Shown here: piece after piece, positions 1 to 64,000 of the stretch
How positions within the stretch are numbered: the stretch's first letter is position 1
How the letters are laid out: each line of letters starts with the position of its first letter
Assembly: GCA_963722415.1 (NCBI GenBank)
Contig: CAVRNI010000026.1
Coordinates: 58,362 to 122,361, forward strand
From: Ilumatobacteraceae bacterium
GTDB lineage: Bacteria; Actinomycetota; Acidimicrobiia; Acidimicrobiales; Ilumatobacteraceae
Length of the DNA stretch: 64,000 bases
Reading direction: 5' to 3'
Program-made: the position numbers and the translations under genes
Notes under the pieces: generated by a model
What the model saw: the letters and a program-made list of their open reading frames with translations, nothing else
Database searches by the model: none
Told to the model about the DNA's origin: nothing

Positions 1-801
1 AGCTGCTGTCGATCACGACATCGACCGTCCACTACTACCCGGGCATGTACGAGGTCGCCGATGGCGCCGACGCGGTCCGCGCCGCGGCTCGCCGCCAGTT
101 CGCCCACGGCGCCGACCTGATCAAGGTCATGGCCACCGGGGCGATGCTGTCCTCGGAGACAGAGGACGCGCGAGCGATCCAGTACACGCTCGAGGAGTTG
201 AAGGCCGCGGTCGAGATCGCCCGCGACAACCACAAGCACGTCGCCGCCCACTGCCATGCGCTGCTGGGCATCGAGAACGCGGTCGAGGCAGGTGTCGACA
301 GCATCGAGCACGGCACGTTCGCCGACGACTCGGTGCTGATGCGGATGGCAGAGCAGGGCACGGCGCTGGTGCCGACGATCTGCGCCGGTGAACTGCTGTT
401 CCGCGACCTCGACGTGGTGGCGTCGATGCCGGAGCACCTACGCAACGCGGATGGCGGAGTTCAACGACGTGCACACCGCCGCCGTGCGCCGCGCCCACGA
501 GCTGGGCGTGACGATCGCGATGGGCACCGATGCCGGCACGCCGGGCAACCACCACGGGCTGAACGCCCACGAGTGCGTGTTCCTCGTCGAGCAGTGCGGG
601 CTCTCGCCGGCGGCGTCGATCCGATCGGCCACGCTCGACGCCGCCCGGCTCCTGCGTCAGGACCATCAGCTCGGCGTGCTCGACGTGGGCGCCTACGCCG
701 ACGTGATCGCCGTCAACGGCAATCCGCTCGACGACATCCACGAACTGACACGCGTGGCCGTGGTCGTCGCCGCCGGGGCGGTCGTCCGCAACGATCGTTG
801 A
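1..801 (+). CDS. Amidohydrolase-family metallo-hydrolase (5' end outside window; one frame switch near 445-455)
   Basis: The frame of ORF 45..845 reads GMYEVADGADAVRAAARRQFAHGADLIKVMATG...VDSIEHGTF. After about 450 the sensible text continues in the frame of ORF 388..801 (AEFNDVHTAAVRRAHELGVTIAMGTDAGTPGNHHG...ADVIAVNGNPLDD). This is the typical C-terminal half of prolidase/imidazolonepropionase-like amidohydrolases. Confidence 0.75.
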
Positions 802-819
802 CGCTCGGCGACGTGGGCG

Positions 820-1401
820 TCAACGTGACGGATCGCGGCCCGTGAACGCGATGAGACGGTCCTGCTCGCTGAGCGAGCTGTCGGGGCCGCCGAACTCGAC
901 CGCTGCGCCATAGAGGTCAGGTTGGCGCATCGTCTCCTGATCCCGCGCCACGTACCCGGCGTAGACGAGTCGCACGGCGTCCGGGTCGAGCGTGTCGTCG
1001 AGGCCAGCGGCGCGAGCGATGTCCCACGTGTGCACGAACGTGTCGGCGCCCATCAGCCCGAGGTAGTCATCGAGTGTCATCTCACCCAGCCTCGACTTGA
1101 CCGGTGTCTGCAACGCGCCGCGCCGATCGGTCGCCGTCAGATAGCGGTCGCGGATCTGGCGGAACGACTCGACCGGATCGGCTCCGGCGATGGAGGCGAC
1201 GTCACCGAACGCGTCGACGAGAGCTCCCACCCCGCCGCGGGCGGCGACGTTGTTGACGACGCCCATCGCGTGGCCGGCGACTTGTCGGGTGGTCCATTCC
1301 TCGCACGGCGACTGGTTCTCCCACGCGTCGGCCGGCACCGAGCGCAGCACGTGCTCGAACCCGAACAGGATCGCCGTGTACAACCGCAGGTTCTCGCTCA
1401 T
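820..1401 (-). CDS. DinB/mycothiol-maleylpyruvate-isomerase-like metal-binding protein (TIGR03086-like)
   Basis: The last 193 codons of ORF 820..2673 start at ATG 1399-1401: MSENLRLYTAILFGFEHVLRSVPADAWENQSPCEEWTTRQVAGH...FTGRDPSR. Upstream of this ATG the ORF text is Arg-rich out-of-frame noise. Confidence 0.7.
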   Translation of the reverse strand: MSENLRLYTAILFGFEHVLRSVPADAWENQSPCEEWTTRQVAGHAMGVVNNVAARGGVGALVDAFGDVASIAGADPVESFRQIRDRYLTATDRRGALQTPVKSRLGEMTLDDYLGLMGADTFVHTWDIARAAGLDDTLDPDAVRLVYAGYVARDQETMRQPDLYGAAVEFGGPDSSLSEQDRLIAFTGRDPSR

Positions 1402-1524
1402 CCTCGGACAGTACGACAGACCCGGCGCGGAGTCGTCGGGAGCAGCCGCCGGTGCACATCGGACAGAACGATTTTCGCGACCGTCGGTGCAACGATTCGG
1501 ACAGCTCCGGATCTGGGCACGGCT

Positions 1525-1639
1525 CGTCCCCGGAGTCGGACTAGGTCCCGGTTGGTGGGGGGCCGGTCCGACACGTGGCTGAACTGTCGTCCCCGGGGAT
1601 CGGACTAGGTCCCGGTTGGTGGGGGGGCCGGTCCGACAC
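1525..1639. repeat. Direct duplication of about 50 bp carrying the 3' end and stop codon of the LCP gene
   Basis: cgtccccgg..tcggactaggtcccggttggtgggggg(g)ccggtccgacac occurs at 1525-1574 and 1588-1639. The copies differ by a G6/G7 run and a 2-3 nt indel. The second copy encodes ...GVGPAPPPTGT-stop of the LCP gene on the minus strand. Confidence 0.9.
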
Positions 1640-2673
1640 CGCGGAAGTAGTCGAGGATCACTTCCGAGCCTTCGTCCAGGCGCAGGATCGCATTGCCGTT
1701 GACCTCGTCGCCGTACACCGGCAGCGTGTAGGTGTCGAGCTTCTCGGCGGCCGCCCGGCGCAGCGCCTCGCCCGCCTTGATCGGGTCGACCGAGGCATCG
1801 ATGCGGACCGACGACACGACCGCGTCGAGCACGCCTCCGGAACCGAACGGCGACGACTGCAGGTTGACGAGGGCGCCGTTGACGGCGGCCCGCATGAAGA
1901 GCTGTTGACGCTCGATGCGACCCAGGTCGGAGCGCGGGTCGATCCGCCATTCGCCGTCGCGGAACTCCTCGTAGTAGCGACTGCGTGCGTAGGCGAGCGA
2001 TTGGACGCCGTCGAGCTTCTGGCATCCGGGTTGCAGGTCGAGGCCGGTGTGCAGGTCGCGGGTGGCGAACTCGATGCAGATCTCGACGCCTCCGATCTCG
2101 TCGATGATCCGCTTGAACCCGACGAAGTCGACTTCGACGTAGTGGTGGATCGGGATGCCCAACGACTTGGGTGATCGTCGATGCCAACTGTTGCGGGCCA
2201 TCGGAGTAGGCGCTGTTGATCCGGTTGGACTCACCCGTGCCGGCGATCTCGACCCACAGGTCGCGGGGAAGGCTGAGCAGCGCCGCCCCACCGTCCTTCT
2301 CGCGCCGCAAGATCATGATCGTGTCGCTGCGGCGTCCGCTGACCTCCGCCGTGTCGCCGATCCCACCGAAGTCGGGCGAGTTGGGATCGACACCCTCGCG
2401 CGTGTCCGATCCGACGAGGAGGTAGTTCTCAGCCGGACCGTCGTCGGGGACCGACGTGAGCACCAATTCGAGGCCGCCGACCCGAACGATGTCGTCGGTT
2501 CTCCGATCGGCGGCGCGGAGCACCCCGGTGGTGCCGACGACACCGACGACGCCGGCGAGGAACACCATCATCGGGATGGGGCTCCGGACGCGTCGGCGGC
2601 GACGGGCCGCTGGGGGGTCGGCCGGGATCACGGTCCGCAACGGTACCGGGCCAACCGCGCGGGTTGTTGGCAC
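1605..2673 (-). CDS. LytR-CpsA-Psr (LCP) family cell-envelope protein, one frame switch near 2165-2175
   Basis: The N-terminal part (frame of ORF 820..2673) has a TM segment MMVFLAGVVGVVGTTGVL and SDTIMILRREKDGGAALLSLPRDLWVEI...INSAYSDGPQQLASTITQ. It continues in the frame of ORF 1605..2291 as SLGIPIHHYVEVDFVGFKRIIDEIGGVEI...ARSRYYEE. Start codon uncertain (GTG 2673, or internal GTG/ATG). Confidence 0.8.
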
Positions 2674-2741
2674 CGCCGTGTGTCACACCGTGTGTCGGGA
2701 CGGCCCGCGGTCATCCCGACTCGGGTCGGACCGAGCCGCGG

Positions 2742-3477
2742 TCACGCGGGCGGTGCGGCGTCGCGCACGTGCACGACATCGCCGACGTCGAGGCGGTGGC
2801 TGAGCCCACACGTGTCGACGACGACCAAGCGGCCGTCGCCGTCGATGTCGACCGCCCGCCCCTCGATCCGTCCACTGGGCACCTGCACGTCGACGCGCCG
2901 TCCGAGGGTTGCCAGCGCCGCCCGGTACCTCGGCCCGATGTCGTCGGGAAGGGCGTCGAACGCGGTGAGCAGCGCGGCGAGCAGGTCGAGTGGCGTCGGC
3001 CCACCCGAAGCTGCGTCGTGCAACGACGCCGCGCCTTCGGGCGCCCAGCCGACGTTCAAGCCCAGCCCCACCACGATCGAACCGTCGGCCGCCTGCTGGG
3101 CGAGGATCCCGGCCAGCTTGCGATCGTCGAGCGAGGAGGTCGTTCGGCCACTTCAGCACCGCCTCGACCCCTGCCGCCACGAGGCAGGCGTCGATCGCGG
3201 CCAGTCCGACCCGCTGCGTCAGTGCCGACGGCGGGGACGGCACCGTCCGGAACAGGATCGACACCAACAGGTTGACGCCCGGCGGCGCGTTCCAGCGCCG
3301 GTCGAGACGACCACGTCCCGCCGTTTGATGATCGGCGACGAGCACACTGCGATCGGGCGCGCCGGTTGCGGCGGCCGCGAGCAGGTCGTCGTTCGTGCTG
3401 CCGGTCTCCGATACATGGCTGACGTTCCATCCGGCGGGCCACGGCTGGTCGCGCGGCGTGCGGTCGGGAACAGTCAT
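2742..3477 (-). CDS. birA: Biotin-[acetyl-CoA-carboxylase] ligase, group I (no N-terminal HTH), one frame switch near 3132
   Basis: MTVPDRTPRDQPWPAGWNVSHVSETGSTNDDLL...HQTAGRGRLDRRWNAPPGVNLLVSIL...VLKWPNDLL, then (frame of ORF 2742..3074) DDRKLAGILAQQAADGSIVVGLGLNVGW...GRIEGRAVDIDGDGRLVV. Deleting one C in ctcctcgCtcgacgat restores a single frame. Confidence 0.85.
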
Positions 3478-5266
3478 GGTGCGTACATTGTCAGGCGTGC
3501 TGCAGAGGATCCTGATCGCCAACCGCGGCGAGATCGCCGTGCGCGTCATCCGCGCCGCTCGCGAGCTCGGCATCGAGACCGTTGCGGTCTACTCCGAGCT
3601 CGATCGGGACGCGCTGCACGTCCGGCTCGCCGACCAGGCGTTCGCGCTCGGCGGGCAGACCGCGGCCGAGAGCTACCTGAACACCGACGCCATCCTCGGC
3701 GCGATCCGTGACAGTGGCGCCGACGGCGTCCACCCCGGTTACGGCTTCTTCTCCGAGAACGCCGACTTCGCCACCGCGATCACCGACATGGGCGTGGCGT
3801 TCATCGGCCCGCCGCCATCGGCCATCACCGAGATGGGCGACAAGGTCTCGAGCCGGCTCGCCGCCCAACGCGGCGGCGCTCCGATCGTGCCCGGCACCAC
3901 CGAGTTCGCGAAGGGTCCGGACGACATCGTGGCGTTCGGCGAGGCCAACGGCTGGCCGATCGCGATCAAGGCTGCCTTCGGCGGTGGTGGCCGAGGGATG
4001 AAGGTCGTGGAATCGGCGGCCGAGGTGGCCGACGCGATGGCGAGCGCGCAGCGCGAGGCGAAGAGCTTCTTCGGTCGCGACGAGGTGTACGTCGAGCGGT
4101 ACCTCACGTGGCCACGCCACGTCGAGGTGCAGATCGTCGGCGATCAACACGGCGACGTGGTGTGGGTCTCGACACGCGACTGCTCGGCGCAACGACGCCA
4201 CCAGAAGTTGATCGAGGAGGCGCCCGCACCCGGACTCCCCGACGGGGTCGAGGCGGCGATGGGCGACGCCGCGGTCAAGGCCGCCAAGGCGGTCGGCTAC
4301 TACAACGCCGGGACCGTCGAGTTCATCTACCAGGACGGTGACTTCTTCTTCCTCGAGATGAACACCCGCCTCCAGGTCGAGCACCCCGTCACCGAGGTGA
4401 TCACCGGTCTCGACCTCGTCGAGTGGCAGATCCGGGTCGCCTCCGGCGAGCCCCTGCCGCTCACCCAGGAGGAGGTGCTCGCGCTCCGGCGCGGCCACGG
4501 CATCGAGATCCGCATCAACGCCGAGGACCCGGCTGGCGGACGCTTCCTCCCGTCGCCCGGCCGGATCACCAAGCTCGTCGCACCCGACGGGTTCGGTGTC
4601 CGTTTCGACAGCGGCTACGAGTCGGGCGACGAGATCAGCCAGTTCTACGACAACCTCGTCGGCAAGGTCATCGTCTGGGGCAAGGACCGCGACACCGCGA
4701 TCGCGCGTGCTGTCCGGGCGCTGGAGGAGATGACGGTCGAAGGTGTCGCCACGACGATCCCGGCCGATCTGGCGATCCTGCGCCACCCCGACTTCGTCGC
4801 CGTCGAGCACTCGACGCGGTGGGTCGAGCAGAACCTCGACCTGTCCGGCCTGGCGCCGGCCGGGCCTTCGTCGCCGGAGGCAGGCGCCGACGACGAGCCG
4901 ACCGAACCGCTGGTCCAGCGGCGAACGACGGTCGAGGTCAACGGCAAACGCTTCGATGTGACGGTGTGGGTGCCCGAAGGGGCGACCACCGCCACGCCGG
5001 CCAAGGCCAAGCCGAGGCGATCCGCCGCAGGCAGCGGCGCAGCCGGCGGCGGGAGCGGCGATGTGACCGTCCCGATGCAGGGAACGATCGTCAAGGTGCT
5101 CGTGGAGGTCGGTCAGGCGGTCGAGGTCGGCCAGGGCATCGTCGTGCTCGAGGCGATGAAGATGGAGAACCAGATCAACGCCGAGAAGGCCGGCACGATC
5201 AAGGCCATCAAGGTCGTGCCCGGCGACACCGTGGGCGGCGGCGACGTTGTCGCCGTCATCGAGTGA
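3476..5266 (+). CDS. accA: Acetyl/propionyl-CoA carboxylase alpha subunit (biotin carboxylase + BCCP domain)
   Basis: ORF 3395..5266: RILIANRGEIAVRVIRAARELGIETVAVYSE, ATP-grasp core, C-terminal biotinyl motif VVLEAMKMENQI. Start is ATG 3476 or GTG 3496; the earlier ORF start is unlikely. Confidence 0.93.
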   Translation: MVRTLSGVLQRILIANRGEIAVRVIRAARELGIETVAVYSELDRDALHVRLADQAFALGGQTAAESYLNTDAILGAIRDSGADGVHPGYGFFSENADFATAITDMGVAFIGPPPSAITEMGDKVSSRLAAQRGGAPIVPGTTEFAKGPDDIVAFGEANGWPIAIKAAFGGGGRGMKVVESAAEVADAMASAQREAKSFFGRDEVYVERYLTWPRHVEVQIVGDQHGDVVWVSTRDCSAQRRHQKLIEEAPAPGLPDGVEAAMGDAAVKAAKAVGYYNAGTVEFIYQDGDFFFLEMNTRLQVEHPVTEVITGLDLVEWQIRVASGEPLPLTQEEVLALRRGHGIEIRINAEDPAGGRFLPSPGRITKLVAPDGFGVRFDSGYESGDEISQFYDNLVGKVIVWGKDRDTAIARAVRALEEMTVEGVATTIPADLAILRHPDFVAVEHSTRWVEQNLDLSGLAPAGPSSPEAGADDEPTEPLVQRRTTVEVNGKRFDVTVWVPEGATTATPAKAKPRRSAAGSGAAGGGSGDVTVPMQGTIVKVLVEVGQAVEVGQGIVVLEAMKMENQINAEKAGTIKAIKVVPGDTVGGGDVVAVIE

Positions 5267-6813
5267 CCCTCCCCCTCCACCCGATCGAGATCAGGGGCGC
5301 CGGGCTGTCGATCGCCGATGTCGTCGCCGTCGCCCGGCACGACACCCCGGTCAGCTTGGCCGACTCGGCCCGTGAGGAGATGGTCCGGTCAGCCACCCTC
5401 GTCGACGGCTTCATCGCCGGCGACCGTCCGGTCTACGGCGTCACCACCGGGTTCGGCTCGCTCGCCGACACCGTGATCCCGCACGAGCGCACCAGCGAGT
5501 TGCAGGTGGCCCTCATCCGCTCCCATGCGGCCGGCATGGGCGAGCCGGTCGAGCGCGAGGTCGTGCGGGCGATGCTCCTGTTGCGCGCCAGGAGCCTCGC
5601 GATGGGCCGGTCGGGCGCCCGCCCGTTGCTGGTCGACCAGCAGTTGGCGCTGCTCAACGCCGGCCTGACGCCCCTCGTGCCCGAGCACGGCTCGCTCGGG
5701 GCCAGCGGCGACCTGGCGCCACTCGCCCACTGCGCGCTGGCGATGATCGGCGAGGGCCATGTCACGATCGACGGGAACATCACGTCGTCCGACGAGGCGC
5801 TCGCCGGCGCCGGCATCGAGCCGGTGGTGCTCCGCGCCAAGGAGGGGCTGGCCCTCATCAACGGCACCGACGGCATCCTGGGGATGCTCTCGCTGGCGAT
5901 CACCGACCTCGAGGTCCTCGCCCGCCTCGCCGACGTGACGGCCGCGATGAGCGTCGAGGCGTTGCTCGGCACCGACCGCGCGTTCGCCGCCGATCTGCAG
6001 GCGTTGCGGCCGCAGGTCGGGCAGGCCGTCAGCGCGGCCAACCTGCGCCGCCTGCTCGCCGGTTCGGCGATCGTGGCCAGCCACCGCGAGGGCGATCCCC
6101 GGGTGCAGGACGCCTACTCCTTGCGGTGCACGCCGCAGGTGCACGGTGCCGCGCTCGACACCATCGCCCACGCCCGCACGATCGCCGAGCGCGAGCTCGA
6201 CGCCGCGATCGACAACCCGATGATCCTGCCCGACGGGCGGGTCGAGTCGTGTGGCAACTTCCATGGCGCACCGCTGGGCTTCGTGTGCGACTTCCTCGCG
6301 ATCGCGGTGTCGGAGCTGTCGGCGATCAGCGAACGCCGTACCGACCGGCTCCTCGACGCCACCCGATCGCACGGCCTGCCGCCGTTCCTCGCGCCCGATC
6401 CTGGCGTCAACTCGGGGATGATGATCGCCCACTACACGCAGGCCGCGATGGCGACGGAGAACAAGCGCCTCGCGGTGCCGGCGAGTGTCGACTCGCTGCC
6501 GACGAGCGCGATGCAGGAGGACCACGTGTCGATGGCGTGGTCGGCCGCCCGCAAGCTGCGCCGCAGCGTCGACAACCTGCGCCGGGTGCTGGCCGTCGAG
6601 TTCGTGTGCGCGGCGCGTGGGATCGATCTGCGGGCGCCCCTCGAACCGGCCGCCGGCACAGGCGCCGCCGTCGGCGCCCTGCGCGGGCGGGTCGACGGCG
6701 CCGGGCCCGATCGGTGGCTGTCGCCCGAGCTCGGTGCGGCCGAGGATCTGATGCGCTCTGGCGCCGTGCTGGACGCGGTGGAGTCAGCGATCGGAACGCT
6801 CGATGTGGTGTAG
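5263..6813 (+). CDS. hutH: Histidine ammonia-lyase
   Basis: The last 516 codons of ORF 4423..6813 start at GTG 5263, which overlaps the accA TGA (GTGA). Contains YGVTTGFGSLAD and the MIO-forming GSLGASGDLAPLAH motif. Confidence 0.93.
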   Translation: MTLPLHPIEIRGAGLSIADVVAVARHDTPVSLADSAREEMVRSATLVDGFIAGDRPVYGVTTGFGSLADTVIPHERTSELQVALIRSHAAGMGEPVEREVVRAMLLLRARSLAMGRSGARPLLVDQQLALLNAGLTPLVPEHGSLGASGDLAPLAHCALAMIGEGHVTIDGNITSSDEALAGAGIEPVVLRAKEGLALINGTDGILGMLSLAITDLEVLARLADVTAAMSVEALLGTDRAFAADLQALRPQVGQAVSAANLRRLLAGSAIVASHREGDPRVQDAYSLRCTPQVHGAALDTIAHARTIAERELDAAIDNPMILPDGRVESCGNFHGAPLGFVCDFLAIAVSELSAISERRTDRLLDATRSHGLPPFLAPDPGVNSGMMIAHYTQAAMATENKRLAVPASVDSLPTSAMQEDHVSMAWSAARKLRRSVDNLRRVLAVEFVCAARGIDLRAPLEPAAGTGAAVGALRGRVDGAGPDRWLSPELGAAEDLMRSGAVLDAVESAIGTLDVV

Positions 6814-6840
6814 ACGCCCAAGGTTGCTCTGGAGGACGCG

Positions 6841-8502
<1,662 letters not shown>

Positions 8503-8504
8503 AG

Positions 8505-9080
8505 GTGGCCGTTCGGGAGATCCTCACCGTGGGGCATCCGGTGCTGCGCGAGCGGGCGCGGGAGGTGTCGGCCGACGAGCTCGCCGGCCACGAGATGCAG
8601 ACGTTGATCGACGACCTCATCGACACCATGCACGCCGCCAACGGCGCCGGGATCGCGGCTCCGCAGATCGGTGTGTCGGTGCGCATCGCCACGATCGAGG
8701 TGAACCACAACCCGCGCTACCCGTACAAGCCGCCGATCCCGCTCACGGTCGTGGTCAATCCGGTGATCGAACCGATCGACGACGAGCAGGTCGAGATCAA
8801 CGAGGGCTGCCTGTCGGTTCCGAACCTGCGGGGCAACGTGATGCGCGCGGTCAACATCCGCGTCCGCTCGCTCGACCGCGACGGCGGCGAACACGACGAG
8901 ATCAAGCGCGGTCTCACCGCCGGCACGTATCAACACGAGTGCGATCACCTCGACGGGATGCTCTTCCTCGATCGCGTCCACGACACCCGGTCGCTGACGA
9001 CGTGGGAGCAGTTCGAGCTCCATCACCGCGACGCGTTCGTGAGCCGGATCACCGAGTTCGTCCGCCGGGTCGGTTCGTGA
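8505..9080 (+). CDS. def: Peptide-deformylase-family protein embedded in the hut operon
   Basis: GTG 8505 lies 2 nt after the hutU stop. All three PDF motifs are present: GAGIAAPQIG, EGCLSVP, QHECDHLDG. The stop overlaps the hutF GTG (GTGA). Confidence 0.85.
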   Translation: MAVREILTVGHPVLRERAREVSADELAGHEMQTLIDDLIDTMHAANGAGIAAPQIGVSVRIATIEVNHNPRYPYKPPIPLTVVVNPVIEPIDDEQVEINEGCLSVPNLRGNVMRAVNIRVRSLDRDGGEHDEIKRGLTAGTYQHECDHLDGMLFLDRVHDTRSLTTWEQFELHHRDAFVSRITEFVRRVGS

Positions 9081-10412
9081 CGACGAGCTACTGGTGCGAG
9101 CTGGCGTGGCTCGGCGGCGACACCGTCACCGCCGGTGTTTCGATCGACGTCGATGGTGATCGCATCACGGCCGTGCGCCCAGCCGTCACCGAACCGCCTC
9201 CGACCGCGACCCGCCTCGCGGGCCTCACCCTGCCGGGACTCGCCAACGCCCACAGTCACGCCTTCCACCGGCTGTTGCGGGGTGCCACCCAGATCGGCGT
9301 CGGCTCGTTCTGGACGTGGCGCGAGCAGATGTACGCGGCGGCCGAGCACTTGACGCCGGAGTCGTACCACCGGCTCGCGACGGCGGTGTTCGGTGAGATG
9401 GCGCTCGCCGGCATCACGTGCGTCGGCGAGTTCCACTACGTCCACCATGACGCCGGCGGGGTGCCGTACGACGATGCAGAACGCGATGGGGGCGGCGCTG
9501 ATCGCCGCCGCCGCGACGGCCGGCATTCGCATCACGTTGCTCGACACCTGTTACCTGCACGGCGGCATCGGGGTCGAGCTGGATCCGGTTCAACGGCGCT
9601 TCGGCGACGGCGATGCGCTCGGGTGGGCGACGCGCGCCTCGGACCTCGACCGGTTGACATCGGCGACGGCGCGCGTCGGCGCCGCGATCCACTCCGTGCG
9701 GGCGGTCGACCCAGCGTCGGCCGAGGTCGTCGGGGCGTGGGCCGCGGAGCGCGACGTTCCGTTGCACTGCCACGTTTCGGAGCAGCCGGCCGAGAACGAA
9801 CAGTGCGTCGCCGCGTACGGCGTCACACCCGTCGGCCTCCTCGACCGGCACGGATTGCTCGGCGAGCGCTTCAGCGCCGTCCACGCGACCCATCTCACCG
9901 ACGCCGACGTCGTCACGCTGGGTGCCAGCCGATCGACGGTGTGCCTGTGCCCGACGACCGAGCGCGACCTCGCCGACGGCATCGGCCCGGCGCGGGCACT
10001 GCGCGACGCTGGATCGGCGCTCGCCCTCGGCTCCGACTCACATGCCGTGATCGACCTGTTCGAGGAGTCGCGTGCGGTGGAGCACCACGAGAGGTTGGCG
10101 AGCCTCGTGCGCGGCAACCACGACGCGCCGAGCCTGCTGCGGGCGGCCACTGCCAACGGATACACCAGCCTCGGCTGGCCGGAGGGCGGGCGGCTGGAGG
10201 TGGGTGCGCTGGCCGACCTGTGCACGGTGCGCCTCGATTCGGTGCGGTTGGCCGGCGCCCGCCGCGAGCAGTTGCTCGAGTCGGTGGTGTTCGCGGCGTC
10301 GGCGGCCGACGTCGACCACGTCGTCGTCGGCGGAGACGTGATCGTCCGTGACGGCACTCACGTACGTCTCGATGTGGCAGCCGACTTGGCGCGCGCCGCG
10401 GAGGCCGTGTGA
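9077..10412 (+). CDS. hutF: Formimidoylglutamate deiminase, one frame switch near 9476
   Basis: N-terminal frame (ORF 8939..10351): [13 protein letters not shown]...[18 protein letters not shown]...[17 protein letters not shown]. It continues in ORF 9393..10412: [25 protein letters not shown]...[12 protein letters not shown]...[10 protein letters not shown]. Confidence 0.85.
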
Positions 10413-11596
10413 CGACCACCGTGCTCGACCACATCGGCGTCCTGGTGACGAACGACGCGGCCAACGGTGGGGATGGGGATGCGGGTGCGCTCGGCGCGCT
10501 CACCGACGCCCACGTCGTGTTCGACGGCCCGTCGATCATCGGCGTCGGCACCGGCCGCGCGCCAGCCGCCGACCAGCGGATCGACGCCGGCGGGCGGTGC
10601 GTGCTGCCCGGCTTCGTCGACAGCCACACGCATCTCGTGTTCGCCGGCGACCGTTCCTCGGAGTTCGCATCGCGCATGGCCGGCCGCCCGTACGAGGCCG
10701 GGGGCATCAACGTGACGGTCGGCGCCACCCGGGCAGCGTCCGACGCGACGTTGCGGTCCCTCGCCGCTGCACGGCGCGACGAGGGACGCCGCGCCGGCAT
10801 CACGACGACGGAGATCAAGTCCGGTTACGGGCTCACGGCGATCGACGAGGCCAGGTGCCTCCGGATCGCCGGCGAGCTCACGGGCGAGACGACGTTCCTG
10901 GGTGCGCACGTCGTGCCGCCCGAGTACACCGATCGTGCCGACGCGTACGTCGAGCACCTCTGCGACGAGATGCTCCCCGCGTGCGCGCCCCACGCCCGCT
11001 GGATCGATGCGTTCTGCGAGACCGGCGCGTTCGACGCCGATCAATGCCGCGCCGTGCTCGACGCCGGGCGGGCCGCCGGGCTCGGGCTCCGACTCCACGC
11101 CAACCAGCTCGGGCCCGGTCCGGGAGTCGCCCTTGCCGTCGAGACGGGCTGCGCCTCCGCCGATCACTGCACGTACCTCACCGACGCCGACGTCGAGGCG
11201 CTGGCGGGCGGATCCACCGTGGCGACGTTCCTTCCGGCGACCGACTTCTCGACACGCCAGCCGTACCCGGACGCCCGTCGCGTCATCGACGCCGGAGCCC
11301 AGGTGGCGATCGCGACCAACTGCAACCCGGGCTCGAGCTACACGACGTCGATGTCGTTCTGCATCGCGCTCGCCGTGCGCGACATGCACATGACGCCCGA
11401 GGAGGCCGTGGCGGCGGCAACCGTCGGCGGGGCGAGAGCGCTCCGGCGCGACGACGTCGGGCGGATCGCGCCCGGCTGCCGCGCCGATCTCGTGATCCTC
11501 GACGCGCCGAGCTACACCCACCTCGTCTACCGGCCAGGCGTGCCGTTGATCGCCGTCACGATCGAGGCCGGCGAGACCGTCTGGCAGTCGCCGTAG
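10409..11596 (+). CDS. hutI: Imidazolonepropionase
   Basis: 395 aa: [22 protein letters not shown]...EIKSGYGL...LRLHANQL...ASADHC...ATNCNPGSS. The GTG start overlaps the hutF stop. Confidence 0.93.
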
Positions 11597-11610
11597 ACCA
11601 CCCCACCGTT

Positions 11611-11654
11611 CTGTCTGCGTCAGATGCCGCGATGCGCGTATCTGAAGCAGACAG
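11611..11654. terminator. Long hairpin between convergent hutI and the DUF899 gene (bidirectional terminator candidate, no U-tract)
   Basis: ctgtctgcgtcagat (11611-11625) pairs with atctgaagcagacag (11640-11654). This gives a 15-bp stem with one mismatch and a 14-nt GC-rich loop. Confidence 0.6.
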
Positions 11655-11672
11655 TTCCGGGGTTGAACCGGG

Positions 11673-12434
11673 TCAGGACGCGAAATCGGGTGTCGCCGAC
11701 CGGGCCGACTCGCTGCGTCCCTTCGGCTCCTCCCACTCCTCCTGACGGCCGAGCGCGGTCAGGTCGAGGAAGTAGTAGGAACCACCCGTCGACTCGAGCC
11801 CGCGGGCGTACTGGGAGTACGTGTGGAACACCCGGCCGTCGACCTGGAGGAAGCAGCTGCGGCCCGGCATCTCGAAGGGTTGGTCGGAGTTGAAGAAGTC
11901 CGAACCCATGGCCTCGTACTCGGCCTTGGTGCGGAAGTTGTACTGCCCGTTGCCGGCCTTCTCGTCGATCGTGACCCCGAAGTCGTAGTTGAAGTCGGTC
12001 CCGAACGACGAGTACCAGGGCAGGTCCCAACCCTGCAGCGCCTTCCAGCGCTCGAGCTTGGCCAGCGGAGCGCGCGACACCATCGCGTAGCTCGTGTCGC
12101 GGGTGTGGAGGTGGTCGATGAAACCCGGCGAGATCTCGACGGTGCCGGATGTGCAGCTCGGGCATCCGTCCTCCCACTCCGGATCGAACATGAAGTGGTA
12201 GATGATCAGTTGCCGGCGTCCCTCGAACATGTCGATCAGGCGCACGGCGCCGTTCGGGCCGTCGAACACGTAGTCCTTGTCGATCTCGACCATCGGCAGG
12301 TTGCGGCGCTCGGTGTTGAGCGCGTCGCGCTGCTTGGTCATGTCCTTCTCTTTGGCGAGCAATGCGGTCCGAGCGGCGAGCCACTCGTCTCGTGTGGCGA
12401 TGTTTGGGAGGGTCATGTGGTTCCTTTGGGTCAC
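11673..12434 (-). CDS. DUF899 thioredoxin-like domain protein
   Basis: 253 aa: LPNIATRDEWLAARTALLAKEKDMTKQRDALNTERRNLPMVEIDKDYVFDGPNG...LIIYHFMFDPEWEDGCPSCT. An alternative start at 12416 is possible. Confidence 0.8.
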   Translation of the reverse strand: MTQRNHMTLPNIATRDEWLAARTALLAKEKDMTKQRDALNTERRNLPMVEIDKDYVFDGPNGAVRLIDMFEGRRQLIIYHFMFDPEWEDGCPSCTSGTVEISPGFIDHLHTRDTSYAMVSRAPLAKLERWKALQGWDLPWYSSFGTDFNYDFGVTIDEKAGNGQYNFRTKAEYEAMGSDFFNSDQPFEMPGRSCFLQVDGRVFHTYSQYARGLESTGGSYYFLDLTALGRQEEWEEPKGRSESARSATPDFAS

Positions 12435-12497
12435 GGGCGCGCGTCGCCCACATTGATCAGACTCGCGGACGACCCGGAACTGATCGGGACCGCGCGA

Positions 12498-13876
12498 CTA
12501 CTCGGCGGCGTCGACGAGCGCCTCGGCGAGCGCCGGGTGCACCAGCAGGCTCTCGACGATGTCGCTGACCTTCAGGTTGGCCGTCACCGCGAGGGCGATC
12601 ACCGAGATCAGCTCCGCGGCGTGGCGTCCGACGATCGACCCGCCGAGCACGACCCCGGTCGCCGGGTCGGAGATGATCTTCACGAAGCCCCGCGAATCGT
12701 TGTTGATCAGGGCCTTCGGAGTGGCGGAGAACGGCACCTTCGTGACGCGGATCTTGCGGCCGACGGCGAACGCCTCGGCTTCGGCGAGGCCGACGTCGGC
12801 GATCTCGGGCTCGGTGAAGATCGCCGAGGCCGCCTTGTCGTAGTCGAGGTGGCGGTGCTCGCGGGTGTGCAGGCCCATCACGTGCTCGGCCACCTTGCGG
12901 CCCTGCATGGCGGCCACCGACGACAGCGGGAGCTTGCCGCTCACGTCGCCGGCCGCGTAGATGTGGGGCTGGTTGGTGACGCAGTGCTGGTTGATCGGGA
13001 TGTAGCCACCGACGTCGACCTCCACACCGGCGACATCGAGTCCGAGCCCCTCCGTGTTCGGCACCGAGCCGATGGCGAGCACGGCGTGGGTCGACCTGAC
13101 GGTGCGACCGTCGTCGCAACTGATGATGACGTGATCGCCGTGCTCGTCGTCGACGGTCCGCTCGATCGACGTCGCCCGTGCGCCCTTCAGCAGGCGTACG
13201 CCGCGGGCGAGGAAGTCCTCCTCGAGGACGGCCGCGACCTCGGGGTCCTTGCCGGGGAGCACCTGCTGGCGGCTCACGACGAGCGTCACCGCGGCGCCGA
13301 ACGACGAGAACATGTGGACGAACTCGACACCCGTCACGCCCGACCCGACGACGGTCACGCTCTCGGGGAACGTCTTGGGTGGGTAGCAGTCGCGCGTGGT
13401 GAGGATGCGGTCGCCGTCGGGGAAGCACCAGTCGGGCACGCGGGGCTTCGAACCGGTCGACACGAGCGGCGCAGTCGAACCCGAGCTCCTGCGTGCCCTC
13501 GGCGGTCTCGACCGTCAACGTGTTCGGGCCCGTGAACCGCGCGACGCCACGGATCAACTCGACACCCTGACTCTCGAGCAGCGTCGTCGTGGCCTTCTGG
13601 AGGTGCGACTTGATGCCCTCGATGCGGGAGATCAGGCCCTCGACGTCGACCTCCGGATGCGTCGGTTCGAGACCCATGCCGTCGATGCGGCGGGAGAAGC
13701 TCATCGCGCCGCCGGTCGCGATCATCGTCTTCGACGGGATGCAGTCCCACAGGTGCGCGGCGCCACCGATCACGTCCCGTTCGATCATCGTGACCTCGCG
13801 CACCGAGGCGGGCGGCATAGGTGGCGGCGGTGTTGCCTGCCGGTCCACCCCCGACGATGACAAAGCGCATGGTCAC
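12498..13876 (-). CDS. Pyridine-nucleotide-disulfide flavoprotein (LpdA/NAD(P)H-quinone-reductase-like), two frame switches (about 13798 and about 13467)
   Basis: Three frame segments join into one protein. Segment 1 is MRFVIVGGGPAGNTAATYAARLGA. Segment 2 is EVTMIERDVIGGAAHLWDCIPSKTMIA...TQELGFDCA. Segment 3 is LVSTGSKPRVPDW...VTVVGSGVTGVEFVHMF...IYAAGDVSG...FTEPEIADVG. Confidence 0.8.
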
Positions 13877-13885
13877 GCCGACAGG

Positions 13886-15244
13886 CTACGGCGCAGGTTC
13901 GTGGTCGTGTTCCATCGCAGGTGCGTCGGTCACGAACAGCACCGACCGCGAGTTGCCGGCCTCGACGGCCTGCGTCGTCGCCTGGACCAGGTTCGGGCAG
14001 TAGGTCGACGGATAGCTGAGCTGGTCGCGGCGCTCGCCCACCCACTCGAAGTGCATCCCGTCGGACACGAGGAAGTTGCCGCCCCACGCGAAGTTGTGGC
14101 GCCGGAAGATGCGCACGACCTCGCAGTTCATCTGCGGCACGCAACCCTGGCAGTTGCTGACGGTGTTGGTGTCGAGCGCCATCCCCCACGAGTGCCGCGA
14201 CAGGAAGCCGAGCTCTCCGCCGATCCGGTTGAAGCGCGCGTAGTGACAACCGCCGTACGTGTTGGCATTGGTGACGTCGATGGTGCCGGCGAGACCGGCC
14301 GCGGCCACATCGTCGAGGGCCGCCTTGAGGTCGGCGACGATCCGGTTGTGGCAGCGCGCCCGGATCGGGATCTGCGAGCTGAGGAGCTCGCGACCGGCCG
14401 GCAGGTTCGCCGCCTGCCACGCACCCTCCTGGATGATGCTGCCGTCGCCGAGGATCTGGTAGGCGAACTCACCGAGCAACTCCTTGGTGCGGGCGAGTCC
14501 GAGGTTGCCGTCGGGGCTGGGCGGGTCCCAGCTGTGGCGCACCCGGGTCCGGAACCGACTGCTCACGCCGCGGTCGGCGAGCGCCGCGTCGAGCGCGACG
14601 CGCGACGGGAACCCGTAGATCACGACCTGGGTGTTGGAGGTGATCCCCAAGCCACCGGCCGCGGCGGTCGTCATCAACAGCTCGGTGCCGCCGACCTCGT
14701 CCTCCGTGCCGATCCTCGAGATCGTGAGCGTGCGCACGCTTCCATCGGCGGCGACGAGATCGATCAGATCACCCGCCTGGGCGCCCCGGAGGCCGGCCGT
14801 TCGCTCACCCATCACGACCGAGGTCGGTCCGAGCGCGCCCGAGATGGCGCGGCCGCTGACAGCGGCGATCGCCGACGGGTGCAACGCGGTGACCGACATC
14901 GGCAAGCGGAAGCCGGACGGCGCCTGTTGCACGATCGACCCGGCGCGGGTGATGCGCGTCATGCCGATCGTCACGGACCGACCGGCGGTGCCGACACCCC
15001 CGGCGTCGCGTGCCGCGGCGAGTGAGCCGTACAGGTTCGCGGTGTCGAGCTCGCCGACGTCGGAGACGGTGACGATGTCGCCGAGCACCTCGACCGCGGT
15101 CGCCCCCGCGCCCGGCGTCGCCGGGGCATTGATCGACGGCGGCGCGGCGACAGCAACCACCGCGGCGGTGCCCAGGACCGCGGCGATCGAGAGGACCACC
15201 GCCCGGCGTCGGGAGCGGGTGAGGCGGGGTGACGACGACAGCAC
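13886..15244 (-). CDS. Secreted M15-family (VanY/D-Ala-D-Ala carboxypeptidase-like) peptidoglycan peptidase
   Basis: Signal-like N-terminus RRRAVVLSIAAVLGTAAVVAVAAP. The C-terminal domain has LSRHSWGMALD and FAWGGNFLVSDGMHFEW. Confidence 0.7.
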   Translation of the reverse strand: MLSSSPRLTRSRRRAVVLSIAAVLGTAAVVAVAAPPSINAPATPGAGATAVEVLGDIVTVSDVGELDTANLYGSLAAARDAGGVGTAGRSVTIGMTRITRAGSIVQQAPSGFRLPMSVTALHPSAIAAVSGRAISGALGPTSVVMGERTAGLRGAQAGDLIDLVAADGSVRTLTISRIGTEDEVGGTELLMTTAAAGGLGITSNTQVVIYGFPSRVALDAALADRGVSSRFRTRVRHSWDPPSPDGNLGLARTKELLGEFAYQILGDGSIIQEGAWQAANLPAGRELLSSQIPIRARCHNRIVADLKAALDDVAAAGLAGTIDVTNANTYGGCHYARFNRIGGELGFLSRHSWGMALDTNTVSNCQGCVPQMNCEVVRIFRRHNFAWGGNFLVSDGMHFEWVGERRDQLSYPSTYCPNLVQATTQAVEAGNSRSVLFVTDAPAMEHDHEPAP

Positions 15245-15305
15245 GGTTCTGCAGGCTAGAAGCCATCGCCGGGATACGCGGGGCAGCGGCTACCGTCGAG
15301 CCATC

Positions 15306-16901
15306 GTGGACCAGGGAACCGACGCTGGGGCCGGTGCGGCCGAAGTCGAGACGCCAGACGTCGAGACGCCCGAAACCGCGCCGGATGTCGGGCCAGCTGT
15401 CGAGCCCGTGACGGCGTCGAGCAGCGGGCTCAGCACCGAGCGGTCGCGACGCCTGGCACAGGTCGAAAAGCTGCGCGACGCAGGCACTGAGCCGTACCCC
15501 TACCGGTTCGACCGCTCGCACACCCTGCGCGAGATCCGCGACACCTGGGGGTCGCTCGAACCGGGCACCGAGACCGCCGACGAGGTCGACGTCGCCGGCC
15601 GCGTGATGCTGCTGCGCGACTCCGGCAAGCTCGTGTTCGCGACGATGCGCGACCGCAGCGGCGAGATCCAGCTCTTCGTGTCGAAGGCCGAGATGGGCGA
15701 CGGAGCGTTCGACGACGTCAAGGCGCTCGACCTCGGCGACTGGGTCGGCGTGCACGGCACGGTGATGACCACGCGCAAGGGCGAGCTCTCGATCAAGGTC
15801 GACCGCTTGGAGCTGCTCGCCAAGTCGTTGCGGCCGTTGCCGGACAAGTGGCACGGGCTGACCGACATCGACGCCCGCTACCGCCAGCGCTACGCCGACC
15901 TGATCGTCAACGAGCAGGCCCGCCGCGCGTTCGAGATCCGCCACGAGTTGATCGCCAGCTTCCGCCGCACGCTCGCCGCCGAAGGCTTCACCGAGGTCGA
16001 AACGCCGATCCTCCATGTCGAAGCCGGCGGCGCGCACGCGAGGCCCTTCGTCACCCACCATCACACGCTCGACATGGAGCTGTACCTGCGGATCGCGCTC
16101 GAGCTGCATCTCAAGCGCCTGATCGTGGGCGGCATGGAGCGGGTGTACGAGATGGGTCGCATCTTCCGCAACGAGGGCATCTCACCCCGTCACAACCCCG
16201 AGTTCACGATGATGGAGCTGTATCAGGCGTTTGCCGACGTCACCGACGTGATGACGATCACGGAGCGGCTCATCGTCCAGGCGGCGCGCGACGCGCTCGG
16301 CACGACCGTCGTGACGATCCGCGGCGTCGAGGTCGACCTCGCCGAACCGTGGCCACGGCGACGGATGATCGATCTGGTCAGCGAGTCGATCGGTACCGAC
16401 GTGCACCCGTCACAGCCGGTCGAGCACCTGCGGGCGCTCGCCGATCGCCTCGACGCGCACTACGAACCCGCCTGGGGTCAAGGCCGGCTGATCGAGGCGT
16501 TGTTCGAGGCCACGGTCGAGGCGGACCTCGTGGGGCCGGTCTTCGTCACCGGTCACCCGATCGAGATCTCACCGCTGGCGAGGGTCGATCGCGACGACCC
16601 GTTCCTCACCGAGCGCTTCGAGCTGTTCGCCAATTCGATGGAGTTGGCCAACGGCTACACCGAGCTCAACGACCCGGTCGAGCAACGGCAGCGCTTCGAG
16701 GAGGAGCAGGCGGCCAGGGAAGCCGGTGACGTCGAACGGGGATCAGTCGACGAGGACTACCTACGCGCCCTCGAGTACGGCATGCCTCCGACCGGCGGGC
16801 TCGGCGTGGGCATCGATCGTGTCGCCCGCCTGCTGGCCGGCGTCGACACGATCAAGGAGGTCATCCTGTTCCCCACACTCCGACCAGAGGTGTTCGAATG
16901 A
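15306..16901 (+). CDS. lysS: Lysine-tRNA ligase (class II)
   Basis: Part of ORF 14631..16901 from in-frame GTG 15306: [13 protein letters not shown]...[23 protein letters not shown]...[23 protein letters not shown]...[14 protein letters not shown]. Upstream ORF text is antisense to the M15 gene. Confidence 0.92.
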
Positions 16902-16911
16902 GGGTCCTCGA

Positions 16912-17859
16912 ATGACACGCATGGCATGGGGCGCCGGGCTCACCACGGAGGCCGCCGACGGCACGACGCTCGACGCCTGGTTCCGGTGGCTCGGCTGGGG
17001 CGAGTTCGGGAGCGACGAGATGGTCGCCGACCATCCCGACATCGACACGCAGCTCGGCTTACGTGATCGGGTCGACGAGCTGCGCCGGGTCAAGGTGCGT
17101 CCGATCCGCCTGACGGTCGACGTCGACGAGGCACCCGCCTCGGCCGCCGACGTCTACCTCCGTCTCCATCTGCTGTCACACCGCCTCGCCGCGCCGCGCA
17201 CGTTGAACCTCGACGGCGCGTTCGGACTGCTCTCGAACGTGGCGTGGACGAACCTCGGTCCGGTCGCCGTCGCCGATCTCGACGACGTCCGCCTCCGCGT
17301 CCGCCTCGACGGCGGATGGCTCGAGGTCCACGGCCTCGACAAGTTCCCCCGCATGACCGACTACGTGGTGCCGAGCGGCGTGCGCATCGCCGATGCCGAC
17401 CGGGTCCGGCTCGGCGCCCACTTGGCGGACGGGACGGTCGTGATGCACGAGGGCTTCGTCAACTTCAACGGTGGCACGCTCGGCACGTCGATGGTCGAGG
17501 GTCGCATCTCACAGGGTGTCGTCGTCGGTGACGGCTCCGACGTGGGCGGCGGCGCCTCGATCATGGGCACGCTCTCGGGTGGTGGGACGGAACAGGTCAC
17601 CATCGGCGAACGGTGCCTGCTCGGTGCGAACTCCGGCATCGGCATCAGCCTCGGTGACGACTGCGTCGTCGAGGCCGGGCTCTACGTCACCGCCGGCACG
17701 CTCGTGAAGCTGCCCGACGGGAATGTCACCAAGGGCCGCGAGATCAGCGGCATCTCGAACATGATGTTCATCCGCCACAGCCAGACCGGGGCGGTCGAGG
17801 CCCGTCAGCGCAGCGGATCGTGGGGCGGCCTGAACCAGGCCCTCCACGTGAACGACTGA
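16912..17859 (+). CDS. dapD: 2,3,4,5-tetrahydropyridine-2,6-dicarboxylate N-succinyltransferase (actinobacterial type)
   Basis: Starts at ATG 16912: [12 protein letters not shown]...[12 protein letters not shown]...[47 protein letters not shown] (hexapeptide repeats). Confidence 0.85.
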
Positions 17860-17894
17860 CGCGACGTAACGGGTGACGCGCGGTCCACCACGCT

Positions 17895-17950
17895 CGAGTC
17901 GGCGACCAGACGCTCAGCGACGCGACGTCGGGTGAGCCGACTCAATTCAG
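17895..17950 (+). repeat. REP-like palindromic element, copy 1
   Basis: cgagtcggcgaccagacgctcagcgacgcgacgtcgggtgagccgactcaattcag lies between convergent dapD and the protease gene. Outer arms gagtcggc/gccgactc; inner arms cagacg/cgtcgg. Confidence 0.85.
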
Positions 17951-19617
17951 CTCGGTGTGACGAGGAACGTCGCGAACACCTGGTCGAGCACCGCGAGGTC
18001 GGCATCGGAGACGAGTTGCATGACGACGATGGCCGTGTACGTGTTGTCGGGCGGCACCGCCGCCACCGTGACGTAGACGGTGGTCGTGCCTCCACAATCG
18101 GTGAACGTCTGGTATCGGCCGGTGTACGCGGCGTCGCTGTAGTCCTGGATGCCGGCGTCGGTGCACTCGCCCTCGCCGGGAGCGAACGCGGCGAGCGTCT
18201 CGTCGAGCGATGCTTGCGGCCCCACGGCCGTGAAGAACAGCCCCGGCGTCAGGTAGTTGGCGTTGAACTCGTCGATCGACGGCGACGCCATGATCAGCGG
18301 GGCCTGGGTGCCGTCGTCGAGCGCGAACGGTGCGAGGTCGGTGTCGGCCCATTCGATCGGTGCGTCGACCGTGAGCACACCCGTCTCGTCGGTGAGCGTC
18401 TGGTAGCCACTGATCTCCGGCGACTCCGGCGTCTCCTCGACCGGATCCTCGGCGACCTCGTCATCGAGCTCCTCGGCGAACGAAAATGCCTGCTCGAGCG
18501 GCTTGTCGCCGTTGAGCTCGCCGCGCAACACCTCAGAGGTGTCGAAGCGCAGCACCTCGACGGTGATCGGCCGGTCGCCGGACGTGCGCAGCACGTCGCA
18601 GTAGGCGGAGTACGTGCCGTCAGCGCCGACCGGCAGGCCGTTGAGCGTCGTGACGATGTCGCCGGGCAGGATCTCGGTGTCCGACGCCGGCGAGCCGGGC
18701 GCCACGCCGGCGACCCAGATGCCGGAGATCCCGGCCTCTTCGTCAACCACGGCTTGGCCGTTGATGCCGAGCGACTCGAAGTCGCCCTCCATCAGCTTGG
18801 CGACGACGGGTTCGGCGAGCTCCTTGCTGATCGCGAAGAACTGCGACGTGTTGGTCTGCGAGCCGGTGGCGTAGTTGACGGCCGCGACCAGGCCCTCGGT
18901 GGTCACGAGCGGGCCGCCCGAGTTGCCGGGTTGGATGTTGGCGTCGTGCTCGATCGTCGAGTCGATCGACGCCCACGGTGTCTCGCCGGACGCCTGCGCC
19001 TTGGCGACGATGCCGCGGGTGAGGGTGAACTCGGGATCGCCCAGCGGGAACCCGGCCGCGTACACCTCGAGCCCGGCCGCGAGATCACCGTCGTACCAGT
19101 CGAGGAAGGGCAGCGGCTCGTCCTCGGTGATGTCGATCACGGCGAGGTCGTTGCACTCCGACACCCCGAGCACGACGGCGTTGAAGCTCCGGTCGAGCTC
19201 GCCACCGACGTACACCTCGAGCGTGGCGGCCCCCGTGACGACGTGGTTGTTGGTGACGGCAATGCCGTCGGGGCTGATGATGAACCCACTGCCCGAACCG
19301 GCCGTGGACGTGGCGCCCAGCTCGGGATCGCGAATGGTGCCTTGGGCGATGATCTGGACGACCGCCGGCTGGACCTGACCGAAACCCACCTGCGCGCCGG
19401 ATGCGTTGGTCGTGGTGTCGGTGGGCGCCTCGGTGTCGTCTGGCGCTTCGGTTTCGTCGGGCGCCTCCGTGGTGTCGGGCCCGTCGGTCGCCTCTGACTC
19501 GTCGTCGCCGCCGCCCCCGCACGCCCCCGCCACGAGTCCTGCCACTGCGAGCAGACCAATCAATTTCACCTTGGTCAGTCTCACCTTGGTCATCGAGGGC
19601 AGGGTCCGGCGCATCAT
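17947..19617 (-). CDS. Trypsin-like serine protease lipoprotein with PDZ domain (HtrA-like)
   Basis: Lipobox LVAGAC after MMRRTLPSMTKVRLTKVKLIGLLAVAG, then an acidic PDTTEAPDETEAPDDTEAP linker. Protease core has GSGFIISPDGIAVTNNHVV and IQPGNSGGPLV; PDZ-like segment GIWVAGVAPGSPASDTEILPGDIVTTLNG. Start is M62 or M70 of ORF 17947..19800. Confidence 0.85.
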   Translation of the reverse strand: MMRRTLPSMTKVRLTKVKLIGLLAVAGLVAGACGGGGDDESEATDGPDTTEAPDETEAPDDTEAPTDTTTNASGAQVGFGQVQPAVVQIIAQGTIRDPELGATSTAGSGSGFIISPDGIAVTNNHVVTGAATLEVYVGGELDRSFNAVVLGVSECNDLAVIDITEDEPLPFLDWYDGDLAAGLEVYAAGFPLGDPEFTLTRGIVAKAQASGETPWASIDSTIEHDANIQPGNSGGPLVTTEGLVAAVNYATGSQTNTSQFFAISKELAEPVVAKLMEGDFESLGINGQAVVDEEAGISGIWVAGVAPGSPASDTEILPGDIVTTLNGLPVGADGTYSAYCDVLRTSGDRPITVEVLRFDTSEVLRGELNGDKPLEQAFSFAEELDDEVAEDPVEETPESPEISGYQTLTDETGVLTVDAPIEWADTDLAPFALDDGTQAPLIMASPSIDEFNANYLTPGLFFTAVGPQASLDETLAAFAPGEGECTDAGIQDYSDAAYTGRYQTFTDCGGTTTVYVTVAAVPPDNTYTAIVVMQLVSDADLAVLDQVFATFLVTPS

Positions 19618-19690
19618 GCGGCGAGTGTAAGCATCGCCGGCCAAACCAGCGCGACATTCGCCGACACCCTGTGGGGGTAGCGTCGCCGCG

Positions 19691-20716
19691 GTGGCGCGAT
19701 CGGCCGAACACGGCGACCCAGTGGAGCTCGTGGCCGACGGACGCACGTTCGCGATCACGAGCCCGAACAAGGTCATGTTCCCCGAACACGGCCAGACCAA
19801 GCTCGACCTGGCGAGGTACTACCTCGACGTCGGCGAGGCCCTCATGCGTACCTTGCGCGACCGGCCGGTGCTGCTCGAGCGCTACCCGAACGGGGTCGGC
19901 GGCCAGTCGTTCTTCCAGAAGCGCATCCCCGACACAGCGCCCGACTGGCTGGTGACGACGACGGTGCAGACCATCAACGGCACGCCGTCGCGGGCGCTCG
20001 TGATCGCCGACCTCGCGCATGTGCTGTGGGCGGTCAACCAGGGCGTGCTCGGCCTCCACGTGTGGCCATACCGGGCATCGACGCCCGATGAGGCCGACGA
20101 GTTGCGCATCGACCTCGATCCTGCGCCAGGCGTGCCCTTCGAAGGGGTCCGTGAGGCGGCAGGCCATGTCTTCGCCTATCTCGCCGAGCTCGGCATCATG
20201 AGCTATCCGAAGACCACCGGCAGCAAGGGCTTGCACGTCTACGTGCGCGTCGAGCCGGGGTGGGACTCGTTCGCCGTGCGCGGGGCGTCCATCACCGTCG
20301 CCCGCGAGATGGCGCGCCGCCATCCGGACGTGCTGACCGACAAGTGGTGGAAGGAGGAACGCGGGAAGCGGGTCTTCATCGACTTCAACCAGAACGCACC
20401 GCACAAGAACGTGTTCGGGGCGTGGGGTGTGCGGCCGCGGGTGGGCGCCCAGGTGTCGACGCCGTTCGCGTGGGACGAACTGGGCACGATCGACCACGAG
20501 GCGCTCACGATGGCCACGGTGCCCGGACGCCTCGCCGAGCTCGGTGATCCCTGGGAGGAGATGGACGACGACCCACAATCGATCGCACCGTTGGTCGAAC
20601 GCTTCGCCGAAGACCTCGCCGACGGCATCCCCGACGCGCCGTGGCCGCCCGTCTACCCGAAGATGCCCAACGAAGCGCCCCGCGTGTCGCCCAGCCGCGC
20701 CAAGAAAGAAGATTGA
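19691..20716 (+). CDS. Stand-alone LigD polymerase/primase domain protein (NHEJ PolDom)
   Basis: 341 aa: ITSPNKVMFPEHGQTKLDLARYY...LERYPNGVGGQSFFQKRIP...KTTGSKGLHVYVRV...RVFIDFNQNAPHKNVFGAWGVRP. No ligase or nuclease domain is attached. Confidence 0.85.
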   Translation: MARSAEHGDPVELVADGRTFAITSPNKVMFPEHGQTKLDLARYYLDVGEALMRTLRDRPVLLERYPNGVGGQSFFQKRIPDTAPDWLVTTTVQTINGTPSRALVIADLAHVLWAVNQGVLGLHVWPYRASTPDEADELRIDLDPAPGVPFEGVREAAGHVFAYLAELGIMSYPKTTGSKGLHVYVRVEPGWDSFAVRGASITVAREMARRHPDVLTDKWWKEERGKRVFIDFNQNAPHKNVFGAWGVRPRVGAQVSTPFAWDELGTIDHEALTMATVPGRLAELGDPWEEMDDDPQSIAPLVERFAEDLADGIPDAPWPPVYPKMPNEAPRVSPSRAKKED

Positions 20717-21468
20717 TGACGACCCGTCTGACGAGCGTCGTGATCGACGCCGCCGACCCGGGTGCGCTCGCGAATTGGTGGTCGGACGCGATCGGGTGGC
20801 CGATCACGTACGTCGACCCCGACGAGATCGTCGTCGAACCGGCCGGCAACGAGCAGTCGTACGACGTCCCGGCGTTGGTGTTCGGGATCGGCGAGGATCC
20901 GAAGACCACGAAGAACCGCGTCCACCTCGATCTGGCCAGCGATTCCTTGGACCATCAGGCGGCGATCGTCGAGCGACTCGTCGCGGCCGGCGCCACCCAC
21001 GTCGACGTCGGGCAGGCGGACGTCCCCTGGGTCGTGCTCGCCGATCCGGAGGGCAACGAGTTCTGCGTGCTCGAGCCACGTGAGCGTCACATCGGCCGCG
21101 GTCCGATCGCGTCGATCGTCGTCGATGCGGCCGACCCGGCCGCGGTCGCCCGCTTCTGGGTCGCCGCCAGCGGCTGGCCGGTCGCCGACGAGAGCGAGGG
21201 AGGCGTCACCCTCCACAACCCCCGCGGGCTGCTCCCCGACCTCGATTTCGTGCCGGTCGCCGACGTCAAGTCGACGAAGAACCGCGTGCACCTCGACGTC
21301 GCCCCGTACGAAGGCGAGGACCAGGCCGCTGAGGTCGCTCGGCTCGTGGCACTCGGCGCCGAGCACATCGACATCGGCCAAGGCCCCGATGTGACCTGGA
21401 TCGTCCTCGCCGATCCCGAGCGCAACGAGCTCTGCGTCCTCAGCCCACAGGGGCGTCCCCCCGGATAA
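20716..21468 (+). CDS. Tandem VOC (glyoxalase/bleomycin-resistance-like) domain protein
   Basis: Two repeats of the pattern ...VVIDAADPGALANWW...KNRVHLDL...VVLADPEGNEFCVLEP and ...IVVDAADPAAVARFW...KNRVHLDV...IVLADPERNELCVLSP. The ATG overlaps the previous stop (TGATG). Confidence 0.75.
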   Translation: MTTRLTSVVIDAADPGALANWWSDAIGWPITYVDPDEIVVEPAGNEQSYDVPALVFGIGEDPKTTKNRVHLDLASDSLDHQAAIVERLVAAGATHVDVGQADVPWVVLADPEGNEFCVLEPRERHIGRGPIASIVVDAADPAAVARFWVAASGWPVADESEGGVTLHNPRGLLPDLDFVPVADVKSTKNRVHLDVAPYEGEDQAAEVARLVALGAEHIDIGQGPDVTWIVLADPERNELCVLSPQGRPPG

Positions 21469-21482
21469 CCACGTTCGCCGCA

Positions 21483-21538
21483 CGAGTCGGCGACCAAACC
21501 TGCAACGAGCAAATGCAGGGTGAGCCGACTCAATCAAG
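21483..21538 (+). repeat. REP-like palindromic element, copy 2
   Basis: cgagtcggcgaccaaacctgcaacgagcaaatgcagggtgagccgactcaatcaag lies 3' of the VOC gene. The inner stem is changed to cctgca/tgcagg (compensatory relative to copy 1). Confidence 0.85.
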
Positions 21539-21575
21539 CACGGAATAAATTGCGCGCACAAGTGTTTGGAAGGTC

Positions 21576-22286
21576 ATGAGCACCCAGATCGACATTCGTC
21601 GCGCCGGCGATCGCTTCGTCACCAAGATCGGCTGGCTCGACTCGAAGCACTCCTTCAACTTCGGCCCCCACTTCGATCCGACCAACACCGGCCATGGGCT
21701 GCTGCTCGTCAACAACGACGACATCGTGCGGGCGGGGACGGGCTTCGACACCCATCCGCATCGCGACATGGAGATCATCACGTGGGTGCTGTCGGGCGAG
21801 CTCGAGCACAAGGACTCCGAGCACAACCACGGCATCATCTTCCCCGGTCTCGCCCAGCGGATGTCGGCCGGCACCGGCATCCGGCATTCGGAGAAGAACG
21901 CCAGCGCCGACACCGATGTGCACTTCGTGCAGATGTGGGTACCGCCCGACACCGAGTCGATCGATCCCGGCTACGAGCAGCTCGACATCAACGACGAGCT
22001 TCGCAAGGGCGGTCTCGTGCCGATCGCGTCCGGCAAGGGGCACGACGCGGCGATCTCGATCCACCAGCGCGATGCCGTGTTGTGGGGCGGCCGGCTGCAC
22101 GCCGGCGAGACCGTGACGGTGCCCGACGACGTCCATGTCCATGTGTTCGTGCCGATCGGCTCGGCGGAGCTCGAACAAGCAGGCTCCCTCGACACCGGCG
22201 ACGCGGTACGCCTCACCGATGCCGGAGGTCTGGAGCTCACTGCCGGCGCCGAGGGCGCCGAGGTGTTGATCTGGGCGACGGCCTGA
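21576..22286 (+). CDS. Pirin-family protein
   Basis: 236 aa: GWLDSKHSFNFGPHFDP...GFDTHPHRDMEIITWVLSGELEHKDS...MSAGTGIRHSEKN. Confidence 0.88.
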   Translation: MSTQIDIRRAGDRFVTKIGWLDSKHSFNFGPHFDPTNTGHGLLLVNNDDIVRAGTGFDTHPHRDMEIITWVLSGELEHKDSEHNHGIIFPGLAQRMSAGTGIRHSEKNASADTDVHFVQMWVPPDTESIDPGYEQLDINDELRKGGLVPIASGKGHDAAISIHQRDAVLWGGRLHAGETVTVPDDVHVHVFVPIGSAELEQAGSLDTGDAVRLTDAGGLELTAGAEGAEVLIWATA

Positions 22287-22299
22287 CATCCTTGCTCGC

Positions 22300-22866
22300 G
22301 TGACGCAGACGTTCGACGAGTTCGCCGACCTGGTGCGGTCGCGGCGCACGCACCTGCTGGTCGACCGCGACCGCGACGTGCCGCCCGAGCTCGTCCGCGA
22401 GCTGTGCGAACTGGCGACGTGGGCACCGAACCACAAGCGGACCTGGCCGTGGCGCTTCGCACTGTTCACGGGCGAGGGTCGCGCGCGTCTGGGCTCGGCG
22501 TTCGTCGCCGACATGATCGATCGCGACTTCGGTGATGAGGGCAAGCGCACCAAGACGCTGACGAAGTACTGCCGCACTCCGGCCATCGTCGTGGTCGGTT
22601 GCGCGGCGCACGAGAAGGACACGTTCCACGACGAGAACCGTGACGCCGTCGCGGCCGGCATCCAGAACCTGTTGCTCGGTGCCACTGCGGCCGGCCTGGT
22701 GTCGTTCTGGAGCTCGCCGCCACTGATGGACTCGGCGCGCGCGCTCGAGCTGTGCGGCTTCGCCGACGACGACCGGTTGATCGGCGTTGTCTACCTCGGC
22801 TGGCCGTCAGGCTCGGTCGAGCCTCCGCAACGCCCGCCGGTCGAGCTCAACCACGTGTCGACCTGA
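22300..22866 (+). CDS. Nitroreductase-family protein
   Basis: 188 aa: VRSRRTHLLVDRDRDVPPELVRELCELATWAPNHKRTWPWRF...AAGIQNLLLGATAAGLVSFW. Confidence 0.8.
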   Translation: MTQTFDEFADLVRSRRTHLLVDRDRDVPPELVRELCELATWAPNHKRTWPWRFALFTGEGRARLGSAFVADMIDRDFGDEGKRTKTLTKYCRTPAIVVVGCAAHEKDTFHDENRDAVAAGIQNLLLGATAAGLVSFWSSPPLMDSARALELCGFADDDRLIGVVYLGWPSGSVEPPQRPPVELNHVST

Positions 22867-22900
22867 ACGGGCGGCCATCGGTCCGCTCGGCCGCGGGTCG

Positions 22901-24875
22901 ATGAGCATTTGCAATGCTTGCGCGATGCCCGGCATCGACGAGGCGGAACGGGCGCTCGAGCTGGTCGACGAAGCGTGGGCGCGCTTCGACGTCGAAGCCG
23001 TGATCACCCACCTGTCGGCGGCCATCCGCGGCTTCACGGCCGCGGACGAGAAATGTCGGGCGGCCATGGCGTGCGTCCAGCTCGGCGAGATCTTCGCCAA
23101 CGCGCTCGGGCAACATGACTGCCAGCCGCGCCTGGTTCGCGCGGGCGAGGCGTCTCGTCGAGAACGAGCCTCCGTGCATCGAGCAGGGCTGGGTGGCGGT
23201 GGCGGCGATGGGGTGCGACGTCGATGATCCCGCCGTACTGCTCGCGGCCGCCGAGTTGGCGCTCGACCGGGCCCGCCGTTTCGGCGACCTCAACCTCGAG
23301 ACGAAGGCGTTGGCCGACGGCGGGCTGGCCCACGTGCAAGCGGGGCGGGTCGCCGAGGGCATGGCGCTGCTCGACGAGGCGATGGCGTTGGCCTGCGGGC
23401 CCGCCGACGACACCGACGACGGCAGCCAAGTCGGCGTGCTCGTTCTTCACGGCCTGCTACTTCACCGCCGACTTCGAGCGCGCCGGGTCGTGGACCGACT
23501 TGCTCCGTCAGCACGGGCTGATGGGTACGGAGCGAGGCGAGCCGGTGTTCCTCGCCGGCCACTGCGACAGCGTGACGGCCACACTGCTGATGGAGCTCGG
23601 ACAGTGGAGCGAGGCCGAAGCCGTCCTCGTGCGGGCCAAGATCAACTTCGAGACGGCGATGCAAGGCGCCGAGCTGGCATCCGGACATCGCCCTCGCCGA
23701 CCTGCGCATCCGACAGGGTCGGTTCGCCGAAGCCGAGGCCCTGCTGCTCGGCAAGGACCAATCGCTGCAGGCCCTGCTCCCGGCCGCCCGACTGCATCTC
23801 GCCGAGGCGACCACGACCTGGCCCGTGCGGCCGCGCTGCGGGGCCTGCGGGTCATCGGCGACGACCGGCTGCGCGCCGCCGAGTTGCTCACCGTGTTGGT
23901 CGACGCCCAGCTGGCGCAGGGCGAGATCGACGAGGCGACCGCGACGTGCGCCGAGCTGAACGGGCGGGTGAGTGGCCTCGACATCTCGCCCCTGCGGGCC
24001 CGTGCCGCGGCGGCACACGCTCGGGTGCTCGCCGCGGCCGGCGACGTCGGCCAGGCGATTGCGCACTTGGAGACGACCGTCGACCAACTCGACACCCGGC
24101 AACTGCCGTGGCTGCGAGCGGCGTTGCTGATCGATCTGGCCCGACTCCGCGACCAGACCGGCGACACGGCTGGCGCAACGCTCGACGCCAAGGCGGCCGG
24201 CGCCGCGCTGGCAGCACTCGACGTCGTCGTGACCCCGGACGACGTCGCCCTGCTCGAACGGCTCGGGCCCGAGCGCGCCCGGGCGGTCGGCCTGCCGCCC
24301 CGACCGCCGAGCTCGCATCAGCGAGGAAAGTGGTGGGTCGCTTCGTTCGGTGGCTCGTCCGTCCGGTTGCCGGACACAAAGGGTCTGCGCTACCTGGCCG
24401 AGCTCATCGCCTGCCCCGGATCCGAACGCCACGCGCTCGACCTCGTCGACCGCGTCGAAGGGGTCGCACCGAGTGGCGGGATCGATCGGCGCGCCCTCGG
24501 AGATGCCGGCACCGTGCTCGACGCGCAGGCGCGCCTGGCGTATCGGCACCGCATCGAACGTCTGCGAGCCGACGCCGACGATGCGCTCGCCAGCGACCAG
24601 CTCGAGACCGCCGAGGCGTGCCAGGCCGAGCTCGATCAGCTCGTCAGCCAGCTCGCCAGGGCCTACGGCCTCGGCGGGAGGGACCGGCGGTCGGCCTCGG
24701 CCGCCGAGCGCGCCCGCCTGAACGTCACCCGGGCCCTGCGGTCGGCGATCGCCAAGCTGATCGACACGGTGCCCGAGGCCGGGGCCGGTGCTCGATCGGC
24801 GGGTGCGCACGGGCCTCTACTGCGTCGTACGCACCCGTCGCCGACGACGAGGTGCGATGGATCGTTCAGTCCTGA
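22901..24875 (+). pseudogene. TPR-like regulatory protein broken by about six frame switches
   Basis: Sensible text hops between frames. The segments are:
- MSICNACAMPGIDEAERALELVDEAW...IFANALG
- MTASRAWFARARRLVENEPPCIEQGW...EAMALACGPADDTDD
- SACSFFTACYFTADFERAGSW...INFETAMQGAELA
- WHPDIALADLRIRQGRFAEAEALLLGKDQSLQALLPAARLHLAE
- GDHDLARAAALRGL...GKWWVASFGGSSVRLPDTKGLRYLAELIACPGSERHALDL...AERARLNVTRALRSAIAKLIDTVPEAG
- PVLDRRVRTGLYCV
- YAPVADDEVRWIVQS-stop
Switches fall near 23108, 23425, 23672, 23805, 24785 and 24830. Confidence 0.6.
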
Positions 24876-24912
24876 CTGAACGGAACCGCCCCGCATTGAA
24901 CGCAGTAGGGGC

Positions 24913-25643
24913 ATGGAACCTATGCAGACCACCACCCACGAGATCGCCGACGGCATCTACCGCTTCTCGACCTTGATCCCTGACGTCAGCCCGGACGGCT
25001 TCACGTTCAACCAATTCCTCATCGCGGGCGACGAACCGCTCCTCTTCCACACCGGACCCCGGGGCATGTTCCCGCTCGTCGCCGAGGCGCTCGCCGACGT
25101 GATCCCGATCGAGTCGCTGCGGTGGATCACGTTCGGTCACGTCGAGGCCGACGAGTGCGGATCGATGAACATGTGGCTCACCGCCGCCCCGTACAGCCAG
25201 GTGGCGCACGGCGCTCTCGGCTGCGACGTCTCGCTCAACGACATGTGTGATCGCCCGCCGCGGGCACTCGCGGAGGGCGAGGTGATCGACCTCGGGGGCA
25301 AGCGCGTCCGGCAGATCTCGACGCCGCACGTACCTCACGGCTGGGAGGCCCAGGTGCTGTTCGAGGAGACGACCGGCACGCTGCTGTGCGGCGACCTCTT
25401 CAGCCAGCGTCGGTGCTGCGGCCGGCGCTCACGACCAACGACATCGTCGAGCCGGCGCTGGCGGCCGAGGGCATGTTCCATTTCACATGTCTGGCACCGC
25501 ACACCGCGACGACGCTCCGCTCGCTCGGCGACCTGGCACCCACGACGCTCGCCGTGATGCACGGATCGTCGTTCCAGGGTGACGGCAAGCAGGCGCTGTA
25601 CCAACTCGCCGCCAGCTATGAGTCGTTGATCGTCCCCGCCTGA
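24913..25643 (+). CDS. MBL-fold metallo-hydrolase-like protein, frame switch near 25405-25435
   Basis: IADGIYRFSTLIPDVSPDGFTFNQFLIAGDEPLLFHTGP...WITFGHVEADECGSMN...HVPHGWEAQVLFEETTGTLLCGDLFSQ continues in ORF 25386..25643 as ...LRPALTTNDIVEPALAAEGMF...AVMHGSSFQGDG. Confidence 0.6.
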
Positions 25644-25743
25644 CGCCGCTCCGGCCTCGGCGATCGCTGTCACACCCCTTGTTTAGGGTGGTTGGTGTCC
25701 GGCTTCCCCCTGGTTGATCGTGTGGATCGAGAGGGGTTGGGTG

Positions 25744-27065
25744 ATGGATGATCGTGGTGTCGGCGAGGCGATCGCCGGGTTGTTGGCGGTCGATGTGGCC
25801 GGGTGTGACCGGGCTGGTCTGGGCGGGGCGGTGACGTTGGCGCAGCGGGTGCGGGGTTGGGTCGATGCGGTCGATGTGGCGATCGCCCGCCGCTCCCGGG
25901 AGTTGGCCGCCGAGGGTCGCTCCGAATCGGCGGCTGAGGTGTTGACGGGGTATGGGCGACGTTCGACGCGGGAGACGAAAGCGGCGTCGGATCGTTCTGA
26001 GGTGTGTGAGCAGATGCCCGGCTTCGAGACCGCGCTCGCTGCCGGTGATGTGTCGTCCAGCCATGTCGACGCCGTCGCGAACGCAGCCAAAGGGTTGGAT
26101 GATGCGGGGCGGGAACGCCTCGGCGAACTGCAGGACGCGTTGTTGGGGTTCGCCCGGATGGAGCCGGTCGGGGTGTTCGAGCGTCGCTGCCGACTGCTCG
26201 GCAAACGACTCGCCGGTGACGAAGGCGAGTGCGAACTCGACAAGCAGAAGGCGGCGGTGTCGGTGCGACGTTGGGTCGACAAGGCGTCCGGGATGCACCA
26301 CACCCACCTCACGCTTGGATCCGGAACGCGACGCCAAGTTGTGGTCGGCGATCGACGCCCAGTTGGCGTCGATCAAACAAGCGGATGGCAACTCCGGCAC
26401 CCCGATCGATCAGTTGTTGGCCGATGCGGTGGTGTCGGCGGTTTCCGGTGGAGCGAGTCGGGGAGCGGCGGGTGCCGGAGATCTGCGTCCACGTCGACTA
26501 CGCCACGATGCTCAACGGCCTCCACGAGCATTCGGTGTGTGAGACCGCCGATGGGATCCCGCTGCCACCCGAGACGGTGCGCCGTTTGGCGTGCGAGGCA
26601 GCGATCGTGCCGATCGTGCTCAACGGCGCCGGCGAAGCCTTGAACTGTGGCCGCGAGGCCCGGGTTGCGAACCGGGCGCAGCGGCGGGCGTTACGGGCGA
26701 TGTACCGCACCTGCGGCTACCCCGGCTGCGAGGTGGTGTTCGACCGTTGCGACATCCACCACGTCATCGAATGGCTCCGCTACGGAAGCACCAATCTGGA
26801 CAATCTGCTGCCGTTGTGCTCGAACCATCACCATCTCGTTCACGAAGGACGCTGGCGGATGACCCTCGACAAACACCGGGTCATCACCATCCACCGACCC
26901 GACGGCACCCGACACTTCCACGGCACCACCACCAACCGCACCAGCCGAGCCGGCCGAGCCGCGGCATCGGCGACCGCCAACACCGGCGATCGGGCACCGA
27001 GGCACGGCCACCGCGACACCCGAGACCACCAACGACCGACGGCACGTGCCGCAGGCCCGCCATGA
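25744..27065 (+). pseudogene. DUF222 + HNH endonuclease (13E12-repeat-like, mobile-element-associated family), two frame switches (about 26310, about 26455)
   Basis: Segment 1 is MDDRGVGEAIAGLLAVDVAGCDRAGL...RWVDKASGMHHTHLT. Segment 2 is LDPERDAKLWSAIDAQL...LLADAVVSAVS. Segment 3 is RRVPEICVHVDYATMLNG...CGYPGCEVVFDRCDIHHVIEWLRYGSTNLDNLLPLCSNHHHLVHEG (HNH motif). Confidence 0.75.
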
Positions 27066-27221
27066 GCCGCTCGACCGGCGAGATTCGGACGAACGGCCGG
27101 GTCTGTCGCGTCCCGCCTCATCGCGGCCCGCTCGACGGTACGGCACCCGCGAATCGCTCGGCGCAGCATCGACCGCTCACGTCTCGATGCGAAGTCTACC
27201 GTGCCGGCGACGCAGTCGCGG

Positions 27222-27800
27222 TCAGGCGAGCGCCTGGTCGGCGAGATGCTTGGCGAGGTGCTCAGCAGGGCACTGGTGCGGCCCACGGCCGAAATGAGCG
27301 TCGCTCAGATCGACGAGGACCTCCTCACCGTTCGGTCGGACACGGCGGGTGAACGGCACCGGAGGGGTGGACGATCCGGCCCGGCGTTCGTCGATCAGCG
27401 CCAGCGTGGCGGCGTGCGCCTGCACGAGGACGCACACGACTGCGGCGGCGTGCTCGGTCCTCCCTCCGCACGCCTCCACGAGACGGTCCGCCGCCACGTC
27501 CGCTTCGTCGGTTTGCGCGAAGTGAGGCTGATAGGCGGCGGCGACCAGGGCGACGTCGGCTTCCAGGTCGGCCGGAAGCCCGAGCGCTACCAGCAGCGAC
27601 CGCGTCGGTGTGCCCTCGTAGGTGACGAGTCCGAGCTGCTCGATCACGCTCACGACAAGTGCGCGACGGCGACGATGCGCCTCGCCCTCACTGAACCGCA
27701 CTACGGCCCCACGAAGCCATCCGACTCCGCTTGTCGCGGGAGGCACGACGGGCACCGAATAGGCCGGGTCCTCCAACACGTCACTCGCCACGCAATCCAC
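27222..27800 (-). CDS. Short cytochrome-P450-like protein (192 aa; Cys-ligand loop retained)
   Basis: The C-terminus HFGRGPHQCPAEHLAKHLA matches the FxxGxHxCxG heme-thiolate loop. Earlier segments resemble P450 helices (SEGEAHRRRRALV, LVQAHAATLALI). The protein is only about half the length of a normal P450. Confidence 0.45.
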   Translation of the reverse strand: MDCVASDVLEDPAYSVPVVPPATSGVGWLRGAVVRFSEGEAHRRRRALVVSVIEQLGLVTYEGTPTRSLLVALGLPADLEADVALVAAAYQPHFAQTDEADVAADRLVEACGGRTEHAAAVVCVLVQAHAATLALIDERRAGSSTPPVPFTRRVRPNGEEVLVDLSDAHFGRGPHQCPAEHLAKHLADQALA

Positions 27801-27812
27801 GGGAGATCGATC

Positions 27813-28976
27813 TCACTCCAGGAAGTTGCCGGCCTGGATCTCGTACCGAGCTGACTCCTCGTCGAACGCGACGCCGACCGGGTCACCGCCGGTGGCGACG
27901 ACCTCCACCTGCTGGCGGAACAAGTGCCGGAACATCGTCACGCCTCGATCGCTGCCGGCGAGGTGCTCATGGGAATGCAACGTGACCGCCCCTTGGCCGA
28001 CCTGCGCCTCGTAGTCGCCCGGCAGCCGGCGGTGCTCCTCCTCGGTGAGCTGGTCCCACGTCTTGCCGTCGTAGCGGGCGCGGATCCGCGCCGCGCCGAC
28101 CGGCCGGACCAGCAGGGTGAGGATCTTCGTCTCCGTACGTGAGATCGGGAGCGTCCACGACACGTTGTTCGCCGGCCCGTATTCCTCGACGAACGGGCTG
28201 GCGACGATCCGCAGGGTCGGCATCACCACCTCCGTGACACGGTGGAAGCGGACGCCGCCGTCGAGGATCCGGTCCTGGTAGCTCTTCACGCCGCGCTCGG
28301 TGGCATGCCAGCTGACCTCCGGCAGGCTCGCCATCTCGGCGACGAACTGGTTACCGCTGAACTCCGAGTGCAGCACGAACACGTGAAACGGGTCCATCAC
28401 GTTCTCGTGCGTCTGGAACCAGTTGCACGGCGTGGTCGTGCCCTCGAGCCCGATGTTGTTGTCGTCGGCGACGATCTCGTAGCCGTCGGGCACGCGGTCG
28501 AAGACGTCGTACGTCGGGAACGCCGGCTTGCGCTCCGGCGGACCGAGGTAGGCGAACACGAGACCGTGGTACTCGTGGACGGGGTACCACGGTTGGCGAT
28601 AGCGGTCCCGGCGTCGCCCGCGGTCGACCTCGACCGGCATGTCGAGGCAGCGACCGTCGGGAGCGAACAGCCACCCGTGGTAGCAACACCGGATGCCGTC
28701 GTCCTCGACCTTGCCGTAGTACAGCGTCGTGCCGCGGTGACAGCAGCGAGGGTGAACGAGACCGGCCTCGCCGTGGCCGTTCCGGAACAGGATCAGATCC
28801 TCGCCGAGGATTCGCACCGGACGCGGCGTGTCGGTCGCGTCGCGAGACAGGGCGAACGGGTGCCAGTACCGCCGCAGCAGTTCCCCCGCCGGGGTGCCCG
28901 CCTCGACCTCGACGAGGGTCGGGTCCGATTCGGCTGCCGGCATCCCGTACGCGGTGCCTTCGTCGACTGCAGTCAC
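27813..28976 (-). CDS. Rieske [2Fe-2S] aromatic-ring/steroid-type oxygenase, alpha subunit
   Basis: 387 aa. Rieske motif CCHRGTTL...(17 aa)...CCYHGWLF; catalytic-domain segment NWFQTHENVMDPFHVFVLH. Confidence 0.85.
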   Translation of the reverse strand: MTAVDEGTAYGMPAAESDPTLVEVEAGTPAGELLRRYWHPFALSRDATDTPRPVRILGEDLILFRNGHGEAGLVHPRCCHRGTTLYYGKVEDDGIRCCYHGWLFAPDGRCLDMPVEVDRGRRRDRYRQPWYPVHEYHGLVFAYLGPPERKPAFPTYDVFDRVPDGYEIVADDNNIGLEGTTTPCNWFQTHENVMDPFHVFVLHSEFSGNQFVAEMASLPEVSWHATERGVKSYQDRILDGGVRFHRVTEVVMPTLRIVASPFVEEYGPANNVSWTLPISRTETKILTLLVRPVGAARIRARYDGKTWDQLTEEEHRRLPGDYEAQVGQGAVTLHSHEHLAGSDRGVTMFRHLFRQQVEVVATGGDPVGVAFDEESARYEIQAGNFLE

Positions 28977-28991
28977 GTCGCCCCCTCGCGG

Positions 28992-29008
28992 TCGTCTCTG
29001 AGAGACGA
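28992..29008. promoter_or_regulatory. Perfect 17-bp palindrome 16 nt upstream of the Rieske oxygenase start (operator candidate)
   Basis: tcgtctctgagagacga reads identically on both strands (odd centre). Confidence 0.4.
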
Positions 29009-29096
29009 ACCGTAATGGAGGTGGGTGGCCTGATGGCGGTCGAACCCACGCCGCTGATTCCGTCTCATCTGGCGGTTTCGACCGGCCTGGACAGTG

Positions 29097-29459
29097 TCAG
29101 AACTCGATGGCGACGGCTGGAACCTCGTAGCACCACGCCTGGTAGGTGAGGCCGATGTCGGGATCGCCGCCCCAGACGTACTTGGCGCCCATCAGGTCGC
29201 CGACACGTTGACGCTCGTCGGCGTCGGTGACGACACGGGCGGTGCCATTGCGGATCTGGTCGTCGATGCGCACGATCACCTCGGGCTCGGCGATCAGGTT
29301 GAGGTACCAGTCGGCCTTTGGGCCGGTGCCGGAGATGAGGTACAGGGTGCCATCGCTCACACCGAACCAGATCTCGATCTCGTGGGGGTTGCCGGTGCGG
29401 CGGCCGATGGTCGTGACGTAGCAGTTCTCGACCTCACCGAACGGCTCGAGCCAGCTCAT
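29097..29459 (-). CDS. Deazaflavin(F420)-dependent nitroreductase/quinone-reductase-family protein (DDN-like)
   Basis: 120 aa from ATG 29457-29459: [63 protein letters not shown]. The start overlaps the mutase stop (ATGA). Confidence 0.65.
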
Positions 29460-31033
29460 GGCGTGTAGAGGCCGAACACTCCTCGCAGGGCGTCGCTGAC
29501 CTCGCCGAGCGTGGCGTTGGCCCGCAGCGCCTCCTTCATCGGGTACATCAGGTTCTGCGTGCCGCGTGCCGCGGCGACGACGTCGTCGAGCACGGCCTCG
29601 ACGTGCGACACGTCGCGATCGGCCTTGAACGCCGCGAGTCGTTCGCACTGGCCGCGCTCGAGCTCCGGGTCACCCGAGAGCACCTTCGGCTCCGGCTCGT
29701 CGTCGAGCGCGTACTTGTTGAGCCCCACGATCACCCGCTCGTCGTCGTCGATCGACTTGGCGTACTCGTAGGCGGCCTGCTCGATCTCGTCCATCTGGAA
29801 GTGCGCCTCGATCGCCGCCACAGCGCCTCCCATCTCGTCGATGCGGTCGATGTACTCCCAGGCGAGTCGCTCGACGTCGTCGGTGAGCGATTCGACGAAG
29901 TACGAACCGGCGAGGGGATCGGGTGTGTCGACAACTCCGGACTCGGCAGCGATGATCTGCTGCGTCCGCAGCGCCAGCCGGGCGGCTTCCTCGGTCGGCA
30001 ACGACAGGGCCTCGTCGTAGCCGTTGGTGTGCAGGCTCTGCGTCCCGCCGAGCACCGCGGCCAACGCCTGGAGTGAGACCCGAACGACGTTGTTGAGGGG
30101 CTGCTGGGCGGTGAGCGTCGACCCGCCCGTCTGGGTGTGGAAACGCAGCATCGCGCTGCGCGGGTCCTTGGCACCGAAGCGCTCGGTCATGATCCGATGC
30201 CACATCCGCCGGCTGGCCCGGAACTTGGCCACCTCCTCGAAGAAGTCGTTGTGCCCGTTCCAGAAGAACGACAGTCGTGGGCCGAAGTCGTCGACGTCCA
30301 TGCCGGCGTCGATCGCAGCCTGCACGTAGGCGATCGCGTTGGCGAGCGTGAACGCGACCTCCTGCACCGCGGTCGAGCCCGCCTCACGGATGTGGTAGCC
30401 GGAGATCGAGATCGTGTTCCACTTCGGGACGTTCTTGGAGCAGTACTCGAAGATGTCGGTGATGATCCGCATCGACGGCCGCGGTGGGTACACGTACGTG
30501 CCGCGGGCGATGTACTCCTTGAGCAGATCGTTCTGGATCGTGCCCGAGATCTGATCGCCGCCGACCCCTTGCTCCTCGGCGACGAGCTCGTAGAGCAGGA
30601 GCAGGATCGACGCCGTCGAGTTGATGGTCATCGACGTCGTGACCTGATCGAGGGGGATGTCGGCCAGGAGCAGTCGCATGTCGGCGATCGAGTCGATCGC
30701 CACACCCACCTTGCCGACCTCGCCCTCGGCGCGCGGGTGGTCGGAGTCGAGACCCATCTGGGTCGGCAGGTCGAACGCACAGGACAGCCCGGTCTGGCCC
30801 GCGCCGAGCAGGAACTTGAAGCGGTGGTTGGTCGACTCGGCCGTGCCGAACCCGGCGTACTGACGCATCGTCCACGGCCGCCCGCGGTACATCGAGGGAT
30901 ACACGCCGCGCGTGAACGGCGCCTCACCGGGCCGTCCGAGCAGCACGTCAGGATCCCATCCCACGAGATCGTCGGCGGTGTACAGCGGCCTGACCTCGAT
31001 CCCAGAGTCGGTTCGGCGGACGCCCTCTGTCAT
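29456..31033 (-). CDS. Acyl-CoA (methylmalonyl-CoA-type) mutase, catalytic large subunit without B12-binding domain
   Basis: 525 aa: [31 protein letters not shown]...[20 protein letters not shown]...[24 protein letters not shown]. It ends before any cobalamin-binding (DxHxxG) module. Confidence 0.88.
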
Positions 31034-31080
31034 GGGTCAAGCGTAGAGCGGCAATGTGGTCACGGCGACCACGCGCGCGA

Positions 31081-31485
31081 CTACGTCGTGGCGGCGACGA
31101 TGGCGATCTCGAGCTTCCACTCGGGTCGTGCCAAGCGCGGCACGGTGATCAGTGTCGAGGCCGCCCGGTGCCGGCCCATGAACGCGTCGCGCGCAGCCAT
31201 CACCGGCTCCAGCGATTCGCCTTCGACCACGTAGGTCACCACGGAGACGACGTCGATCGGTTTCATGCGCGCCTGGATGATGAGGGTGCGGATGGTCGAC
31301 CACACGACTTCCGCCTGTTCCTCGATTCCAGAGGGAACGGAACCATCGGGGCGGATCGGTACGACACCCGACGTGTGCAGCCATCGCGAGGCGTCTTCGG
31401 TGACGATCGCGTGGGCGAAGTTGGCGGCTGGCGGAGCGATCGATGACGGTCGGACCTCACGGTTCACGGCCTCATGCTCGCGCAT
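31081..31485 (-). CDS. RidA/YjgF/L-PSP family protein
   Basis: 134 aa: SIAPPAANFAHAIVTEDASRWLHTSGVVPIRPDGSVPSGIEEQAEVVWSTIRTLI...VTYVV...TLITVPRLARPEWKLEIAIVA. Confidence 0.8.
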   Translation of the reverse strand: MREHEAVNREVRPSSIAPPAANFAHAIVTEDASRWLHTSGVVPIRPDGSVPSGIEEQAEVVWSTIRTLIIQARMKPIDVVSVVTYVVEGESLEPVMAARDAFMGRHRAASTLITVPRLARPEWKLEIAIVAATT

Positions 31486-31499
31486 GAACCGGGAGTAGC

Positions 31500-32348
31500 G
31501 TGAAAGCCATGGCCATCACCGAGACGAGCGTGCCGGCGAGCGCGCCCACGACCACCCCGATGATCGACGGCGTCGAACTGACGCCGCAGCAGGTCGTGGT
31601 GACGCTCCCCCAGTCGTTCGCCACGGTCGAGGAAGAGCGCAACCACCGGCGGCACAAGCTGGCCGGCGCGTTGCGGATCTTCGGTCGGCTGGGATTCGGC
31701 GAGGGTGTCGCCGGCCACATCACGGTGCGGGATCCTGAGTACCCGGACCATTTCTGGGTCAATCCGTTCGGCGTCAGCTTCCGTCACGCGCGGGCCAGCG
31801 ACCTGATCCTGGTGAACCATGCCGGCGAGGTCGTGTACGGCAAGCACCCCGTGAACCGGGCGGCGTTCGTGATCCACGCCGCGATCCACCAGGCCCGGCC
31901 CGACGTCGTCGCCGCCGCGCACTCGCACTCGCCGTACGGCAAGTCGTTCAGCTCGCTCGGCATCCCACTCGCCCCACTGACACAGGACGCCTGCATCTTC
32001 TACGAGGACCACGTGGTCATCGCCGAGCAGGGCGGCGCGGTCGTGTTGGAGATCGAGGCGGGCAGGGAGCTGGCCTCCAAGTTCCCGAGCGGCAAGGCGG
32101 CGATCCACAAGAACCACGGCTTGTTCACGGTCGGCGAGACGGTCGACGAGGCGGCGTTCTGGTTCATCACGATGGAGCGCTCGTGCCAGGCCCAACTGAT
32201 GGCGATGGCGGCCGGCACACCCGAGCCGATCCGCCACGAGTTCGCGAAGTACACCGCCCAGCAGGTCGGCTTCCCGCTCGCCGGCTGGTTCAGCTTCCAG
32301 CCGTTGTGGCAGGAGATCTGCCAGACCGATCCCGAGTTGTTCGACTGA
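31500..32348 (+). CDS. Class II aldolase/adducin-family protein
   Basis: 282 aa: RNHRRHKLAGALRIFGRLGFGEGVAGHITVRDPEYPDHFWVNPFG...AAAHSHSPYGKSFSSLG...IHKNHGLFTVGETVDEA. Confidence 0.8.
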   Translation: MKAMAITETSVPASAPTTTPMIDGVELTPQQVVVTLPQSFATVEEERNHRRHKLAGALRIFGRLGFGEGVAGHITVRDPEYPDHFWVNPFGVSFRHARASDLILVNHAGEVVYGKHPVNRAAFVIHAAIHQARPDVVAAAHSHSPYGKSFSSLGIPLAPLTQDACIFYEDHVVIAEQGGAVVLEIEAGRELASKFPSGKAAIHKNHGLFTVGETVDEAAFWFITMERSCQAQLMAMAAGTPEPIRHEFAKYTAQQVGFPLAGWFSFQPLWQEICQTDPELFD

Positions 32349-32350
32349 GT

Positions 32351-32406
32351 CTGATTGAGTCGGCTCACCCGACGCCCGTACTGATGCACGTCTGGTCGCC
32401 GACTCG
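32351..32406 (-). repeat. REP-like palindromic element, copy 3 (inverted orientation)
   Basis: The reverse complement reads cgagtcggcgaccagacgtgcatcagtacgggcgtcgggtgagccgactcaatcag. It starts 3 nt after the aldolase stop. Confidence 0.85.
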
Positions 32407-32456
32407 TCCGCCCACGTGACCGGCGCACGTCTGGGACGCGGACTCCCACCGTTCAC

Positions 32457-33341
32457 ATGACCGAGGAACGGCGTGGACGTGTCACCCGGTATCTCGAGAC
32501 AGCGACACCGGAGGCGCTCTTCGTCCTGTCGGCGCTGTCGCAGTACGTCGGCGCGGCGATCGCCGTGTCGGTCTTCGACGAGGTCGAACCGCAGACGGTC
32601 GCCTGGTTCCGTGTCATCGGTGCCGCACTCGCGCTGCTGGCCGTCGCGCGCGGCGTCGGCCGCGGCTGGACCCGCTCTCAGCTCGCCGCGGCGGCGATCT
32701 TCGGCGTGGCGACGGCGCTGATGAACACGTTCTTCTACCTCGCCATCGATCGCATCGATCTCGGCAAGGGCGTGGCGATCGAGTTCCTCGGCCCGATCGC
32801 GGTGGCCGCGGCGATGACGCGGACCTCGCGCAACGCCGCGGCACTCGTGCTCACCATCGGCGGCGTGGCGACGCTCGGCGGCGTGGAGATCGGCGACAAC
32901 GCCCTCGGCGTGGTGTTCGTCCTTGCCGCGTCGGCGATGTGGGCCACCTACATCGTCGTCGGTTCCCGGATCGCACAGATCGGTCGCGGCCTTGCACCGC
33001 TCGCGGTGGGGCTCTCGATCGGCGCCGTCGCGCTGACGCCGATCGGGGCGCCGTGGAGCGGGCCGGTGTGGGCATCGCCGACGCTTCTCGCGCTGTGTCT
33101 GCTCACTGGCGTGTTCTCGAACGCGATCGGGTACGGCATCGATCAGTTCGTCCTGCGTCGCATCCCGATCCGCCGATTCTCCTTGCTGCTGGCGTTGCTG
33201 CCGGTCACCGCGCTCGTCGTCGGCTGGGTCGTGCTCGACCAGCGGCCCTCCGTCGTCGATCTGGTGGGCATCTCGCTCGTGCTCGTGGGAGTCGCGCTCC
33301 AGGAGCGCGACGAGATCGTCGGCGTCGTCGAGCCAGGCTGA
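32457..33341 (+). CDS. EamA/DMT-family transporter
   Basis: 294 aa, about 10 hydrophobic segments, two EamA-like halves (...FRVIGAALALLAVARG..., ...LLPVTALVVGWVVLDQRPSVVDLVGISLVLVGVAL). Confidence 0.8.
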   Translation: MTEERRGRVTRYLETATPEALFVLSALSQYVGAAIAVSVFDEVEPQTVAWFRVIGAALALLAVARGVGRGWTRSQLAAAAIFGVATALMNTFFYLAIDRIDLGKGVAIEFLGPIAVAAAMTRTSRNAAALVLTIGGVATLGGVEIGDNALGVVFVLAASAMWATYIVVGSRIAQIGRGLAPLAVGLSIGAVALTPIGAPWSGPVWASPTLLALCLLTGVFSNAIGYGIDQFVLRRIPIRRFSLLLALLPVTALVVGWVVLDQRPSVVDLVGISLVLVGVALQERDEIVGVVEPG

Positions 33342-33413
33342 ACGTCAACCAGCCGTTGCGACGTCAAGCGGCCGTGCGACGTCAACCAGGCCTGCGACGT
33401 CAACCAGGCCTGC
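33341..33413. repeat. Four tandem 18-19 bp units containing GACGTCAA
   Basis: The units are aacgtcaaccagccgttgc, gacgtcaagcggccgtgc, gacgtcaaccaggcctgc and gacgtcaaccaggcctgc. On the minus strand the units repeat the methyltransferase C-terminus plus stop (RRPG-TGA). Confidence 0.9.
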
Positions 33414-34146
33414 GGCCGACGGCTGCGACCGACAGCCCGAACGGCAGATCCACGCGCCGCAGCAGCCGGCGCTCGGCCGATGCGAGACCGCCGAGCACCC
33501 CGCGCAGCCCCCCGGCGTGGCGGTCGAGATCGCTCGCCACCTCACCGCGCTCGACGAGCGACTTGGCACCCGCGGCCGGTACGAGGAACGAATAGGCGCC
33601 GGTCGAACGCTCGAGCGTCAAGCCGGCCGCCGTCACGAAGCCGGCGAGCTCGCGACGCGAGAACCGACGCCCGGTGTGGGTCACCCGGTCGTGGGCGCGG
33701 TGGAGGCGCTTGACACCCGGTTCCCACAGGCACAGCACACCACCCGGCCGCACGACCCGCGCCAGCTCGCGCACGACGGCGGCCGGCTCGACGATCGACC
33801 GGTGGCACAGCACGGTGACGCAGACGACAGCGTCGAACGCATCCGCGGCGAGCGGCAACCGGCCGGCATCGGCGGCGACCAGCCCGATGGAGGTGTGCCG
33901 CTCGCCGAACAGGGACAGCGCCTGCAGTTCGAAGTCGACAGCGACGAGGTCGCCGCGTTCGCCGAGCCATCCGCCCGTCGCACCGGTGCCGCATCCCACG
34001 TCGAGAAACCGGCCGCCCGGTGCGAGCGACCCGGCGAGCAGCTGCTGCAGGAGCGCTCGCGTCGAGCGATACCACCAGTGCACATCTTCGACCTCGGCCA
34101 TGCGCCGGTACTCGGCGAGCTCCATGGTGGGCCGTGACCTCCTCAC
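33400..34146 (-). CDS. Class I SAM-dependent methyltransferase
   Basis: HWWYRSTRALLQQLL...GGRFLDVGCGTGATGGWL (motif I)...DAVVCVTVLCH...VVRPGGVLCLWEP. The start is more likely M8 (34125). Confidence 0.8.
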   Translation of the reverse strand: MRRSRPTMELAEYRRMAEVEDVHWWYRSTRALLQQLLAGSLAPGGRFLDVGCGTGATGGWLGERGDLVAVDFELQALSLFGERHTSIGLVAADAGRLPLAADAFDAVVCVTVLCHRSIVEPAAVVRELARVVRPGGVLCLWEPGVKRLHRAHDRVTHTGRRFSRRELAGFVTAAGLTLERSTGAYSFLVPAAGAKSLVERGEVASDLDRHAGGLRGVLGGLASAERRLLRRVDLPFGLSVAAVGRRPG

Positions 34147-34164
34147 TCTCGAGCCGGCGGCGAA

Positions 34165-35343
34165 GTGGCTGGCGCCACCGCCGCCGGAACCGGGTCTTCA
34201 GTTCTGAACGACGCGTCCGACCTCCTAGTGTCGGCGACGATGTCGGTGACGACCACGGGCTCGGGGACGTCCGCCGGCGACCGTACCGCTCGCACCCGGC
34301 TCGTCTCGCTGTTCCCGATCCGAGCGGTGGTCCTGCCGTGGGTCGTCGCGCGGCTGGTCGTCGTGCCGATCCTGGTCTTCACCACACCCGGACGCCGGTT
34401 CTACGCCGGGAGCCTGCTGTCGATGGACGGGCAGTGGTTCCGGATGATCGCCCTCGACTGGTACGACCGGCCGTACCAACCGGGCGCCTGGAGCGAGTAC
34501 CCGTTCTTCCCGCTGTTCCCGGCGGTCGCGGGAGCGCTCATGAAAGGTGGGATGCCGTCGACGGTCGCGCTCGCCGGCCTGTCGTGGTTGGCGTCGTTGC
34601 TGGCGTTCGCTGCGATCCACCGCCTCGCTGCCGTCCACGCCGGGCCGGCAGCCGCGACGTGGACGGTGTGGTTCGTCGCCCTCTCGCCCGGCGCCCTCAG
34701 CCTCGTGCTCGGGTACTCCGACGCGTTCTACCTCGCCGCCCTGGCGTGGGCGCTGGTGTTCGCCGGCCAGGCGCGCTGGGTGGCGGCTGGTGCCGCGGTC
34801 GCGGTGGCAACCGCGAGCCGTCCCAACGGCTGGATCGCCGCCGTCGCCGTGATCATCGTCATTGCCCGCACCGAGAGGTCGTGGCGTGCCGTTGCCATCG
34901 CCATCGCACCCGCGGCCGTGTTCCTGCTCGGGTGGTTCTGGTACCTCGACCACGCGACCGGCGACCCGTTCGTGTTCTGGTCGGCCAAGTCGGCGTGGGA
35001 CGAGACGTCGATCGTCGAGTGGGCGGGCCGACCCTTGACGGACCGCGCCGAGGTGTTCCACGTCGCATGGTTCGTCGTCGCCCTCGTGTTCTACGTCCGC
35101 CGCGTCTCGCACCAGCCCCCCGAGTGGCTCGCCATCACGGTGTTGACGGTGGTGCCGGCGTTGCTGTTCGGTGTCGTCGGCCTCGCCCGTTACGCGGTGC
35201 TCGCCTTCCCGATGCAGGTCGCGGTCGCCGACTCGTTGTCGCGCCGAGCACCCAACTGGGTGATCTGGGGTGCCCTCGGCTGCTCCGCGATCGGCCTCGG
35301 GTACTTCGCCCACGCCGTGGTCGCCGACTCGTGGTTGCCATGA
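34165..35343 (+). CDS. Polytopic membrane glycosyltransferase, GT-C-like (PIG-V/ArnT-like fold suspected)
   Basis: 392 aa with about 9-10 hydrophobic helices; N-proximal loop SLLSMDGQWFRMIALDWYDRPY...EYPFFPLFP, typical of GT-C mannosyl/arabinosyl-type transferases. An alternative start at 34240 is possible. Confidence 0.5.
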   Translation: MAGATAAGTGSSVLNDASDLLVSATMSVTTTGSGTSAGDRTARTRLVSLFPIRAVVLPWVVARLVVVPILVFTTPGRRFYAGSLLSMDGQWFRMIALDWYDRPYQPGAWSEYPFFPLFPAVAGALMKGGMPSTVALAGLSWLASLLAFAAIHRLAAVHAGPAAATWTVWFVALSPGALSLVLGYSDAFYLAALAWALVFAGQARWVAAGAAVAVATASRPNGWIAAVAVIIVIARTERSWRAVAIAIAPAAVFLLGWFWYLDHATGDPFVFWSAKSAWDETSIVEWAGRPLTDRAEVFHVAWFVVALVFYVRRVSHQPPEWLAITVLTVVPALLFGVVGLARYAVLAFPMQVAVADSLSRRAPNWVIWGALGCSAIGLGYFAHAVVADSWLP

Positions 35344-35388
35344 CCCGGATCAGTCGGTGTCGGTGGGCGCGATGGGCGCCGCCGTAGA

Positions 35389-36405
35389 GTGCGCGTTCAT
35401 ATGCAGCACGAGTCGCCTCCCTTACCCGCGCTCGCCGGCTCGCGCTGCATCGTCACCGGCGGACTCGGTTTCATCGGGTCGAACCTCGTGCACGAGCTCG
35501 TCGGACGCGGCGCCGACGTGACGGTCATCGACGCGATGGTCCCCCAACACGGAGGCGATCGCGCCAACTTGGCGGGCCTCGACGTCACGACGCTCGAGGC
35601 GCGAATCGACGCGCCGGAGGTGGCCGACGCACTCGACGGCGCCGAGGTGATCTTCAACGTCGCCGGACAGGTGAGCCATCTGGCCTCGATCGAGGATCCG
35701 CTGCGCGACCTCGATCTCAACCTGCGCAGCCACGTGTCGTTCCTCGAGATGGTGCGCGCCGTTGCGCCCGCGGCGGTCGTGGTCCAGACGTCGACCAGGC
35801 AGGTCTACGGGCGCCCGCAGTACCTGCCCGTCGACGAACGCCATCCGACATCGCCGGTCGACATCAACGGCATCGACAAGCTCGCCTGCGAGCAGCTCCA
35901 CCTGCTGTACGCACGGGTGCACGGCATGCGGACGTCGGCCCTGCGGCTGACCAACGTGTACGGCCCGCGGTTGCACCTCGGCCGGCCCGATCAAGGCTTC
36001 CTCGCCGTGTTCATCCGGCGGGCGCTGCTCGGTGACGACATCACGTTGTACGGCGACGGCTCGCAGCGCCGCGACTGCCTGCACGTCGACGACGTCGTCG
36101 ACGCGATGATCGCCGCCGCGACGTGCCCCGAGGCCGCCGGCGAGGTGTTCAACCTCGGGCACCACGAATCGCTCAGTCTCGCTGACATCGCCGGGCGGAT
36201 CATCGAGGCGTGCGGATCGACGTCGGCAGTGACGTGCGTGCCGTGGCCCGACGACCTCGCCAAGATCGACATCGGCAGCTTCCAGGGCGACTACTCGAAG
36301 TCGTCCGACGTGCTCGGCTGGAAGCCTTCGATCGGGTTCACGGAAGGCATCCGGAGCACGATCGGGTTCTATCGGGAGCACGCGTGGTCCCCGTCGTCGA
36401 CCTGA
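35389..36405 (+). CDS. NAD-dependent sugar-nucleotide epimerase/dehydratase (SDR)
   Basis: RCIVTGGLGFIGSNLVHELVGRG (GxxGxxG)...TSTRQVYG...PVDINGIDKLACE (YxxxK region)...LRLTNVYGPR. Confidence 0.85.
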   Translation: MRVHMQHESPPLPALAGSRCIVTGGLGFIGSNLVHELVGRGADVTVIDAMVPQHGGDRANLAGLDVTTLEARIDAPEVADALDGAEVIFNVAGQVSHLASIEDPLRDLDLNLRSHVSFLEMVRAVAPAAVVVQTSTRQVYGRPQYLPVDERHPTSPVDINGIDKLACEQLHLLYARVHGMRTSALRLTNVYGPRLHLGRPDQGFLAVFIRRALLGDDITLYGDGSQRRDCLHVDDVVDAMIAAATCPEAAGEVFNLGHHESLSLADIAGRIIEACGSTSAVTCVPWPDDLAKIDIGSFQGDYSKSSDVLGWKPSIGFTEGIRSTIGFYREHAWSPSST

Positions 36406-37439
36406 CCAGACGCCACGCTGCGCAGACCCCCGTGTTCCTCGACGCCGTCGAGCGTGTGCTCGGCTCCGGCAACCTGTTGTTGGGCGCCGAGCTCGAGGCC
36501 TGCGAGCACGAGCTCGCGCTGCTTCTCGGACACCGGCACACGGTGTGCGTCGCGAGCGGCGCATCGGGGTTGCAGCTCGCGCTGCGCGCGGTCGGCGTGT
36601 CGACCGGCGACGAGGTGATCGTCCCGGCGTTCACCGCGGTGCCGACCGCCGCCGCGGTGTGTGCCCTCGGCGCGACGCCGGTGCTGGTCGACGTCGACGC
36701 GTCGACGGCCGCCATCGACCCGGAGCACGCCGCGGATGCGATCACGAGCCGCACTCGGGCGATCGTGCCGGTGCACCTGTACGGGCGCCCGGTCGACCTC
36801 GCGCCACTCGTGGCGCTCGGCATCCCGATCATCGAAGATGCCGCGCAGGCCCACGGGGCGTTGCGGTCGATCGCCGGCGCGGCAGCGGTCTACTCGTTCT
36901 ACCCGACCAAGAACCTGGGCGGCATCGGCGACGGTGGCGCCGTGGCGACCGACGACGAGACGCTCGCCAACGCGGTGCGCCGCTTTCGGATCCACGGGAT
37001 GACCGAGCAGTACGTCCACGTCGACATCAGCCAGAACTTCCGGATGAGTGAGATCGAGGCGGCGTTCATCCGCCTCCAACTCGCCCGTCTCGACGTCGAC
37101 AACTCCCGGCGGCGGGCGATCGCCCGGCACTACCGGCTGGCGGCGCCGAACCTGCGATGGCACGACGACCATCCGGACCACGTGTTCCACCTCTGCGTCC
37201 TCCGTGCGGTCGAGCGCGATCGAATGCGCGCCGAGCTCGAGGCGGCGGGGGTTCAGACCGCGGTGCACTATCCGCTGGCGATCACCCAGCAGCCCGCCTA
37301 TCGGTCGCTGGCGACGCGGCCGTGCCCTGTTGCCGAGGCCTGGGCGGCGGAGACATTGACCGTTCCTTGCGCGCCCGAGCTGACCGACGACGAGGTGGAG
37401 ACCGTCGCGTCCGCCCTCGCCACAGTGGCCGACCGATGA
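36384..37439 (+). CDS. DegT/DnrJ/EryC1/StrS-family PLP sugar aminotransferase
   Basis: From in-frame GTG 36384: VVPVVDLTRRHA...GAELEACEHELA...VIVPAFTAVPTAAAV...IIEDAAQAHG...SFYPTKNLGGIGDGGAV...HGMTEQYVH. Confidence 0.85.
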   Translation: MVPVVDLTRRHAAQTPVFLDAVERVLGSGNLLLGAELEACEHELALLLGHRHTVCVASGASGLQLALRAVGVSTGDEVIVPAFTAVPTAAAVCALGATPVLVDVDASTAAIDPEHAADAITSRTRAIVPVHLYGRPVDLAPLVALGIPIIEDAAQAHGALRSIAGAAAVYSFYPTKNLGGIGDGGAVATDDETLANAVRRFRIHGMTEQYVHVDISQNFRMSEIEAAFIRLQLARLDVDNSRRRAIARHYRLAAPNLRWHDDHPDHVFHLCVLRAVERDRMRAELEAAGVQTAVHYPLAITQQPAYRSLATRPCPVAEAWAAETLTVPCAPELTDDEVETVASALATVADR

Positions 37440-37451
37440 CGGCGTGAGCGC

Positions 37452-38198
37452 ATGACGCGCAACCCACTGGTCCGATCCGTGTCGGCGTTCTTCCCCTGTT
37501 ACAACGACGAGCGCTCGATCGCGCTCATGGTCAACGACGTCCGGCGATCACTGATCGGAGCGGTCGACGACTTCGAGATCATCGTGGTCGACGACGGCTC
37601 GACCGACGGTTCGTTCGACGTGCTGACTGCGCTCGCGGCCGATGTGCCCGAGCTGCGCGTGATCCGTCACGAGGTCAACCGCGGGTACGGCGGTGCGCTG
37701 CTCTCGGGCTTTGCCGCCTCGACCAAGGAGTGGATCTTCTACACCGACGGCGACGCCCAGTACGACGCCAGCGAGATCACGCGCTGCATCGACGTCGTCA
37801 CGGCCGACGTCGACGTGGTCCAGGGCTGGAAGATGGGCCGCGGTGACCCCTGGTATCGCAAGCTGATCGGCCGTACGTATCACCACGTCGTCAAGTTGCT
37901 GTTCCGCCTGCCGGTCCGCGACACCGACTGCGACTTCCGCCTCATCCACTCACGCGTGATGGACGAGGTCGAGCTGACGTCGACGTCAGGCGTGATCTGT
38001 GTCGAGATGATGCACGCCTTCGACCGCGCTGGAGTGCGCTTCGTCGAGGTCGGCGTCAGCCATCACGCGCGCCCGTACGGGAGATCGCAGTTCTTCCGCC
38101 TCCCGGCCATCGCCCGCTCGATCAAGCAGTTGATGGCGTTGTGGTGGCGGGTTTTCGTCAGGAGGCGACCAGACGTGCCCCGACGAGACGCACAGTGA
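37452..38198 (+). CDS. GT2 polyprenyl-phosphate glycosyltransferase (ArnC/DPM1-like)
   Basis: 248 aa: VSAFFPCYNDERSI...EIIVVDDGSTDGS...VIRHEVNRGYGGAL...FYTDGDAQYD...RDTDCDFRL. Confidence 0.85.
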   Translation: MTRNPLVRSVSAFFPCYNDERSIALMVNDVRRSLIGAVDDFEIIVVDDGSTDGSFDVLTALAADVPELRVIRHEVNRGYGGALLSGFAASTKEWIFYTDGDAQYDASEITRCIDVVTADVDVVQGWKMGRGDPWYRKLIGRTYHHVVKLLFRLPVRDTDCDFRLIHSRVMDEVELTSTSGVICVEMMHAFDRAGVRFVEVGVSHHARPYGRSQFFRLPAIARSIKQLMALWWRVFVRRRPDVPRRDAQ

Positions 38199-38208
38199 GC
38201 CGACTCAA

Positions 38209-38213
<5 letters not shown>
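38163..38213 (+). repeat. REP-like palindromic element, copy 4 (left arm degenerate, lies inside the GT2 3' end)
   Basis: aggcgaccagacgtgccccgacgagacgcacagtgagccgactcaatcaga. It contains the GT2 TGA (38196-38198) and abuts the stop of the convergent MoeZ-like gene. Confidence 0.75.
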
Positions 38214-39381
<1,168 letters not shown>

Positions 39382-39390
39382 GCTGAAAGC

Positions 39391-40179
39391 CTACCCCGTG
39401 GGTCGGGTATTGTGAACCAGTGCGGGCAGCACGTCGCTGATCGGCGCCGTCAATTTGGCGTCGGCGAGACCGTCCATCGCCGTCTCCTGGAGGTTGACGA
39501 TCACGACCTTGGCGCCGGCCGACTTGGCGAGCGGCACGCAGTGGGCGACGGGGTACACGGCCAGCGTCGAGCCGATGGCGAGCAGCACGTCGCATTCGCC
39601 GCTGACCTGCATCGCCCGGTCGATCACCTCGGGGACGAGCGCCTGACCGAAGCTGATCGTGTCGCTCTTGATGATGCCGCCGCACACCAGGCACGGCGGA
39701 TCCAATTCGCCGGCCACGACCCGATCGAGTGCCTCGCGCATCGGCCGCCGGTCGTGGCACTCCCAGCAGCGCGTCCACCACACGGTGCCGTGCACCTCGA
39801 CCACCTTGGCCGGATCGGTGCCGGCGCGTTGGTGCAGTTCGTCGATGTTCTGCGTGACGAGCGCGTGGAGCTTGCCCTGCCGATCGAGCTCGACGATCGC
39901 CAGGTGGCCGGCGTTCGGTTCGGCCGTCCACGCCGGCATCGTCAACCGGTTCTGCCAGGCCAGCTTGCGGGTCTCCGGATCGGCCAGGTAGTGCTGGATC
40001 GTCGCCATCTTCTCGGCGGCGGGGTTCTTCGTCCACACGCCGTTCGGCCCCCGGAAGTCGGGGATGCCCGAATCGGTCGAGATCCCGGCCCCGGTGAGCA
40101 CCGTCACCCGCTCGGCGGCCGCGATCCACCCGGCAGCAGCTTCCAGGCCATCCAAGGTGGCATCCGAGATGTCGGCCAT
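39391..40179 (-). CDS. NAD-dependent protein deacylase, Sir2 family (CobB-like)
   Basis: 262 aa from ATG 40177-40179: VLTGAGISTDSGIPDFRGPNGVW...VTQNIDELHQRAG...EVHG...CWEC...CLVCGG (Zn ribbon)...LAIGSTLAVYP. Confidence 0.88.
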   Translation of the reverse strand: MADISDATLDGLEAAAGWIAAAERVTVLTGAGISTDSGIPDFRGPNGVWTKNPAAEKMATIQHYLADPETRKLAWQNRLTMPAWTAEPNAGHLAIVELDRQGKLHALVTQNIDELHQRAGTDPAKVVEVHGTVWWTRCWECHDRRPMREALDRVVAGELDPPCLVCGGIIKSDTISFGQALVPEVIDRAMQVSGECDVLLAIGSTLAVYPVAHCVPLAKSAGAKVVIVNLQETAMDGLADAKLTAPISDVLPALVHNTRPTG

Positions 40180-40222
40180 GTCGCGATTGTGCCCGACTTG
40201 ACGCTCACGGGAGACTTGGAGA

Positions 40223-41327
40223 GTGCCCGTCCCCCGCCGGCTCCTCGTCGCGCTGCTCGCGGTGTGCGCCGCGTGCGGCTCGTCCGCAGAGCCAGCGGAG
40301 TTTTCGGACACGACGCCCGCGGGCGAGCAGAGCACGCGGGCCGCGCCGTCGACGACCACCGCACTGACAACGACGACAGTAGCTGCGGCCTCGGCAACCC
40401 CCGCCGTCGCACCGACCGCCGCCGGTGAGATCCCCGAAGCCGCTCCACCGCTCAACAACGCGGCACGCGTGCACGACGACTGCCGCGCGCGACATCGAGT
40501 TCGACATCGACGCCACGTGCGACATCGCCACCGCCCAGGCGCTGGCGGCGCGACACCCCGGTGTTCGGCAGTTCGTGCTCGTGAAGACGACCTCGTTCAC
40601 CGTGTCGAGCGGCACCGTCGAGGTGATCGGCCGCAGCGTCGACGGCACCTGGCGCTGCCAGCGAGCCGCCCAGACCGCGCGCCTCGGGCGCAACGGCACC
40701 CGCATCCTCGCCGACCGCCGGTCCGGCGACGGCACCACGCCGGCGGGCGTGTTCCCGCTCGGATCGGTGACGGCGTGGGACGGCCAGACGTTCCAGTTCT
40801 TCGGCAACGCACCCGATCCCGGCGTGCGCGGGACGTATCGCAATGTGCGGCACGAGGACTGCTGGGGCGCCACGCCGAACACGGCCCGCTACCAACACGT
40901 CGTCAACCTCCCGCAATGCCCGGGCCCGGATGACGAGTGGCTCGCCGGGGTGGGTGGGGCGTACTCGAACGCGGCCGTCATCGGTGCCAACCTCGACCCG
41001 ATCTCCGGCGACGAGCCCGGCGAACCACCGTTCGCAGCGGCGATCTTCCTGCACCGCCACAGCTACGCGGCCGACGGCTCGACCCGCGGTCTCAGCGGGT
41101 GCGTGTCGCTGTCGCAAGCCGACCTCGAGCACACGCTGCGCACGATCGACCCGGCGTTGAACCCCCAGTTCGCGATCGGCCCGGCCAGCTACCTCCTCGT
41201 CCACCGCCTGACGTTCCGTTCGCGGTCCGATGCTGCGCGACTCGACGGTCCAAGGCCGACGCCCGCATTTGCGTTCGACAGTCAGCGGGGCGTCGAAGTG
41301 TCGTCGACACGTGTGACAGAGTTTTGA
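40223..41327 (+). CDS. Lipoprotein with YkuD-like L,D-transpeptidase-type catalytic domain, frame switch near 40485
   Basis: Lipobox LLAVCAACGS and an Ala/Thr linker lie in the frame of ORF 40223..40933. The rest is in ORF 40425..41327 (DIEFDIDATCD...TPAGVFPLG...AAIFLHRHSYAADGSTRGLSGCVSLSQADLEHTL, i.e. the H...S/T-x-GC motif). Confidence 0.55.
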
Positions 41328-41366
41328 CCCCGCGCTCAACGGGGCGCGGTCGAATGGGGGGACCTC

Positions 41367-41970
41367 ATGAATCACACCAGATTGCGTCTGCTTCTCGCCG
41401 CTTTGATCATCGCCGGCGCCGGCGCCGGTGCGGCGGTGGTCGCGTCGGCATCCGGCGGCAACGCCGCGAGCAGCCACGCCGCGGCGACCGGCAAGAGTGC
41501 TGTGGCGTTGGAGCGCGCTCGCGGTGCCGGCTACAACCGAACAGCAGGTCACCGTGGCCGCGGTCGTCGCCGGGAACTTCACGGCGATCACGCCGTACCG
41601 GTCGTGGGACACCCGGGTGAATCTTGACGACAAGGTCCGCCACGGAGACGCCTACGCCGTCGATGTGCTCACCGACACCAACAACAACCCGATGATCCCG
41701 GCCACTGCGACCGCGATCTCGTTCAACATCACCGTGACCGGCACCGAATCGAGTTTCGGATTCGTGACGGTCTTCAACGCCGACGTGCCAGCGATCCCGG
41801 GAACATCGACGATCAACTGGGTGCAACCGAACTTCACGATCGCCAACGGCGGCATCGTCGCGCTCGGCGCACCCGGCCCGTACGTCGGTCAGATCGGTGT
41901 AGCACTGGACGGCGCCATCGATGCCGCCTCCGAGATCATCGTCGACGTCACTGGCTACTACACGCCGTGA
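41367..41970 (+). CDS. Secreted protein of unknown function, frame switch near 41515
   Basis: The signal peptide MNHTRLRLLLAALIIAGAGAGAAVVASA is in one frame. The mature part, ALAVPATTEQQVTVAAVVAGNFTAITPYRSWDTRVN...ISFNITVTGTESSFGFVTVFNADVPAIPGTSTINW...IVDVTGYYTP, is in ORF 41428..41970. Confidence 0.55.
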
Positions 41971-42168
41971 GCCACATGCGTTGACGCCAGGGCGCGCCAT
42001 CGGACATGGCCGACCTCCGGCGTGCGATCGCGCCTGTCGGTGAAACCGTGCAGAACCGCTGTGTCAAAGATGGAGGATCGGACGCGGAGGTTCCCATTCA
42101 GCGGTGCGCGGTGCCCACAGGGCGGTGACGACTTCCCCCTGACGCCTTCGACCACGTCGGGAACCACC

Positions 42169-42687
42169 ATGGAAGCCACCACGTTCAACGTCCCAGCCCA
42201 CGCCACCATCCGACCCTGGATCGATCCGGTCGTCGACGAGCACGGCCACGACCCACGATCGACCTACGTCGAGCAGTTCTGGCTCGGCGTGATCGGACCG
42301 ACGGCGACGTGGATCATGCGCCGTCTCGCCGCCGGGTTCGACACCGAACCGTCTGGCTTCACGATCGACTTGGAGCACACCGCCAGCGCCATGGGATTGA
42401 GCTTCAGCAAGGGCGTCAACTCCCCGTTCGGCAAGGCGCTGCACCGATGTGTGATGTTCGGCCTCGCCCATCCGCTCTCCGACGGGCTGGCCGTGCGGCG
42501 GCGCTTCCCGCCGATCGCCCTGCGTCACCTGCGCAAGCTGCCCGACGACATCCAGGCCACCCACGCCGAGTGGGACCGCAACACGGTGCGCCTCGACGCC
42601 CGCGACCTCGAACGCCACCTCATCGACGCCGGCGTCCCCGCCCCCACCGCGGTCTACGCCAGCGAGCTCGCCCTCCACGCGTCGTAG
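42169..42687 (+). CDS. Conserved actinobacterial hypothetical protein (possible DNA-binding)
   Basis: From ATG 42169: MEATTFNVPAHATIRPWIDP...EQFWLGVIGPTATWIMRRLAAGF...LEHTASAMGLSFSKGVNSPFGKALHRCVMFGLA...LRHLRKLP. The function call is weak. Confidence 0.4.
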   Translation: MEATTFNVPAHATIRPWIDPVVDEHGHDPRSTYVEQFWLGVIGPTATWIMRRLAAGFDTEPSGFTIDLEHTASAMGLSFSKGVNSPFGKALHRCVMFGLAHPLSDGLAVRRRFPPIALRHLRKLPDDIQATHAEWDRNTVRLDARDLERHLIDAGVPAPTAVYASELALHAS

Positions 42688-42709
42688 TTGTCCCGACGCT
42701 GTTGCCCAG

Positions 42710-43548
42710 CTACCCGAGTTGCAGCATCTTCGCGATCGCATCGAGCGCGGGGGTGCCGGAGGGCCCCCGCGGCTGAACGAGGTCGGCGTGATGCGCCCCG
42801 TCGATGAGCATCGTGTCGGCTCGGATCGAACGTGATTCCAGGTTGGCCGCGAACTCGGCGGTCAAGTCGTCGTTCTCGCCACCGACGAGTGCGAATGACA
42901 CCGTCCTGCGAACGTCGTTGCCGGCGAGCCACCAGCCGGGATTCCCGTGCGTCCAAGCGATCGGTTGGTCGACCGGATCGCCACCGAACCAGTCGACCGT
43001 GGCAGCGGTGACGATCGACGGTGATGGCTCACCGAGCCAGCCGAAATGCCCACCCACCGCCACGACGTGCGCCGGGCCCGCCGTTGGCAACGCCTCCACG
43101 CAGTCGTGGGGCATCGACGCGAATGAGTCCCAGCCGAGGGCGATTGCCGCGATCACGAGCGCCCCGTCGCCCCACCGATGATCGCGATGGGTCTCGTTGC
43201 CGAGTCCCTCGGCGTACCGGGCCGCCCACGTGTAGGCGCACACGACGTCGAAATACGTCTCGGGCCAACCGCCGCCGTGCGCCAGCGGGTGGACGTCGGC
43301 ATTCGCAACGATCGCGCCCGCTCGACAAGCGCGTGACTCAGCCCTGCAAGGTCGCGGCGGTCGCCGCAACACCCGTCGACCGCCACCACGACCACCGGCG
43401 CGGCGCCGGTGTCGGATGGTTCGTACAGATCAAGCACCTGGTCATGGCGATATTCGACCGGCTCGGGTGGTCGGTGGCCCGTCGGCGGCGGGGTGCCACA
43501 GGCCGCCAGCGCGACACCGATGACGACGCCAGCCGCTAGTCGAAACAC
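42710..43548 (-). CDS. Lipoprotein with alpha/beta-hydrolase-like fold, frame switch near 43320
   Basis: MFRLAAGVVIGVALAACG (lipobox)...LDLYEPSDTGAAPVVVVAVDGCCGDRRDLAGLSHALVE continues in ORF 42710..43372 as GAIVANADVHPLAHGGGWPETYFDVVCAYTWAARYA. No clear GxSxG nucleophile was seen. Confidence 0.45.
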
Positions 43549-43569
43549 CGGGCGATCGTCCGGTATCGC

Positions 43570-45636
43570 TCAGTGGGGAGGAACGCTGCCTCCTCGTCCG
43601 GCGTGAGGTTCCGAGCGGCGATCGCGCGACAACCGATCACGAAGGCCGGCACGGTCGACTCGGAACCGCATCGTGGACGATTCGCCCCCCACCGCGATTT
43701 GCTGCGCAGCGGGATCGATCGACACCGACGTGGCCGGATCATTGGCTGACATCGTCAGCGTGCCGATCAGACGCAGGTGCGGAACATCCCAGACGTCGAC
43801 GCCGCCGTCGGATGTCGCCGCGACGAGCAGCTCACCCGTGGCGGACAGGTCAACCGACCGGATCGAGCTGTGCATCACGGGCGGCGACAAGACCTTCCAC
43901 ACCTTGGGATCGCAACCGTCGCCGCCGTCGCCCAACAGGACTCTGGGGTATATCCGGATTTCGCCATCGGACGTGCCGATCGCGACCGTGCCGTCGGCGG
44001 CTACGGCGATGTCGTTGACGCTTCGTCCGAGCTCGATCGACGAGAACTCGCCGGTCGAACCCGGTGGCGCGGACAGCAGCGTGCCGCCCTGGTCGCCGAC
44101 GACCAGATGACCCTCGGCCGAGAGCGCGATCGCGGTCACTCGCCGACCGGTGGGGATCTCCGCCGTGCTCTCGCGGCCATCGTGGACCATCAGGATCTCA
44201 CCCGCGTTGATCCCCGCCGCCAAGTTGTCCGTGTCGACCATCGACAGCGCTGTGAGCTCTCCGGCGCCGGAGGATGGGTGGGTGGCGACCGGCGTCCGCG
44301 ACGCGGCGTCGTACACGACGACTTCGTCGGGCCATCCGCTCACACCGCGGCCGATCGCCGCCAACTCCTCTCCGTCGACGCCGTACGACACGCGGTCGAA
44401 GTCGCCAGTGTGTTCCGACGGCTGCAGCTGGTGGGCGGTGCCGTCGGCGTCGACGATTCGCAGCGTGCCGGACGTGATGACGGCGATCTGACCGTCACCG
44501 TTCGGCCGCACCGCCACGTCGCCGATGCCGCGGTCGCCGTCATCACGTGCGATCGGTTCCGCCCAGCGATTCGGCTGGTCGAGATCCCAGGCGACGAGCC
44601 CGTCGCCGGCGACGGACACGAAAGTGGTGTCCGTCGGACAGATCACGCTGCGGACCGTGTCCGTGTGCGAGGCGAATTCCACCGGTTCGACCAACTGTCC
44701 GCGTTGTCGGCTCCACCGCCGGACGAGATGATCGCGGCCCGCGGTCACGACGCCCGAACCGTCGGGCGACACGCACATCGTCACGACACGGCCTTCGAGC
44801 ACGTCGGAAGAACCACCGGTCCGTTCGTCGACCGTCCCGACGAGTGTGATCGCCGTGGGATTCTCGTCAGCCAGATCCCAGGAGCGGATCGTGAGGTCGT
44901 CGCCCGTGGAGAGCAGTTCGCTGGTGCCCGGCACGAACGCGACCGCGCGGACCTTGCTCGTGTGTGCCGTCAGGGTCTGGGTCGGCTCCAGCGTGGCGCG
45001 CTCCCAAACTCCGATTAGGCAGTGGTTCGTTCCGGCGACCAACCAGCGCCGCTCGTCGTCGACCGCGATTGATCGAACCTTCCGATCGGCCGCCTCGATG
45101 ACGCATTGAGACGACCCTGGGCCGTCTGGCACCGCGAACATGTGCTCGATGGCCGGACTCGACACGTTGGAAACGTCGATCACCGCGACCATGCCGTCCC
45201 ACGTGCCGACGATCAAACGGTCGCCGTCGAAAAGTGCGACGGACACCGGGCTGTCCGTGTCAAGGCGAACGCGACGCGACGTGAGCGACGGATCGGATGT
45301 GTCGATGACGTCGATCCAGCCGTCGCTGCCGACGAACCCGTGCCCGTCGGGTTCGACGTTGCCCCCTCCGACCGCGATCACCGATGTGCTCTCCTGCGCC
45401 GCGATCGCGAGGATGCTGTGTCCGACGTTCGATTTCGTGCTCGGTTCTGCATCGCCCGGGTCCCAGACGTAGAGCTCCCCGAACCCGTCGCCGATCACGA
45501 TCCGGCCGTTGCCCAGCTGGACGGCAGCTTCAAACCCGACGTTGCGGGCGGTGGCATCGATGCGCCGAGCGATGTCTGGATCGTGTTCCGCGGTGACGAG
45601 CATCTCGACCGCCCCGAGATCCGTCTCGTCGATCAT
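43570..45636 (-). CDS. WD40/beta-propeller repeat protein (688 aa), partner of the upstream STAND NTPase
   Basis: Many blades of the type ...VAIGTSDGEIRIYP, LLVAATSDGGVDVWDV, VVTAGRDHLVRRW, LLSTGDDLTIRSWDL, IVIGDGFGELYVWDP. No signal peptide. The ATG overlaps the STAND gene's TGA (ATGA at 45633-45636). Confidence 0.85.
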   Translation of the reverse strand: MIDETDLGAVEMLVTAEHDPDIARRIDATARNVGFEAAVQLGNGRIVIGDGFGELYVWDPGDAEPSTKSNVGHSILAIAAQESTSVIAVGGGNVEPDGHGFVGSDGWIDVIDTSDPSLTSRRVRLDTDSPVSVALFDGDRLIVGTWDGMVAVIDVSNVSSPAIEHMFAVPDGPGSSQCVIEAADRKVRSIAVDDERRWLVAGTNHCLIGVWERATLEPTQTLTAHTSKVRAVAFVPGTSELLSTGDDLTIRSWDLADENPTAITLVGTVDERTGGSSDVLEGRVVTMCVSPDGSGVVTAGRDHLVRRWSRQRGQLVEPVEFASHTDTVRSVICPTDTTFVSVAGDGLVAWDLDQPNRWAEPIARDDGDRGIGDVAVRPNGDGQIAVITSGTLRIVDADGTAHQLQPSEHTGDFDRVSYGVDGEELAAIGRGVSGWPDEVVVYDAASRTPVATHPSSGAGELTALSMVDTDNLAAGINAGEILMVHDGRESTAEIPTGRRVTAIALSAEGHLVVGDQGGTLLSAPPGSTGEFSSIELGRSVNDIAVAADGTVAIGTSDGEIRIYPRVLLGDGGDGCDPKVWKVLSPPVMHSSIRSVDLSATGELLVAATSDGGVDVWDVPHLRLIGTLTMSANDPATSVSIDPAAQQIAVGGESSTMRFRVDRAGLRDRLSRDRRSEPHAGRGGSVPPH

Positions 45637-47978
45637 GTCTGCCGCGGGACCAGGAGCGCCTGGAGTCCCAAACCACCGCTGTAGGCAGCTGCCGACGTCT
45701 GAAGTTGGGTTGCGACCCGCCTATCCGTCTCCGCCTCGGCAGTGCGTTGGGACGCCCTCGCGTCGTTCCGGGCGTGCCACGCGTAGACGCCGAGACCGGT
45801 CGTCAGGACGGCCACCACGACCGCCGCGACGAGTACGACGCGTTCCCAGAGACGCTTGCGGTCCGCCTTGGCGCGACTCCTCGCGATGTATGCCACGAGG
45901 TCCTGCTCGACGACGAAGTCCGAACCGTGCGCCTGCTCGAGCCAGCGTTCGGCGGCTGCGAGGTCGCGGCCGGTGAGTGGCTCCGGGCCGACCCGGCTCT
46001 CCCAGGTCCGACGTTGCATCTCGACGCCACGGTGCAGTTGGACCCACTCCCGGAACGTCGGCCAGCCAGCGATGATCGCGTCGTGGCTCAGGTCGGCGAC
46101 CTGGACGTGGCGCGACGTGCCGCCCTCAACAATCGTCTGGTCGTCGACGGTGATGATGCGTTGGTTCTCGTGACTCAGGATGTCGAAGACCTCCCGGAAG
46201 CCGGCCGGGTCGGCCGCGGCATCGACGAGCTTCGTGACCGGCACCTGGCGACGGGTGTAAAGCTCGCCGTCGCCGAAGTGCACGAGTCGCATGAGGATCG
46301 CACGCGCGATACCCATGCCATCGTCGGGGCGTCGCTGCTTGACGATCTTGAGAGCGTCGTCGGCCTGCCGGCTGATCGCCTCCCGCACGCCGAACTCGCC
46401 AGACGACCACTCCGTTTCTGAGAGCGACAGATACCACCACGGCTGCCGACCCCAGAGCTTGCGGAGCGCCTCCTGCAGGAACGGCATGAGTCCCGGCTGC
46501 CCTTCGGTCTCGCTCGCCAACCGCACCACCAGCGAGTCGGCGATGACGACGCCGAGTTGTCCTGCCGGCTCGCGGATCGCTTGCTCCAGCGCACCTCCGG
46601 TAAGCGGCGTGATCGGCACCAGATCGAGCTCGACAAGCGTCCAGACCGGACTGACCATCAGCTGTCCGTAGAAGTCGGCGCGGACCGTCACGATGATGTG
46701 CAGCTCCGGATCGAGCCGCCGCTGCTCGACGATGGCATTGAGGAAGCGAGTGCCGACGTCCAGTACCGGTTCGTCCGATCCGTCTGTGAGCGGGGGTGCA
46801 ACCCCGAACGCCTGCTCCAGTTGGTCGACGACCAGCACCCTTGCGTGATTGGGGCTGGCTGCCCGATCGAGTCGTTCGAGGACTGGCCCGAGTTCGTCGC
46901 TCGGGCGCACGATCTCGACCGAGCTCTGGGGCCGCCCGTCGAACCCCGCTTCTCGGATTCGAGGGAGCACGCCCGCGAGCACGAGCGACGACTTGCCCGA
47001 ACCCGACGGACCGATCACCGCCGCTATCCGTCGGCGTCGCAGTTGTTCCATGACGAGCTCGATTTCGCGATCCCGGCCGACGAAGGGGTAGCGCTCGTCT
47101 CCGCGGTACGGCCGCATGCCGGGGTAAGGACACGCTGGGGGACGGCTGAGTCGTGGAGGGGCAACGTCGAATGCGCGACAGATCGTCTGCAGCGACTCGT
47201 ACCAGAGCTCACGGTTGAACATGTCAACCCGAACCGGTACGTCGTACTGCTGTGGGATCTCGAACGGATTCGTCGGGTCGCCCGGATTGTCGAGCACCAG
47301 CGGGAGAGACTTGCTGATCTGGCGCGTCTTTTCGAACTCGTCGAGGTAGCGCCCCGCCTCGTGGGCGAGATCGTTCAGGTACGCCCTCGACACCACGACG
47401 ATCACGCGATCGGCCCAGTCGATCGCGTTCTGGAGCGCCTTGAACGCAGGTTCGCCGGAGTCGACTGCTCCGGACAGGGAGGCGACGTCCTTGGCGTCGA
47501 CGTTGGCTTGCCGCAACGCGGGAATGAGGTAGCCCGTCACGAACTCGCGGTCGGCCTCCGATTCGAGGACGAACGCGCGCTTGATCATCCGGTCGACCGC
47601 TTCGATGACCTTGGTCGGATCGTCGTCGTTGCGGAGATCGATCAGGTGATCTGCGGCCGGGAGGTGCTCGACGTCTCCTCGTTGGACCACGACGAGGATC
47701 CCACTGATCGCCGCCTCGTATTCGGTGTACCAACTCTGTCCGTACCATTCGTCGACTGTCGCCACCGTGACCCGGGCTCTCGCCGAGCTCCGCACGATCT
47801 CGTCGATGAGGATCTGACCCGGCACGAAGTCCTTCGTGTCGAGGAGCGCCGAGTAGCCAGCCTGTTCCAACGCCGGTTTCAAGACGTTGCGGACCCACGT
47901 CGCAGTTGGTTCACGGTGCCGGTAGCTCAGGAAGACGTCTCGGTCAGCGGGAGTCACGATCCACCTCACTGACGACAC
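45633..47978 (-). CDS. Tandem-TIR - STAND (nSTAND/NACHT-like) P-loop NTPase with C-terminal transmembrane helix
   Basis: - TIR 1: RDVFLSYRHREPTATWVRNVLKPALEQAGYSALLDTKDFVPGQ...GQSWYTEYEAAIS.
- A second, degenerate TIR-like unit: KRAFVLESEADREFVTGYLIPALRQ...RVIVVVSRAYLND.
- STAND entry motif: CPYPGMRPYRGDERYPFVGRDREIE.
- Walker A: VIGPSGSGKSS. Walker B: VLVVDQLEQAF.
- TM helix: VVLVAAVVVAVLTTGLGVYAW (nt 45777-45839).
The likely true start is GTG 47957, preceded by gaggtgg. Confidence 0.85.
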   Translation of the reverse strand: MSSVRWIVTPADRDVFLSYRHREPTATWVRNVLKPALEQAGYSALLDTKDFVPGQILIDEIVRSSARARVTVATVDEWYGQSWYTEYEAAISGILVVVQRGDVEHLPAADHLIDLRNDDDPTKVIEAVDRMIKRAFVLESEADREFVTGYLIPALRQANVDAKDVASLSGAVDSGEPAFKALQNAIDWADRVIVVVSRAYLNDLAHEAGRYLDEFEKTRQISKSLPLVLDNPGDPTNPFEIPQQYDVPVRVDMFNRELWYESLQTICRAFDVAPPRLSRPPACPYPGMRPYRGDERYPFVGRDREIELVMEQLRRRRIAAVIGPSGSGKSSLVLAGVLPRIREAGFDGRPQSSVEIVRPSDELGPVLERLDRAASPNHARVLVVDQLEQAFGVAPPLTDGSDEPVLDVGTRFLNAIVEQRRLDPELHIIVTVRADFYGQLMVSPVWTLVELDLVPITPLTGGALEQAIREPAGQLGVVIADSLVVRLASETEGQPGLMPFLQEALRKLWGRQPWWYLSLSETEWSSGEFGVREAISRQADDALKIVKQRRPDDGMGIARAILMRLVHFGDGELYTRRQVPVTKLVDAAADPAGFREVFDILSHENQRIITVDDQTIVEGGTSRHVQVADLSHDAIIAGWPTFREWVQLHRGVEMQRRTWESRVGPEPLTGRDLAAAERWLEQAHGSDFVVEQDLVAYIARSRAKADRKRLWERVVLVAAVVVAVLTTGLGVYAWHARNDARASQRTAEAETDRRVATQLQTSAAAYSGGLGLQALLVPRQT

Positions 47979-48899
47979 CCGGCGAGCACGTTCCTGCCAT
48001 CGTCGGTGAGCACGAGCCGGTTGACGGAGTCGAGGTCTCCCGGTGCGAACGGGGATCGCCGGTCATCCGTGGTCCGGTCGGGTACGACCGGCAAGGTCGC
48101 GAAGACGATCCGATCGTGCGACCAGGCACCGATGAGGAAACCAGCGAGCGCCACCGGATCGACGAGCTCGAACCCGGTGTTCCGAAGGACGCGGCTCGCC
48201 GACACGCACGTGCCGGCTCGGTTCGGCGATCTCGACGGCCGCGATGGCCACCGCGAGGTAGGTCTGGGCGTGTGTGATGCGGTCGAGATCGGTCGTCTCG
48301 ACAAGCACCCAATCGTCACCAAAGCGTTCCTCCCACGTGCGGGAGCGAAGGTAGGCGACCGCGTTGGCGCCGACCAATGCCACCGGGCCCGGGCCGGCAT
48401 GGAAGCCGGTCCGACGGTCCAGACTCTCGGCCGGGAGATCGATCTCGACGGGGCCGATGGCCCCGGCGATGTCGGCGACCCCTTTGAGGTCGATGGTGAC
48501 GACCGCCCCGATGCGTACCCCGAGCAGGTCCTCGACGGCGTCCGCCATGGCGCGGGCCCCAGCCGTGTCATAGAGCACCGCCAGTGCTTCGCTGTCGGGC
48601 GCAACAACGAGGTCTCGCGGGATGGACGTGAGCGTCAAGTCGTCGCAATTGCGCCACCACGTGGCCAGCAGGACGGAATCGGCGCGGCGCTCGCCAGGAA
48701 CGTTGTCCTCGACCACCAACAGGATGCTCGCACGGTCAGCGCGCACGTACGCCGTGACCACAACGACGGCCGCGCCAACGAACAGAACGATGAGCGTCCC
48801 AGCAGTGACGACCGTCGCCGTTCGACGTCGTGAGTCGACCGCCAACACCGTTGACAAGTGCTCTGGTCCAAACCGTGCAGGCGGCGGCTCGCCGGTCAT
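47966..48899 (-). CDS. LCP (LytR-CpsA-Psr) family membrane protein, frame switch near 48210
   Basis: MTGEPPPARFG..., TM segment TATVVTAGTLIVLFVGAAVVVVTAYV, then SVLLATWWRNCDDLTLTSIPRDLVV...VVTIDLKGVADIAGAIGPVEIDL...AVAYLRSRTWE...DLDRITHAQTYL. It continues in ORF 47966..48607 as SASRVLRNTGFELVDPVALAGFLIGAW... The stop lies within 13 nt of the TIR gene start. Confidence 0.75.
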
Positions 48900-49447
48900 A
48901 TCGAGATTTCGAAAGTGGTCGTCGTCGGCTCGGGCAGGTCGTTGAGGACAACCCACTCCGGTCCGTCGATCAGGATGCGCCCGTCCACGGTGCAGGTGGC
49001 GACCGGGCAATTGAACTGTTCGAACGTCCGGAGGGCTGCCTCTGTGTGGTCTCCGAACGAACCGTCGACCGCGACCCCGCCGTCAATTCGGGTGCGGAGC
49101 AGGCGTTGCAGCCGTTCGACCTCCTCCCCTTCACAGCCGTGCTGGAGAACTTCAACGCAACGCGTTGACGAGACCGAACTGGTCGAGCTCTTTGGCACCG
49201 TCGTCGTCGTTGTCGAAGTCGATGTCGATGTCGAAGTCGAAGTCGTTGTCGAAGTGGACGAAGACGTCGACGTCGAAGACGTTGACGGTGACGTTGACGT
49301 TGACGTTGACGTCGTCACCGCGATGGTCGTGGACGTGGTGGCATCGTCGTCGTCAGCGCACGACGCCACCAGTAGGACAAATACCACGAGCACGGGCAGG
49401 TACCACCCTGCCTGGCTGAGGGGCGATCTGCGGTGTCCTCCACCCAT
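48896..49447 (-). CDS. Lipoprotein with Ser/Thr-rich linker and peptidoglycan-binding (PG_binding_1-like) domain
   Basis: The lipobox is LLVASC. A TTSTTIAVTTSTSTSTSPSTSSTSTSSSTSTTTSTSTSTSTSTTTTT linker follows. The PG-binding domain is VLQHGCEGEEVERLQRLLRTRIDGGVAVDGSFGDHTEAALRTFEQ. The stop overlaps the LCP ATG (ATGA). Confidence 0.75.
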   Translation of the reverse strand: MGGGHRRSPLSQAGWYLPVLVVFVLLVASCADDDDATTSTTIAVTTSTSTSTSPSTSSTSTSSSTSTTTSTSTSTSTSTTTTTVPKSSTSSVSSTRCVEVLQHGCEGEEVERLQRLLRTRIDGGVAVDGSFGDHTEAALRTFEQFNCPVATCTVDGRILIDGPEWVVLNDLPEPTTTTFEISI

Positions 49448-49449
49448 CG

Positions 49450-51141
49450 TTACCTCACAAACCCAGGTCTCGATGTCGCCAGTGCAGCCGCGGGTCGCTT
49501 GTGCGACAGTTCCGGCTGCCCACCGTACTGCGTCACGCCATCGACACCGCCGGATTTCGTCTGGGCAGACCTCGAGCAGTAGCGGAAAGGAACTGCAGCC
49601 AAGATGGGCGGCGGTGCCTCTCGGATCCGGGACTCAGCGCACCGAGATCGATGCGAGTCCGCGTCGCTATTCCGGGGCTCGAAGTTGGTGACGAGGTCGA
49701 TCAGGAGGCGGGTGCCGAAGCCGGTGGCGCCCTTCGACAGCCAGCCTTCGTCGCCGTCGACCTTCATCGGACCGGCGATGTCGAGGTGCGCCCACGGCAC
49801 GTCGCCGGCGAACTCCGACAGGAACACCGAGGCGGTGATGGCGCCGCCGTAGGGGCCGCCGACGTTCTTCATGTCGGCCGTCACGGAGTCGAGCAACTTG
49901 CGGTACGGCTTGACCGCCAGCGGCAGTTGCCACACCGGCTCATCCGCTCGCTCGGCGCTCGCCTTGACCTGGTCGACGAGGGGCTGGCTGGTGCCGAGCA
50001 CACCGGCGATCGACGTGCCGAGCGCGACCAGGCAGGCGCCGGTGAGCGTGGCGATGTCGACGATCGCGTCCGGCTCGTCCTCGACCGCCAGCGACAACCC
50101 GTCGGCAAGGATCAGGCGACCCTCGGCGTCGGTGTTGTGGACCTCGACGGTCTTGCCGTTGCGCATCGTGAGCACGTCGCCGAGCTTCATCGCGCTGCCC
50201 GACGGCATGTTGTCGGTGCACATCAGGTAGCCGGTCACCTTGGTCTTGCACCGCAGTGCCTTCAGCGTCGTCATCGCCGCCAGGACGGCGGCCGCGCCCG
50301 ACATGTCCATCTTCATCACGGCGTGCATCGCGTCGCTCTGCTTCAGGCTGATGCCGCCGGAGTCGTACATCACGCCCTTGCCGACGAGTGCGATGTGGCC
50401 GGTCGGGTTCCGCGGCGTGTACGTGAGCCGCACGACGCGTGGTGGTTCGGCGCTCGCCTTGTTGACGGCGAGGATGCCGCCGCAACCCATCACGGTGAGC
50501 CGGTCCTTGTCGAAGACCTCGACGTCGAGGCCCGTCTCCCCCGCCAGCTCGACCGCCTTGTTGGCCATGTTCCGGGCCGTCAGGTGATCCGGCGGCGTGT
50601 TGGCCAACTCGCGCGCGATGCTCGCCGCCGACGAGACGGTGATGCCGCGACCGGCGCCTCGCTCGACCGCGCCGCCACGCTTCTCGGACGCGACGAGCGT
50701 GAGGGTGCGCAGCGCGCTGGCGATCGAGGTGTCGTTCTTCATGCCGACGTAGCGGTACGAAGCGAGCAGGACTCCCTCGGCGACGGCCTGGCCGGCCGAT
50801 GCGGCGTCGACGCCGTCGACATCGGCGAGGTTGGTGGCGATGTGGGCGCGTTTGCCCGCGGCGCGGGTGAACGCGGCGGCCGCGTTGCGGAGCGCGTTGG
50901 CGTCGAGCTCGTCGGACGGTCCGATCCCGACGGCGACGAGCGTCGGGCCGTCGCCGCGCGGCACGATGAGCGTCTGGCCCACGGCGCCGGTGAAGCCGTG
51001 ATCCGACAATGCGGCGCGGCTGAGCCCGAGCTGGCGGGGCACCGCGCCCTGCGACGCGACGGCGAGGCCGACGGCGTCGGCGGTGCGGGGGGCGGCGCGG
51101 GCAACGCCGACTTCGACGGCTGGTTCACTCATGGCGGCCAA
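49450..51141 (-). CDS. pepA: Leucyl aminopeptidase (M17) with an atypical C-terminal extension of about 70 aa
   Basis: VGKGVMYDSGGISLK...MKMDMSGAA...NTDAEGRLILAD...IATLTGA...LDIAGP...GATGFGTRLLIDLVTNF, then an unconserved-looking tail (EPRNSDADSHRSRCAE...) running to 2 nt before the next gene. Confidence 0.85.
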   Translation of the reverse strand: MAAMSEPAVEVGVARAAPRTADAVGLAVASQGAVPRQLGLSRAALSDHGFTGAVGQTLIVPRGDGPTLVAVGIGPSDELDANALRNAAAAFTRAAGKRAHIATNLADVDGVDAASAGQAVAEGVLLASYRYVGMKNDTSIASALRTLTLVASEKRGGAVERGAGRGITVSSAASIARELANTPPDHLTARNMANKAVELAGETGLDVEVFDKDRLTVMGCGGILAVNKASAEPPRVVRLTYTPRNPTGHIALVGKGVMYDSGGISLKQSDAMHAVMKMDMSGAAAVLAAMTTLKALRCKTKVTGYLMCTDNMPSGSAMKLGDVLTMRNGKTVEVHNTDAEGRLILADGLSLAVEDEPDAIVDIATLTGACLVALGTSIAGVLGTSQPLVDQVKASAERADEPVWQLPLAVKPYRKLLDSVTADMKNVGGPYGGAITASVFLSEFAGDVPWAHLDIAGPMKVDGDEGWLSKGATGFGTRLLIDLVTNFEPRNSDADSHRSRCAESRIREAPPPILAAVPFRYCSRSAQTKSGGVDGVTQYGGQPELSHKRPAAALATSRPGFVR

Positions 51142-51177
51142 GTCTGGCGGCTCGCAGGCCCGATCGTGCAGCCTCGC

Positions 51178-52564
51178 CTACACGATGGCGGCGATCACGT
51201 CCGACAGGGCCCGAACCGTCGACACCTCGAACACGCCGTCGCAGTGCGGCCGGTACTGCGCCATCGCCGAGTCGTCGGTCTCCCACTCGGCTTCCGGTTC
51301 GGGATCGAGCCAGTACACGCGGCGCGCCCGGTCGGCGATGCGCGCGAACGCGGCGACACCGGCATCACGGAAGTTGGTGCGGCCGTCACCCGTCACGAGC
51401 ACCGTCGTGCGCCGTCCCACCGCCTCGTCGAGGAACTGATCGCAGAACTGCTGGAACACGGCCCCGTAGTCGCTGTGCCCGTCGAACCCGACGACGCCGC
51501 GGCGCTCGAGCACGCGTTGCACCGGGACGTCGAAGTTGGCGGTCGTGAAGATCTCGGTCATGTCGGCGACACCGCCGACGAAGGCGAAGCTCCGCACCCC
51601 TGCCAGGACGTCGTGGATCGCGTGCACGAGCGTGAACGTGAACTGGGCGAACTCGGCGACCGAGCCCGAGATGTCGCACAGCACGACGACGTCGGGCCGG
51701 TGCGGATGGGTTCGCCGCAGGGCCGGGATCGATCGGGATGCCCCCGGTCTGGAGTGAGCGCCGGAACGTCCGGCGGGGATCGAGGCGGCCCGTCGAACGT
51801 GGCCGGCGACGGCGACCGATGCGCGCCGCGAGCTGGCGGGCCAGCGGTTGGAGCGTGCGCCTGAGCTCGGCCAGCTCGGCGCTCGACAACGACAGCACGG
51901 GCCGGTCGAGCGCGCCGATCGGCAGCGCCTGATCGTCGTCGTCGCCTGGTGCGGCGAGCCGGCTCTTGGCGATCTCGTCGGCGAGCGCCCGCCGGAACTC
52001 CTCGAGCGCCCTGGCGACCTCGTGGCGGCGGAGCGACAGCTCGAACTCCGACAGATCGCCCTCGGCACGAAGCCGGCGCATCACGGCCGAGAGCATGTTG
52101 GCGAGGTCGATGGCGCGCATGATGCGGTGGATCACGAGCCGGTCGGACGCGTCGTCGCCGCCGTACATCGCCACCGCCCGGGCGGCGAGACCTCGCATCG
52201 CGTCACTGTCGCCGCGGGCGGCCGCGGCGCCGACGTCGGCGGCGAGGGTGGCGGCCGTCGAACGATCCGTCGCACGGTCGAACGCGGGGTCGACGGCATC
52301 CGGCTGCTCGGGCAACGCCACGCCCGGGGCGAAGACGAGGTCGAACGCCCGGTCGAAGACCGCCAGGTCCGGCTCGCGCGAGATCATCACCGATCGCAGC
52401 GCGCTGCGAACCAGCTCGCGATCGAGCAGATCGAGCAGCATCAACGCCCGAGTGGCATCGATCAGGTCGCCGGTCGCGACCTCGATCCCGGCTCGGCGCA
52501 GCACGGTCGCGAGGCGCGTCACGTGATCGATCATCGGGCCGCCGACCTGGGATGATGGCGTCAT
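51178..52564 (-). CDS. VWA-domain CoxE-like protein, frame switch near 51720
   Basis: MIDHVTRLATVLRRAGIEVATGDLIDATRAL...RRTFRRSLQTGGIPIDP continues in ORF 51178..52068 as ALRRTHPHRPDVVVLCDISGSVAEFAQF...VTGDGRTNF...VYWLDPEPE. Confidence 0.75.
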
Positions 52565-52723
52565 CTCCGGTCACACTAGGCACCGCCGTGAGCGCGTCAA
52601 TTGTGCCTGCAAGGATTTGACACCACCGGAGGAGCGACCGAGACTGTGCGGAGGGAACGCCGTCCGCACATCCAGCAGATATCAGTCGATCACCACGACC
52701 GGGCGCCGGAGGGAGTCAGCACC

Positions 52724-53218
52724 ATGACGGGCTACGTGACCAAGTTCGGGTCACTCGACGACTACACCAAGGGCGGCGTCGACGTCATCGACGGCGAGGC
52801 CAAGCACTACGCGTTCTCCAACATGTTCGAGGTCGCGTCGCACGCCAAGCCGTGGGAGAAGATCGCCGTCGGCAAGAACATGGAGTACGTGCTCGAGGTG
52901 ATCCGCGCCGAGGGGACCAGCGAGTGGCGCACCTGCGCCCACGACGAGTTCCCGCTTTGCATGGACGGGGAGATCACCGTCGAACTGGTCAAGCTCGACA
53001 CGCCGCTCGCGCCGGAGGGCAAGAACGGCTCGATCGCCGTCGGCGGCGATCCCGTCGGCAAGCCGATGGGACGCATCGTGCTGCGCAAGGGTCACATGGC
53101 GCTGCTCCCCGCCAACGCCGCGTACCGGTTCTCCTCACCGTCGCCCGCGGTGATCCTCCTCCAGACGATCCACGGCGACGACACCATCGAACGCTGGGCC
53201 GAGATCTGCCTCAGCTGA
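52724..53218 (+). CDS. Two-component hydroquinone-type ring-cleavage dioxygenase, small subunit (HapC/HqdA-like; tentative)
   Basis: 164 aa from ATG 52724: MTGYVTKFGSLDDYTKGG...MEYVLEVIRAEGTSEWRTCAHDEFPLCMDGEITVEL. Size, pairing with the next gene and pathway context support the call. Confidence 0.5.
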   Translation: MTGYVTKFGSLDDYTKGGVDVIDGEAKHYAFSNMFEVASHAKPWEKIAVGKNMEYVLEVIRAEGTSEWRTCAHDEFPLCMDGEITVELVKLDTPLAPEGKNGSIAVGGDPVGKPMGRIVLRKGHMALLPANAAYRFSSPSPAVILLQTIHGDDTIERWAEICLS

Positions 53219-53267
53219 ACCGCACATCAGGAAACAACGCCAGACGGCACACGAACAGGATGCACCC

Positions 53268-54249
53268 ATGAGCGACACGTTGATCGAGGTCCAGTCCTCC
53301 GGGCCCAACTCCGACGGCTATCAGGAGTTCGACCTCGGCGGGTTCCACTTCCGCCGCGACGAGTACTTCGCCCACATCACGTGGCCGACCGGTGGGCACG
53401 TGATGAGCATCGACACGTTCCTGCGTGCCCTGCAACGCGACATCGCCTGGGACTTCTTCTACGGCACCGTCAACTTCGACCATGTCTTCGGCACCGTCAA
53501 CCACTACGGCACGGTCGACATGTTCGCCGGGCGGTTCAACGACGCGTACCGCAAGGCCGAGCTCGACCACTCCGAGAACTACGAGACGCCGCTGATCCGC
53601 GAGACGTTCAAGGCGATGCTCGACGACTGGACGAACGAGGGGTTCGACCCCTTCGCCAGCCCGGCCGAGACCGAGAACCCGTTCGGTGTCAAGAACGGGT
53701 CGAACACCGACGCCGTGACCCGCCGCCGCGTCACCGCCTCCCGGATGGTCGGCGTTCCGGGCGACGAGAAGATCCGCACCGACGAGACCCACACGATCAA
53801 CCGGATGTTCGCCGACGTCACCCAGGACGCCCCGGAGGTCCACGCCGAGCCCGGGTTCGAGGACGAGGTCGCGGCGTTCAACCTGTTCGCCTACCTGAGC
53901 CGCTCGGACGTGACGTGGAACCCGTCGGTGGTCAGCGTGTGCAAGGCCAGCCTCTACTGCCCGACCACCGAGGAGTACATCCTCCCGGTCGTCCACGGCA
54001 ACGACCGCGTCGAGTGGTTCGTGCAGCTGTCCGACGAGATCGTGTGGGACGTGCAGGACCGCGACAGCGGCGTCGGCGCGTGCCAAGGTCACGATGAAGG
54101 CCGGCGACGTCGCCGCGATGCCGGGCGACATCCGCCATCAGGGCTACAGCCCGAAGCGCTCGATGCTGCTCGTCTGGGAGAACGCCTCGCCGGAGATCCC
54201 CGAACTGATCCGCACCGGCAAGGCGAGCGTCTACCCCGTCGAGTTCTGA
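53268..54249 (+). CDS. Hydroquinone-type dioxygenase large subunit (HapD/HqdB-like; tentative), frame switch near 54075
   Basis: MSDTLIEVQSSGPNSDGYQEFDLGGFHFRRDEY...DVTWNPSVVSVCKASLYCPTTEEYILPVVHGNDRVEWF...WDVQDRDSG continues in frame +1 as AKVTMKAGDVAAMPGDIRHQGYSPKRSMLLVWEN...VYPVEF-stop (cupin motif). Confidence 0.5.
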
Positions 54250-54253
54250 CCAG

Positions 54254-55120
54254 ATGGCCTCCGTCGTCTCGCTCGCGGAGGCCGTGACGACGCTGGTGCG
54301 CGACGGCGACACCGTCGCCCTCGAGGGTTTCACGCACCTGATCCCGCACGCCGCCGGTCACGAGCTGATCCGCCAGGGCCGGCGCGACCTGACACTCGTG
54401 CGGATGACACCCGACATGGTGTACGACCAGTTGATCGGCGCCGGCTGCGCCCGCAAGTTGATCTTCTCGTGGGGTGGCAACCCCGGCGTCGGATCGTTGC
54501 ACCGCCTGCGCGACGCCGTCGAGAACCGGTGGCCGCGGCCGTTCGACATCGAGGAGCACAGTCACGCGGGGATGTCGGTGCGCTACGTCGCCGGCGCGTC
54601 GGGATTGCCGTTCGGCGTGCTGCGCGGCTACGTGGGGACCGATCTGCCCAGGCACACCACGACGATCGCGACGATCGCCTGCCCGTTCACCGGTGAGGAG
54701 CTGACGGCGGTCCCGGCGGTCAATCCCGACGTGTCGATCATCCATGCCCAGCAGGCGGATCGATCCGGCAATGTGCAGCTGTGGGGCATCGTCGGCGTGC
54801 AGAAGGAGGCGATCCTGGCGGCCGACCGGGCGATCGTCACGGTCGAGGAGGTCGTCGACGAGCTCACGCCCCGCCCTGGCGGTGTCGTGCTTCCCGGCTG
54901 GACGATCGACGCCGTGTGCGAGGTACCCGGCGGCTCACATCCGAGCTACGCGATGGGATATTCGGTCCGCGACAACGCCTTCTACCAGGCGTGGGACGCC
55001 ATCGCACGCGATCGCGACACGTTCACCGACTGGATCGACCGGCACATCGTGTCGACCGCCGATTTCGCCGAGTACCGCCGCTCGGTGGGCCTCGACGACC
55101 ACGTCACCAGCAACCATTGA
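54254..55120 (+). CDS. CoA-transferase subunit A (3-oxoadipate/glutaconate CoA-transferase family)
   Basis: 288 aa: SLAEAVTTLVRDGDTVALEGFTHLIPHAAGHELIRQGRRDLTLVRMTPD...IIHAQQADRSGNVQLWG. Confidence 0.8.
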   Translation: MASVVSLAEAVTTLVRDGDTVALEGFTHLIPHAAGHELIRQGRRDLTLVRMTPDMVYDQLIGAGCARKLIFSWGGNPGVGSLHRLRDAVENRWPRPFDIEEHSHAGMSVRYVAGASGLPFGVLRGYVGTDLPRHTTTIATIACPFTGEELTAVPAVNPDVSIIHAQQADRSGNVQLWGIVGVQKEAILAADRAIVTVEEVVDELTPRPGGVVLPGWTIDAVCEVPGGSHPSYAMGYSVRDNAFYQAWDAIARDRDTFTDWIDRHIVSTADFAEYRRSVGLDDHVTSNH

Positions 55121-55166
55121 CTGGCAACCACTGACCAGTGAGACCACATCGAGAGAGGGGACCCCG

Positions 55167-55628
55167 ATGGCCATCGCCCAGCAGACCATGACCGACGAGC
55201 AGCGCAAGAGCGTGGCGCTCGAGTACCTGAAGGCGTTCGACAACGGCGGCGTCACGTCGACCGGTGATTCGATCCTCAGCCTGTTCTCGACCGACGCCCA
55301 GGTGATGTTCCCGAAGTGGGGCATCGCCACCGGCCGCGACGAGATCGGGCAGATGTTCGGCGACGTCGGTGGCACGATCAAGCAGATCCTCCACCACTAC
55401 TCGAGCTTCAACTGGATCATGACCGGCACCGACATGTTCGCCTGCGAGGGCACGAGCCACGGCGAACACGAAGCCGGGCCGTGGCGGGCCGGCGTTCCGG
55501 AGTGGGGCGCAGGACGCTGGTGCGACGTGTTCGAGGTGCGTGACTTCCTCATCCAGCGGTGCTTCATCTACCTCGATCCCGACTACGCCGGCGGCGACAA
55601 GGGCCGCTACCCCTGGATCACCGATTGA
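55167..55628 (+). CDS. SnoaL/NTF2-like fold protein
   Basis: 153 aa from ATG 55167 (SD gagagagggg): DEQRKSVALEYLKAFDNGG...FPKWGIATGRDEIGQMF...WCDVFEVRDFLIQRCFIYLDPDY. Confidence 0.6.
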   Translation: MAIAQQTMTDEQRKSVALEYLKAFDNGGVTSTGDSILSLFSTDAQVMFPKWGIATGRDEIGQMFGDVGGTIKQILHHYSSFNWIMTGTDMFACEGTSHGEHEAGPWRAGVPEWGAGRWCDVFEVRDFLIQRCFIYLDPDYAGGDKGRYPWITD

Positions 55629-55651
55629 TCGTTACGGTCTGAAGTCTCTGC

Positions 55652-56401
55652 ATGAGTGCGACGTACACCAGCGACGAGATGATGATCGTCTGCGGGTCGC
55701 GCGCGCTCGACGATCACAGCCGCTGCTTCGTCGGGATCGGCCTGCCGAGCACCGCCGCCAACCTCGCCCGCCGGCTCCACGCGCCCGACTGTGTGCTCGT
55801 GTACGAGTCGGGTTGCATCGGCTCCAAGCCGACACGCCTGCCGCTGTCGATCGGTGACGGCGAGCTGGCCGAGACCGCCGATGCGCTCGTGTCGGTGCCG
55901 GAGATCTTCGCCTACTGGCTGCAGGCCGGCCGGATCGACGTCGGGTTCCTGAGTGCCGCCCAGCTCGATCGCTTCGGCAACATCAACACGACCGTGATCG
56001 GCGACTACACGAGTCCGTCGACCCGGCTGCCCGGTGCCGGCGGCGCCCCCGAGATCGCGGCGTCGGCCGGTCACGTGATCGTGATCGTCCGCCAGTCGGC
56101 GCGCACGTTCGTCGAGCGCTGCGACTTCCGCACCAGTGTCGGGTTCGGCGACGGCCCCGGCAGCCGCGAGGAGTACGGCCTGCGCGGCGCCGGCCCCGAC
56201 CTGGTCATCACCGACCTCGGCATCCTGCGCCCCGACGCCGACACCTGCGAGCTGGTGTTGACCAGCCTCCATCCCGGCATCACGACCGAGCAGGCGGTCG
56301 CCGCGACCGGTTGGCCGCTGCGCATCGCCGACGACGTGTCCGTCACCAATGAGCCCTCGGAGCTCGAGCTGTCGACACTCCGGGCCCTCGTCGCGGCGTG
56401 A
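55652..56401 (+). CDS. CoA-transferase subunit B
   Basis: 249 aa: SDEMMIVCGSRALDDHSRCFVGIGLPSTAANLARRLHAPDCVLVYESGCIG...SAAQLDRFGNINTT...LPGAGGAPEIA. Confidence 0.8.
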   Translation: MSATYTSDEMMIVCGSRALDDHSRCFVGIGLPSTAANLARRLHAPDCVLVYESGCIGSKPTRLPLSIGDGELAETADALVSVPEIFAYWLQAGRIDVGFLSAAQLDRFGNINTTVIGDYTSPSTRLPGAGGAPEIAASAGHVIVIVRQSARTFVERCDFRTSVGFGDGPGSREEYGLRGAGPDLVITDLGILRPDADTCELVLTSLHPGITTEQAVAATGWPLRIADDVSVTNEPSELELSTLRALVAA

Positions 56402-57496
56402 GCGAGATGCGGTTCACGTACGAGGCGCTGCCGGGGCGGATCGTGTTCGGCGCCGGACGGCGCGCCGAGATCGGTGCCGAGGTCGAGCGCCTCGGCGCCA
56501 CACGCGTGTTCCTCATCTCCGACGGTCAGGCCAAGGCGATCGCCGACGAGCTCGCCGGCTCGCTCGACGCGCTCGTCGTCGCCCGCTGGGACGAGGTCGT
56601 GCAACACGTCCCGGTCGAGCTCGCCGATCGCGCCCGCGCCGCGGTGGCCGAGGCGGGTGCCGACCTGGTCGTGACGGTCGGCGGGGGCTCGTCGACCGGG
56701 TTGGCGAAGGCGATCGCGCTGACGACCGGGCTTCCGATCGTCGCCGTGCCCACCACGTATGCGGGCAGCGAGCAGACCACGATCTACGGCCTGACCGGCG
56801 GACGGCACAAGCAGACCGGCCGCGACCTCGTCGTGCTCCCGAGGGCCGTGATCTACGACCCCGAGCTGACGCTCGGCCTGCCGCCGGGCGTCACCGGACC
56901 GAGCGCGTGCAACGCCCTCGCCCACTCGGTCGAGGCGCTGTGGGTCAAGGAGGCCAACCCGGTGACGACCGCGCTGTCGCTCGAGGGTGTCCGCGCGATC
57001 GCCGCCTCGCTGCCGCGGGTGATGGCGGAACCGGGCGACCTCGAAGCGCGGTCGCTGCTGCTGTACGGCGCCTACCTGTCCGGCGTCGCGCTCGCCACCA
57101 CGTCGGCCGGGCTGCACCACAAGATCACGCACGTGCTCGGCGGCACGTTCAACCTCGTCCACGCCGATGCCCACTCGGTCGTGCTGCCGCATGCCGTCGC
57201 GTTCAACGCACCGGTCCTGCCGGCCGAGATGGCGCGCCTCGCCGAGGCGCTCGGAACGCCGGGCGAGGATCCGGCGGGGAGCCTGTGGGACCTGGCGACG
57301 GCGTCGAACGTCCCGACGTCGCTGCGCGGCGCTCGGATTGGAGCGCGACCAGCTCCCCGAGGCGGCGGCGCGGGCGGCGGCCGAGATCACCGACAACCCC
57401 CGGCCTGTCGACGAAGCCGCGCTGCTCGGGCTGCTGGAGCGCGCGTTCGACGGTCGAGCGCCCGACGACAGACGCGAGACGGAGGATCATCGATGA
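56398..57496 (+). CDS. Maleylacetate reductase (iron-containing ADH family), frame switch near 57320
   Basis: RFTYEALPGRIVFGAGRRAE...VTVGGGSSTGLAKAIAL...PIVAVPTTYAGSE...GLHHKITHVLGG...HADAHSVVLPH...NVPTSLR continues in ORF 57167..57496 as ALGLERDQLPEAAARAAAEITDNPRP... The 763-aa ORF 56398..58689 is a frame artefact that joins this gene to the thiolase. Confidence 0.8.
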
Positions 57497-58689
57497 GCCA
57501 CGAGAGCTACATCGTCGACGCCGTCCGCACACCGATCGGCCGGATCGGCGGCGCGCTCGCCGGCGTTCGGCCCGACGACCTGGCCGCAACCGCGGTGCGC
57601 GCGTTGGTCGAACGGTCCCCCGACCTCGATCCGTCGGCGATCGACGAGGCGTACCTCGGCGACGCCAACCAGGCGGGCGAGGACAACCGCAACGTCGCCC
57701 GCATGGCGGTGCTGCTGGCGGGCCTGCCGACGACGATCCCGGCGGCGACCGTGAATCGCCTGTGCGGCTCCGGGCTCGAAGCGGTCATCGCCGCCAGCCG
57801 CGCCGTCTCGGTCGGCGACGCCGACGTCGTGATCGCCGGTGGCGTCGAGAGCATGTCGCGCGCGCCGTGGGTGCTGCAGAAGCCGGCCAAGGGCTACCCG
57901 ACCGGGCACGAACAGCTGTGGAGCACGACGCTCGGGTGGCGGATGACCAACCCCAAGATGCCCGACGCCTGGACCGTGTCGCTCGGCGAGGGCGCCGAGC
58001 TGCTCGCCGACAAGTACTCGATCTCGCGGGAGGAGCAGGACGTCTTCGCCCACGGATCACACCAACGTGCCGACGCGGCCTGGAACGCCGGACACTTCGC
58101 GGCCGAGATCGTGCCGGTCGCCGGGCTAGAACCTGGCCTCGACCGCGACGAGTGCATCCGCGCCGACACCACGATCGAGAAGCTGGCCGGGTTGCGCACC
58201 GTGTTCCGCGCGAGCGACGGCACGGTCACCGCCGGCAATGCCTCGCCGATGAACGACGGTTCGGCGGCCCTGCTCGTCACGTCGCACGCCGGTTTGGCGC
58301 GCACGGGTCGGGAGCCGATCGCACGCGTCCGCGCCGCGGCCACGAGCGGGGTCGATCCGCATCTCTATGGAATCGGGCCGGTCGAGGCCGCCCGCAACGC
58401 GCTGCGCCGGGCCGGCATCGACTGGGGCGACCTGTCGAGCGTCGAGCTCAACGAGGCGTTCGCCGCGCAGAGCCTGGCGTGCCTGCGCGAGTGGCCCGAG
58501 CTCGATCCCTCGATCGTCAACCCGCTCGGCGGGGCGATCGCGATCGGTCACCCGCTCGGTGCGTCAGGTGCCCGCATCCTCACCACGCTCGTGCACCAAC
58601 TCGCCCGCACCGGCGGCCGGTACGGCATGGCGGCGATGTGCATCGGCGTCGGCCAGGGCATCGCCGTCGTCGTCGAGAACCTGCGCTGA
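57493..58689 (+). CDS. 3-oxoadipyl-CoA/acetyl-CoA C-acyltransferase (thiolase)
   Basis: 398 aa from ATG 57493 (ATGA overlap): YIVDAVRTPIGR...TVNRLCGSGLEAV...GGVESMSRAP...NASPMNDGSAA...NEAFAAQ...GAIAIGHPLGASGAR...CIGVGQGIA. Confidence 0.9.
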   Translation: MSHESYIVDAVRTPIGRIGGALAGVRPDDLAATAVRALVERSPDLDPSAIDEAYLGDANQAGEDNRNVARMAVLLAGLPTTIPAATVNRLCGSGLEAVIAASRAVSVGDADVVIAGGVESMSRAPWVLQKPAKGYPTGHEQLWSTTLGWRMTNPKMPDAWTVSLGEGAELLADKYSISREEQDVFAHGSHQRADAAWNAGHFAAEIVPVAGLEPGLDRDECIRADTTIEKLAGLRTVFRASDGTVTAGNASPMNDGSAALLVTSHAGLARTGREPIARVRAAATSGVDPHLYGIGPVEAARNALRRAGIDWGDLSSVELNEAFAAQSLACLREWPELDPSIVNPLGGAIAIGHPLGASGARILTTLVHQLARTGGRYGMAAMCIGVGQGIAVVVENLR

Positions 58690-58698
58690 TCAGACCCC

Positions 58699-59387
58699 TC
58701 AGGGTCCGCCGCGCCAGTGGTCGATGCGATGGTGGTCGGGTTTGAAGCCGTGGTCGATGCCCCAGAGCACGGCCTGGGTTCGGGACTTGACGCCGATCTT
58801 GCGGTACGTGGACCGGATGTACGACTTGACCGAGTTCAGGCTCAGGAACGCGGTCGCGGCCACTTCGGCGTTGCTCTTGCCCTGGGTGATGAGGGCGAGG
58901 ATCTCCGACTCACGGTCGGTGAGGCCCTCTGACCTGTCCGGGCCAGTCGAGTCCGGTCGTCGGTCGGGACCGGCCGGGGGCGGGGCTGATGACGGTGTCG
59001 CCGGCGTGAATGGCTTCGAGCGAGGCGACCAGGTCGCGTGCGGGCAGCGTCTTGGACAAGTAGCCGTTGGCCCCCTTGCGCATCGCACTGTCGATCAGGT
59101 CGGGATGGAAGTTCCAGGTGTAGACGACGACCCGGCGGGCGTGGGGATTCTCGACGAGCACCCGGATCTCGTCGTGGTCGGCCTCCGGTTGGGCGAACGA
59201 GTCGTACAGCACGATGTCGACGTCGTCCACGAGCGGTGTGTTGAGGTCGATCTCGACGACGATGATCCGGTCCGAGTACCGGTCGAACACGTGCGCCAGG
59301 CCGATGAGCACGATCTCGTAGTCGTCGACGAGCGCAACCGAGACCGCGCCGCCGGGCGAATCCGTTCGACGACCCGTTGGACGGCAC
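58699..59387 (-). CDS. LuxR/NarL-family response regulator (REC + HTH), frame switch near 58935 and unresolved start
   Basis: - REC: AVSVALVDDYEIVLIGLAHVF...DIVLYDSF...GANGYLSKT.
- HTH (frame of ORF 58699..59088): LTDRESEILALITQGKSNAEVAATAFLSLNSVKSYIRSTYRKIGVKSRTQAV.
- The REC frame is open to 59428 but has no ATG/GTG/TTG upstream of 59311.
- A GTG at 59385-59387 in the neighbouring frame would work if one more inserted base lies at about 59350-59380. Confidence 0.7.
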
Positions 59388-59424
59388 GTTGGATGACGCG
59401 GGAGCCACGCCGACCACGGTAAAT

Positions 59425-59436
59425 ACCCCTAGGGGT
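59425..59436. promoter_or_regulatory. Perfect 12-bp palindrome in the RR/STAS divergent intergenic region (operator candidate)
   Basis: acccctaggggt is flanked by ata/gtat. A second, near-palindromic ccccattgggg lies 10 bp downstream. Confidence 0.35.
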
Positions 59437-59512
59437 GTATTCAAGCCCCCATTGGGGTGGTTCAGTGGACCCCAGAATGACAATGTCCACGTGGCCGAAG
59501 GAAACGAGCTCG

Positions 59513-59839
59513 ATGGCGAGCACTGAGCGCAGCCGACTGACGATCCATGACGCCGGCGACGGGGTCGTCGTTCTCGTCGGCGAGATCGATGCGGCGACGG
59601 CGCCCAAGCTGCACCGTTGTCTCGAGCACGACCCACGGATCCGCGTGCTCGACATGGCACAGGTGACGTTCATGGACTCGAGCGGGCTCAAGGTCATCGT
59701 CATCGCCAACCGAGCCCGTGAGGCGTCCGATCGGATCACACTGCGGGCACCGTCGGGTGCGGTGCGCCGAGTGGTGGACATCGCCGGGATGGCCGAATGG
59801 TTGGGCCTCACACCCGATCCGTCGGACTCACCGGACTGA
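59513..59839 (+). CDS. STAS-domain anti-sigma-factor antagonist (SpoIIAA-like)
   Basis: MASTERSRLTIHDAGDGVVVLVGEIDAATAPKLHRCL...RVLDMAQVTFMDSSGLKVIVIANRA. Confidence 0.75.
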   Translation: MASTERSRLTIHDAGDGVVVLVGEIDAATAPKLHRCLEHDPRIRVLDMAQVTFMDSSGLKVIVIANRAREASDRITLRAPSGAVRRVVDIAGMAEWLGLTPDPSDSPD

Positions 59840-60850
59840 GCGCGTCCGACGCTGGGCTCGCCGCGGTCGACGACGAGGCGGCGCCGCACAGGGAACAGGT
59901 CGAGACCGGTCCGGGTACGGATGATGCCCCACACCCCCTTCTGCAGCACGAGTGCGACCACGATCGCGATGACGCCGAGCGTGATCGTGTACCACGTGAC
60001 CTGGTCCTTGAACTGCTCGCGGAACAGGTAGTAGAGGACCGCCCCGATCACCGGGCCCTCGATCGTGCCGATGCCACCGATCACGACGATGAAGATGATC
60101 GGCGCGGTCCATTGCACGACGCTGAACGCCGAACCGATTCCGGTCGGTTGGACCCTGATCTGGCCCAGGTAGAACGTCGCGCCGGCCAACGCCGTCCAGA
60201 ACGCGGCGATCATCCAGATCGCGAACCGCGTGCGGTACACGTTCGTCCCGAGGCCCCGCGCTCCTGCTTCGTTGTCGCGGATGGCCTGCATCCGCAGACC
60301 GAGTCGCGAACGGAGGACCACGTAGCTCACGACGATCGCGCCGACGCCGGCGACGAGCGCGAACCAGTACGTGACGTCCTGCCGCGTCGCGAGGTCGTAG
60401 TCGGTCACCTGGATCGATGCGCCGCTGCCGCCGCCGACGCTCGTGTTGTTGATCATCAGGAGGCTGCACACCTCGGCGAGGACCCAGGTACCGATCGCGA
60501 AGTAGCTCCCCCGCAATCTGAACGCGATCAGCCCCATCGGGATCGACACGACCATCGCCGCGATCGCAGAGATCGCGACGGAGAGGTAGAGGTTGAACCC
60601 CTGGTTGTTGACGAACACGATCATCCCGTAGGCGCCGAGACCGACGAAGGCCTGCTGGCCGACGGACACGACCCCGGCGAACCCGGCCAGCAGGTTCCAC
60701 ATCTGGGCGAGTGCGATCAGCGTGAGCAGCTCGACCATCTTGAACTCCGTCGACGCCTCGGCGAACGTCGGCAGCAGCGCGAGGACCGACGATCGCCACG
60801 AGGGCGACGATGCCGAAGATCCTGCTCGCCGTCGTGGAGCGGTGGACCAC
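59828..60850 (-). CDS. livM: Branched-chain amino-acid ABC permease LivM-like, frame switch near 60795; 3' end unresolved (59808-59900)
   Basis: The N-terminus MVHRSTTASRIFGIVALVAIVG (frame of ORF 59828..60850) joins LALLPTFAE...LIALAQMWNLLAGFAGVVSVGQQAFVGLGAYG...RDNEAGARGLGTNVY...IGGIGTIEGPVIGA (frame of ORF 59095..60876). The latter frame has no stop until 59095, so another frame change is needed near the end. Confidence 0.75.
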   Translation of the reverse strand: MVHRSTTASRIFGIVALVAIVGPRAAADVRRGVDGVQDGRAAHADRTRPDVEPAGRVRRGRVRRPAGLRRSRRLRDDRVRQQPGVQPLPLRRDLCDRGDGRVDPDGADRVQIAGELLRDRYLGPRRGVQPPDDQQHERRRRQRRIDPGDRLRPRDAAGRHVLVRARRRRRRDRRELRGPPFATRSADAGHPRQRSRSAGPRDERVPHAVRDLDDRRVLDGVGRRDVLPGPDQGPTDRNRFGVQRRAMDRADHLHRRDRWHRHDRGPGDRGGPLLPVPRAVQGPGHVVHDHARRHRDRGRTRAAEGGVGHHPYPDRSRPVPCAAPPRRRPRRAQRRTRSVR

Positions 60851-60879
60851 GAACGTGGGCAGCGTCGCTCAGTCACACG

Positions 60880-61746
60880 TCATGCCTGGACCTTGCCGAA
60901 CATGCCCGTCGGGCGGGTGGCGAGCACGGCGAGGAACACGGCGTGGCCCGTCAACTCCCCCCATTGCGAGTTGTACTCGCGCCCGAGGGCCTGCGCGACG
61001 CCGAGCGTGATCCCGCCGGCGAGCGTTCCCCACAACGAACCGAGGCCACCGATGATCACCGCCTCGAACGCGTAGATCAGACGGCTGGGCCCGATGAACG
61101 GATCGAACGACGACTGGGCGCCCATCAGCACCCCCGCGAGGGCGACCGTGAGGACTGCGATGCCGAGGGCGACGCCGTAGACGCGGCGGTTGTCGATGCC
61201 CATCAGGCGAGCGGCCTCGGGGTCGTCGGAGGTCGCCCGGAACGCGCGGCCCAACTTCGTCCGCTTGAGGAACAGCGCCAGCGCACCGAGCACGCCGACA
61301 CCGCAGAGGAACGTGATGAGTGGCAGCCATCCGATCGAGATCTGGTCGTTGATCGTGATCGAGCTGGTCTCGAGCTCGCCGACGTAGAGACCCTGCGTGT
61401 CGGCCGTGTACTTCTCGAGCAGCGCGTTCTGGATCACGATCGACAGACCGAACGTGGCGACGATCGCGAACGCCGGGTCGACGCCGACGACGCGGTCGAA
61501 CACCAGCCGCTGCAGGATCACCCCCACCACGAACGCGCCAGGAAGCACGACGAGGAGCGTCGTCAGCGGGTTGATGTCGAACGTCGTCGACAGCGACAGG
61601 GCCATGTACGCGGCGAGGACCGCCAGGTCACCATGGGCGAGGTTGACGAGCCGCATCACGCCGAAGCCGAGCGACAATCCCGTGGCGAACAGCGCGTAGA
61701 GCCCGCCGATGAGAATGCCTTGCACGATCGCGTTGACCCAGGTCAT
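60880..61746 (-). CDS. livH: Branched-chain amino-acid ABC permease LivH-like
   Basis: 288 aa from ATG 61744-61746: MTWVNAIVQGILIGGLYALFATGLSLGFGVMRLVNLAHGD...ATSDDPEAARLMGID...AVIIGGLGSLWGTLAGG. Confidence 0.9.
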   Translation of the reverse strand: MTWVNAIVQGILIGGLYALFATGLSLGFGVMRLVNLAHGDLAVLAAYMALSLSTTFDINPLTTLLVVLPGAFVVGVILQRLVFDRVVGVDPAFAIVATFGLSIVIQNALLEKYTADTQGLYVGELETSSITINDQISIGWLPLITFLCGVGVLGALALFLKRTKLGRAFRATSDDPEAARLMGIDNRRVYGVALGIAVLTVALAGVLMGAQSSFDPFIGPSRLIYAFEAVIIGGLGSLWGTLAGGITLGVAQALGREYNSQWGELTGHAVFLAVLATRPTGMFGKVQA

Positions 61747-62465
61747 GGATGATCCGGCTGGGTCGAGGTGAGCCCGAAGTAGGCCTCGGTGATGTCTTCC
61801 TTGGCGAGCGAGCCGGGCGTGCCCGTCAACGAGATCCGGCCCTCGAGCAGGCAGTACACGCGATCGGCGACCTTGAGTGCCTGGTTCACGTCCTGCTCGA
61901 CGATGAGGATCGTCGTGCCTTCCGCCTTGATGATCGGGACGGCCTCGTACACCTGCTTGACGACCACCGGCGCCAACCCGAGCGAGACCTCGTCGAGCAG
62001 CAGCAGTTGCGGGTTGGCCATCAACGCCCGCCCGATCGCGAGCGTCTGCTGCTCGCCACCCGACAACCGGGCGGCTGATCGATGGGCCAGGTTGGCGAGG
62101 ATCGGGAACGCTGCCATCACCCGCTGCTTCGTCCACGGGCCCTTGCGGCCGATGTGGGCACCGATGAGGAGGTTCTCCTCGACGCTGAGCGACGGGAAGA
62201 TGCGACGCCCCTCCGGCACCAGCGAGATTCCGTTGGCGACGCGCCGGTTGGCAGGGATCCCGGCGAGTGATTCGCCGGCGTAGCGGATCTCGCCCGCCAT
62301 CGGCTCGAGCATCCCGGCGATCGCCTTCAGCAACGTCGACTTGCCGGCCCCGTTGGCGCCGATCATCGACACCGTCTCGGCCTCGTCGACGTGCAGGTCG
62401 ATGCCGAACAGCGCCTGGAAGTCGCCGTAGCCGGCATCGAGGACGTCGATGTCGAGCAGGCTCAT
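61743..62465 (-). CDS. livF: ABC transporter ATP-binding protein LivF-like
   Basis: GANGAGKSTLLKAI (Walker A), LSGGEQQTLAIGRAL (signature), LLLLDEVSLGL (Walker B). The stop overlaps the livH ATG. Confidence 0.9.
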   Translation of the reverse strand: MSLLDIDVLDAGYGDFQALFGIDLHVDEAETVSMIGANGAGKSTLLKAIAGMLEPMAGEIRYAGESLAGIPANRRVANGISLVPEGRRIFPSLSVEENLLIGAHIGRKGPWTKQRVMAAFPILANLAHRSAARLSGGEQQTLAIGRALMANPQLLLLDEVSLGLAPVVVKQVYEAVPIIKAEGTTILIVEQDVNQALKVADRVYCLLEGRISLTGTPGSLAKEDITEAYFGLTSTQPDHP

Positions 62466-62487
62466 GCGACTCTCACCGGCACGCTCA

Positions 62488-63231
62488 TCACACCTCGATG
62501 TCCTCGCCGAGATACACGGAGCGCACCTCGTCGGACGCCATCACGGCCGCCGGCGGCCCCTCGATCAGCTTGCGACCGAAGTCCATCGCGATCATCCGGT
62601 CGACGACGCGGAGCAGGGCATGGACGATGTGCTCGATCCACACCACCGCGACACCCGCCGCCCGGATGTCGCGGATCGTCGCGACCAACGCGAGCACCTC
62701 GGCCTCGGTCAGACCGCCCGCGATCTCGTCGAGGAGCAACAGCCGCGGCTCGGTCGCCAGCGCGCGTGCCAGTTCGAGGCGTTTGCGTTCGAGCAGCGTC
62801 AGCGCGCCGGCCGGGGTGTTGGCGCGGCCCAGCATGCCGACCCGTTCCAGCGCCGCGACCGCGGTCCCTTCGACAACACTCGCGGTCGACGACCGCCGCG
62901 CCCGTCCCGATCCGAACGTCGAGCCGACGAGCACGTTCTCGAAGGCGGTGAGGCCCTCGAACGGACGCGGGATCTGCGACGTACGTCCGACGCCCAGGTG
63001 GCAGCGGACGTGTGCGGGGCGGCGCGTGACGTCGACCCCGTCGAGCAGCACCGTGCCGGAGTCGGCCCGGAGGTCACCGGCGATCAGGTTGAGCAGCGTC
63101 GTCTTCCCGGCACCGTTCGGCCCGACGATCCCGACGGCGTCACCCTCGGCGACCTCGAACGACAGGCGGTCGACGACCGTGAGGCCGCCGAACCGTTTGG
63201 ACAGTAGGTCGACCGAGAGCAGCGCCGTCAC
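62488..63231 (-). CDS. livG: ABC transporter ATP-binding protein LivG-like
   Basis: LSKRFGGLTVVDRLSFEV...GPNGAGKTTLLNLI...LLLLDEIAGGL. Confidence 0.88.
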   Translation of the reverse strand: MTALLSVDLLSKRFGGLTVVDRLSFEVAEGDAVGIVGPNGAGKTTLLNLIAGDLRADSGTVLLDGVDVTRRPAHVRCHLGVGRTSQIPRPFEGLTAFENVLVGSTFGSGRARRSSTASVVEGTAVAALERVGMLGRANTPAGALTLLERKRLELARALATEPRLLLLDEIAGGLTEAEVLALVATIRDIRAAGVAVVWIEHIVHALLRVVDRMIAMDFGRKLIEGPPAAVMASDEVRSVYLGEDIEV

Positions 63232-63243
63232 GGCAGCCGCTGG

Positions 63244-64000
63244 TCAACCCTCGAGCGGCACCATGGTGCCGCCCACCGGGATCTCTGGCGCCTGCGTGTT
63301 GTTGACCACCAGTAGCTCGAACGGGAACGGCCCGCCGTCCTGCTGCTGCCACTGACCGCCGACGAGCGGGGTCGGGCTGACGTTCTTCGGCAAACCCTCG
63401 CGGGCGAACGTGACCGGGCCGACGATGGTGTCGAGGTTGGTCGCCGCGATCGCGTCGATCAACGCCTGCTTGTCGGTGCTGCCGGCTCGGGCGACGCTGT
63501 CGAGGCACACCTCGAGCAGAGCGTGGACGAACCCGACGAACTGCGTCCACTGCTTGCCGGTCGCCTCCGTGTACTCGTCGGCCAACGCCTGCGCGTCGAC
63601 ACCCGTCAGCGAGCTCGAGAAGGGGTGGGTGGGGGTCCACCACACCTCGGACGCGAGACCGTCGCCACTGTCGCCGAGAGCCTCGACGGCCGACGCGAAC
63701 AGCACCGCCTTCGCCATCGTGACGACCTTGGGGTTGAAGTCCTGCTGCTTGGCCTGGGTCCAGAACGTGGCGAAGTCGGGCGGGATCGGGATGCCGCACA
63801 CGATCTCGACGCCCTCGTCCTTGAACTGCCCGATGACGCTCGAGAAGTCGGCGTTGCCGGTCTGGAAACGACCGGGGTCGACGAGCGTGAAACCGCCGGC
63901 CTCGATTCCGGCCGGGAAGCCGGTCGCCGGATCGGCGAGGGCGTTGCCGTCCGGATCGTTGGGGCACAGCAACCCGACGACCTTGTTGGTCTCGATCGAG
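63244..64000 (-). CDS. ABC substrate-binding protein (Leu/Ile/Val-binding-protein family), N-terminus beyond the window
   Basis: The open frame runs to the window edge: ...LCPNDPDGNALADPATGFPAGIEAGGFTLVDPGRFQTGNADFSSVIGQFKDEGVEIV...WWTPTHPFSSSLTG... Confidence 0.7.
   Translation of the reverse strand, partial: SIETNKVVGLLCPNDPDGNALADPATGFPAGIEAGGFTLVDPGRFQTGNADFSSVIGQFKDEGVEIVCGIPIPPDFATFWTQAKQQDFNPKVVTMAKAVLFASAVEALGDSGDGLASEVWWTPTHPFSSSLTGVDAQALADEYTEATGKQWTQFVGFVHALLEVCLDSVARAGSTDKQALIDAIAATNLDTIVGPVTFAREGLPKNVSPTPLVGGQWQQQDGGPFPFELLVVNNTQAPEIPVGGTMVPLEG

What the first reader, a model, noticed from the sequence alone, without database searches (positions are those of the whole stretch)
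8505..9080. Peptide-deformylase paralogue sits where hutG belongs: candidate N-formylglutamate deformylase
The genes hutH, hutU, the def-like gene, hutF and hutI are packed with a 2-nt gap and two GTGA overlaps.

HutF (formimidoylglutamate deiminase) commits the pathway to N-formyl-L-glutamate. That intermediate must be deformylated (EC 3.5.1.68) to yield glutamate and formate.

No FGase-family hutG and no arginase-family formimidoylglutamase is present in the window. The only extra gene inside the operon belongs to a family whose chemistry is exactly metal-dependent removal of an N-formyl group.

Its three catalytic motifs are intact (GAGIAAPQIG, EGCLSVP, HECDHLDG). A non-orthologous replacement of HutG by a PDF paralogue would close the five-step pathway.
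Basis: partly seen in the sequence, partly recalled or inferred. Interest (0 to 1): 0.65.

Follow-up and report, generated by a model that had tools for sequence, protein, structure and literature searches.

The report
Deformylase paralogue recruited to histidine breakdown
A relative of the enzyme that removes the formyl cap from new proteins sits inside the histidine-breakdown operon of a soil actinobacterium; conserved gene context and natural fusions to the preceding enzyme suggest it now removes the formyl group from N-formylglutamate, the pathway's missing last step.

Summary
Window 8505-9080 (+) encodes a 191-aa peptide-deformylase (PDF) family protein with all catalytic motifs. It is packed between hutU and hutF in a hutH-hutU-def-hutF-hutI operon of an Ilumatobacteraceae (Acidimicrobiia) genome. 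One caveat: hutF carries a 1-nt frameshift here.

- In 80 related species-level genomes, def lies next to hutF in 70 of 72 informative loci.
- A subclade only about 50-55% identical sits in hut operons with different gene orders (hutU-hutF-hutI-def-hutH, hutF-hutI-def, hutH-def-hutF-hutI).
- About 17 protein clusters, several from microbial eukaryotes, are single-chain PDF-HutF fusions. Oomycetes carry M20-hydrolase-HutF fusions instead.
- Operon-linked and fused PDFs share residues absent from other PDFs at the substrate site: RYP-YK-P in the gating loop and A-G-T before QHExDH.
- No FGase, arginase or M20 gene recurs in these clusters. Formate-handling genes often flank them.

I found no paper describing this.

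Two things remain unproven: the enzyme activity, and whether these genomes hold a second, housekeeping def or a hutG elsewhere. I could not test the latter.

Best reading: a neofunctionalised PDF acting as N-formyl-L-glutamate deformylase (confidence about 0.7).

The parts
5263..6813 (+). hutH, histidine ammonia-lyase (step 1). Its start overlaps the stop of the upstream biotin carboxylase/BCCP gene (GTGA).
   Evidence: TIGR01225 662 bits, cut-off 539; start and overlap.
6841..8502 (+). hutU, urocanate hydratase (step 2).
   Evidence: TIGR01228 913 bits; three urocanase Pfam domains.
8505..9080 (+). PDF-family gene (191 aa), the proposed N-formyl-L-glutamate deformylase (step 5). It starts 2 nt after the hutU stop and overlaps the hutF start by GTGA.
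   Evidence: PF01327 at E 2e-46. AlphaFold model pLDDT 95.5; best PDB match is Leptospira PDF with TM 0.87/0.97. Conserved hut context.
8643..8672 (+). Motif 1, GAGIAAPQIG (residues 47-56). Gln54 is the oxyanion-stabilising residue. Ala48 replaces EcPDF Ile44.
8709..8741 (+). CD-loop insertion NPRYPYKPPIP (residues 69-79). It carries the subfamily signature Tyr74-Lys75.
   Evidence: K75 is invariant and Y74 is at least 90% conserved across operon-linked and HutF-fused PDFs. Other LiPDF-like PDFs have RYP[DEG]xx at this place.
8799..8822 (+). Asn99 plus motif 2, EGCLSVP (Cys102 is a metal ligand). Asn99 replaces the Trp/Tyr of other LiPDF-like PDFs.
8907..8957 (+). RGLTAGT followed by QHECDHLDG (motif 3). 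His144 and His148 are metal ligands and Glu145 is the catalytic base. Gly140 and Thr141 replace EcPDF Ile128 and Cys129, which line the S1' pocket.
   Evidence: role of the S1' pocket residues from PMC3101196.
8997..9077 (+). Conserved C-terminal extension (TTW...[11 protein letters not shown]), predicted as two helices.
   Evidence: At least 90% conserved among 77 relatives; helices at residues 167-173 and 175-189 in the model.
9077..10412 (+). hutF, formimidoylglutamate deiminase (step 4). It produces N-formyl-L-glutamate. It is frameshifted in this window by one extra base within 9476-9479.
   Evidence: NF006681 196 + 418 bits for the two pieces; alignment with L002-L004.
10409..11596 (+). 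hutI, imidazolonepropionase (step 3). Its start overlaps the hutF stop by GTGA.
   Evidence: TIGR01224 364 bits, cut-off 298.

Best explanation
The gene encodes a member of a neofunctionalised peptide-deformylase subfamily. This subfamily performs the last step of the five-step histidine utilisation pathway: hydrolysis of N-formyl-L-glutamate to L-glutamate and formate (EC 3.5.1.68). It thereby replaces the FGase-type HutG.

Shown:
- The protein keeps the PDF fold, the Cys102/His144/His148 metal site, Gln54 and Glu145.
- It is probably co-transcribed and translationally coupled with hutU, hutF and hutI.

Inferred mechanism:
- HutF deiminates N-formimidoyl-L-glutamate to N-formyl-L-glutamate.
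- The formyl carbonyl binds the metal-activated water of the PDF-like enzyme, as a formyl-peptide would.
- The glutamate side chain occupies an S1' pocket that has been enlarged and made more polar. The changes are Ala48, Gly140 and Thr141 in place of the Ile, Ile and Cys of E. coli PDF, and Asn99 in place of an aromatic residue.
- Lys75 and Tyr74 of the gating CD loop, with Arg109, would bind the free carboxylates that a peptide substrate lacks.
- Formate is released. In several relatives formate dehydrogenase or formate-tetrahydrofolate ligase genes lie next to the cluster and could consume it.
For: 1. Subclade A (66-96% identical, 80 species-level genomes): hutF lies within 3.5 kb downstream of def in 68 of 72 informative loci, plus 2 more where the genes overlap. 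hutU lies upstream in 61 of 63. This holds although hutH is inverted or moved and other genes are inserted.
2. Subclade B (about 50-56% identical) sits in hut operons with other gene orders: hutC-hutU-hutF-hutI-def-hutH, hutF-hutI-def on a contig with TonB-receptor genes, and hutH-def-hutF-hutI.
3. Rosetta-stone fusions. P0155 is a PDF domain joined to a full-length HutF (NF006681 377 bits, cut-off 362). About 17 clusters have PF01327 plus PF01979 in one chain of 578-736 aa. These include EukProt transcripts (for example Paraphysomonas) and uninterrupted ORFs on eukaryote-like contigs.
4. Oomycete HutF is fused to an M20 hydrolase instead, so the fused partner is a hydrolase in both cases.
5. 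The signature residues Y74-K75 and G140-T141 are shared by operon-linked and fused PDFs. They are absent from Leptospira, E. coli and M. tuberculosis PDFs and from the other LiPDF-like representatives.
6. No FGase, arginase or M20 gene recurs in the clusters.
7. Formate dehydrogenase, FTHFS or FolD genes flank the cluster in relatives. In L084 they flank def even without hut genes.
8. The chemistry matches: metal-dependent hydrolysis of an N-formyl amide.
Against: - No activity data exist.
- The closest characterised relative, Leptospira PDF (43% identity in the structural alignment), is a genuine peptide deformylase. The protein also passes NCBI's PDF models.
- I could not establish that these genomes have another housekeeping def, nor that they lack a hutG elsewhere.
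- A bootstrapped NJ tree does not place the fused PDFs as sister to the operon-linked clade. The shared signature may therefore be convergent, or the tree may be unresolved.
- Ala48 (the GAG motif) also occurs in non-hut PDFs such as that of Burkholderia.
- The residue-to-pocket mapping rests on alignment with E. coli and Arabidopsis PDFs, not on inspected coordinates.
- hutF is frameshifted in this particular window.
Confidence: 0.72

Rival explanations
1. It is the ordinary housekeeping peptide deformylase. It happens to lie in the hut operon and has stayed there by inherited synteny, and N-formylglutamate is hydrolysed by an unlinked enzyme.
For: All PDF motifs and the PDF fold are intact. 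It scores above NCBIfam PDF cut-offs. The nearest solved relative is a real PDF. No second def was seen in the window or in about 1.4 Mb of related loci, although these cover only the hut neighbourhood.
Against: - def keeps its place inside hut operons through several different gene orders.
- The same kind of PDF domain is covalently fused to HutF in eukaryotes, where cytosolic proteins are not formylated.
- Clade-specific substitutions sit at substrate-contacting positions.
- An essential gene inside an inducible catabolic operon would be unusual (general knowledge).
- The protein is closer to Leptospira and proteobacterial PDFs (E 5e-42) than to the actinobacterial M. tuberculosis type (E 4.5e-19).
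Confidence: 0.09
2. It is bifunctional. It serves both as the cell's peptide deformylase and as the N-formylglutamate deformylase.
For: The catalytic machinery is unchanged. The conservation is very high, about 80% identity across the family, which is higher than HutF and HutI. No second def was detected in the sequence available.
Against: PDFs need a peptide backbone beyond P1' for efficient catalysis (PMC3101196). The pocket changes that would favour glutamate remove hydrophobic contacts used for methionine. The eukaryotic fusions argue for a dedicated pathway role.
Confidence: 0.12
3. It acts on a different small formyl or formimidoyl compound linked to histidine catabolism, such as N-formimidoyl-glutamate itself or N-formyl-aspartate. 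Alternatively it has a non-catalytic role.
For: The substrate was not determined. In 25 relatives a PhyH-family dioxygenase lies between hutU and def, hinting at side chemistry.
Against: It always travels with HutF, or is fused to it, and HutF's only product is N-formylglutamate. All catalytic residues are conserved, so a non-catalytic role is unlikely.
Confidence: 0.06

Closest known systems
Leptospira interrogans peptide deformylase (LiPDF; PDB 1SV2, 1Y6H) and the related Burkholderia and Pseudomonas 'class I type b' PDFs
   Same: Same fold (TM 0.87/0.97, rmsd 1.0 A over 170 columns). Same three motifs including YQHECDHL. Same enlarged CD loop N-x-RYP.
   Different: - LiPDF is a peptide deformylase and is not hut-linked (my own knowledge; its context was not checked here).
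- The hut-linked clade has Y74-K75 in the CD loop (LiPDF has G-T).
- It has G140-T141 before QHE (LiPDF has I-V) and N99 before EGCLS (LiPDF has W).
- It has a polar residue after the RG of motif 2 (LiPDF has Y).
- It has a conserved extra C-terminal helix.
HutG, N-formylglutamate amidohydrolase of the FGase family (PF05013), as in Pseudomonas hut operons
   Same: The proposed reaction is the same (EC 3.5.1.68). It has the same operon partner (hutF) and the same place in the five-step pathway.
   Different: There is no sequence or fold relationship. The only Pfam match of the window protein is PF01327. This would be a non-orthologous replacement.
[quoted passage not shown]
   Same: It is also a metallohydrolase predicted from hut context to fill the HutG gap. 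M20-HutF fusions in oomycetes parallel the PDF-HutF fusions.
   Different: It belongs to a different family. The Streptomyces avermitilis protein showed no deformylase activity when tested (PMC3223725, table 3, case 20). That prediction is therefore unconfirmed, which shows that context alone is not proof.
Arginase-family formimidoylglutamase HutG (PF00491; four-step pathway)
   Same: It also ends the hut pathway by producing glutamate.
   Different: It acts on N-formimidoyl-glutamate and releases formamide, which makes HutF unnecessary. Here HutF is present and no arginase-family gene was found in the cluster.

Membership tests
Peptide deformylase family (Pfam PF01327) | Profile match over the whole domain | tested here: met
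   PF01327 at E 2e-46 over residues 3-161. NF001159 163 bits (cut-off 125) and TIGR00079 119 bits (cut-off 104).
Peptide deformylase family (Pfam PF01327) | Three motifs with metal ligands Cys, His, His, the catalytic Glu and the oxyanion Gln | tested here: met
   Q54, C102, H144, E145 and H148 are present and invariant in 70 relatives.
Peptide deformylase family (Pfam PF01327) | PDF alpha+beta fold | tested here: met
   AlphaFold2 model pLDDT 95.5, pTM 0.91. Foldseek best match LiPDF at E 1e-20, TM 0.87/0.97.
Peptide deformylase as an enzyme (EC 3.5.1.88) | Hydrophobic S1' pocket for the methionine side chain (EcPDF Ile44, Ile86, Leu125, Ile128, Cys129) | tested here: inconclusive
   By alignment the equivalents are Ala48, Ile98, Leu137, Gly140 and Thr141. 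Three of the five are smaller or polar. The coordinates of the model could not be inspected.
Peptide deformylase as an enzyme (EC 3.5.1.88) | Activity on N-formyl-Met peptides | not testable with these tools
   Needs an enzyme assay.
Peptide deformylase as an enzyme (EC 3.5.1.88) | Housekeeping context (linked to fmt, or the only def of the genome) | tested here: inconclusive
   There is no fmt and no second def in the window or in the 81 related loci held at that point. Whole genomes could not be read.
HutG, FGase family (PF05013) | Sequence membership | tested here: not met
   Pfam returns only PF01327 for this protein.
HutG (functional role, EC 3.5.1.68) | Encoded with hutF in the hut cluster | tested here: met
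   70 of 72 loci in subclade A, 7 of 8 context loci in subclade B, plus covalent fusions to HutF.
HutG (functional role, EC 3.5.1.68) | Hydrolysis of N-formyl-L-glutamate to glutamate and formate | not testable with these tools
   Needs an enzyme assay or genetics.
Five-step hut pathway | HutH, HutU, HutI and HutF present | tested here: met
   NCBIfam equivalog models for all four. hutF is frameshifted in this window but intact in L002-L004.
HutF-associated PDF subfamily (proposed here) | Signature RYP-Y-K-P in the CD loop and A-G-T before QHExDH | tested here: met
   Window residues Y74, K75, G140 and T141. K75 is invariant, and Y74, G140 and T141 are at least 90% conserved, across operon-linked and fused members. 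They are absent from the other PDFs compared.

The most novel reading that the evidence does not exclude
A whole, previously unrecognised branch of the peptide-deformylase superfamily is a dedicated small-molecule enzyme, N-formyl-L-glutamate deformylase. It occurs as a free gene in hut operons of Acidimicrobiia (and at least one diderm lineage) and as an N-terminal domain fused to HutF in stramenopile-like protists. This would be the first PDF-family member whose physiological substrate is not a nascent peptide. It would also supply the missing fifth hut enzyme in lineages that lack FGase-type HutG.
Probability: 0.68. Interest if true: 0.82.

Novelty: new variant of a known kind. Interest (0 to 1): 0.76.

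Why it matters
Four reasons it would matter if true.
- It would close a real pathway gap. HutF-containing hut clusters without an FGase HutG have lacked a validated deformylase. The one earlier candidate, the M20 family in Streptomyces, failed its assay (PMC3223725).
- It would show that the PDF scaffold, known essentially as a co-translational protein-processing enzyme and an antibiotic target, has been retooled for a free N-formyl amino acid. A small set of candidate specificity residues could be tested by mutagenesis.
- Every member is currently named 'peptide deformylase', and the fusions are named 'formimidoylglutamate deiminase'. This inflates def paralogue counts and leaves histidine catabolism looking incomplete in abundant soil and freshwater Acidimicrobiia.
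- The prediction needs only one cloned protein and two substrates to test.

Tried and rejected
1. Searching for a second def, fmt or hutG in the same genomes.
- The window and 81 related loci hold exactly one def each and no fmt. They cover only the hut region, so this says nothing about the rest of the genome.
- The 50%-identity representative search lists only the best 150 hits (E below about 1e-30). That is too strict for an M. tuberculosis-type def at E about 1e-19.
- Cluster look-ups of high-GC, non-signature representatives gave no Acidimicrobiia names.

2. The first AlphaFold run, on an alignment of sequences at least 78% identical, was poor (pLDDT 58). A 70-sequence alignment that included subclade B and the fusions fixed it.

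3. Testing the hutF frameshift against independent soil-metagenome contigs. Logan contigs are fragmentary and none crosses 9447-9500, so this is unresolved.

4. Uniting fused and operon-linked PDFs in a tree. The NJ bootstrap gives the fusion clade 100% support. The operon clade gets only 32% for exact membership, and the two are not sisters. I therefore do not claim common ancestry of the signature.

5. Ala48 (the GAG motif) was rejected as a clade marker, because Burkholderia and other non-hut PDFs share it.

6. Many 'def-HutF' or 'HutU-def' representatives are read-through artefacts of frameshifted assemblies, with arginine-rich out-of-frame stretches (for example P0150 and P0134). They were not counted as fusions.

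7. Six literature searches on PDF, hut and N-formylglutamate found no prior description.

Full report
**1. What is in the window**

The window has about 70% G+C. Close protein relatives are named Ilumatobacteraceae or Acidimicrobiia MAGs. Near-identical DNA occurs in soil and rhizosphere metagenomes.

On the + strand lies a tightly packed gene string:
- a biotin carboxylase/BCCP gene (about 3497-5266);
- hutH (5263-6813);
- hutU (6841-8502);
- a 191-aa PDF-family gene (8505-9080);
- hutF (9077-10412);
- hutI (10409-11596).

The assignments rest on NCBIfam equivalog models for the four hut enzymes. For the def-like gene they rest on Pfam PF01327 (E 2e-46) and NCBIfam PDF models above their cut-offs. 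GC3 of the def-like gene (0.92) matches its neighbours (0.89-0.94), so it is not a recent import.

hutF has one extra base within 9476-9479 relative to three close relatives, so it reads in two frames. Other genes in the window also look broken (an Lpd-like gene at 12457-13863 and an LCP gene at 820-2673). I therefore suspect assembly errors. Public short-read contigs did not cross the site, so I could not confirm this.

**2. Is the linkage more than chance?**

A scan of one genome per species (GTDB) returned 80 loci whose def is 66-96% identical to the window's. Results by tblastn with the window's Hut proteins:
- hutF lies within 3.5 kb downstream of def in 68 of 72 loci with enough flank. 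Two more were miscounted only because the genes overlap.
- hutI follows in 55 of 60.
- hutU precedes in 61 of 63.

The adjacency survives local rearrangement. hutH is inverted or displaced in many loci. A PhyH-family gene is inserted between hutU and def in 25 loci. An aldo-keto reductase lies between def and hutF in 8.

No FGase-, arginase- or M20-like gene forms a recurrent cluster in the flanks. None appears in the Pfam-annotated contexts. The sole exception is an 85-aa arginase-family fragment 4 kb from def in L083, beside arginine-metabolism genes.

**3. A second subclade with different operon architectures**

Representatives at about 50-56% identity led to a second subclade. Its members sit in hut operons with other gene orders:
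- hutC-hutU-hutF-hutI-def-hutH (L082, where hutI is fragmented across frames);
- hutU-hutF-hutI-def-hutH (L085, L087/L088, L089);
- hutU-hutF-hutI-DUF222-def (L086);
- hutF-hutI-def on a 6.3-Mb contig that also carries TonB-dependent-receptor genes, so probably a diderm bacterium (L083);
- hutH-def-hutF-hutI followed by an IclR regulator and glutamate dehydrogenase (L090).

One member (L084) is not hut-linked. It lies next to a formate dehydrogenase operon and formate-tetrahydrofolate ligase. Formate dehydrogenase, FTHFS and FolD genes also flank the hut-def cluster in two subclade-A genomes.

Divergence of def between the subclades (about 52-56%) is in the range of HutF (51%) and HutI (41-45%). 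This is as expected if def evolved with the operon.

**4. Rosetta-stone fusions**

Among the 50%-identity representatives, P0155 (659 aa) is a clean PDF domain. A roughly 25-residue linker joins it to a full-length HutF (NF006681 377 bits, cut-off 362).

A search with P0155 found about 17 clusters with PF01327 plus amidohydrolase domains in one chain of 578-736 aa. These include EukProt transcriptome proteins, one labelled Paraphysomonas, a chrysophyte. Two of them lie as uninterrupted ORFs on contigs whose neighbours are typically eukaryotic: EF-hand, ankyrin/LRR, Oscp1, a Na/Ca exchanger and a 1541-aa ABC transporter.

In the same list, oomycete HutF proteins (Phytophthora, Pythium, Lagenidium, Globisporangium) are fused to an M20 peptidase domain instead. 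So in two eukaryotic lineages HutF is joined to a metallohydrolase. This is the pattern expected if the partner performs the next step.

Several fusion proteins start directly with the PDF domain and have no long N-terminal extension. If they are cytosolic, which I infer but have not shown, they have no formylated nascent chains to act on.

I excluded many apparent def-HutF and HutU-def 'fusions' that are read-through artefacts with out-of-frame, arginine-rich stretches.

**5. The protein itself**

With a 70-sequence alignment the AlphaFold2 model is confident (pLDDT 95.5, pTM 0.91). It superposes on Leptospira interrogans PDF (TM 0.87/0.97, rmsd 1.0 A, 43% identity) and on Burkholderia, Pseudomonas, Arabidopsis PDF1A and human PDFs. 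The metal ligands (C102, H144, H148), the catalytic E145 and Q54 are invariant. It is therefore an active metallo-deformylase of the LiPDF-like group, with the enlarged CD loop that gates the substrate pocket in LiPDF (PMC3101196).

Against Leptospira, E. coli, M. tuberculosis and about 25 non-hut LiPDF-like representatives, all context-verified hut-linked PDFs share the following:
- RYP-Y-K-P in the CD loop (others have RYP[DEG]xx);
- G-[LI]-[ST]-A-G-T before QHExDH (others have G-[FY]-x-A-x-V; E. coli has G-L-L-A-I-C);
- Asn before EGCLS (others have Trp or Tyr);
- a polar residue after the RG of motif 2 (others are hydrophobic);
- a conserved [ST]TW and a C-terminal helix.

The YK and AGT elements co-occur almost perfectly among the 150 representatives. 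They are also present in every HutF-fused PDF domain.

By alignment, G140 and T141 correspond to E. coli Ile128 and Cys129, and A48 corresponds to Ile44. These residues line the hydrophobic S1' pocket that holds the methionine side chain and drives active-site closure (PMC3101196). The pocket is thus predicted to be larger and more polar, and a lysine is added to the gating loop. That is the direction of change expected for a substrate with a carboxylate side chain and a free alpha-carboxylate.

This step is inference. I could not inspect the model's coordinates, and A48 is not clade-specific.

**6. Phylogeny**

In NJ trees the operon-linked PDFs (subclades A, B and the L083, L084, L090 variants) form one clade inside the LiPDF-like group. 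The fused PDFs form another with 100% bootstrap support. The two are not recovered as sisters, and support for exact membership of the operon clade is only 32%. The shared signature may be ancestral and obscured by divergence, or it may be convergent. Either reading is compatible with a shared function, so I do not claim one.

**7. Most likely mechanism**

HutH, HutU and HutI convert histidine to N-formimidoyl-L-glutamate. HutF deiminates it to N-formyl-L-glutamate. The PDF-like enzyme then hydrolyses the formamide bond with its Cys/His/His-bound metal and Glu145, releasing formate and glutamate.

Shown: the gene content, the gene order, the fusions, the intact catalytic apparatus and the signature substitutions.

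Inferred: the substrate and the roles of K75, Y74, G140, T141 and N99.

I put this at about 0.72. The rivals are an ordinary housekeeping PDF retained by synteny (about 0.09), a bifunctional enzyme (about 0.12) and another small substrate (about 0.06).

**8. What is known**

Six full-text searches found no paper linking the PDF family to N-formylglutamate or the hut pathway. These searches cover only the held library.

[quoted passage not shown] The Streptomyces avermitilis protein showed no such activity (PMC3223725, table 3, case 20). This shows two things: the missing-HutG problem in actinobacteria was recognised, and context-based predictions can fail.

All database names for these proteins are 'peptide deformylase', or 'formimidoylglutamate deiminase' for the fusions.

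**9. Limits**

One weak indirect hint of a second def exists. The hut-linked protein is far closer to Leptospira and proteobacterial PDFs (E 5e-42) than to the actinobacterial M. tuberculosis type (E 4.5e-19).

**10. Verdict**

I rate it a new variant of a known kind, namely a PDF-family enzyme recruited to a known pathway step, of high interest and directly testable.

Noticed in passing
window 9476-9479 (hutF); also 12457-13863 (-), 820-2673 (-), 56398-58689 (+): hutF has one extra base relative to relatives and reads in two frames. An Lpd-like oxidoreductase and an LCP-family gene also read in more than one frame. A maleylacetate-reductase-like Fe-ADH and a thiolase read through as one 763-aa ORF. 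This suggests an error-prone assembly, or else many pseudogenes.
   Followed up: partly
window 3497-5266 (+) and 2683-3573 (-): A biotin carboxylase with a C-terminal biotinyl domain ends in a GTGA overlap with the hutH start, as if co-transcribed with the hut operon. A BirA-like biotin ligase lies just upstream on the other strand. The carboxylase is next to hutH only in the closest relative, L002, and not in the other loci.
   Followed up: partly
window 43570-47870 (-): A TIR domain fused to an nSTAND1 NTPase (745 aa) is followed by a 688-aa WD40-repeat protein. This architecture is typical of bacterial STAND/TIR signalling or defence modules.
   Followed up: partly
window 52646-58689 (+): An aromatic-degradation cluster: a hydroquinone 1,2-dioxygenase large-subunit-like gene (PnpCD_PnpD_N), two CoA-transferase-subunit-like genes and a SnoaL-like gene (these three judged by eye, not scanned), a maleylacetate-reductase-like Fe-ADH and a thiolase.
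   Followed up: partly
L005, L011, L020 and 22 other related loci, between hutU and def; L010, L011, L020, L035 and others, between def and hutF: A PhyH-family (Fe/2-oxoglutarate dioxygenase-like) gene is inserted between hutU and def in 25 of 80 relatives. An aldo-keto reductase is inserted after def in 8. Their role in histidine catabolism is unknown.
   Followed up: no
P0475, P0487, P0511, P0524, P0530, P0565, P0569, P0571 (oomycete proteins): Oomycete HutF is fused to an M20 peptidase domain (about 830-860 aa). This revives the M20 'alternative N-formylglutamate deformylase' idea, which failed for the Streptomyces avermitilis protein (PMC3223725). It may deserve a re-test with the fused enzyme.
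   Followed up: partly
context of P0093, L001 1398-3994, L084 1-7725: Formate dehydrogenase subunits, FdhD, formate-tetrahydrofolate ligase and FolD lie beside the hut-def cluster. In L084 they lie beside def alone. This fits a formate-releasing step.
   Followed up: partly
L090 13061-15211 and 16265-17533: A 716-aa protein with a dimethylformamidase-like C-terminal domain (DMFA2_C) directly follows hutI. A glutamate dehydrogenase lies two genes further on.
   Followed up: no
representatives P0164, P0227, P0185, P0189, P0221, P0236: Unusual PDF relatives. One has the catalytic Glu replaced (QHVIDH). One has degenerate motifs and is fused to ankyrin repeats. Several are tandem double-PDF proteins (about 340-390 aa). 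One is a TatD-PDF fusion.
   Followed up: no
L083 12833-13090 (-): An 85-aa arginase-family fragment lies 4 kb from the hutF-hutI-def trio, beside DDAH/ADI-like genes. It is probably arginine metabolism rather than a formimidoylglutamase.
   Followed up: no

What the first reader, a model, noticed from the sequence alone, without database searches (positions are those of the whole stretch)
43570..49447. Stop/start-overlapping operon joins a PG-binding lipoprotein and an LCP envelope protein to a tandem-TIR STAND NTPase and a WD40 propeller
Four minus-strand genes are chained by overlapping or nearly overlapping start and stop codons:
- PG-binding lipoprotein to LCP: ATGA overlap at 48896-48899.
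- LCP stop at 47966, within 13 nt of the TIR gene start.
- STAND to WD40: ATGA overlap at 45633-45636.
- A further lipoprotein gene follows after 22 nt.

The TIR + P-loop STAND + WD40 core has the logic of death/defence-type conflict systems: TIR as NAD-consuming or signalling effector, the STAND NTPase as switch, the propeller as sensor.

I am not aware of such a core being transcriptionally welded to cell-wall biogenesis and cell-wall-binding proteins (LCP teichoic-acid/glycopolymer ligase family, PG_binding_1 domain). The arrangement suggests the module monitors or acts on envelope integrity, for example phage adsorption or wall damage, rather than a cytoplasmic trigger.

Hand counts of a few 60-nt lines in the TIR gene give about 58-65% GC, against about 73% in the hut operon. 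This hints at foreign origin.
Basis: partly seen in the sequence, partly recalled or inferred. Interest (0 to 1): 0.8.

Follow-up and report, generated by a model that had tools for sequence, protein, structure and literature searches.

The report
Envelope-linked TIR–STAND receptor gene cassette
A rare group of soil actinobacteria carries a tightly packed four-gene cassette in which an immune-type "death switch" protein, apparently spanning the membrane with its sensor outside the cell, always travels with three cell-wall proteins; this suggests it watches the cell envelope rather than the cell interior.

Summary
The genes and domain calls are real, but the gene structure was misread. The window comes from an indel-ridden, probably long-read, assembly. 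As a result the LCP gene is frameshifted, and the "STAND" and "WD40" genes are one gene of about 1,470 codons, so their ATGA overlap is an artefact. Near-identical and related sequences from other assemblies read straight through that junction.

The real unit is a four-gene cassette:
- a lipoprotein with a Thr/Ser-rich linker, with or without a PG_binding_1 domain;
- a membrane-anchored LCP enzyme with its catalytic arginines intact;
- TIR–TIR–nSTAND1–TM helix–double WD40 propeller;
- a secreted esterase-fold protein carrying an HGCCGD motif, which often lacks its serine nucleophile.

In 14 of 14 loci where both positions can be seen, this LCP subfamily and this TIR–STAND clade are adjacent, found by searching from either gene. 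The esterase-like gene follows in every locus where the downstream region is readable. Flanking genes differ between loci, and start/stop overlaps are conserved. Outgroup nSTAND1 genes have no LCP neighbour.

The TM helix and the positive-inside rule place the WD40 sensor outside the membrane, next to its three partners. No catalogued defence system matches, and I found no description in the literature. Function is inferred only. I rate it a new variant of a known kind.

The parts
48896..49447 (-). Gene 1: lipoprotein. It has a signal peptide and lipobox (...LLVASC), a Thr/Ser-rich low-complexity linker, and a C-terminal PG_binding_1 domain (about 48977-49129). Its stop overlaps the LCP start (ATGA at 48896-48899).
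   Evidence: Pfam PG_binding_1, E 1e-7, 32.3 bits against a cutoff of 23. Hydrophobic N-terminus. Homologous PG-binding C-domain upstream of LCP in L003, L005, L012 and JGI 3300041967. Lipoprotein without that domain in L002, L006, L007, L008, L011 and L014.
47966..48899 (-). Gene 2: LCP (LytR-CpsA-Psr) phosphotransferase. It has an N-terminal TM anchor (residues about 30-48) and an extracytoplasmic catalytic domain. In this assembly it is broken by one indel at about 48195-48202.
   Evidence: Pfam PF03816, 65 bits. PDB sequence matches to TagV, TagU and A. oris LcpA 5v8c. Window R72, R95 and R207 align with LcpA R128, R149 and R266 and are invariant or nearly so in the subfamily, as is a Cys pair. 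The frame switch is shown by the GC3 plot and my own HMM scan.
47586..47942 (-). TIR1. An extra N-terminal TIR domain specific to this clade. Candidate catalytic Glu at E81, in helix alpha-C, 'SWYTEYEAA'.
   Evidence: Pfam TIR_2 and TIR. AlphaFold2 model, pLDDT 86.7, shows two flavodoxin-like units. Foldseek top hits are all TIR domains. In alignment A3 the single TIR of generic nSTAND1 proteins aligns with TIR2, not TIR1.
47172..47582 (-). TIR2. The second TIR domain, orthologous to the single TIR of generic TIR-nSTAND1 proteins.
46008..47129 (-). nSTAND1 STAND NTPase module. Walker A is GPSGSGKS and Walker B is VLVVDQLE.
   Evidence: Pfam PF20703, E 9e-63, 213.7 bits. Motifs found.
45777..45839 (-). 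Single transmembrane helix (VVLVAAVVVAVLTTGLGVY) between the NTPase and the WD40 region.
   Evidence: Kyte-Doolittle score 2.47. An equivalent helix is seen in 12 of 12 inspected homologues and 126 of 146 scanned. K+R in the flanking 15 residues averages 5.0 on the N-side and 2.5 on the C-side, with N>C in 114 of 126.
43536..45776 (-). Predicted extracytoplasmic region: a linker plus about 690 aa of WD40 repeats (estimated from length as two propellers; blades not counted). It ends in a conserved Cys-x(n)-Cys tail (GCRAIAARNLTPDEEAAFLPTERYRTIARCFD). It belongs to the same gene as the TIR-STAND part. Indels at about 45642-45650 and about 43627-43640 break the frame in this assembly.
   Evidence: Pfam WD40 families. 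Read-through in P0262, P0002, P0004, P0005, L005, L006 and the JGI contigs. HMM segments.
42710..43548 (-). Gene 4: lipoprotein with an alpha/beta-hydrolase fold nearest the HSL-type esterases. The invariant HGCCGD motif replaces HGGG. The nucleophile position is Gly here (GWGDG). The start GTG at 43548 overlaps the core gene's stop by 13 nt. Frameshifted in this assembly; the intact form is P0271, 280 aa.
   Evidence: HMM hits. The family has only 61 members at E<=1e-3 among 1.84 billion representatives. Alignment A4 shows 4 invariant Cys and a variable nucleophile, S/D/G/A. AlphaFold2 model of homologue P0207 has pLDDT 92.4, and Foldseek places it with HSL-family esterases. P0271.

Best explanation
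SHOWN
- This is a conserved, self-contained four-gene operon of uncultured Acidimicrobiia (Ilumatobacteraceae and Acidimicrobiales MAGs).
- Gene order is: lipoprotein with a Thr/Ser-rich linker (with or without PG_binding_1); a membrane-anchored LCP phosphotransferase; one large protein, TIR-TIR-nSTAND1-TM helix-WD40 region of about 690 aa; and a secreted esterase-fold protein.

INFERRED FROM TOPOLOGY
- The core protein is a single-pass membrane receptor.
- The tandem TIR domains and the ATP-driven STAND switch sit in the cytoplasm. The WD40 region sits outside the membrane.
- There it is next to the LCP catalytic domain, the lipoprotein and the esterase-like protein, which are all exported.

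INFERRED BY ANALOGY with Avs, bNACHT and NLR-type STAND proteins and with TIR NADases
- A change at the wall/membrane interface is registered by the propellers, directly or through the three partner proteins. Candidate cues are attack on, or occupation of, the LCP/lipid-linked glycopolymer machinery by a phage or competitor, or wall damage.
- The signal crosses the membrane, the nSTAND1 module oligomerises, and the TIR domains are brought together.
- The TIR domains then consume NAD+ or make a nucleotide signal, causing growth arrest or death of the affected cell.

ROLE OF THE PARTNERS
- The LCP keeps its catalytic arginines, so it is probably an active transferase. It may fix a glycopolymer to peptidoglycan or to the Thr/Ser-rich lipoprotein.
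- The esterase-fold protein has lost its serine in about half of the family, including here. It more likely acts as a binding or adaptor (decoy-like) subunit than as an enzyme.
For: GENE STRUCTURE
- The core is a single ORF of 1451-1481 aa in short-read assemblies (L006; JGI contigs) and in the long-read MAG L005.
- P0262 and P0271 show that intact versions of the window's own genes exist.

LINKAGE
- Starting from STAND: L001, L002, L003 and L014 all have LCP immediately upstream.
- Starting from LCP: L005-L008, L010-L012 and the two JGI contigs all have TIR-STAND starting within about 50 nt downstream.
- HYD follows the core in the window, L001-L006, L014 and both JGI contigs.
- A lipoprotein lies upstream wherever that sequence is readable.
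- The 4-nt and 10-13-nt start/stop overlaps are conserved.
- Only the cassette, not its flanks, matches between loci.
- All components diverge at similar rates, 38-55% identity.
- All three accessory families are tiny: 27 LCP-subfamily clusters, 61 HYD representatives and about 9 STAND-clade clusters.
- Outgroup nSTAND1 genes P0011 and P0032 have no LCP neighbour.

TOPOLOGY
- TM helix and positive-inside statistics.
- Lipoboxes, signal peptides and anchors on the partners.
- Invariant Cys pairs in LCP and four invariant Cys in HYD.
- The actinobacterial LCP disulfide is documented for A. oris LcpA (PMC6381275).

MODULES
- TIR fold. nSTAND1 with Walker motifs. LCP catalytic Arg residues. Esterase fold.
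- The nSTAND1 clade was defined in the context of predicted counter-invader conflict systems (PMC8195603).
Against: - No experiment, transcript or phenotype is available. Topology rests on hydrophobicity and charge bias, not on a dedicated predictor or assay.
- PADLOC models give no meaningful hit.
- The window's neighbours are ordinary metabolic and envelope genes, not a defence island.
- Only some other loci sit near mobile or defence-type genes: an rve transposase in L001, an integrase in L003, SLATT_1 in L002 and TIR-SIR2 in the JGI contig.
- The sensor region is not hypervariable relative to the rest of the cassette, unlike many immune receptors.
- The catalytic competence of the TIR domains is assigned only by motif position (E81).
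- All loci come from one bacterial class, so part of the conservation could be shared ancestry.
Confidence: 0.55

Rival explanations
1. This is a conventional cytoplasm-sensing STAND defence protein of the Avs/bNACHT kind. The hydrophobic helix only tethers it to the membrane or is not membrane-spanning. The WD40 region recognises a phage protein inside the cell. The wall genes are co-transcribed for an unrelated reason, for example to repair or remodel the wall after activation.
For: - Characterised bacterial STANDs sense phage proteins in the cytoplasm (PMC12803255; bioRxiv 2022.07.19.500537).
- WD40 propellers are typical cytoplasmic sensors, as in Apaf-1.
- The DGR paper predicted its nSTAND1 targets to be cytoplasmic (PMC10907252).
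Against: - A single strongly hydrophobic 19-mer with a 2:1 positive-inside bias is conserved in 126 of 146 homologues. A true single-pass helix must put the two sides in different compartments.
- All three strictly co-conserved partners are exported.
- This rival offers no reason for dedicated, tiny accessory families.
Confidence: 0.15
2. This is not immunity but envelope housekeeping or signalling. The cassette would be a wall-stress or developmental receptor system. The extracellular propellers, with LCP, the esterase-like protein and the lipoprotein, report the state of glycopolymer attachment. The TIR domains produce a regulatory nucleotide or act only as assembly scaffolds, without killing the cell.
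For: - The window's genomic neighbourhood is ordinary: pepA, a YkuD-like L,D-transpeptidase, GT2 and DegT genes.
- The sensor is not hypervariable.
- The LCP retains its catalytic residues and therefore probably does real wall chemistry.
- Transmembrane receptors with extracellular beta-propellers, such as PknD-type kinases, are known signalling devices in actinobacteria (my own knowledge).
Against: - TIR plus STAND architectures in bacteria are overwhelmingly linked to conflict or abortive infection (PMC8195603).
- The cassette's distribution is patchy and rare, and it lies in non-syntenic contexts, sometimes next to a transposase, an integrase, TIR-SIR2 or SLATT genes. That pattern is typical of accessory defence genes rather than core wall regulation.
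Confidence: 0.22
3. The locus is a decaying pseudogene cluster in this genome, with several frameshifts, and has no current function.
For: At least five frame breaks lie within 6.7 kb.
Against: - Frameshifts are equally present in unrelated genes, including housekeeping-type genes, of the window.
- Sister long-read contigs L001-L003 and L014 show the same kind of breaks at different positions.
- Near-identical sequences from other assemblies are intact at each break that could be examined: P0262 at the core junction and P0271 for HYD.
- GC3 periodicity stays strong through every segment.
Confidence: 0.04
4. The wall genes and the TIR-STAND gene are adjacent by chance.
For: None beyond the prior that LCP genes are common in actinobacteria. 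A second, generic LCP gene lies at about 1600-2680 in the same window.
Against: - Adjacency holds in 14 of 14 loci, in both search directions.
- Overlapping stop/start codons are conserved at 40-55% protein identity, and the flanks differ.
- The generic LCP locus L013 and outgroup STAND loci lack the partner gene.
Confidence: 0.01

Closest known systems
TIR-nSTAND1-WD40 (or FGE/TPR) proteins of predicted counter-invader 'conflict systems' in multicellular bacteria (Kaur, Iyer, Burroughs & Aravind 2021, PMC8195603; Pfam PF20703)
   Same: Same NTPase clade: a full-length nSTAND1 match with Walker A and B motifs. Same layout of an N-terminal TIR effector and a C-terminal repeat sensor. The TM helix after the NTPase is shared by nearly all relatives inspected.
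   Different: This clade has a second, extra N-terminal TIR. It is locked into an operon with a dedicated LCP enzyme, an esterase-fold protein and a lipoprotein. Outgroup members lack these: P0011 sits next to a caspase-TIR gene and P0032 has none. LytR/LCP is not mentioned in the two defining papers. The membrane topology of nSTAND1 proteins is not discussed there either.
Antiviral STAND / bacterial NLR-like defence proteins (Avs, bNACHT)
   Same: Tripartite logic of effector, STAND NTPase switch and repeat sensor. Activation by oligomerisation is the expected mechanism. TM-containing bacterial NACHT proteins have been suggested to sense membrane or periplasmic signals.
   Different: Different NTPase clade. 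No PADLOC model hit. Characterised members are soluble and bind phage proteins in the cytoplasm, and none is reported with cell-wall enzyme partners.
LCP (LytR-CpsA-Psr) glycopolymer transferases, especially Actinomyces oris LcpA (PDB 5V8C), which glycosylates the surface protein GspA
   Same: LCP fold and sequence match. The three catalytic arginines, an N-terminal membrane anchor and an actinobacterial-type Cys pair are present. Like lcpA-gspA, the gene is linked to a gene for a surface protein, here a Thr/Ser-rich lipoprotein.
   Different: It forms a small, distinct subfamily with LRSRTWEE and RRSPF motifs (27 clusters) that occurs only next to TIR-STAND genes. The substrate and acceptor are unknown.
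Animal Toll-like receptors (functional analogy only)
   Same: An extracellular repeat sensor, a single TM helix and a cytoplasmic TIR. The Foldseek top hits of the TIR model include TLR and MyD88 TIR domains.
   Different: Orientation is reversed: the TIR is N-terminal here. A STAND NTPase lies between the TIR and the membrane. The sensor is WD40, not LRR. The resemblance is architectural, with no evidence of common descent.
Hormone-sensitive-lipase (HSL) family carboxylesterases
   Same: Fold (Foldseek E about 1e-11 to 1e-10, TM about 0.55-0.68). An oxyanion-hole motif at the HGGG position and a nucleophile elbow at the GxSxG position.
   Different: HGCCGD replaces HGGG. There are four invariant cysteines. 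The protein is exported or lipid-anchored. The nucleophile serine is replaced by Gly, Asp or Ala in about half of the members, including the window's copy.

Membership tests
nSTAND1 STAND NTPases (Pfam PF20703) | Full-length match to the nSTAND1 profile above the curated threshold | tested here: met
   213.7 bits against a cutoff of 27.1, profile positions 1-362 of 379.
nSTAND1 STAND NTPases (Pfam PF20703) | P-loop Walker A and Walker B motifs intact | tested here: met
   GPSGSGKS at residue 316 and VLVVDQLE.
nSTAND1 STAND NTPases (Pfam PF20703) | N-terminal effector and C-terminal repeat sensor in one polypeptide | tested here: met
   Met after correcting the assembly indel. P0262, L005, L006 and the JGI contigs show one ORF of 1451-1481 aa.
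nSTAND1 STAND NTPases (Pfam PF20703) | Role in counter-invader conflict or defence | not testable with these tools
   Context hints only: TIR-SIR2, SLATT, integrase or transposase genes near some loci.
TIR-domain NADases | TIR (flavodoxin-like) fold | tested here: met
   Pfam TIR_2 with 2 stretches. AlphaFold2 model with pLDDT 86.7 shows two units. Foldseek hits TIR domains with target-normalised TM up to 0.76.
TIR-domain NADases | Catalytic glutamate in helix alpha-C | tested here: inconclusive
   E81 in predicted helix 77-84 is conserved in L005, L006, P0002 and P0003 by eye. No residue-level structural superposition was available. Generic nSTAND1 TIRs have Asp at the corresponding place in TIR2.
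TIR-domain NADases | NAD+ cleavage or cyclase activity | not testable with these tools
   Requires biochemistry.
LCP (LytR-CpsA-Psr) phosphotransferases | LCP domain match above threshold | tested here: met
   PF03816, 64.8-65.2 bits against a cutoff of 24.6. PDB sequence hits to TagV, TagU and LcpA.
LCP (LytR-CpsA-Psr) phosphotransferases | Three conserved catalytic arginines (A. oris LcpA R128, R149, R266) | tested here: met
   Window R72, R95 and R207 align to them in the 5v8c alignment (numbering from PMC6381275). They are invariant or at least 90% conserved in the 15-sequence subfamily alignment A2.
LCP (LytR-CpsA-Psr) phosphotransferases | N-terminal membrane anchor with an extracytoplasmic catalytic domain | tested here: met
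   Hydrophobic segment at residues 30-48, Kyte-Doolittle 2.72. An invariant Cys pair is consistent with an exported, disulfide-bonded domain.
PG_binding_1 peptidoglycan-binding domain | Profile match above threshold | tested here: met
   32.3 bits against a cutoff of 23, residues 107-157. The L003 homologue scores 23.8 bits.
Alpha/beta-hydrolase, HSL-type esterases | Alpha/beta-hydrolase fold | tested here: met
   AlphaFold2 model of family member P0207, pLDDT 92.4. Foldseek hits HSL esterases at E 5e-12 to 1e-9. Pfam hits are only sub-threshold.
Alpha/beta-hydrolase, HSL-type esterases | Ser-Asp-His catalytic triad | tested here: not met
   The window's copy and P0271 have GWGDG, with Gly at the nucleophile. 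Across the family the position is S, D, G or A. I do not file it as an active esterase.
Catalogued anti-phage defence systems (PADLOC-DB v2) | Significant match of the core proteins to any system model | tested here: not met
   Only marginal hits: mad8 at 1.6e-4 over the P-loop, and a HEAT-ARM model hit over the WD40 region.

The most novel reading that the evidence does not exclude
The cassette may be a bacterial 'outside-sensing NLR'. In this reading a transmembrane TIR-STAND receptor uses its extracellular WD40 region to guard a dedicated wall-assembly complex. That complex would consist of an active LCP transferase, a pseudo-esterase decoy and a glycosylated lipoprotein. The receptor would trigger TIR-mediated NAD+ depletion when a phage or competitor engages or damages the complex. 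This would be a guard/decoy immune logic operating in the cell envelope before genome entry. Because the TM helix is shared by most nSTAND1 proteins, it would also imply that a whole large STAND family senses extracytoplasmic rather than cytoplasmic cues.
Probability: 0.3. Interest if true: 0.85.

Novelty: new variant of a known kind. Interest (0 to 1): 0.62.

Why it matters
- Characterised bacterial STAND/NLR-like immune proteins detect invaders inside the cell. This locus shows a TIR-STAND receptor whose sensor is predicted to lie outside the membrane and which is genetically tied to three exported wall proteins.
- If it works as inferred, it would be an NLR-type switch monitoring the envelope. 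That is a stage of attack (adsorption, wall degradation, glycopolymer targeting) for which few dedicated sensors are known.
- It would give LCP enzymes and a pseudo-esterase a role in immunity or signalling.
- The family-wide TM helix, with 126 of 146 relatives showing positive-inside bias, suggests the point generalises to many nSTAND1 proteins in cyanobacteria, Chloroflexi and actinobacteria.
- The cassette is compact, about 6.7 kb, and could be synthesised and tested heterologously.
- Methodological lesson: stop/start 'overlaps' in long-read MAGs can be indel artefacts.

Tried and rejected
- Exact-sequence look-ups of the window's 781-aa and 774-aa STAND proteins found no contig on record.
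- PADLOC scan: nothing useful.
- Promoter and terminator consensus scan of 42.3-49.9 kb: no promoter-like site, and one terminator-like site inside the WD40 region at below chance frequency. Uninformative for a 69% GC actinobacterium.
- Search for direct or inverted repeats flanking the cassette as signs of a mobile element: only chance-level short matches and the Thr/Ser-coding low-complexity repeats in the lipoprotein gene.
- The metagenome scan with the LCP alignment returned only 7 loci, mostly short contigs. DNA was not retrievable for two JGI contigs, so only their gene tables were used.
- Literature searches for LytR/LCP together with STAND or TIR found nothing. Broader searches found only general remarks about TM-containing STAND proteins.
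- I considered that the frameshifts signal pseudogenisation or programmed frameshifting. I rejected this because unrelated genes are hit too and intact near-identical copies exist.
- I considered the WD40 sensor to be hypervariable. It is not: its identity between loci is similar to that of the other domains.
- I did not attempt a residue-level structural superposition of the TIR active site, because no tool offered one.

Full report
**1. What is in the window**

Four minus-strand coding regions lie between 42.7 and 49.45 kb.

- PG_binding_1 in 48896-49447.
- LytR_cpsA_psr in the next gene.
- Two TIR_2 stretches plus a full-length nSTAND1 module (213.7 bits) in 45633-47978.
- WD40 families in 43570-45636.

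The ATGA at 48896-48899 and the TGA at 47966-47968 are present.

The reading frames are not clean.
- The stretch 48899..47966 is 934 nt, which is not divisible by three.
- A GC3 frame plot and three-frame translations show frame switches in four places: the LCP gene (about 48.2 kb), the STAND/WD40 boundary (about 45.645 kb), near the WD40 3' end (about 43.63 kb), and the downstream lipoprotein gene (about 43.32 kb).
- Similar breaks occur in unrelated genes of the window. The VWA_CoxE profile is split over two frames at 51.2-52.6 kb. A second LCP gene at 0.8-2.7 kb is split. A Pyr_redox_2 gene lacks its N-terminus in frame.
- The window therefore comes from an assembly with frequent indels.
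- The closest relatives are Microflora Danica-type long-read contigs, and they show the same kind of breaks at other positions.

**2. STAND and WD40 are one gene**

Homologues P0002, P0004 and P0005 read through the supposed gene boundary.

P0262 belongs to the same 90% identity cluster as the window's protein but comes from another sample. It reads '...GLGLQALLVRAADMIDETDLGAVEMLVTAE...'. The window gives '...LQALLVPRQT*' in one frame and 'AADMIDETDL...' in the next. One missing base in GTCC(G)CGCGG explains the difference.

Related loci show the same single gene:
- The short-read MAG L006 has one ORF of 1451 aa.
- L005 has one ORF.
- Two JGI contigs have ORFs of 1452 and 1481 aa.

The ATGA 'overlap' at 45633-45636 is thus an artefact. 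With the frame corrected, the core gene ends at TAG 43536-43538 and overlaps the GTG start (43548) of the next gene by 13 nt. P0271 (280 aa) is an intact version of that next gene from a near-identical organism.

**3. The conserved unit**

I built HMMs from the sequences in hand and scanned six-frame translations of all fetched loci. I also read the gene tables of three further contigs.
- Loci found through the STAND protein (L001, L002, L003, L014) all have the LCP gene immediately upstream.
- Loci found through the LCP protein with downstream sequence (L005-L008, L010-L012, two JGI contigs) all have a TIR-STAND gene starting within about 50 nt.
- Counting the window, that is 14 of 14 loci.
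- The esterase-like gene (HYD) follows the core in every locus where that region is readable: the window, L001-L006, L014 and both JGI contigs.
- Upstream of LCP there is always a lipoprotein gene with a lipobox and a Thr/Ser/Pro/Gly-rich linker.
It is present in the window, L003, L005, L012 and one JGI contig.
- Junction overlaps (ATGA, ATGA, 10-13 nt) are conserved.
- tblastx shows that only the cassette, not the flanks, is shared between the window and any locus, even the closest one, L005.
- Components diverge in parallel, at 38-55% identity.

All three accessory families are tiny:
- 27 clusters of this LCP subfamily in 5.8 billion proteins.
- 61 HYD representatives in 1.84 billion.
- About nine STAND-clade clusters before identity drops to generic nSTAND1 levels.

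Controls behave as expected. A generic LCP (L013) has no STAND neighbour. The outgroup nSTAND1 proteins P0011 and P0032 have no LCP neighbour.

The two loci with taxonomy are an Ilumatobacteraceae MAG and an Acidimicrobiales MAG.

**4. Anatomy of the parts**

*Core protein* (about 1,470 aa, reconstructed)
- An AlphaFold2 model of residues 1-290 has pLDDT 86.7. It shows two flavodoxin-like units whose Foldseek hits are all TIR domains.
- In alignment A3 the single TIR of generic nSTAND1 proteins matches the second unit. The first TIR is therefore a clade-specific addition.
- A candidate catalytic Glu (E81) lies in predicted helix alpha-C and is conserved in the clade. I could not superpose active sites.
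- Next come nSTAND1 with intact Walker motifs and one strongly hydrophobic helix.
- After the helix come about 740 aa: a linker plus WD40 repeats (about 690 aa), ending in a conserved two-cysteine tail. By length this would fit two propellers; I did not count blades.

*Topology*
- The hydrophobic helix is present in 12 of 12 diverse relatives read by eye and in 126 of 146 scanned.
- K+R counts in the flanking 15 residues average 5.0 on the N-side and 2.5 on the C-side. N exceeds C in 114 of 126.
- By the positive-inside rule the TIR and NTPase are cytoplasmic and the sensor is extracytoplasmic.

*LCP*
- It has an N-terminal anchor.
- R72, R95 and R207 align with A. oris LcpA R128, R149 and R266, the residues needed for pyrophosphatase and phosphotransfer activity (PMC6381275).
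- It has an invariant Cys pair like the actinobacterial LCP disulfide.

*HYD*
- It is a lipoprotein or secreted protein with an HSL-esterase-like fold.
- It has an invariant HGCCGD motif and four invariant Cys.
- The nucleophile serine is replaced by Gly (here), Asp or Ala in about half of the members. It is therefore often a pseudoenzyme.

**5. Most likely mechanism**

*Shown:* a conserved operon encoding one membrane-spanning TIR-STAND-WD40 protein and three exported wall-associated proteins.

*Inferred:* the WD40 ectodomain, together with LCP, HYD and the lipoprotein, forms an envelope-facing sensing complex.
1. A perturbation at the wall/membrane interface is relayed across the membrane.
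2. The STAND module oligomerises.
3. The TIR domains act on NAD+.

I put about 0.55 on this envelope-sensing conflict/abortive model. The rivals are:
- A non-lethal envelope-signalling role: about 0.22.
- Conventional cytoplasmic sensing with the wall genes incidental to sensing: about 0.15.
- Pseudogene decay (about 0.04) and chance adjacency (about 0.01): effectively excluded.

Points against a defence reading:
- No PADLOC hit.
- Ordinary neighbours in the window.
- No hypervariability of the sensor.

Points for a defence reading:
- The TIR-STAND logic itself.
- Patchy, rare, non-syntenic distribution.
- Neighbours such as an rve transposase, an integrase, SLATT_1 and TIR-SIR2 in other loci.

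**6. Comparison with what is known**

- TIR-nSTAND1-repeat proteins were defined in the context of predicted conflict systems (PMC8195603).
- Membrane-proximal conflict systems with peptidoglycan-binding domains have been described for other NTPase systems (PMC7159879).
- TM-bearing bacterial NACHT proteins were suggested to sense membrane or periplasmic signals.
- Neither LytR/LCP nor this cassette appears in those papers. A combined search for LytR, STAND NTPase and TIR found no paper.

I therefore rate it a new variant of a known kind. The parts are known. What appears undescribed is the obligatory LCP, pseudo-esterase and lipoprotein partnership, the tandem TIR, and the explicit outside-sensing topology.

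**7. GC claim**

- The cassette is 66.7% GC against 69.3% outside it (z about -3).
- TIR1+2 is 63.6% and the lipoprotein gene 61.4%, the latter because of its Thr/Ser repeats.
- With the lack of synteny this is compatible with horizontal movement, but it is weak evidence on its own.

**8. Verdict**

Interest is moderate to high (0.62): a specialist would find the strict linkage and the predicted topology unexpected, but function is wholly inferred and the hosts are uncultured.

Noticed in passing
window 51178-52570 (-), 823-2682 (-), 12498-13872 (-): Unrelated genes are split across reading frames. VWA_CoxE matches profile positions 1-48 in one frame and 43-219 in another. A generic LCP gene matches 1-62 and 59-146. 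A Pyr_redox_2 gene lacks its N-terminus in frame. This points to assembly-wide indel errors, typical of long-read MAGs.
   Followed up: partly
window ~1600-2680 (-): A second, generic LCP (LytR_cpsA_psr) gene lies in the same stop-to-stop frame as an MDMPI_N domain. It has no STAND neighbour and is only distantly related to the cassette LCP (E 1e-21 against the subfamily HMM).
   Followed up: partly
nSTAND1 homologues P0006-P0200 (not in the window): Nearly all nSTAND1 proteins inspected have a single hydrophobic helix about 100 residues after the 'SHEAxI' motif, with a 2:1 positive-inside bias. They come from cyanobacteria, Chloroflexi and others, and carry WD40, FGE-sulfatase or TPR sensors. 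This implies that the sensor domains of the whole family may be extracytoplasmic. I found no discussion of this in the papers read.
   Followed up: partly
JGI 3300041967 contig (31.5 kb), genes 175-1809 (-) and 2122-8871 (+): A TIR_2-SIR2_2 gene, a defence-type architecture, lies divergently next to the full cassette.
   Followed up: no
L002 15263-16187 (-); L001 675-950 and 7854-8582; L003 4904-6076: A SLATT_1 gene plus a small partner lie just downstream of the cassette in L002. L001 has an rve transposase fragment upstream, and a 242-aa ORF of unassigned family (no Pfam hit on record) follows HYD. L003 has a phage-type integrase about 2 kb upstream (about 2.4 kb from the LCP gene). These hint at mobility or defence-island context in some loci.
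   Followed up: no
window 39394-40596 (-), 38212-39390 (-), 40383-41327 (+): A Sir2-family gene, a ThiF+rhodanese (MoeZ-like) gene and a weak YkuD L,D-transpeptidase-like gene lie 2-4 kb from the cassette. They look like ordinary chromosomal genes. The Sir2 gene was not examined for a defence role.
   Followed up: no
L003 ~8700-8760 (LCP gene): The L003 LCP has 'SIPATF' where every other subfamily member has 'SIPRDL', so the R149-equivalent arginine is lost. This may be a sequencing error in a long-read contig or a genuinely inactive copy.
   Followed up: no
window 49182-49315 (-): Short tandem GTCGWC-type repeats encode the Thr/Ser-rich linker of the lipoprotein. Such linkers are typical O-glycosylation targets in actinobacteria. 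Sitting next to an LCP gene, this recalls the LcpA-GspA enzyme-substrate pair of Actinomyces oris.
   Followed up: no
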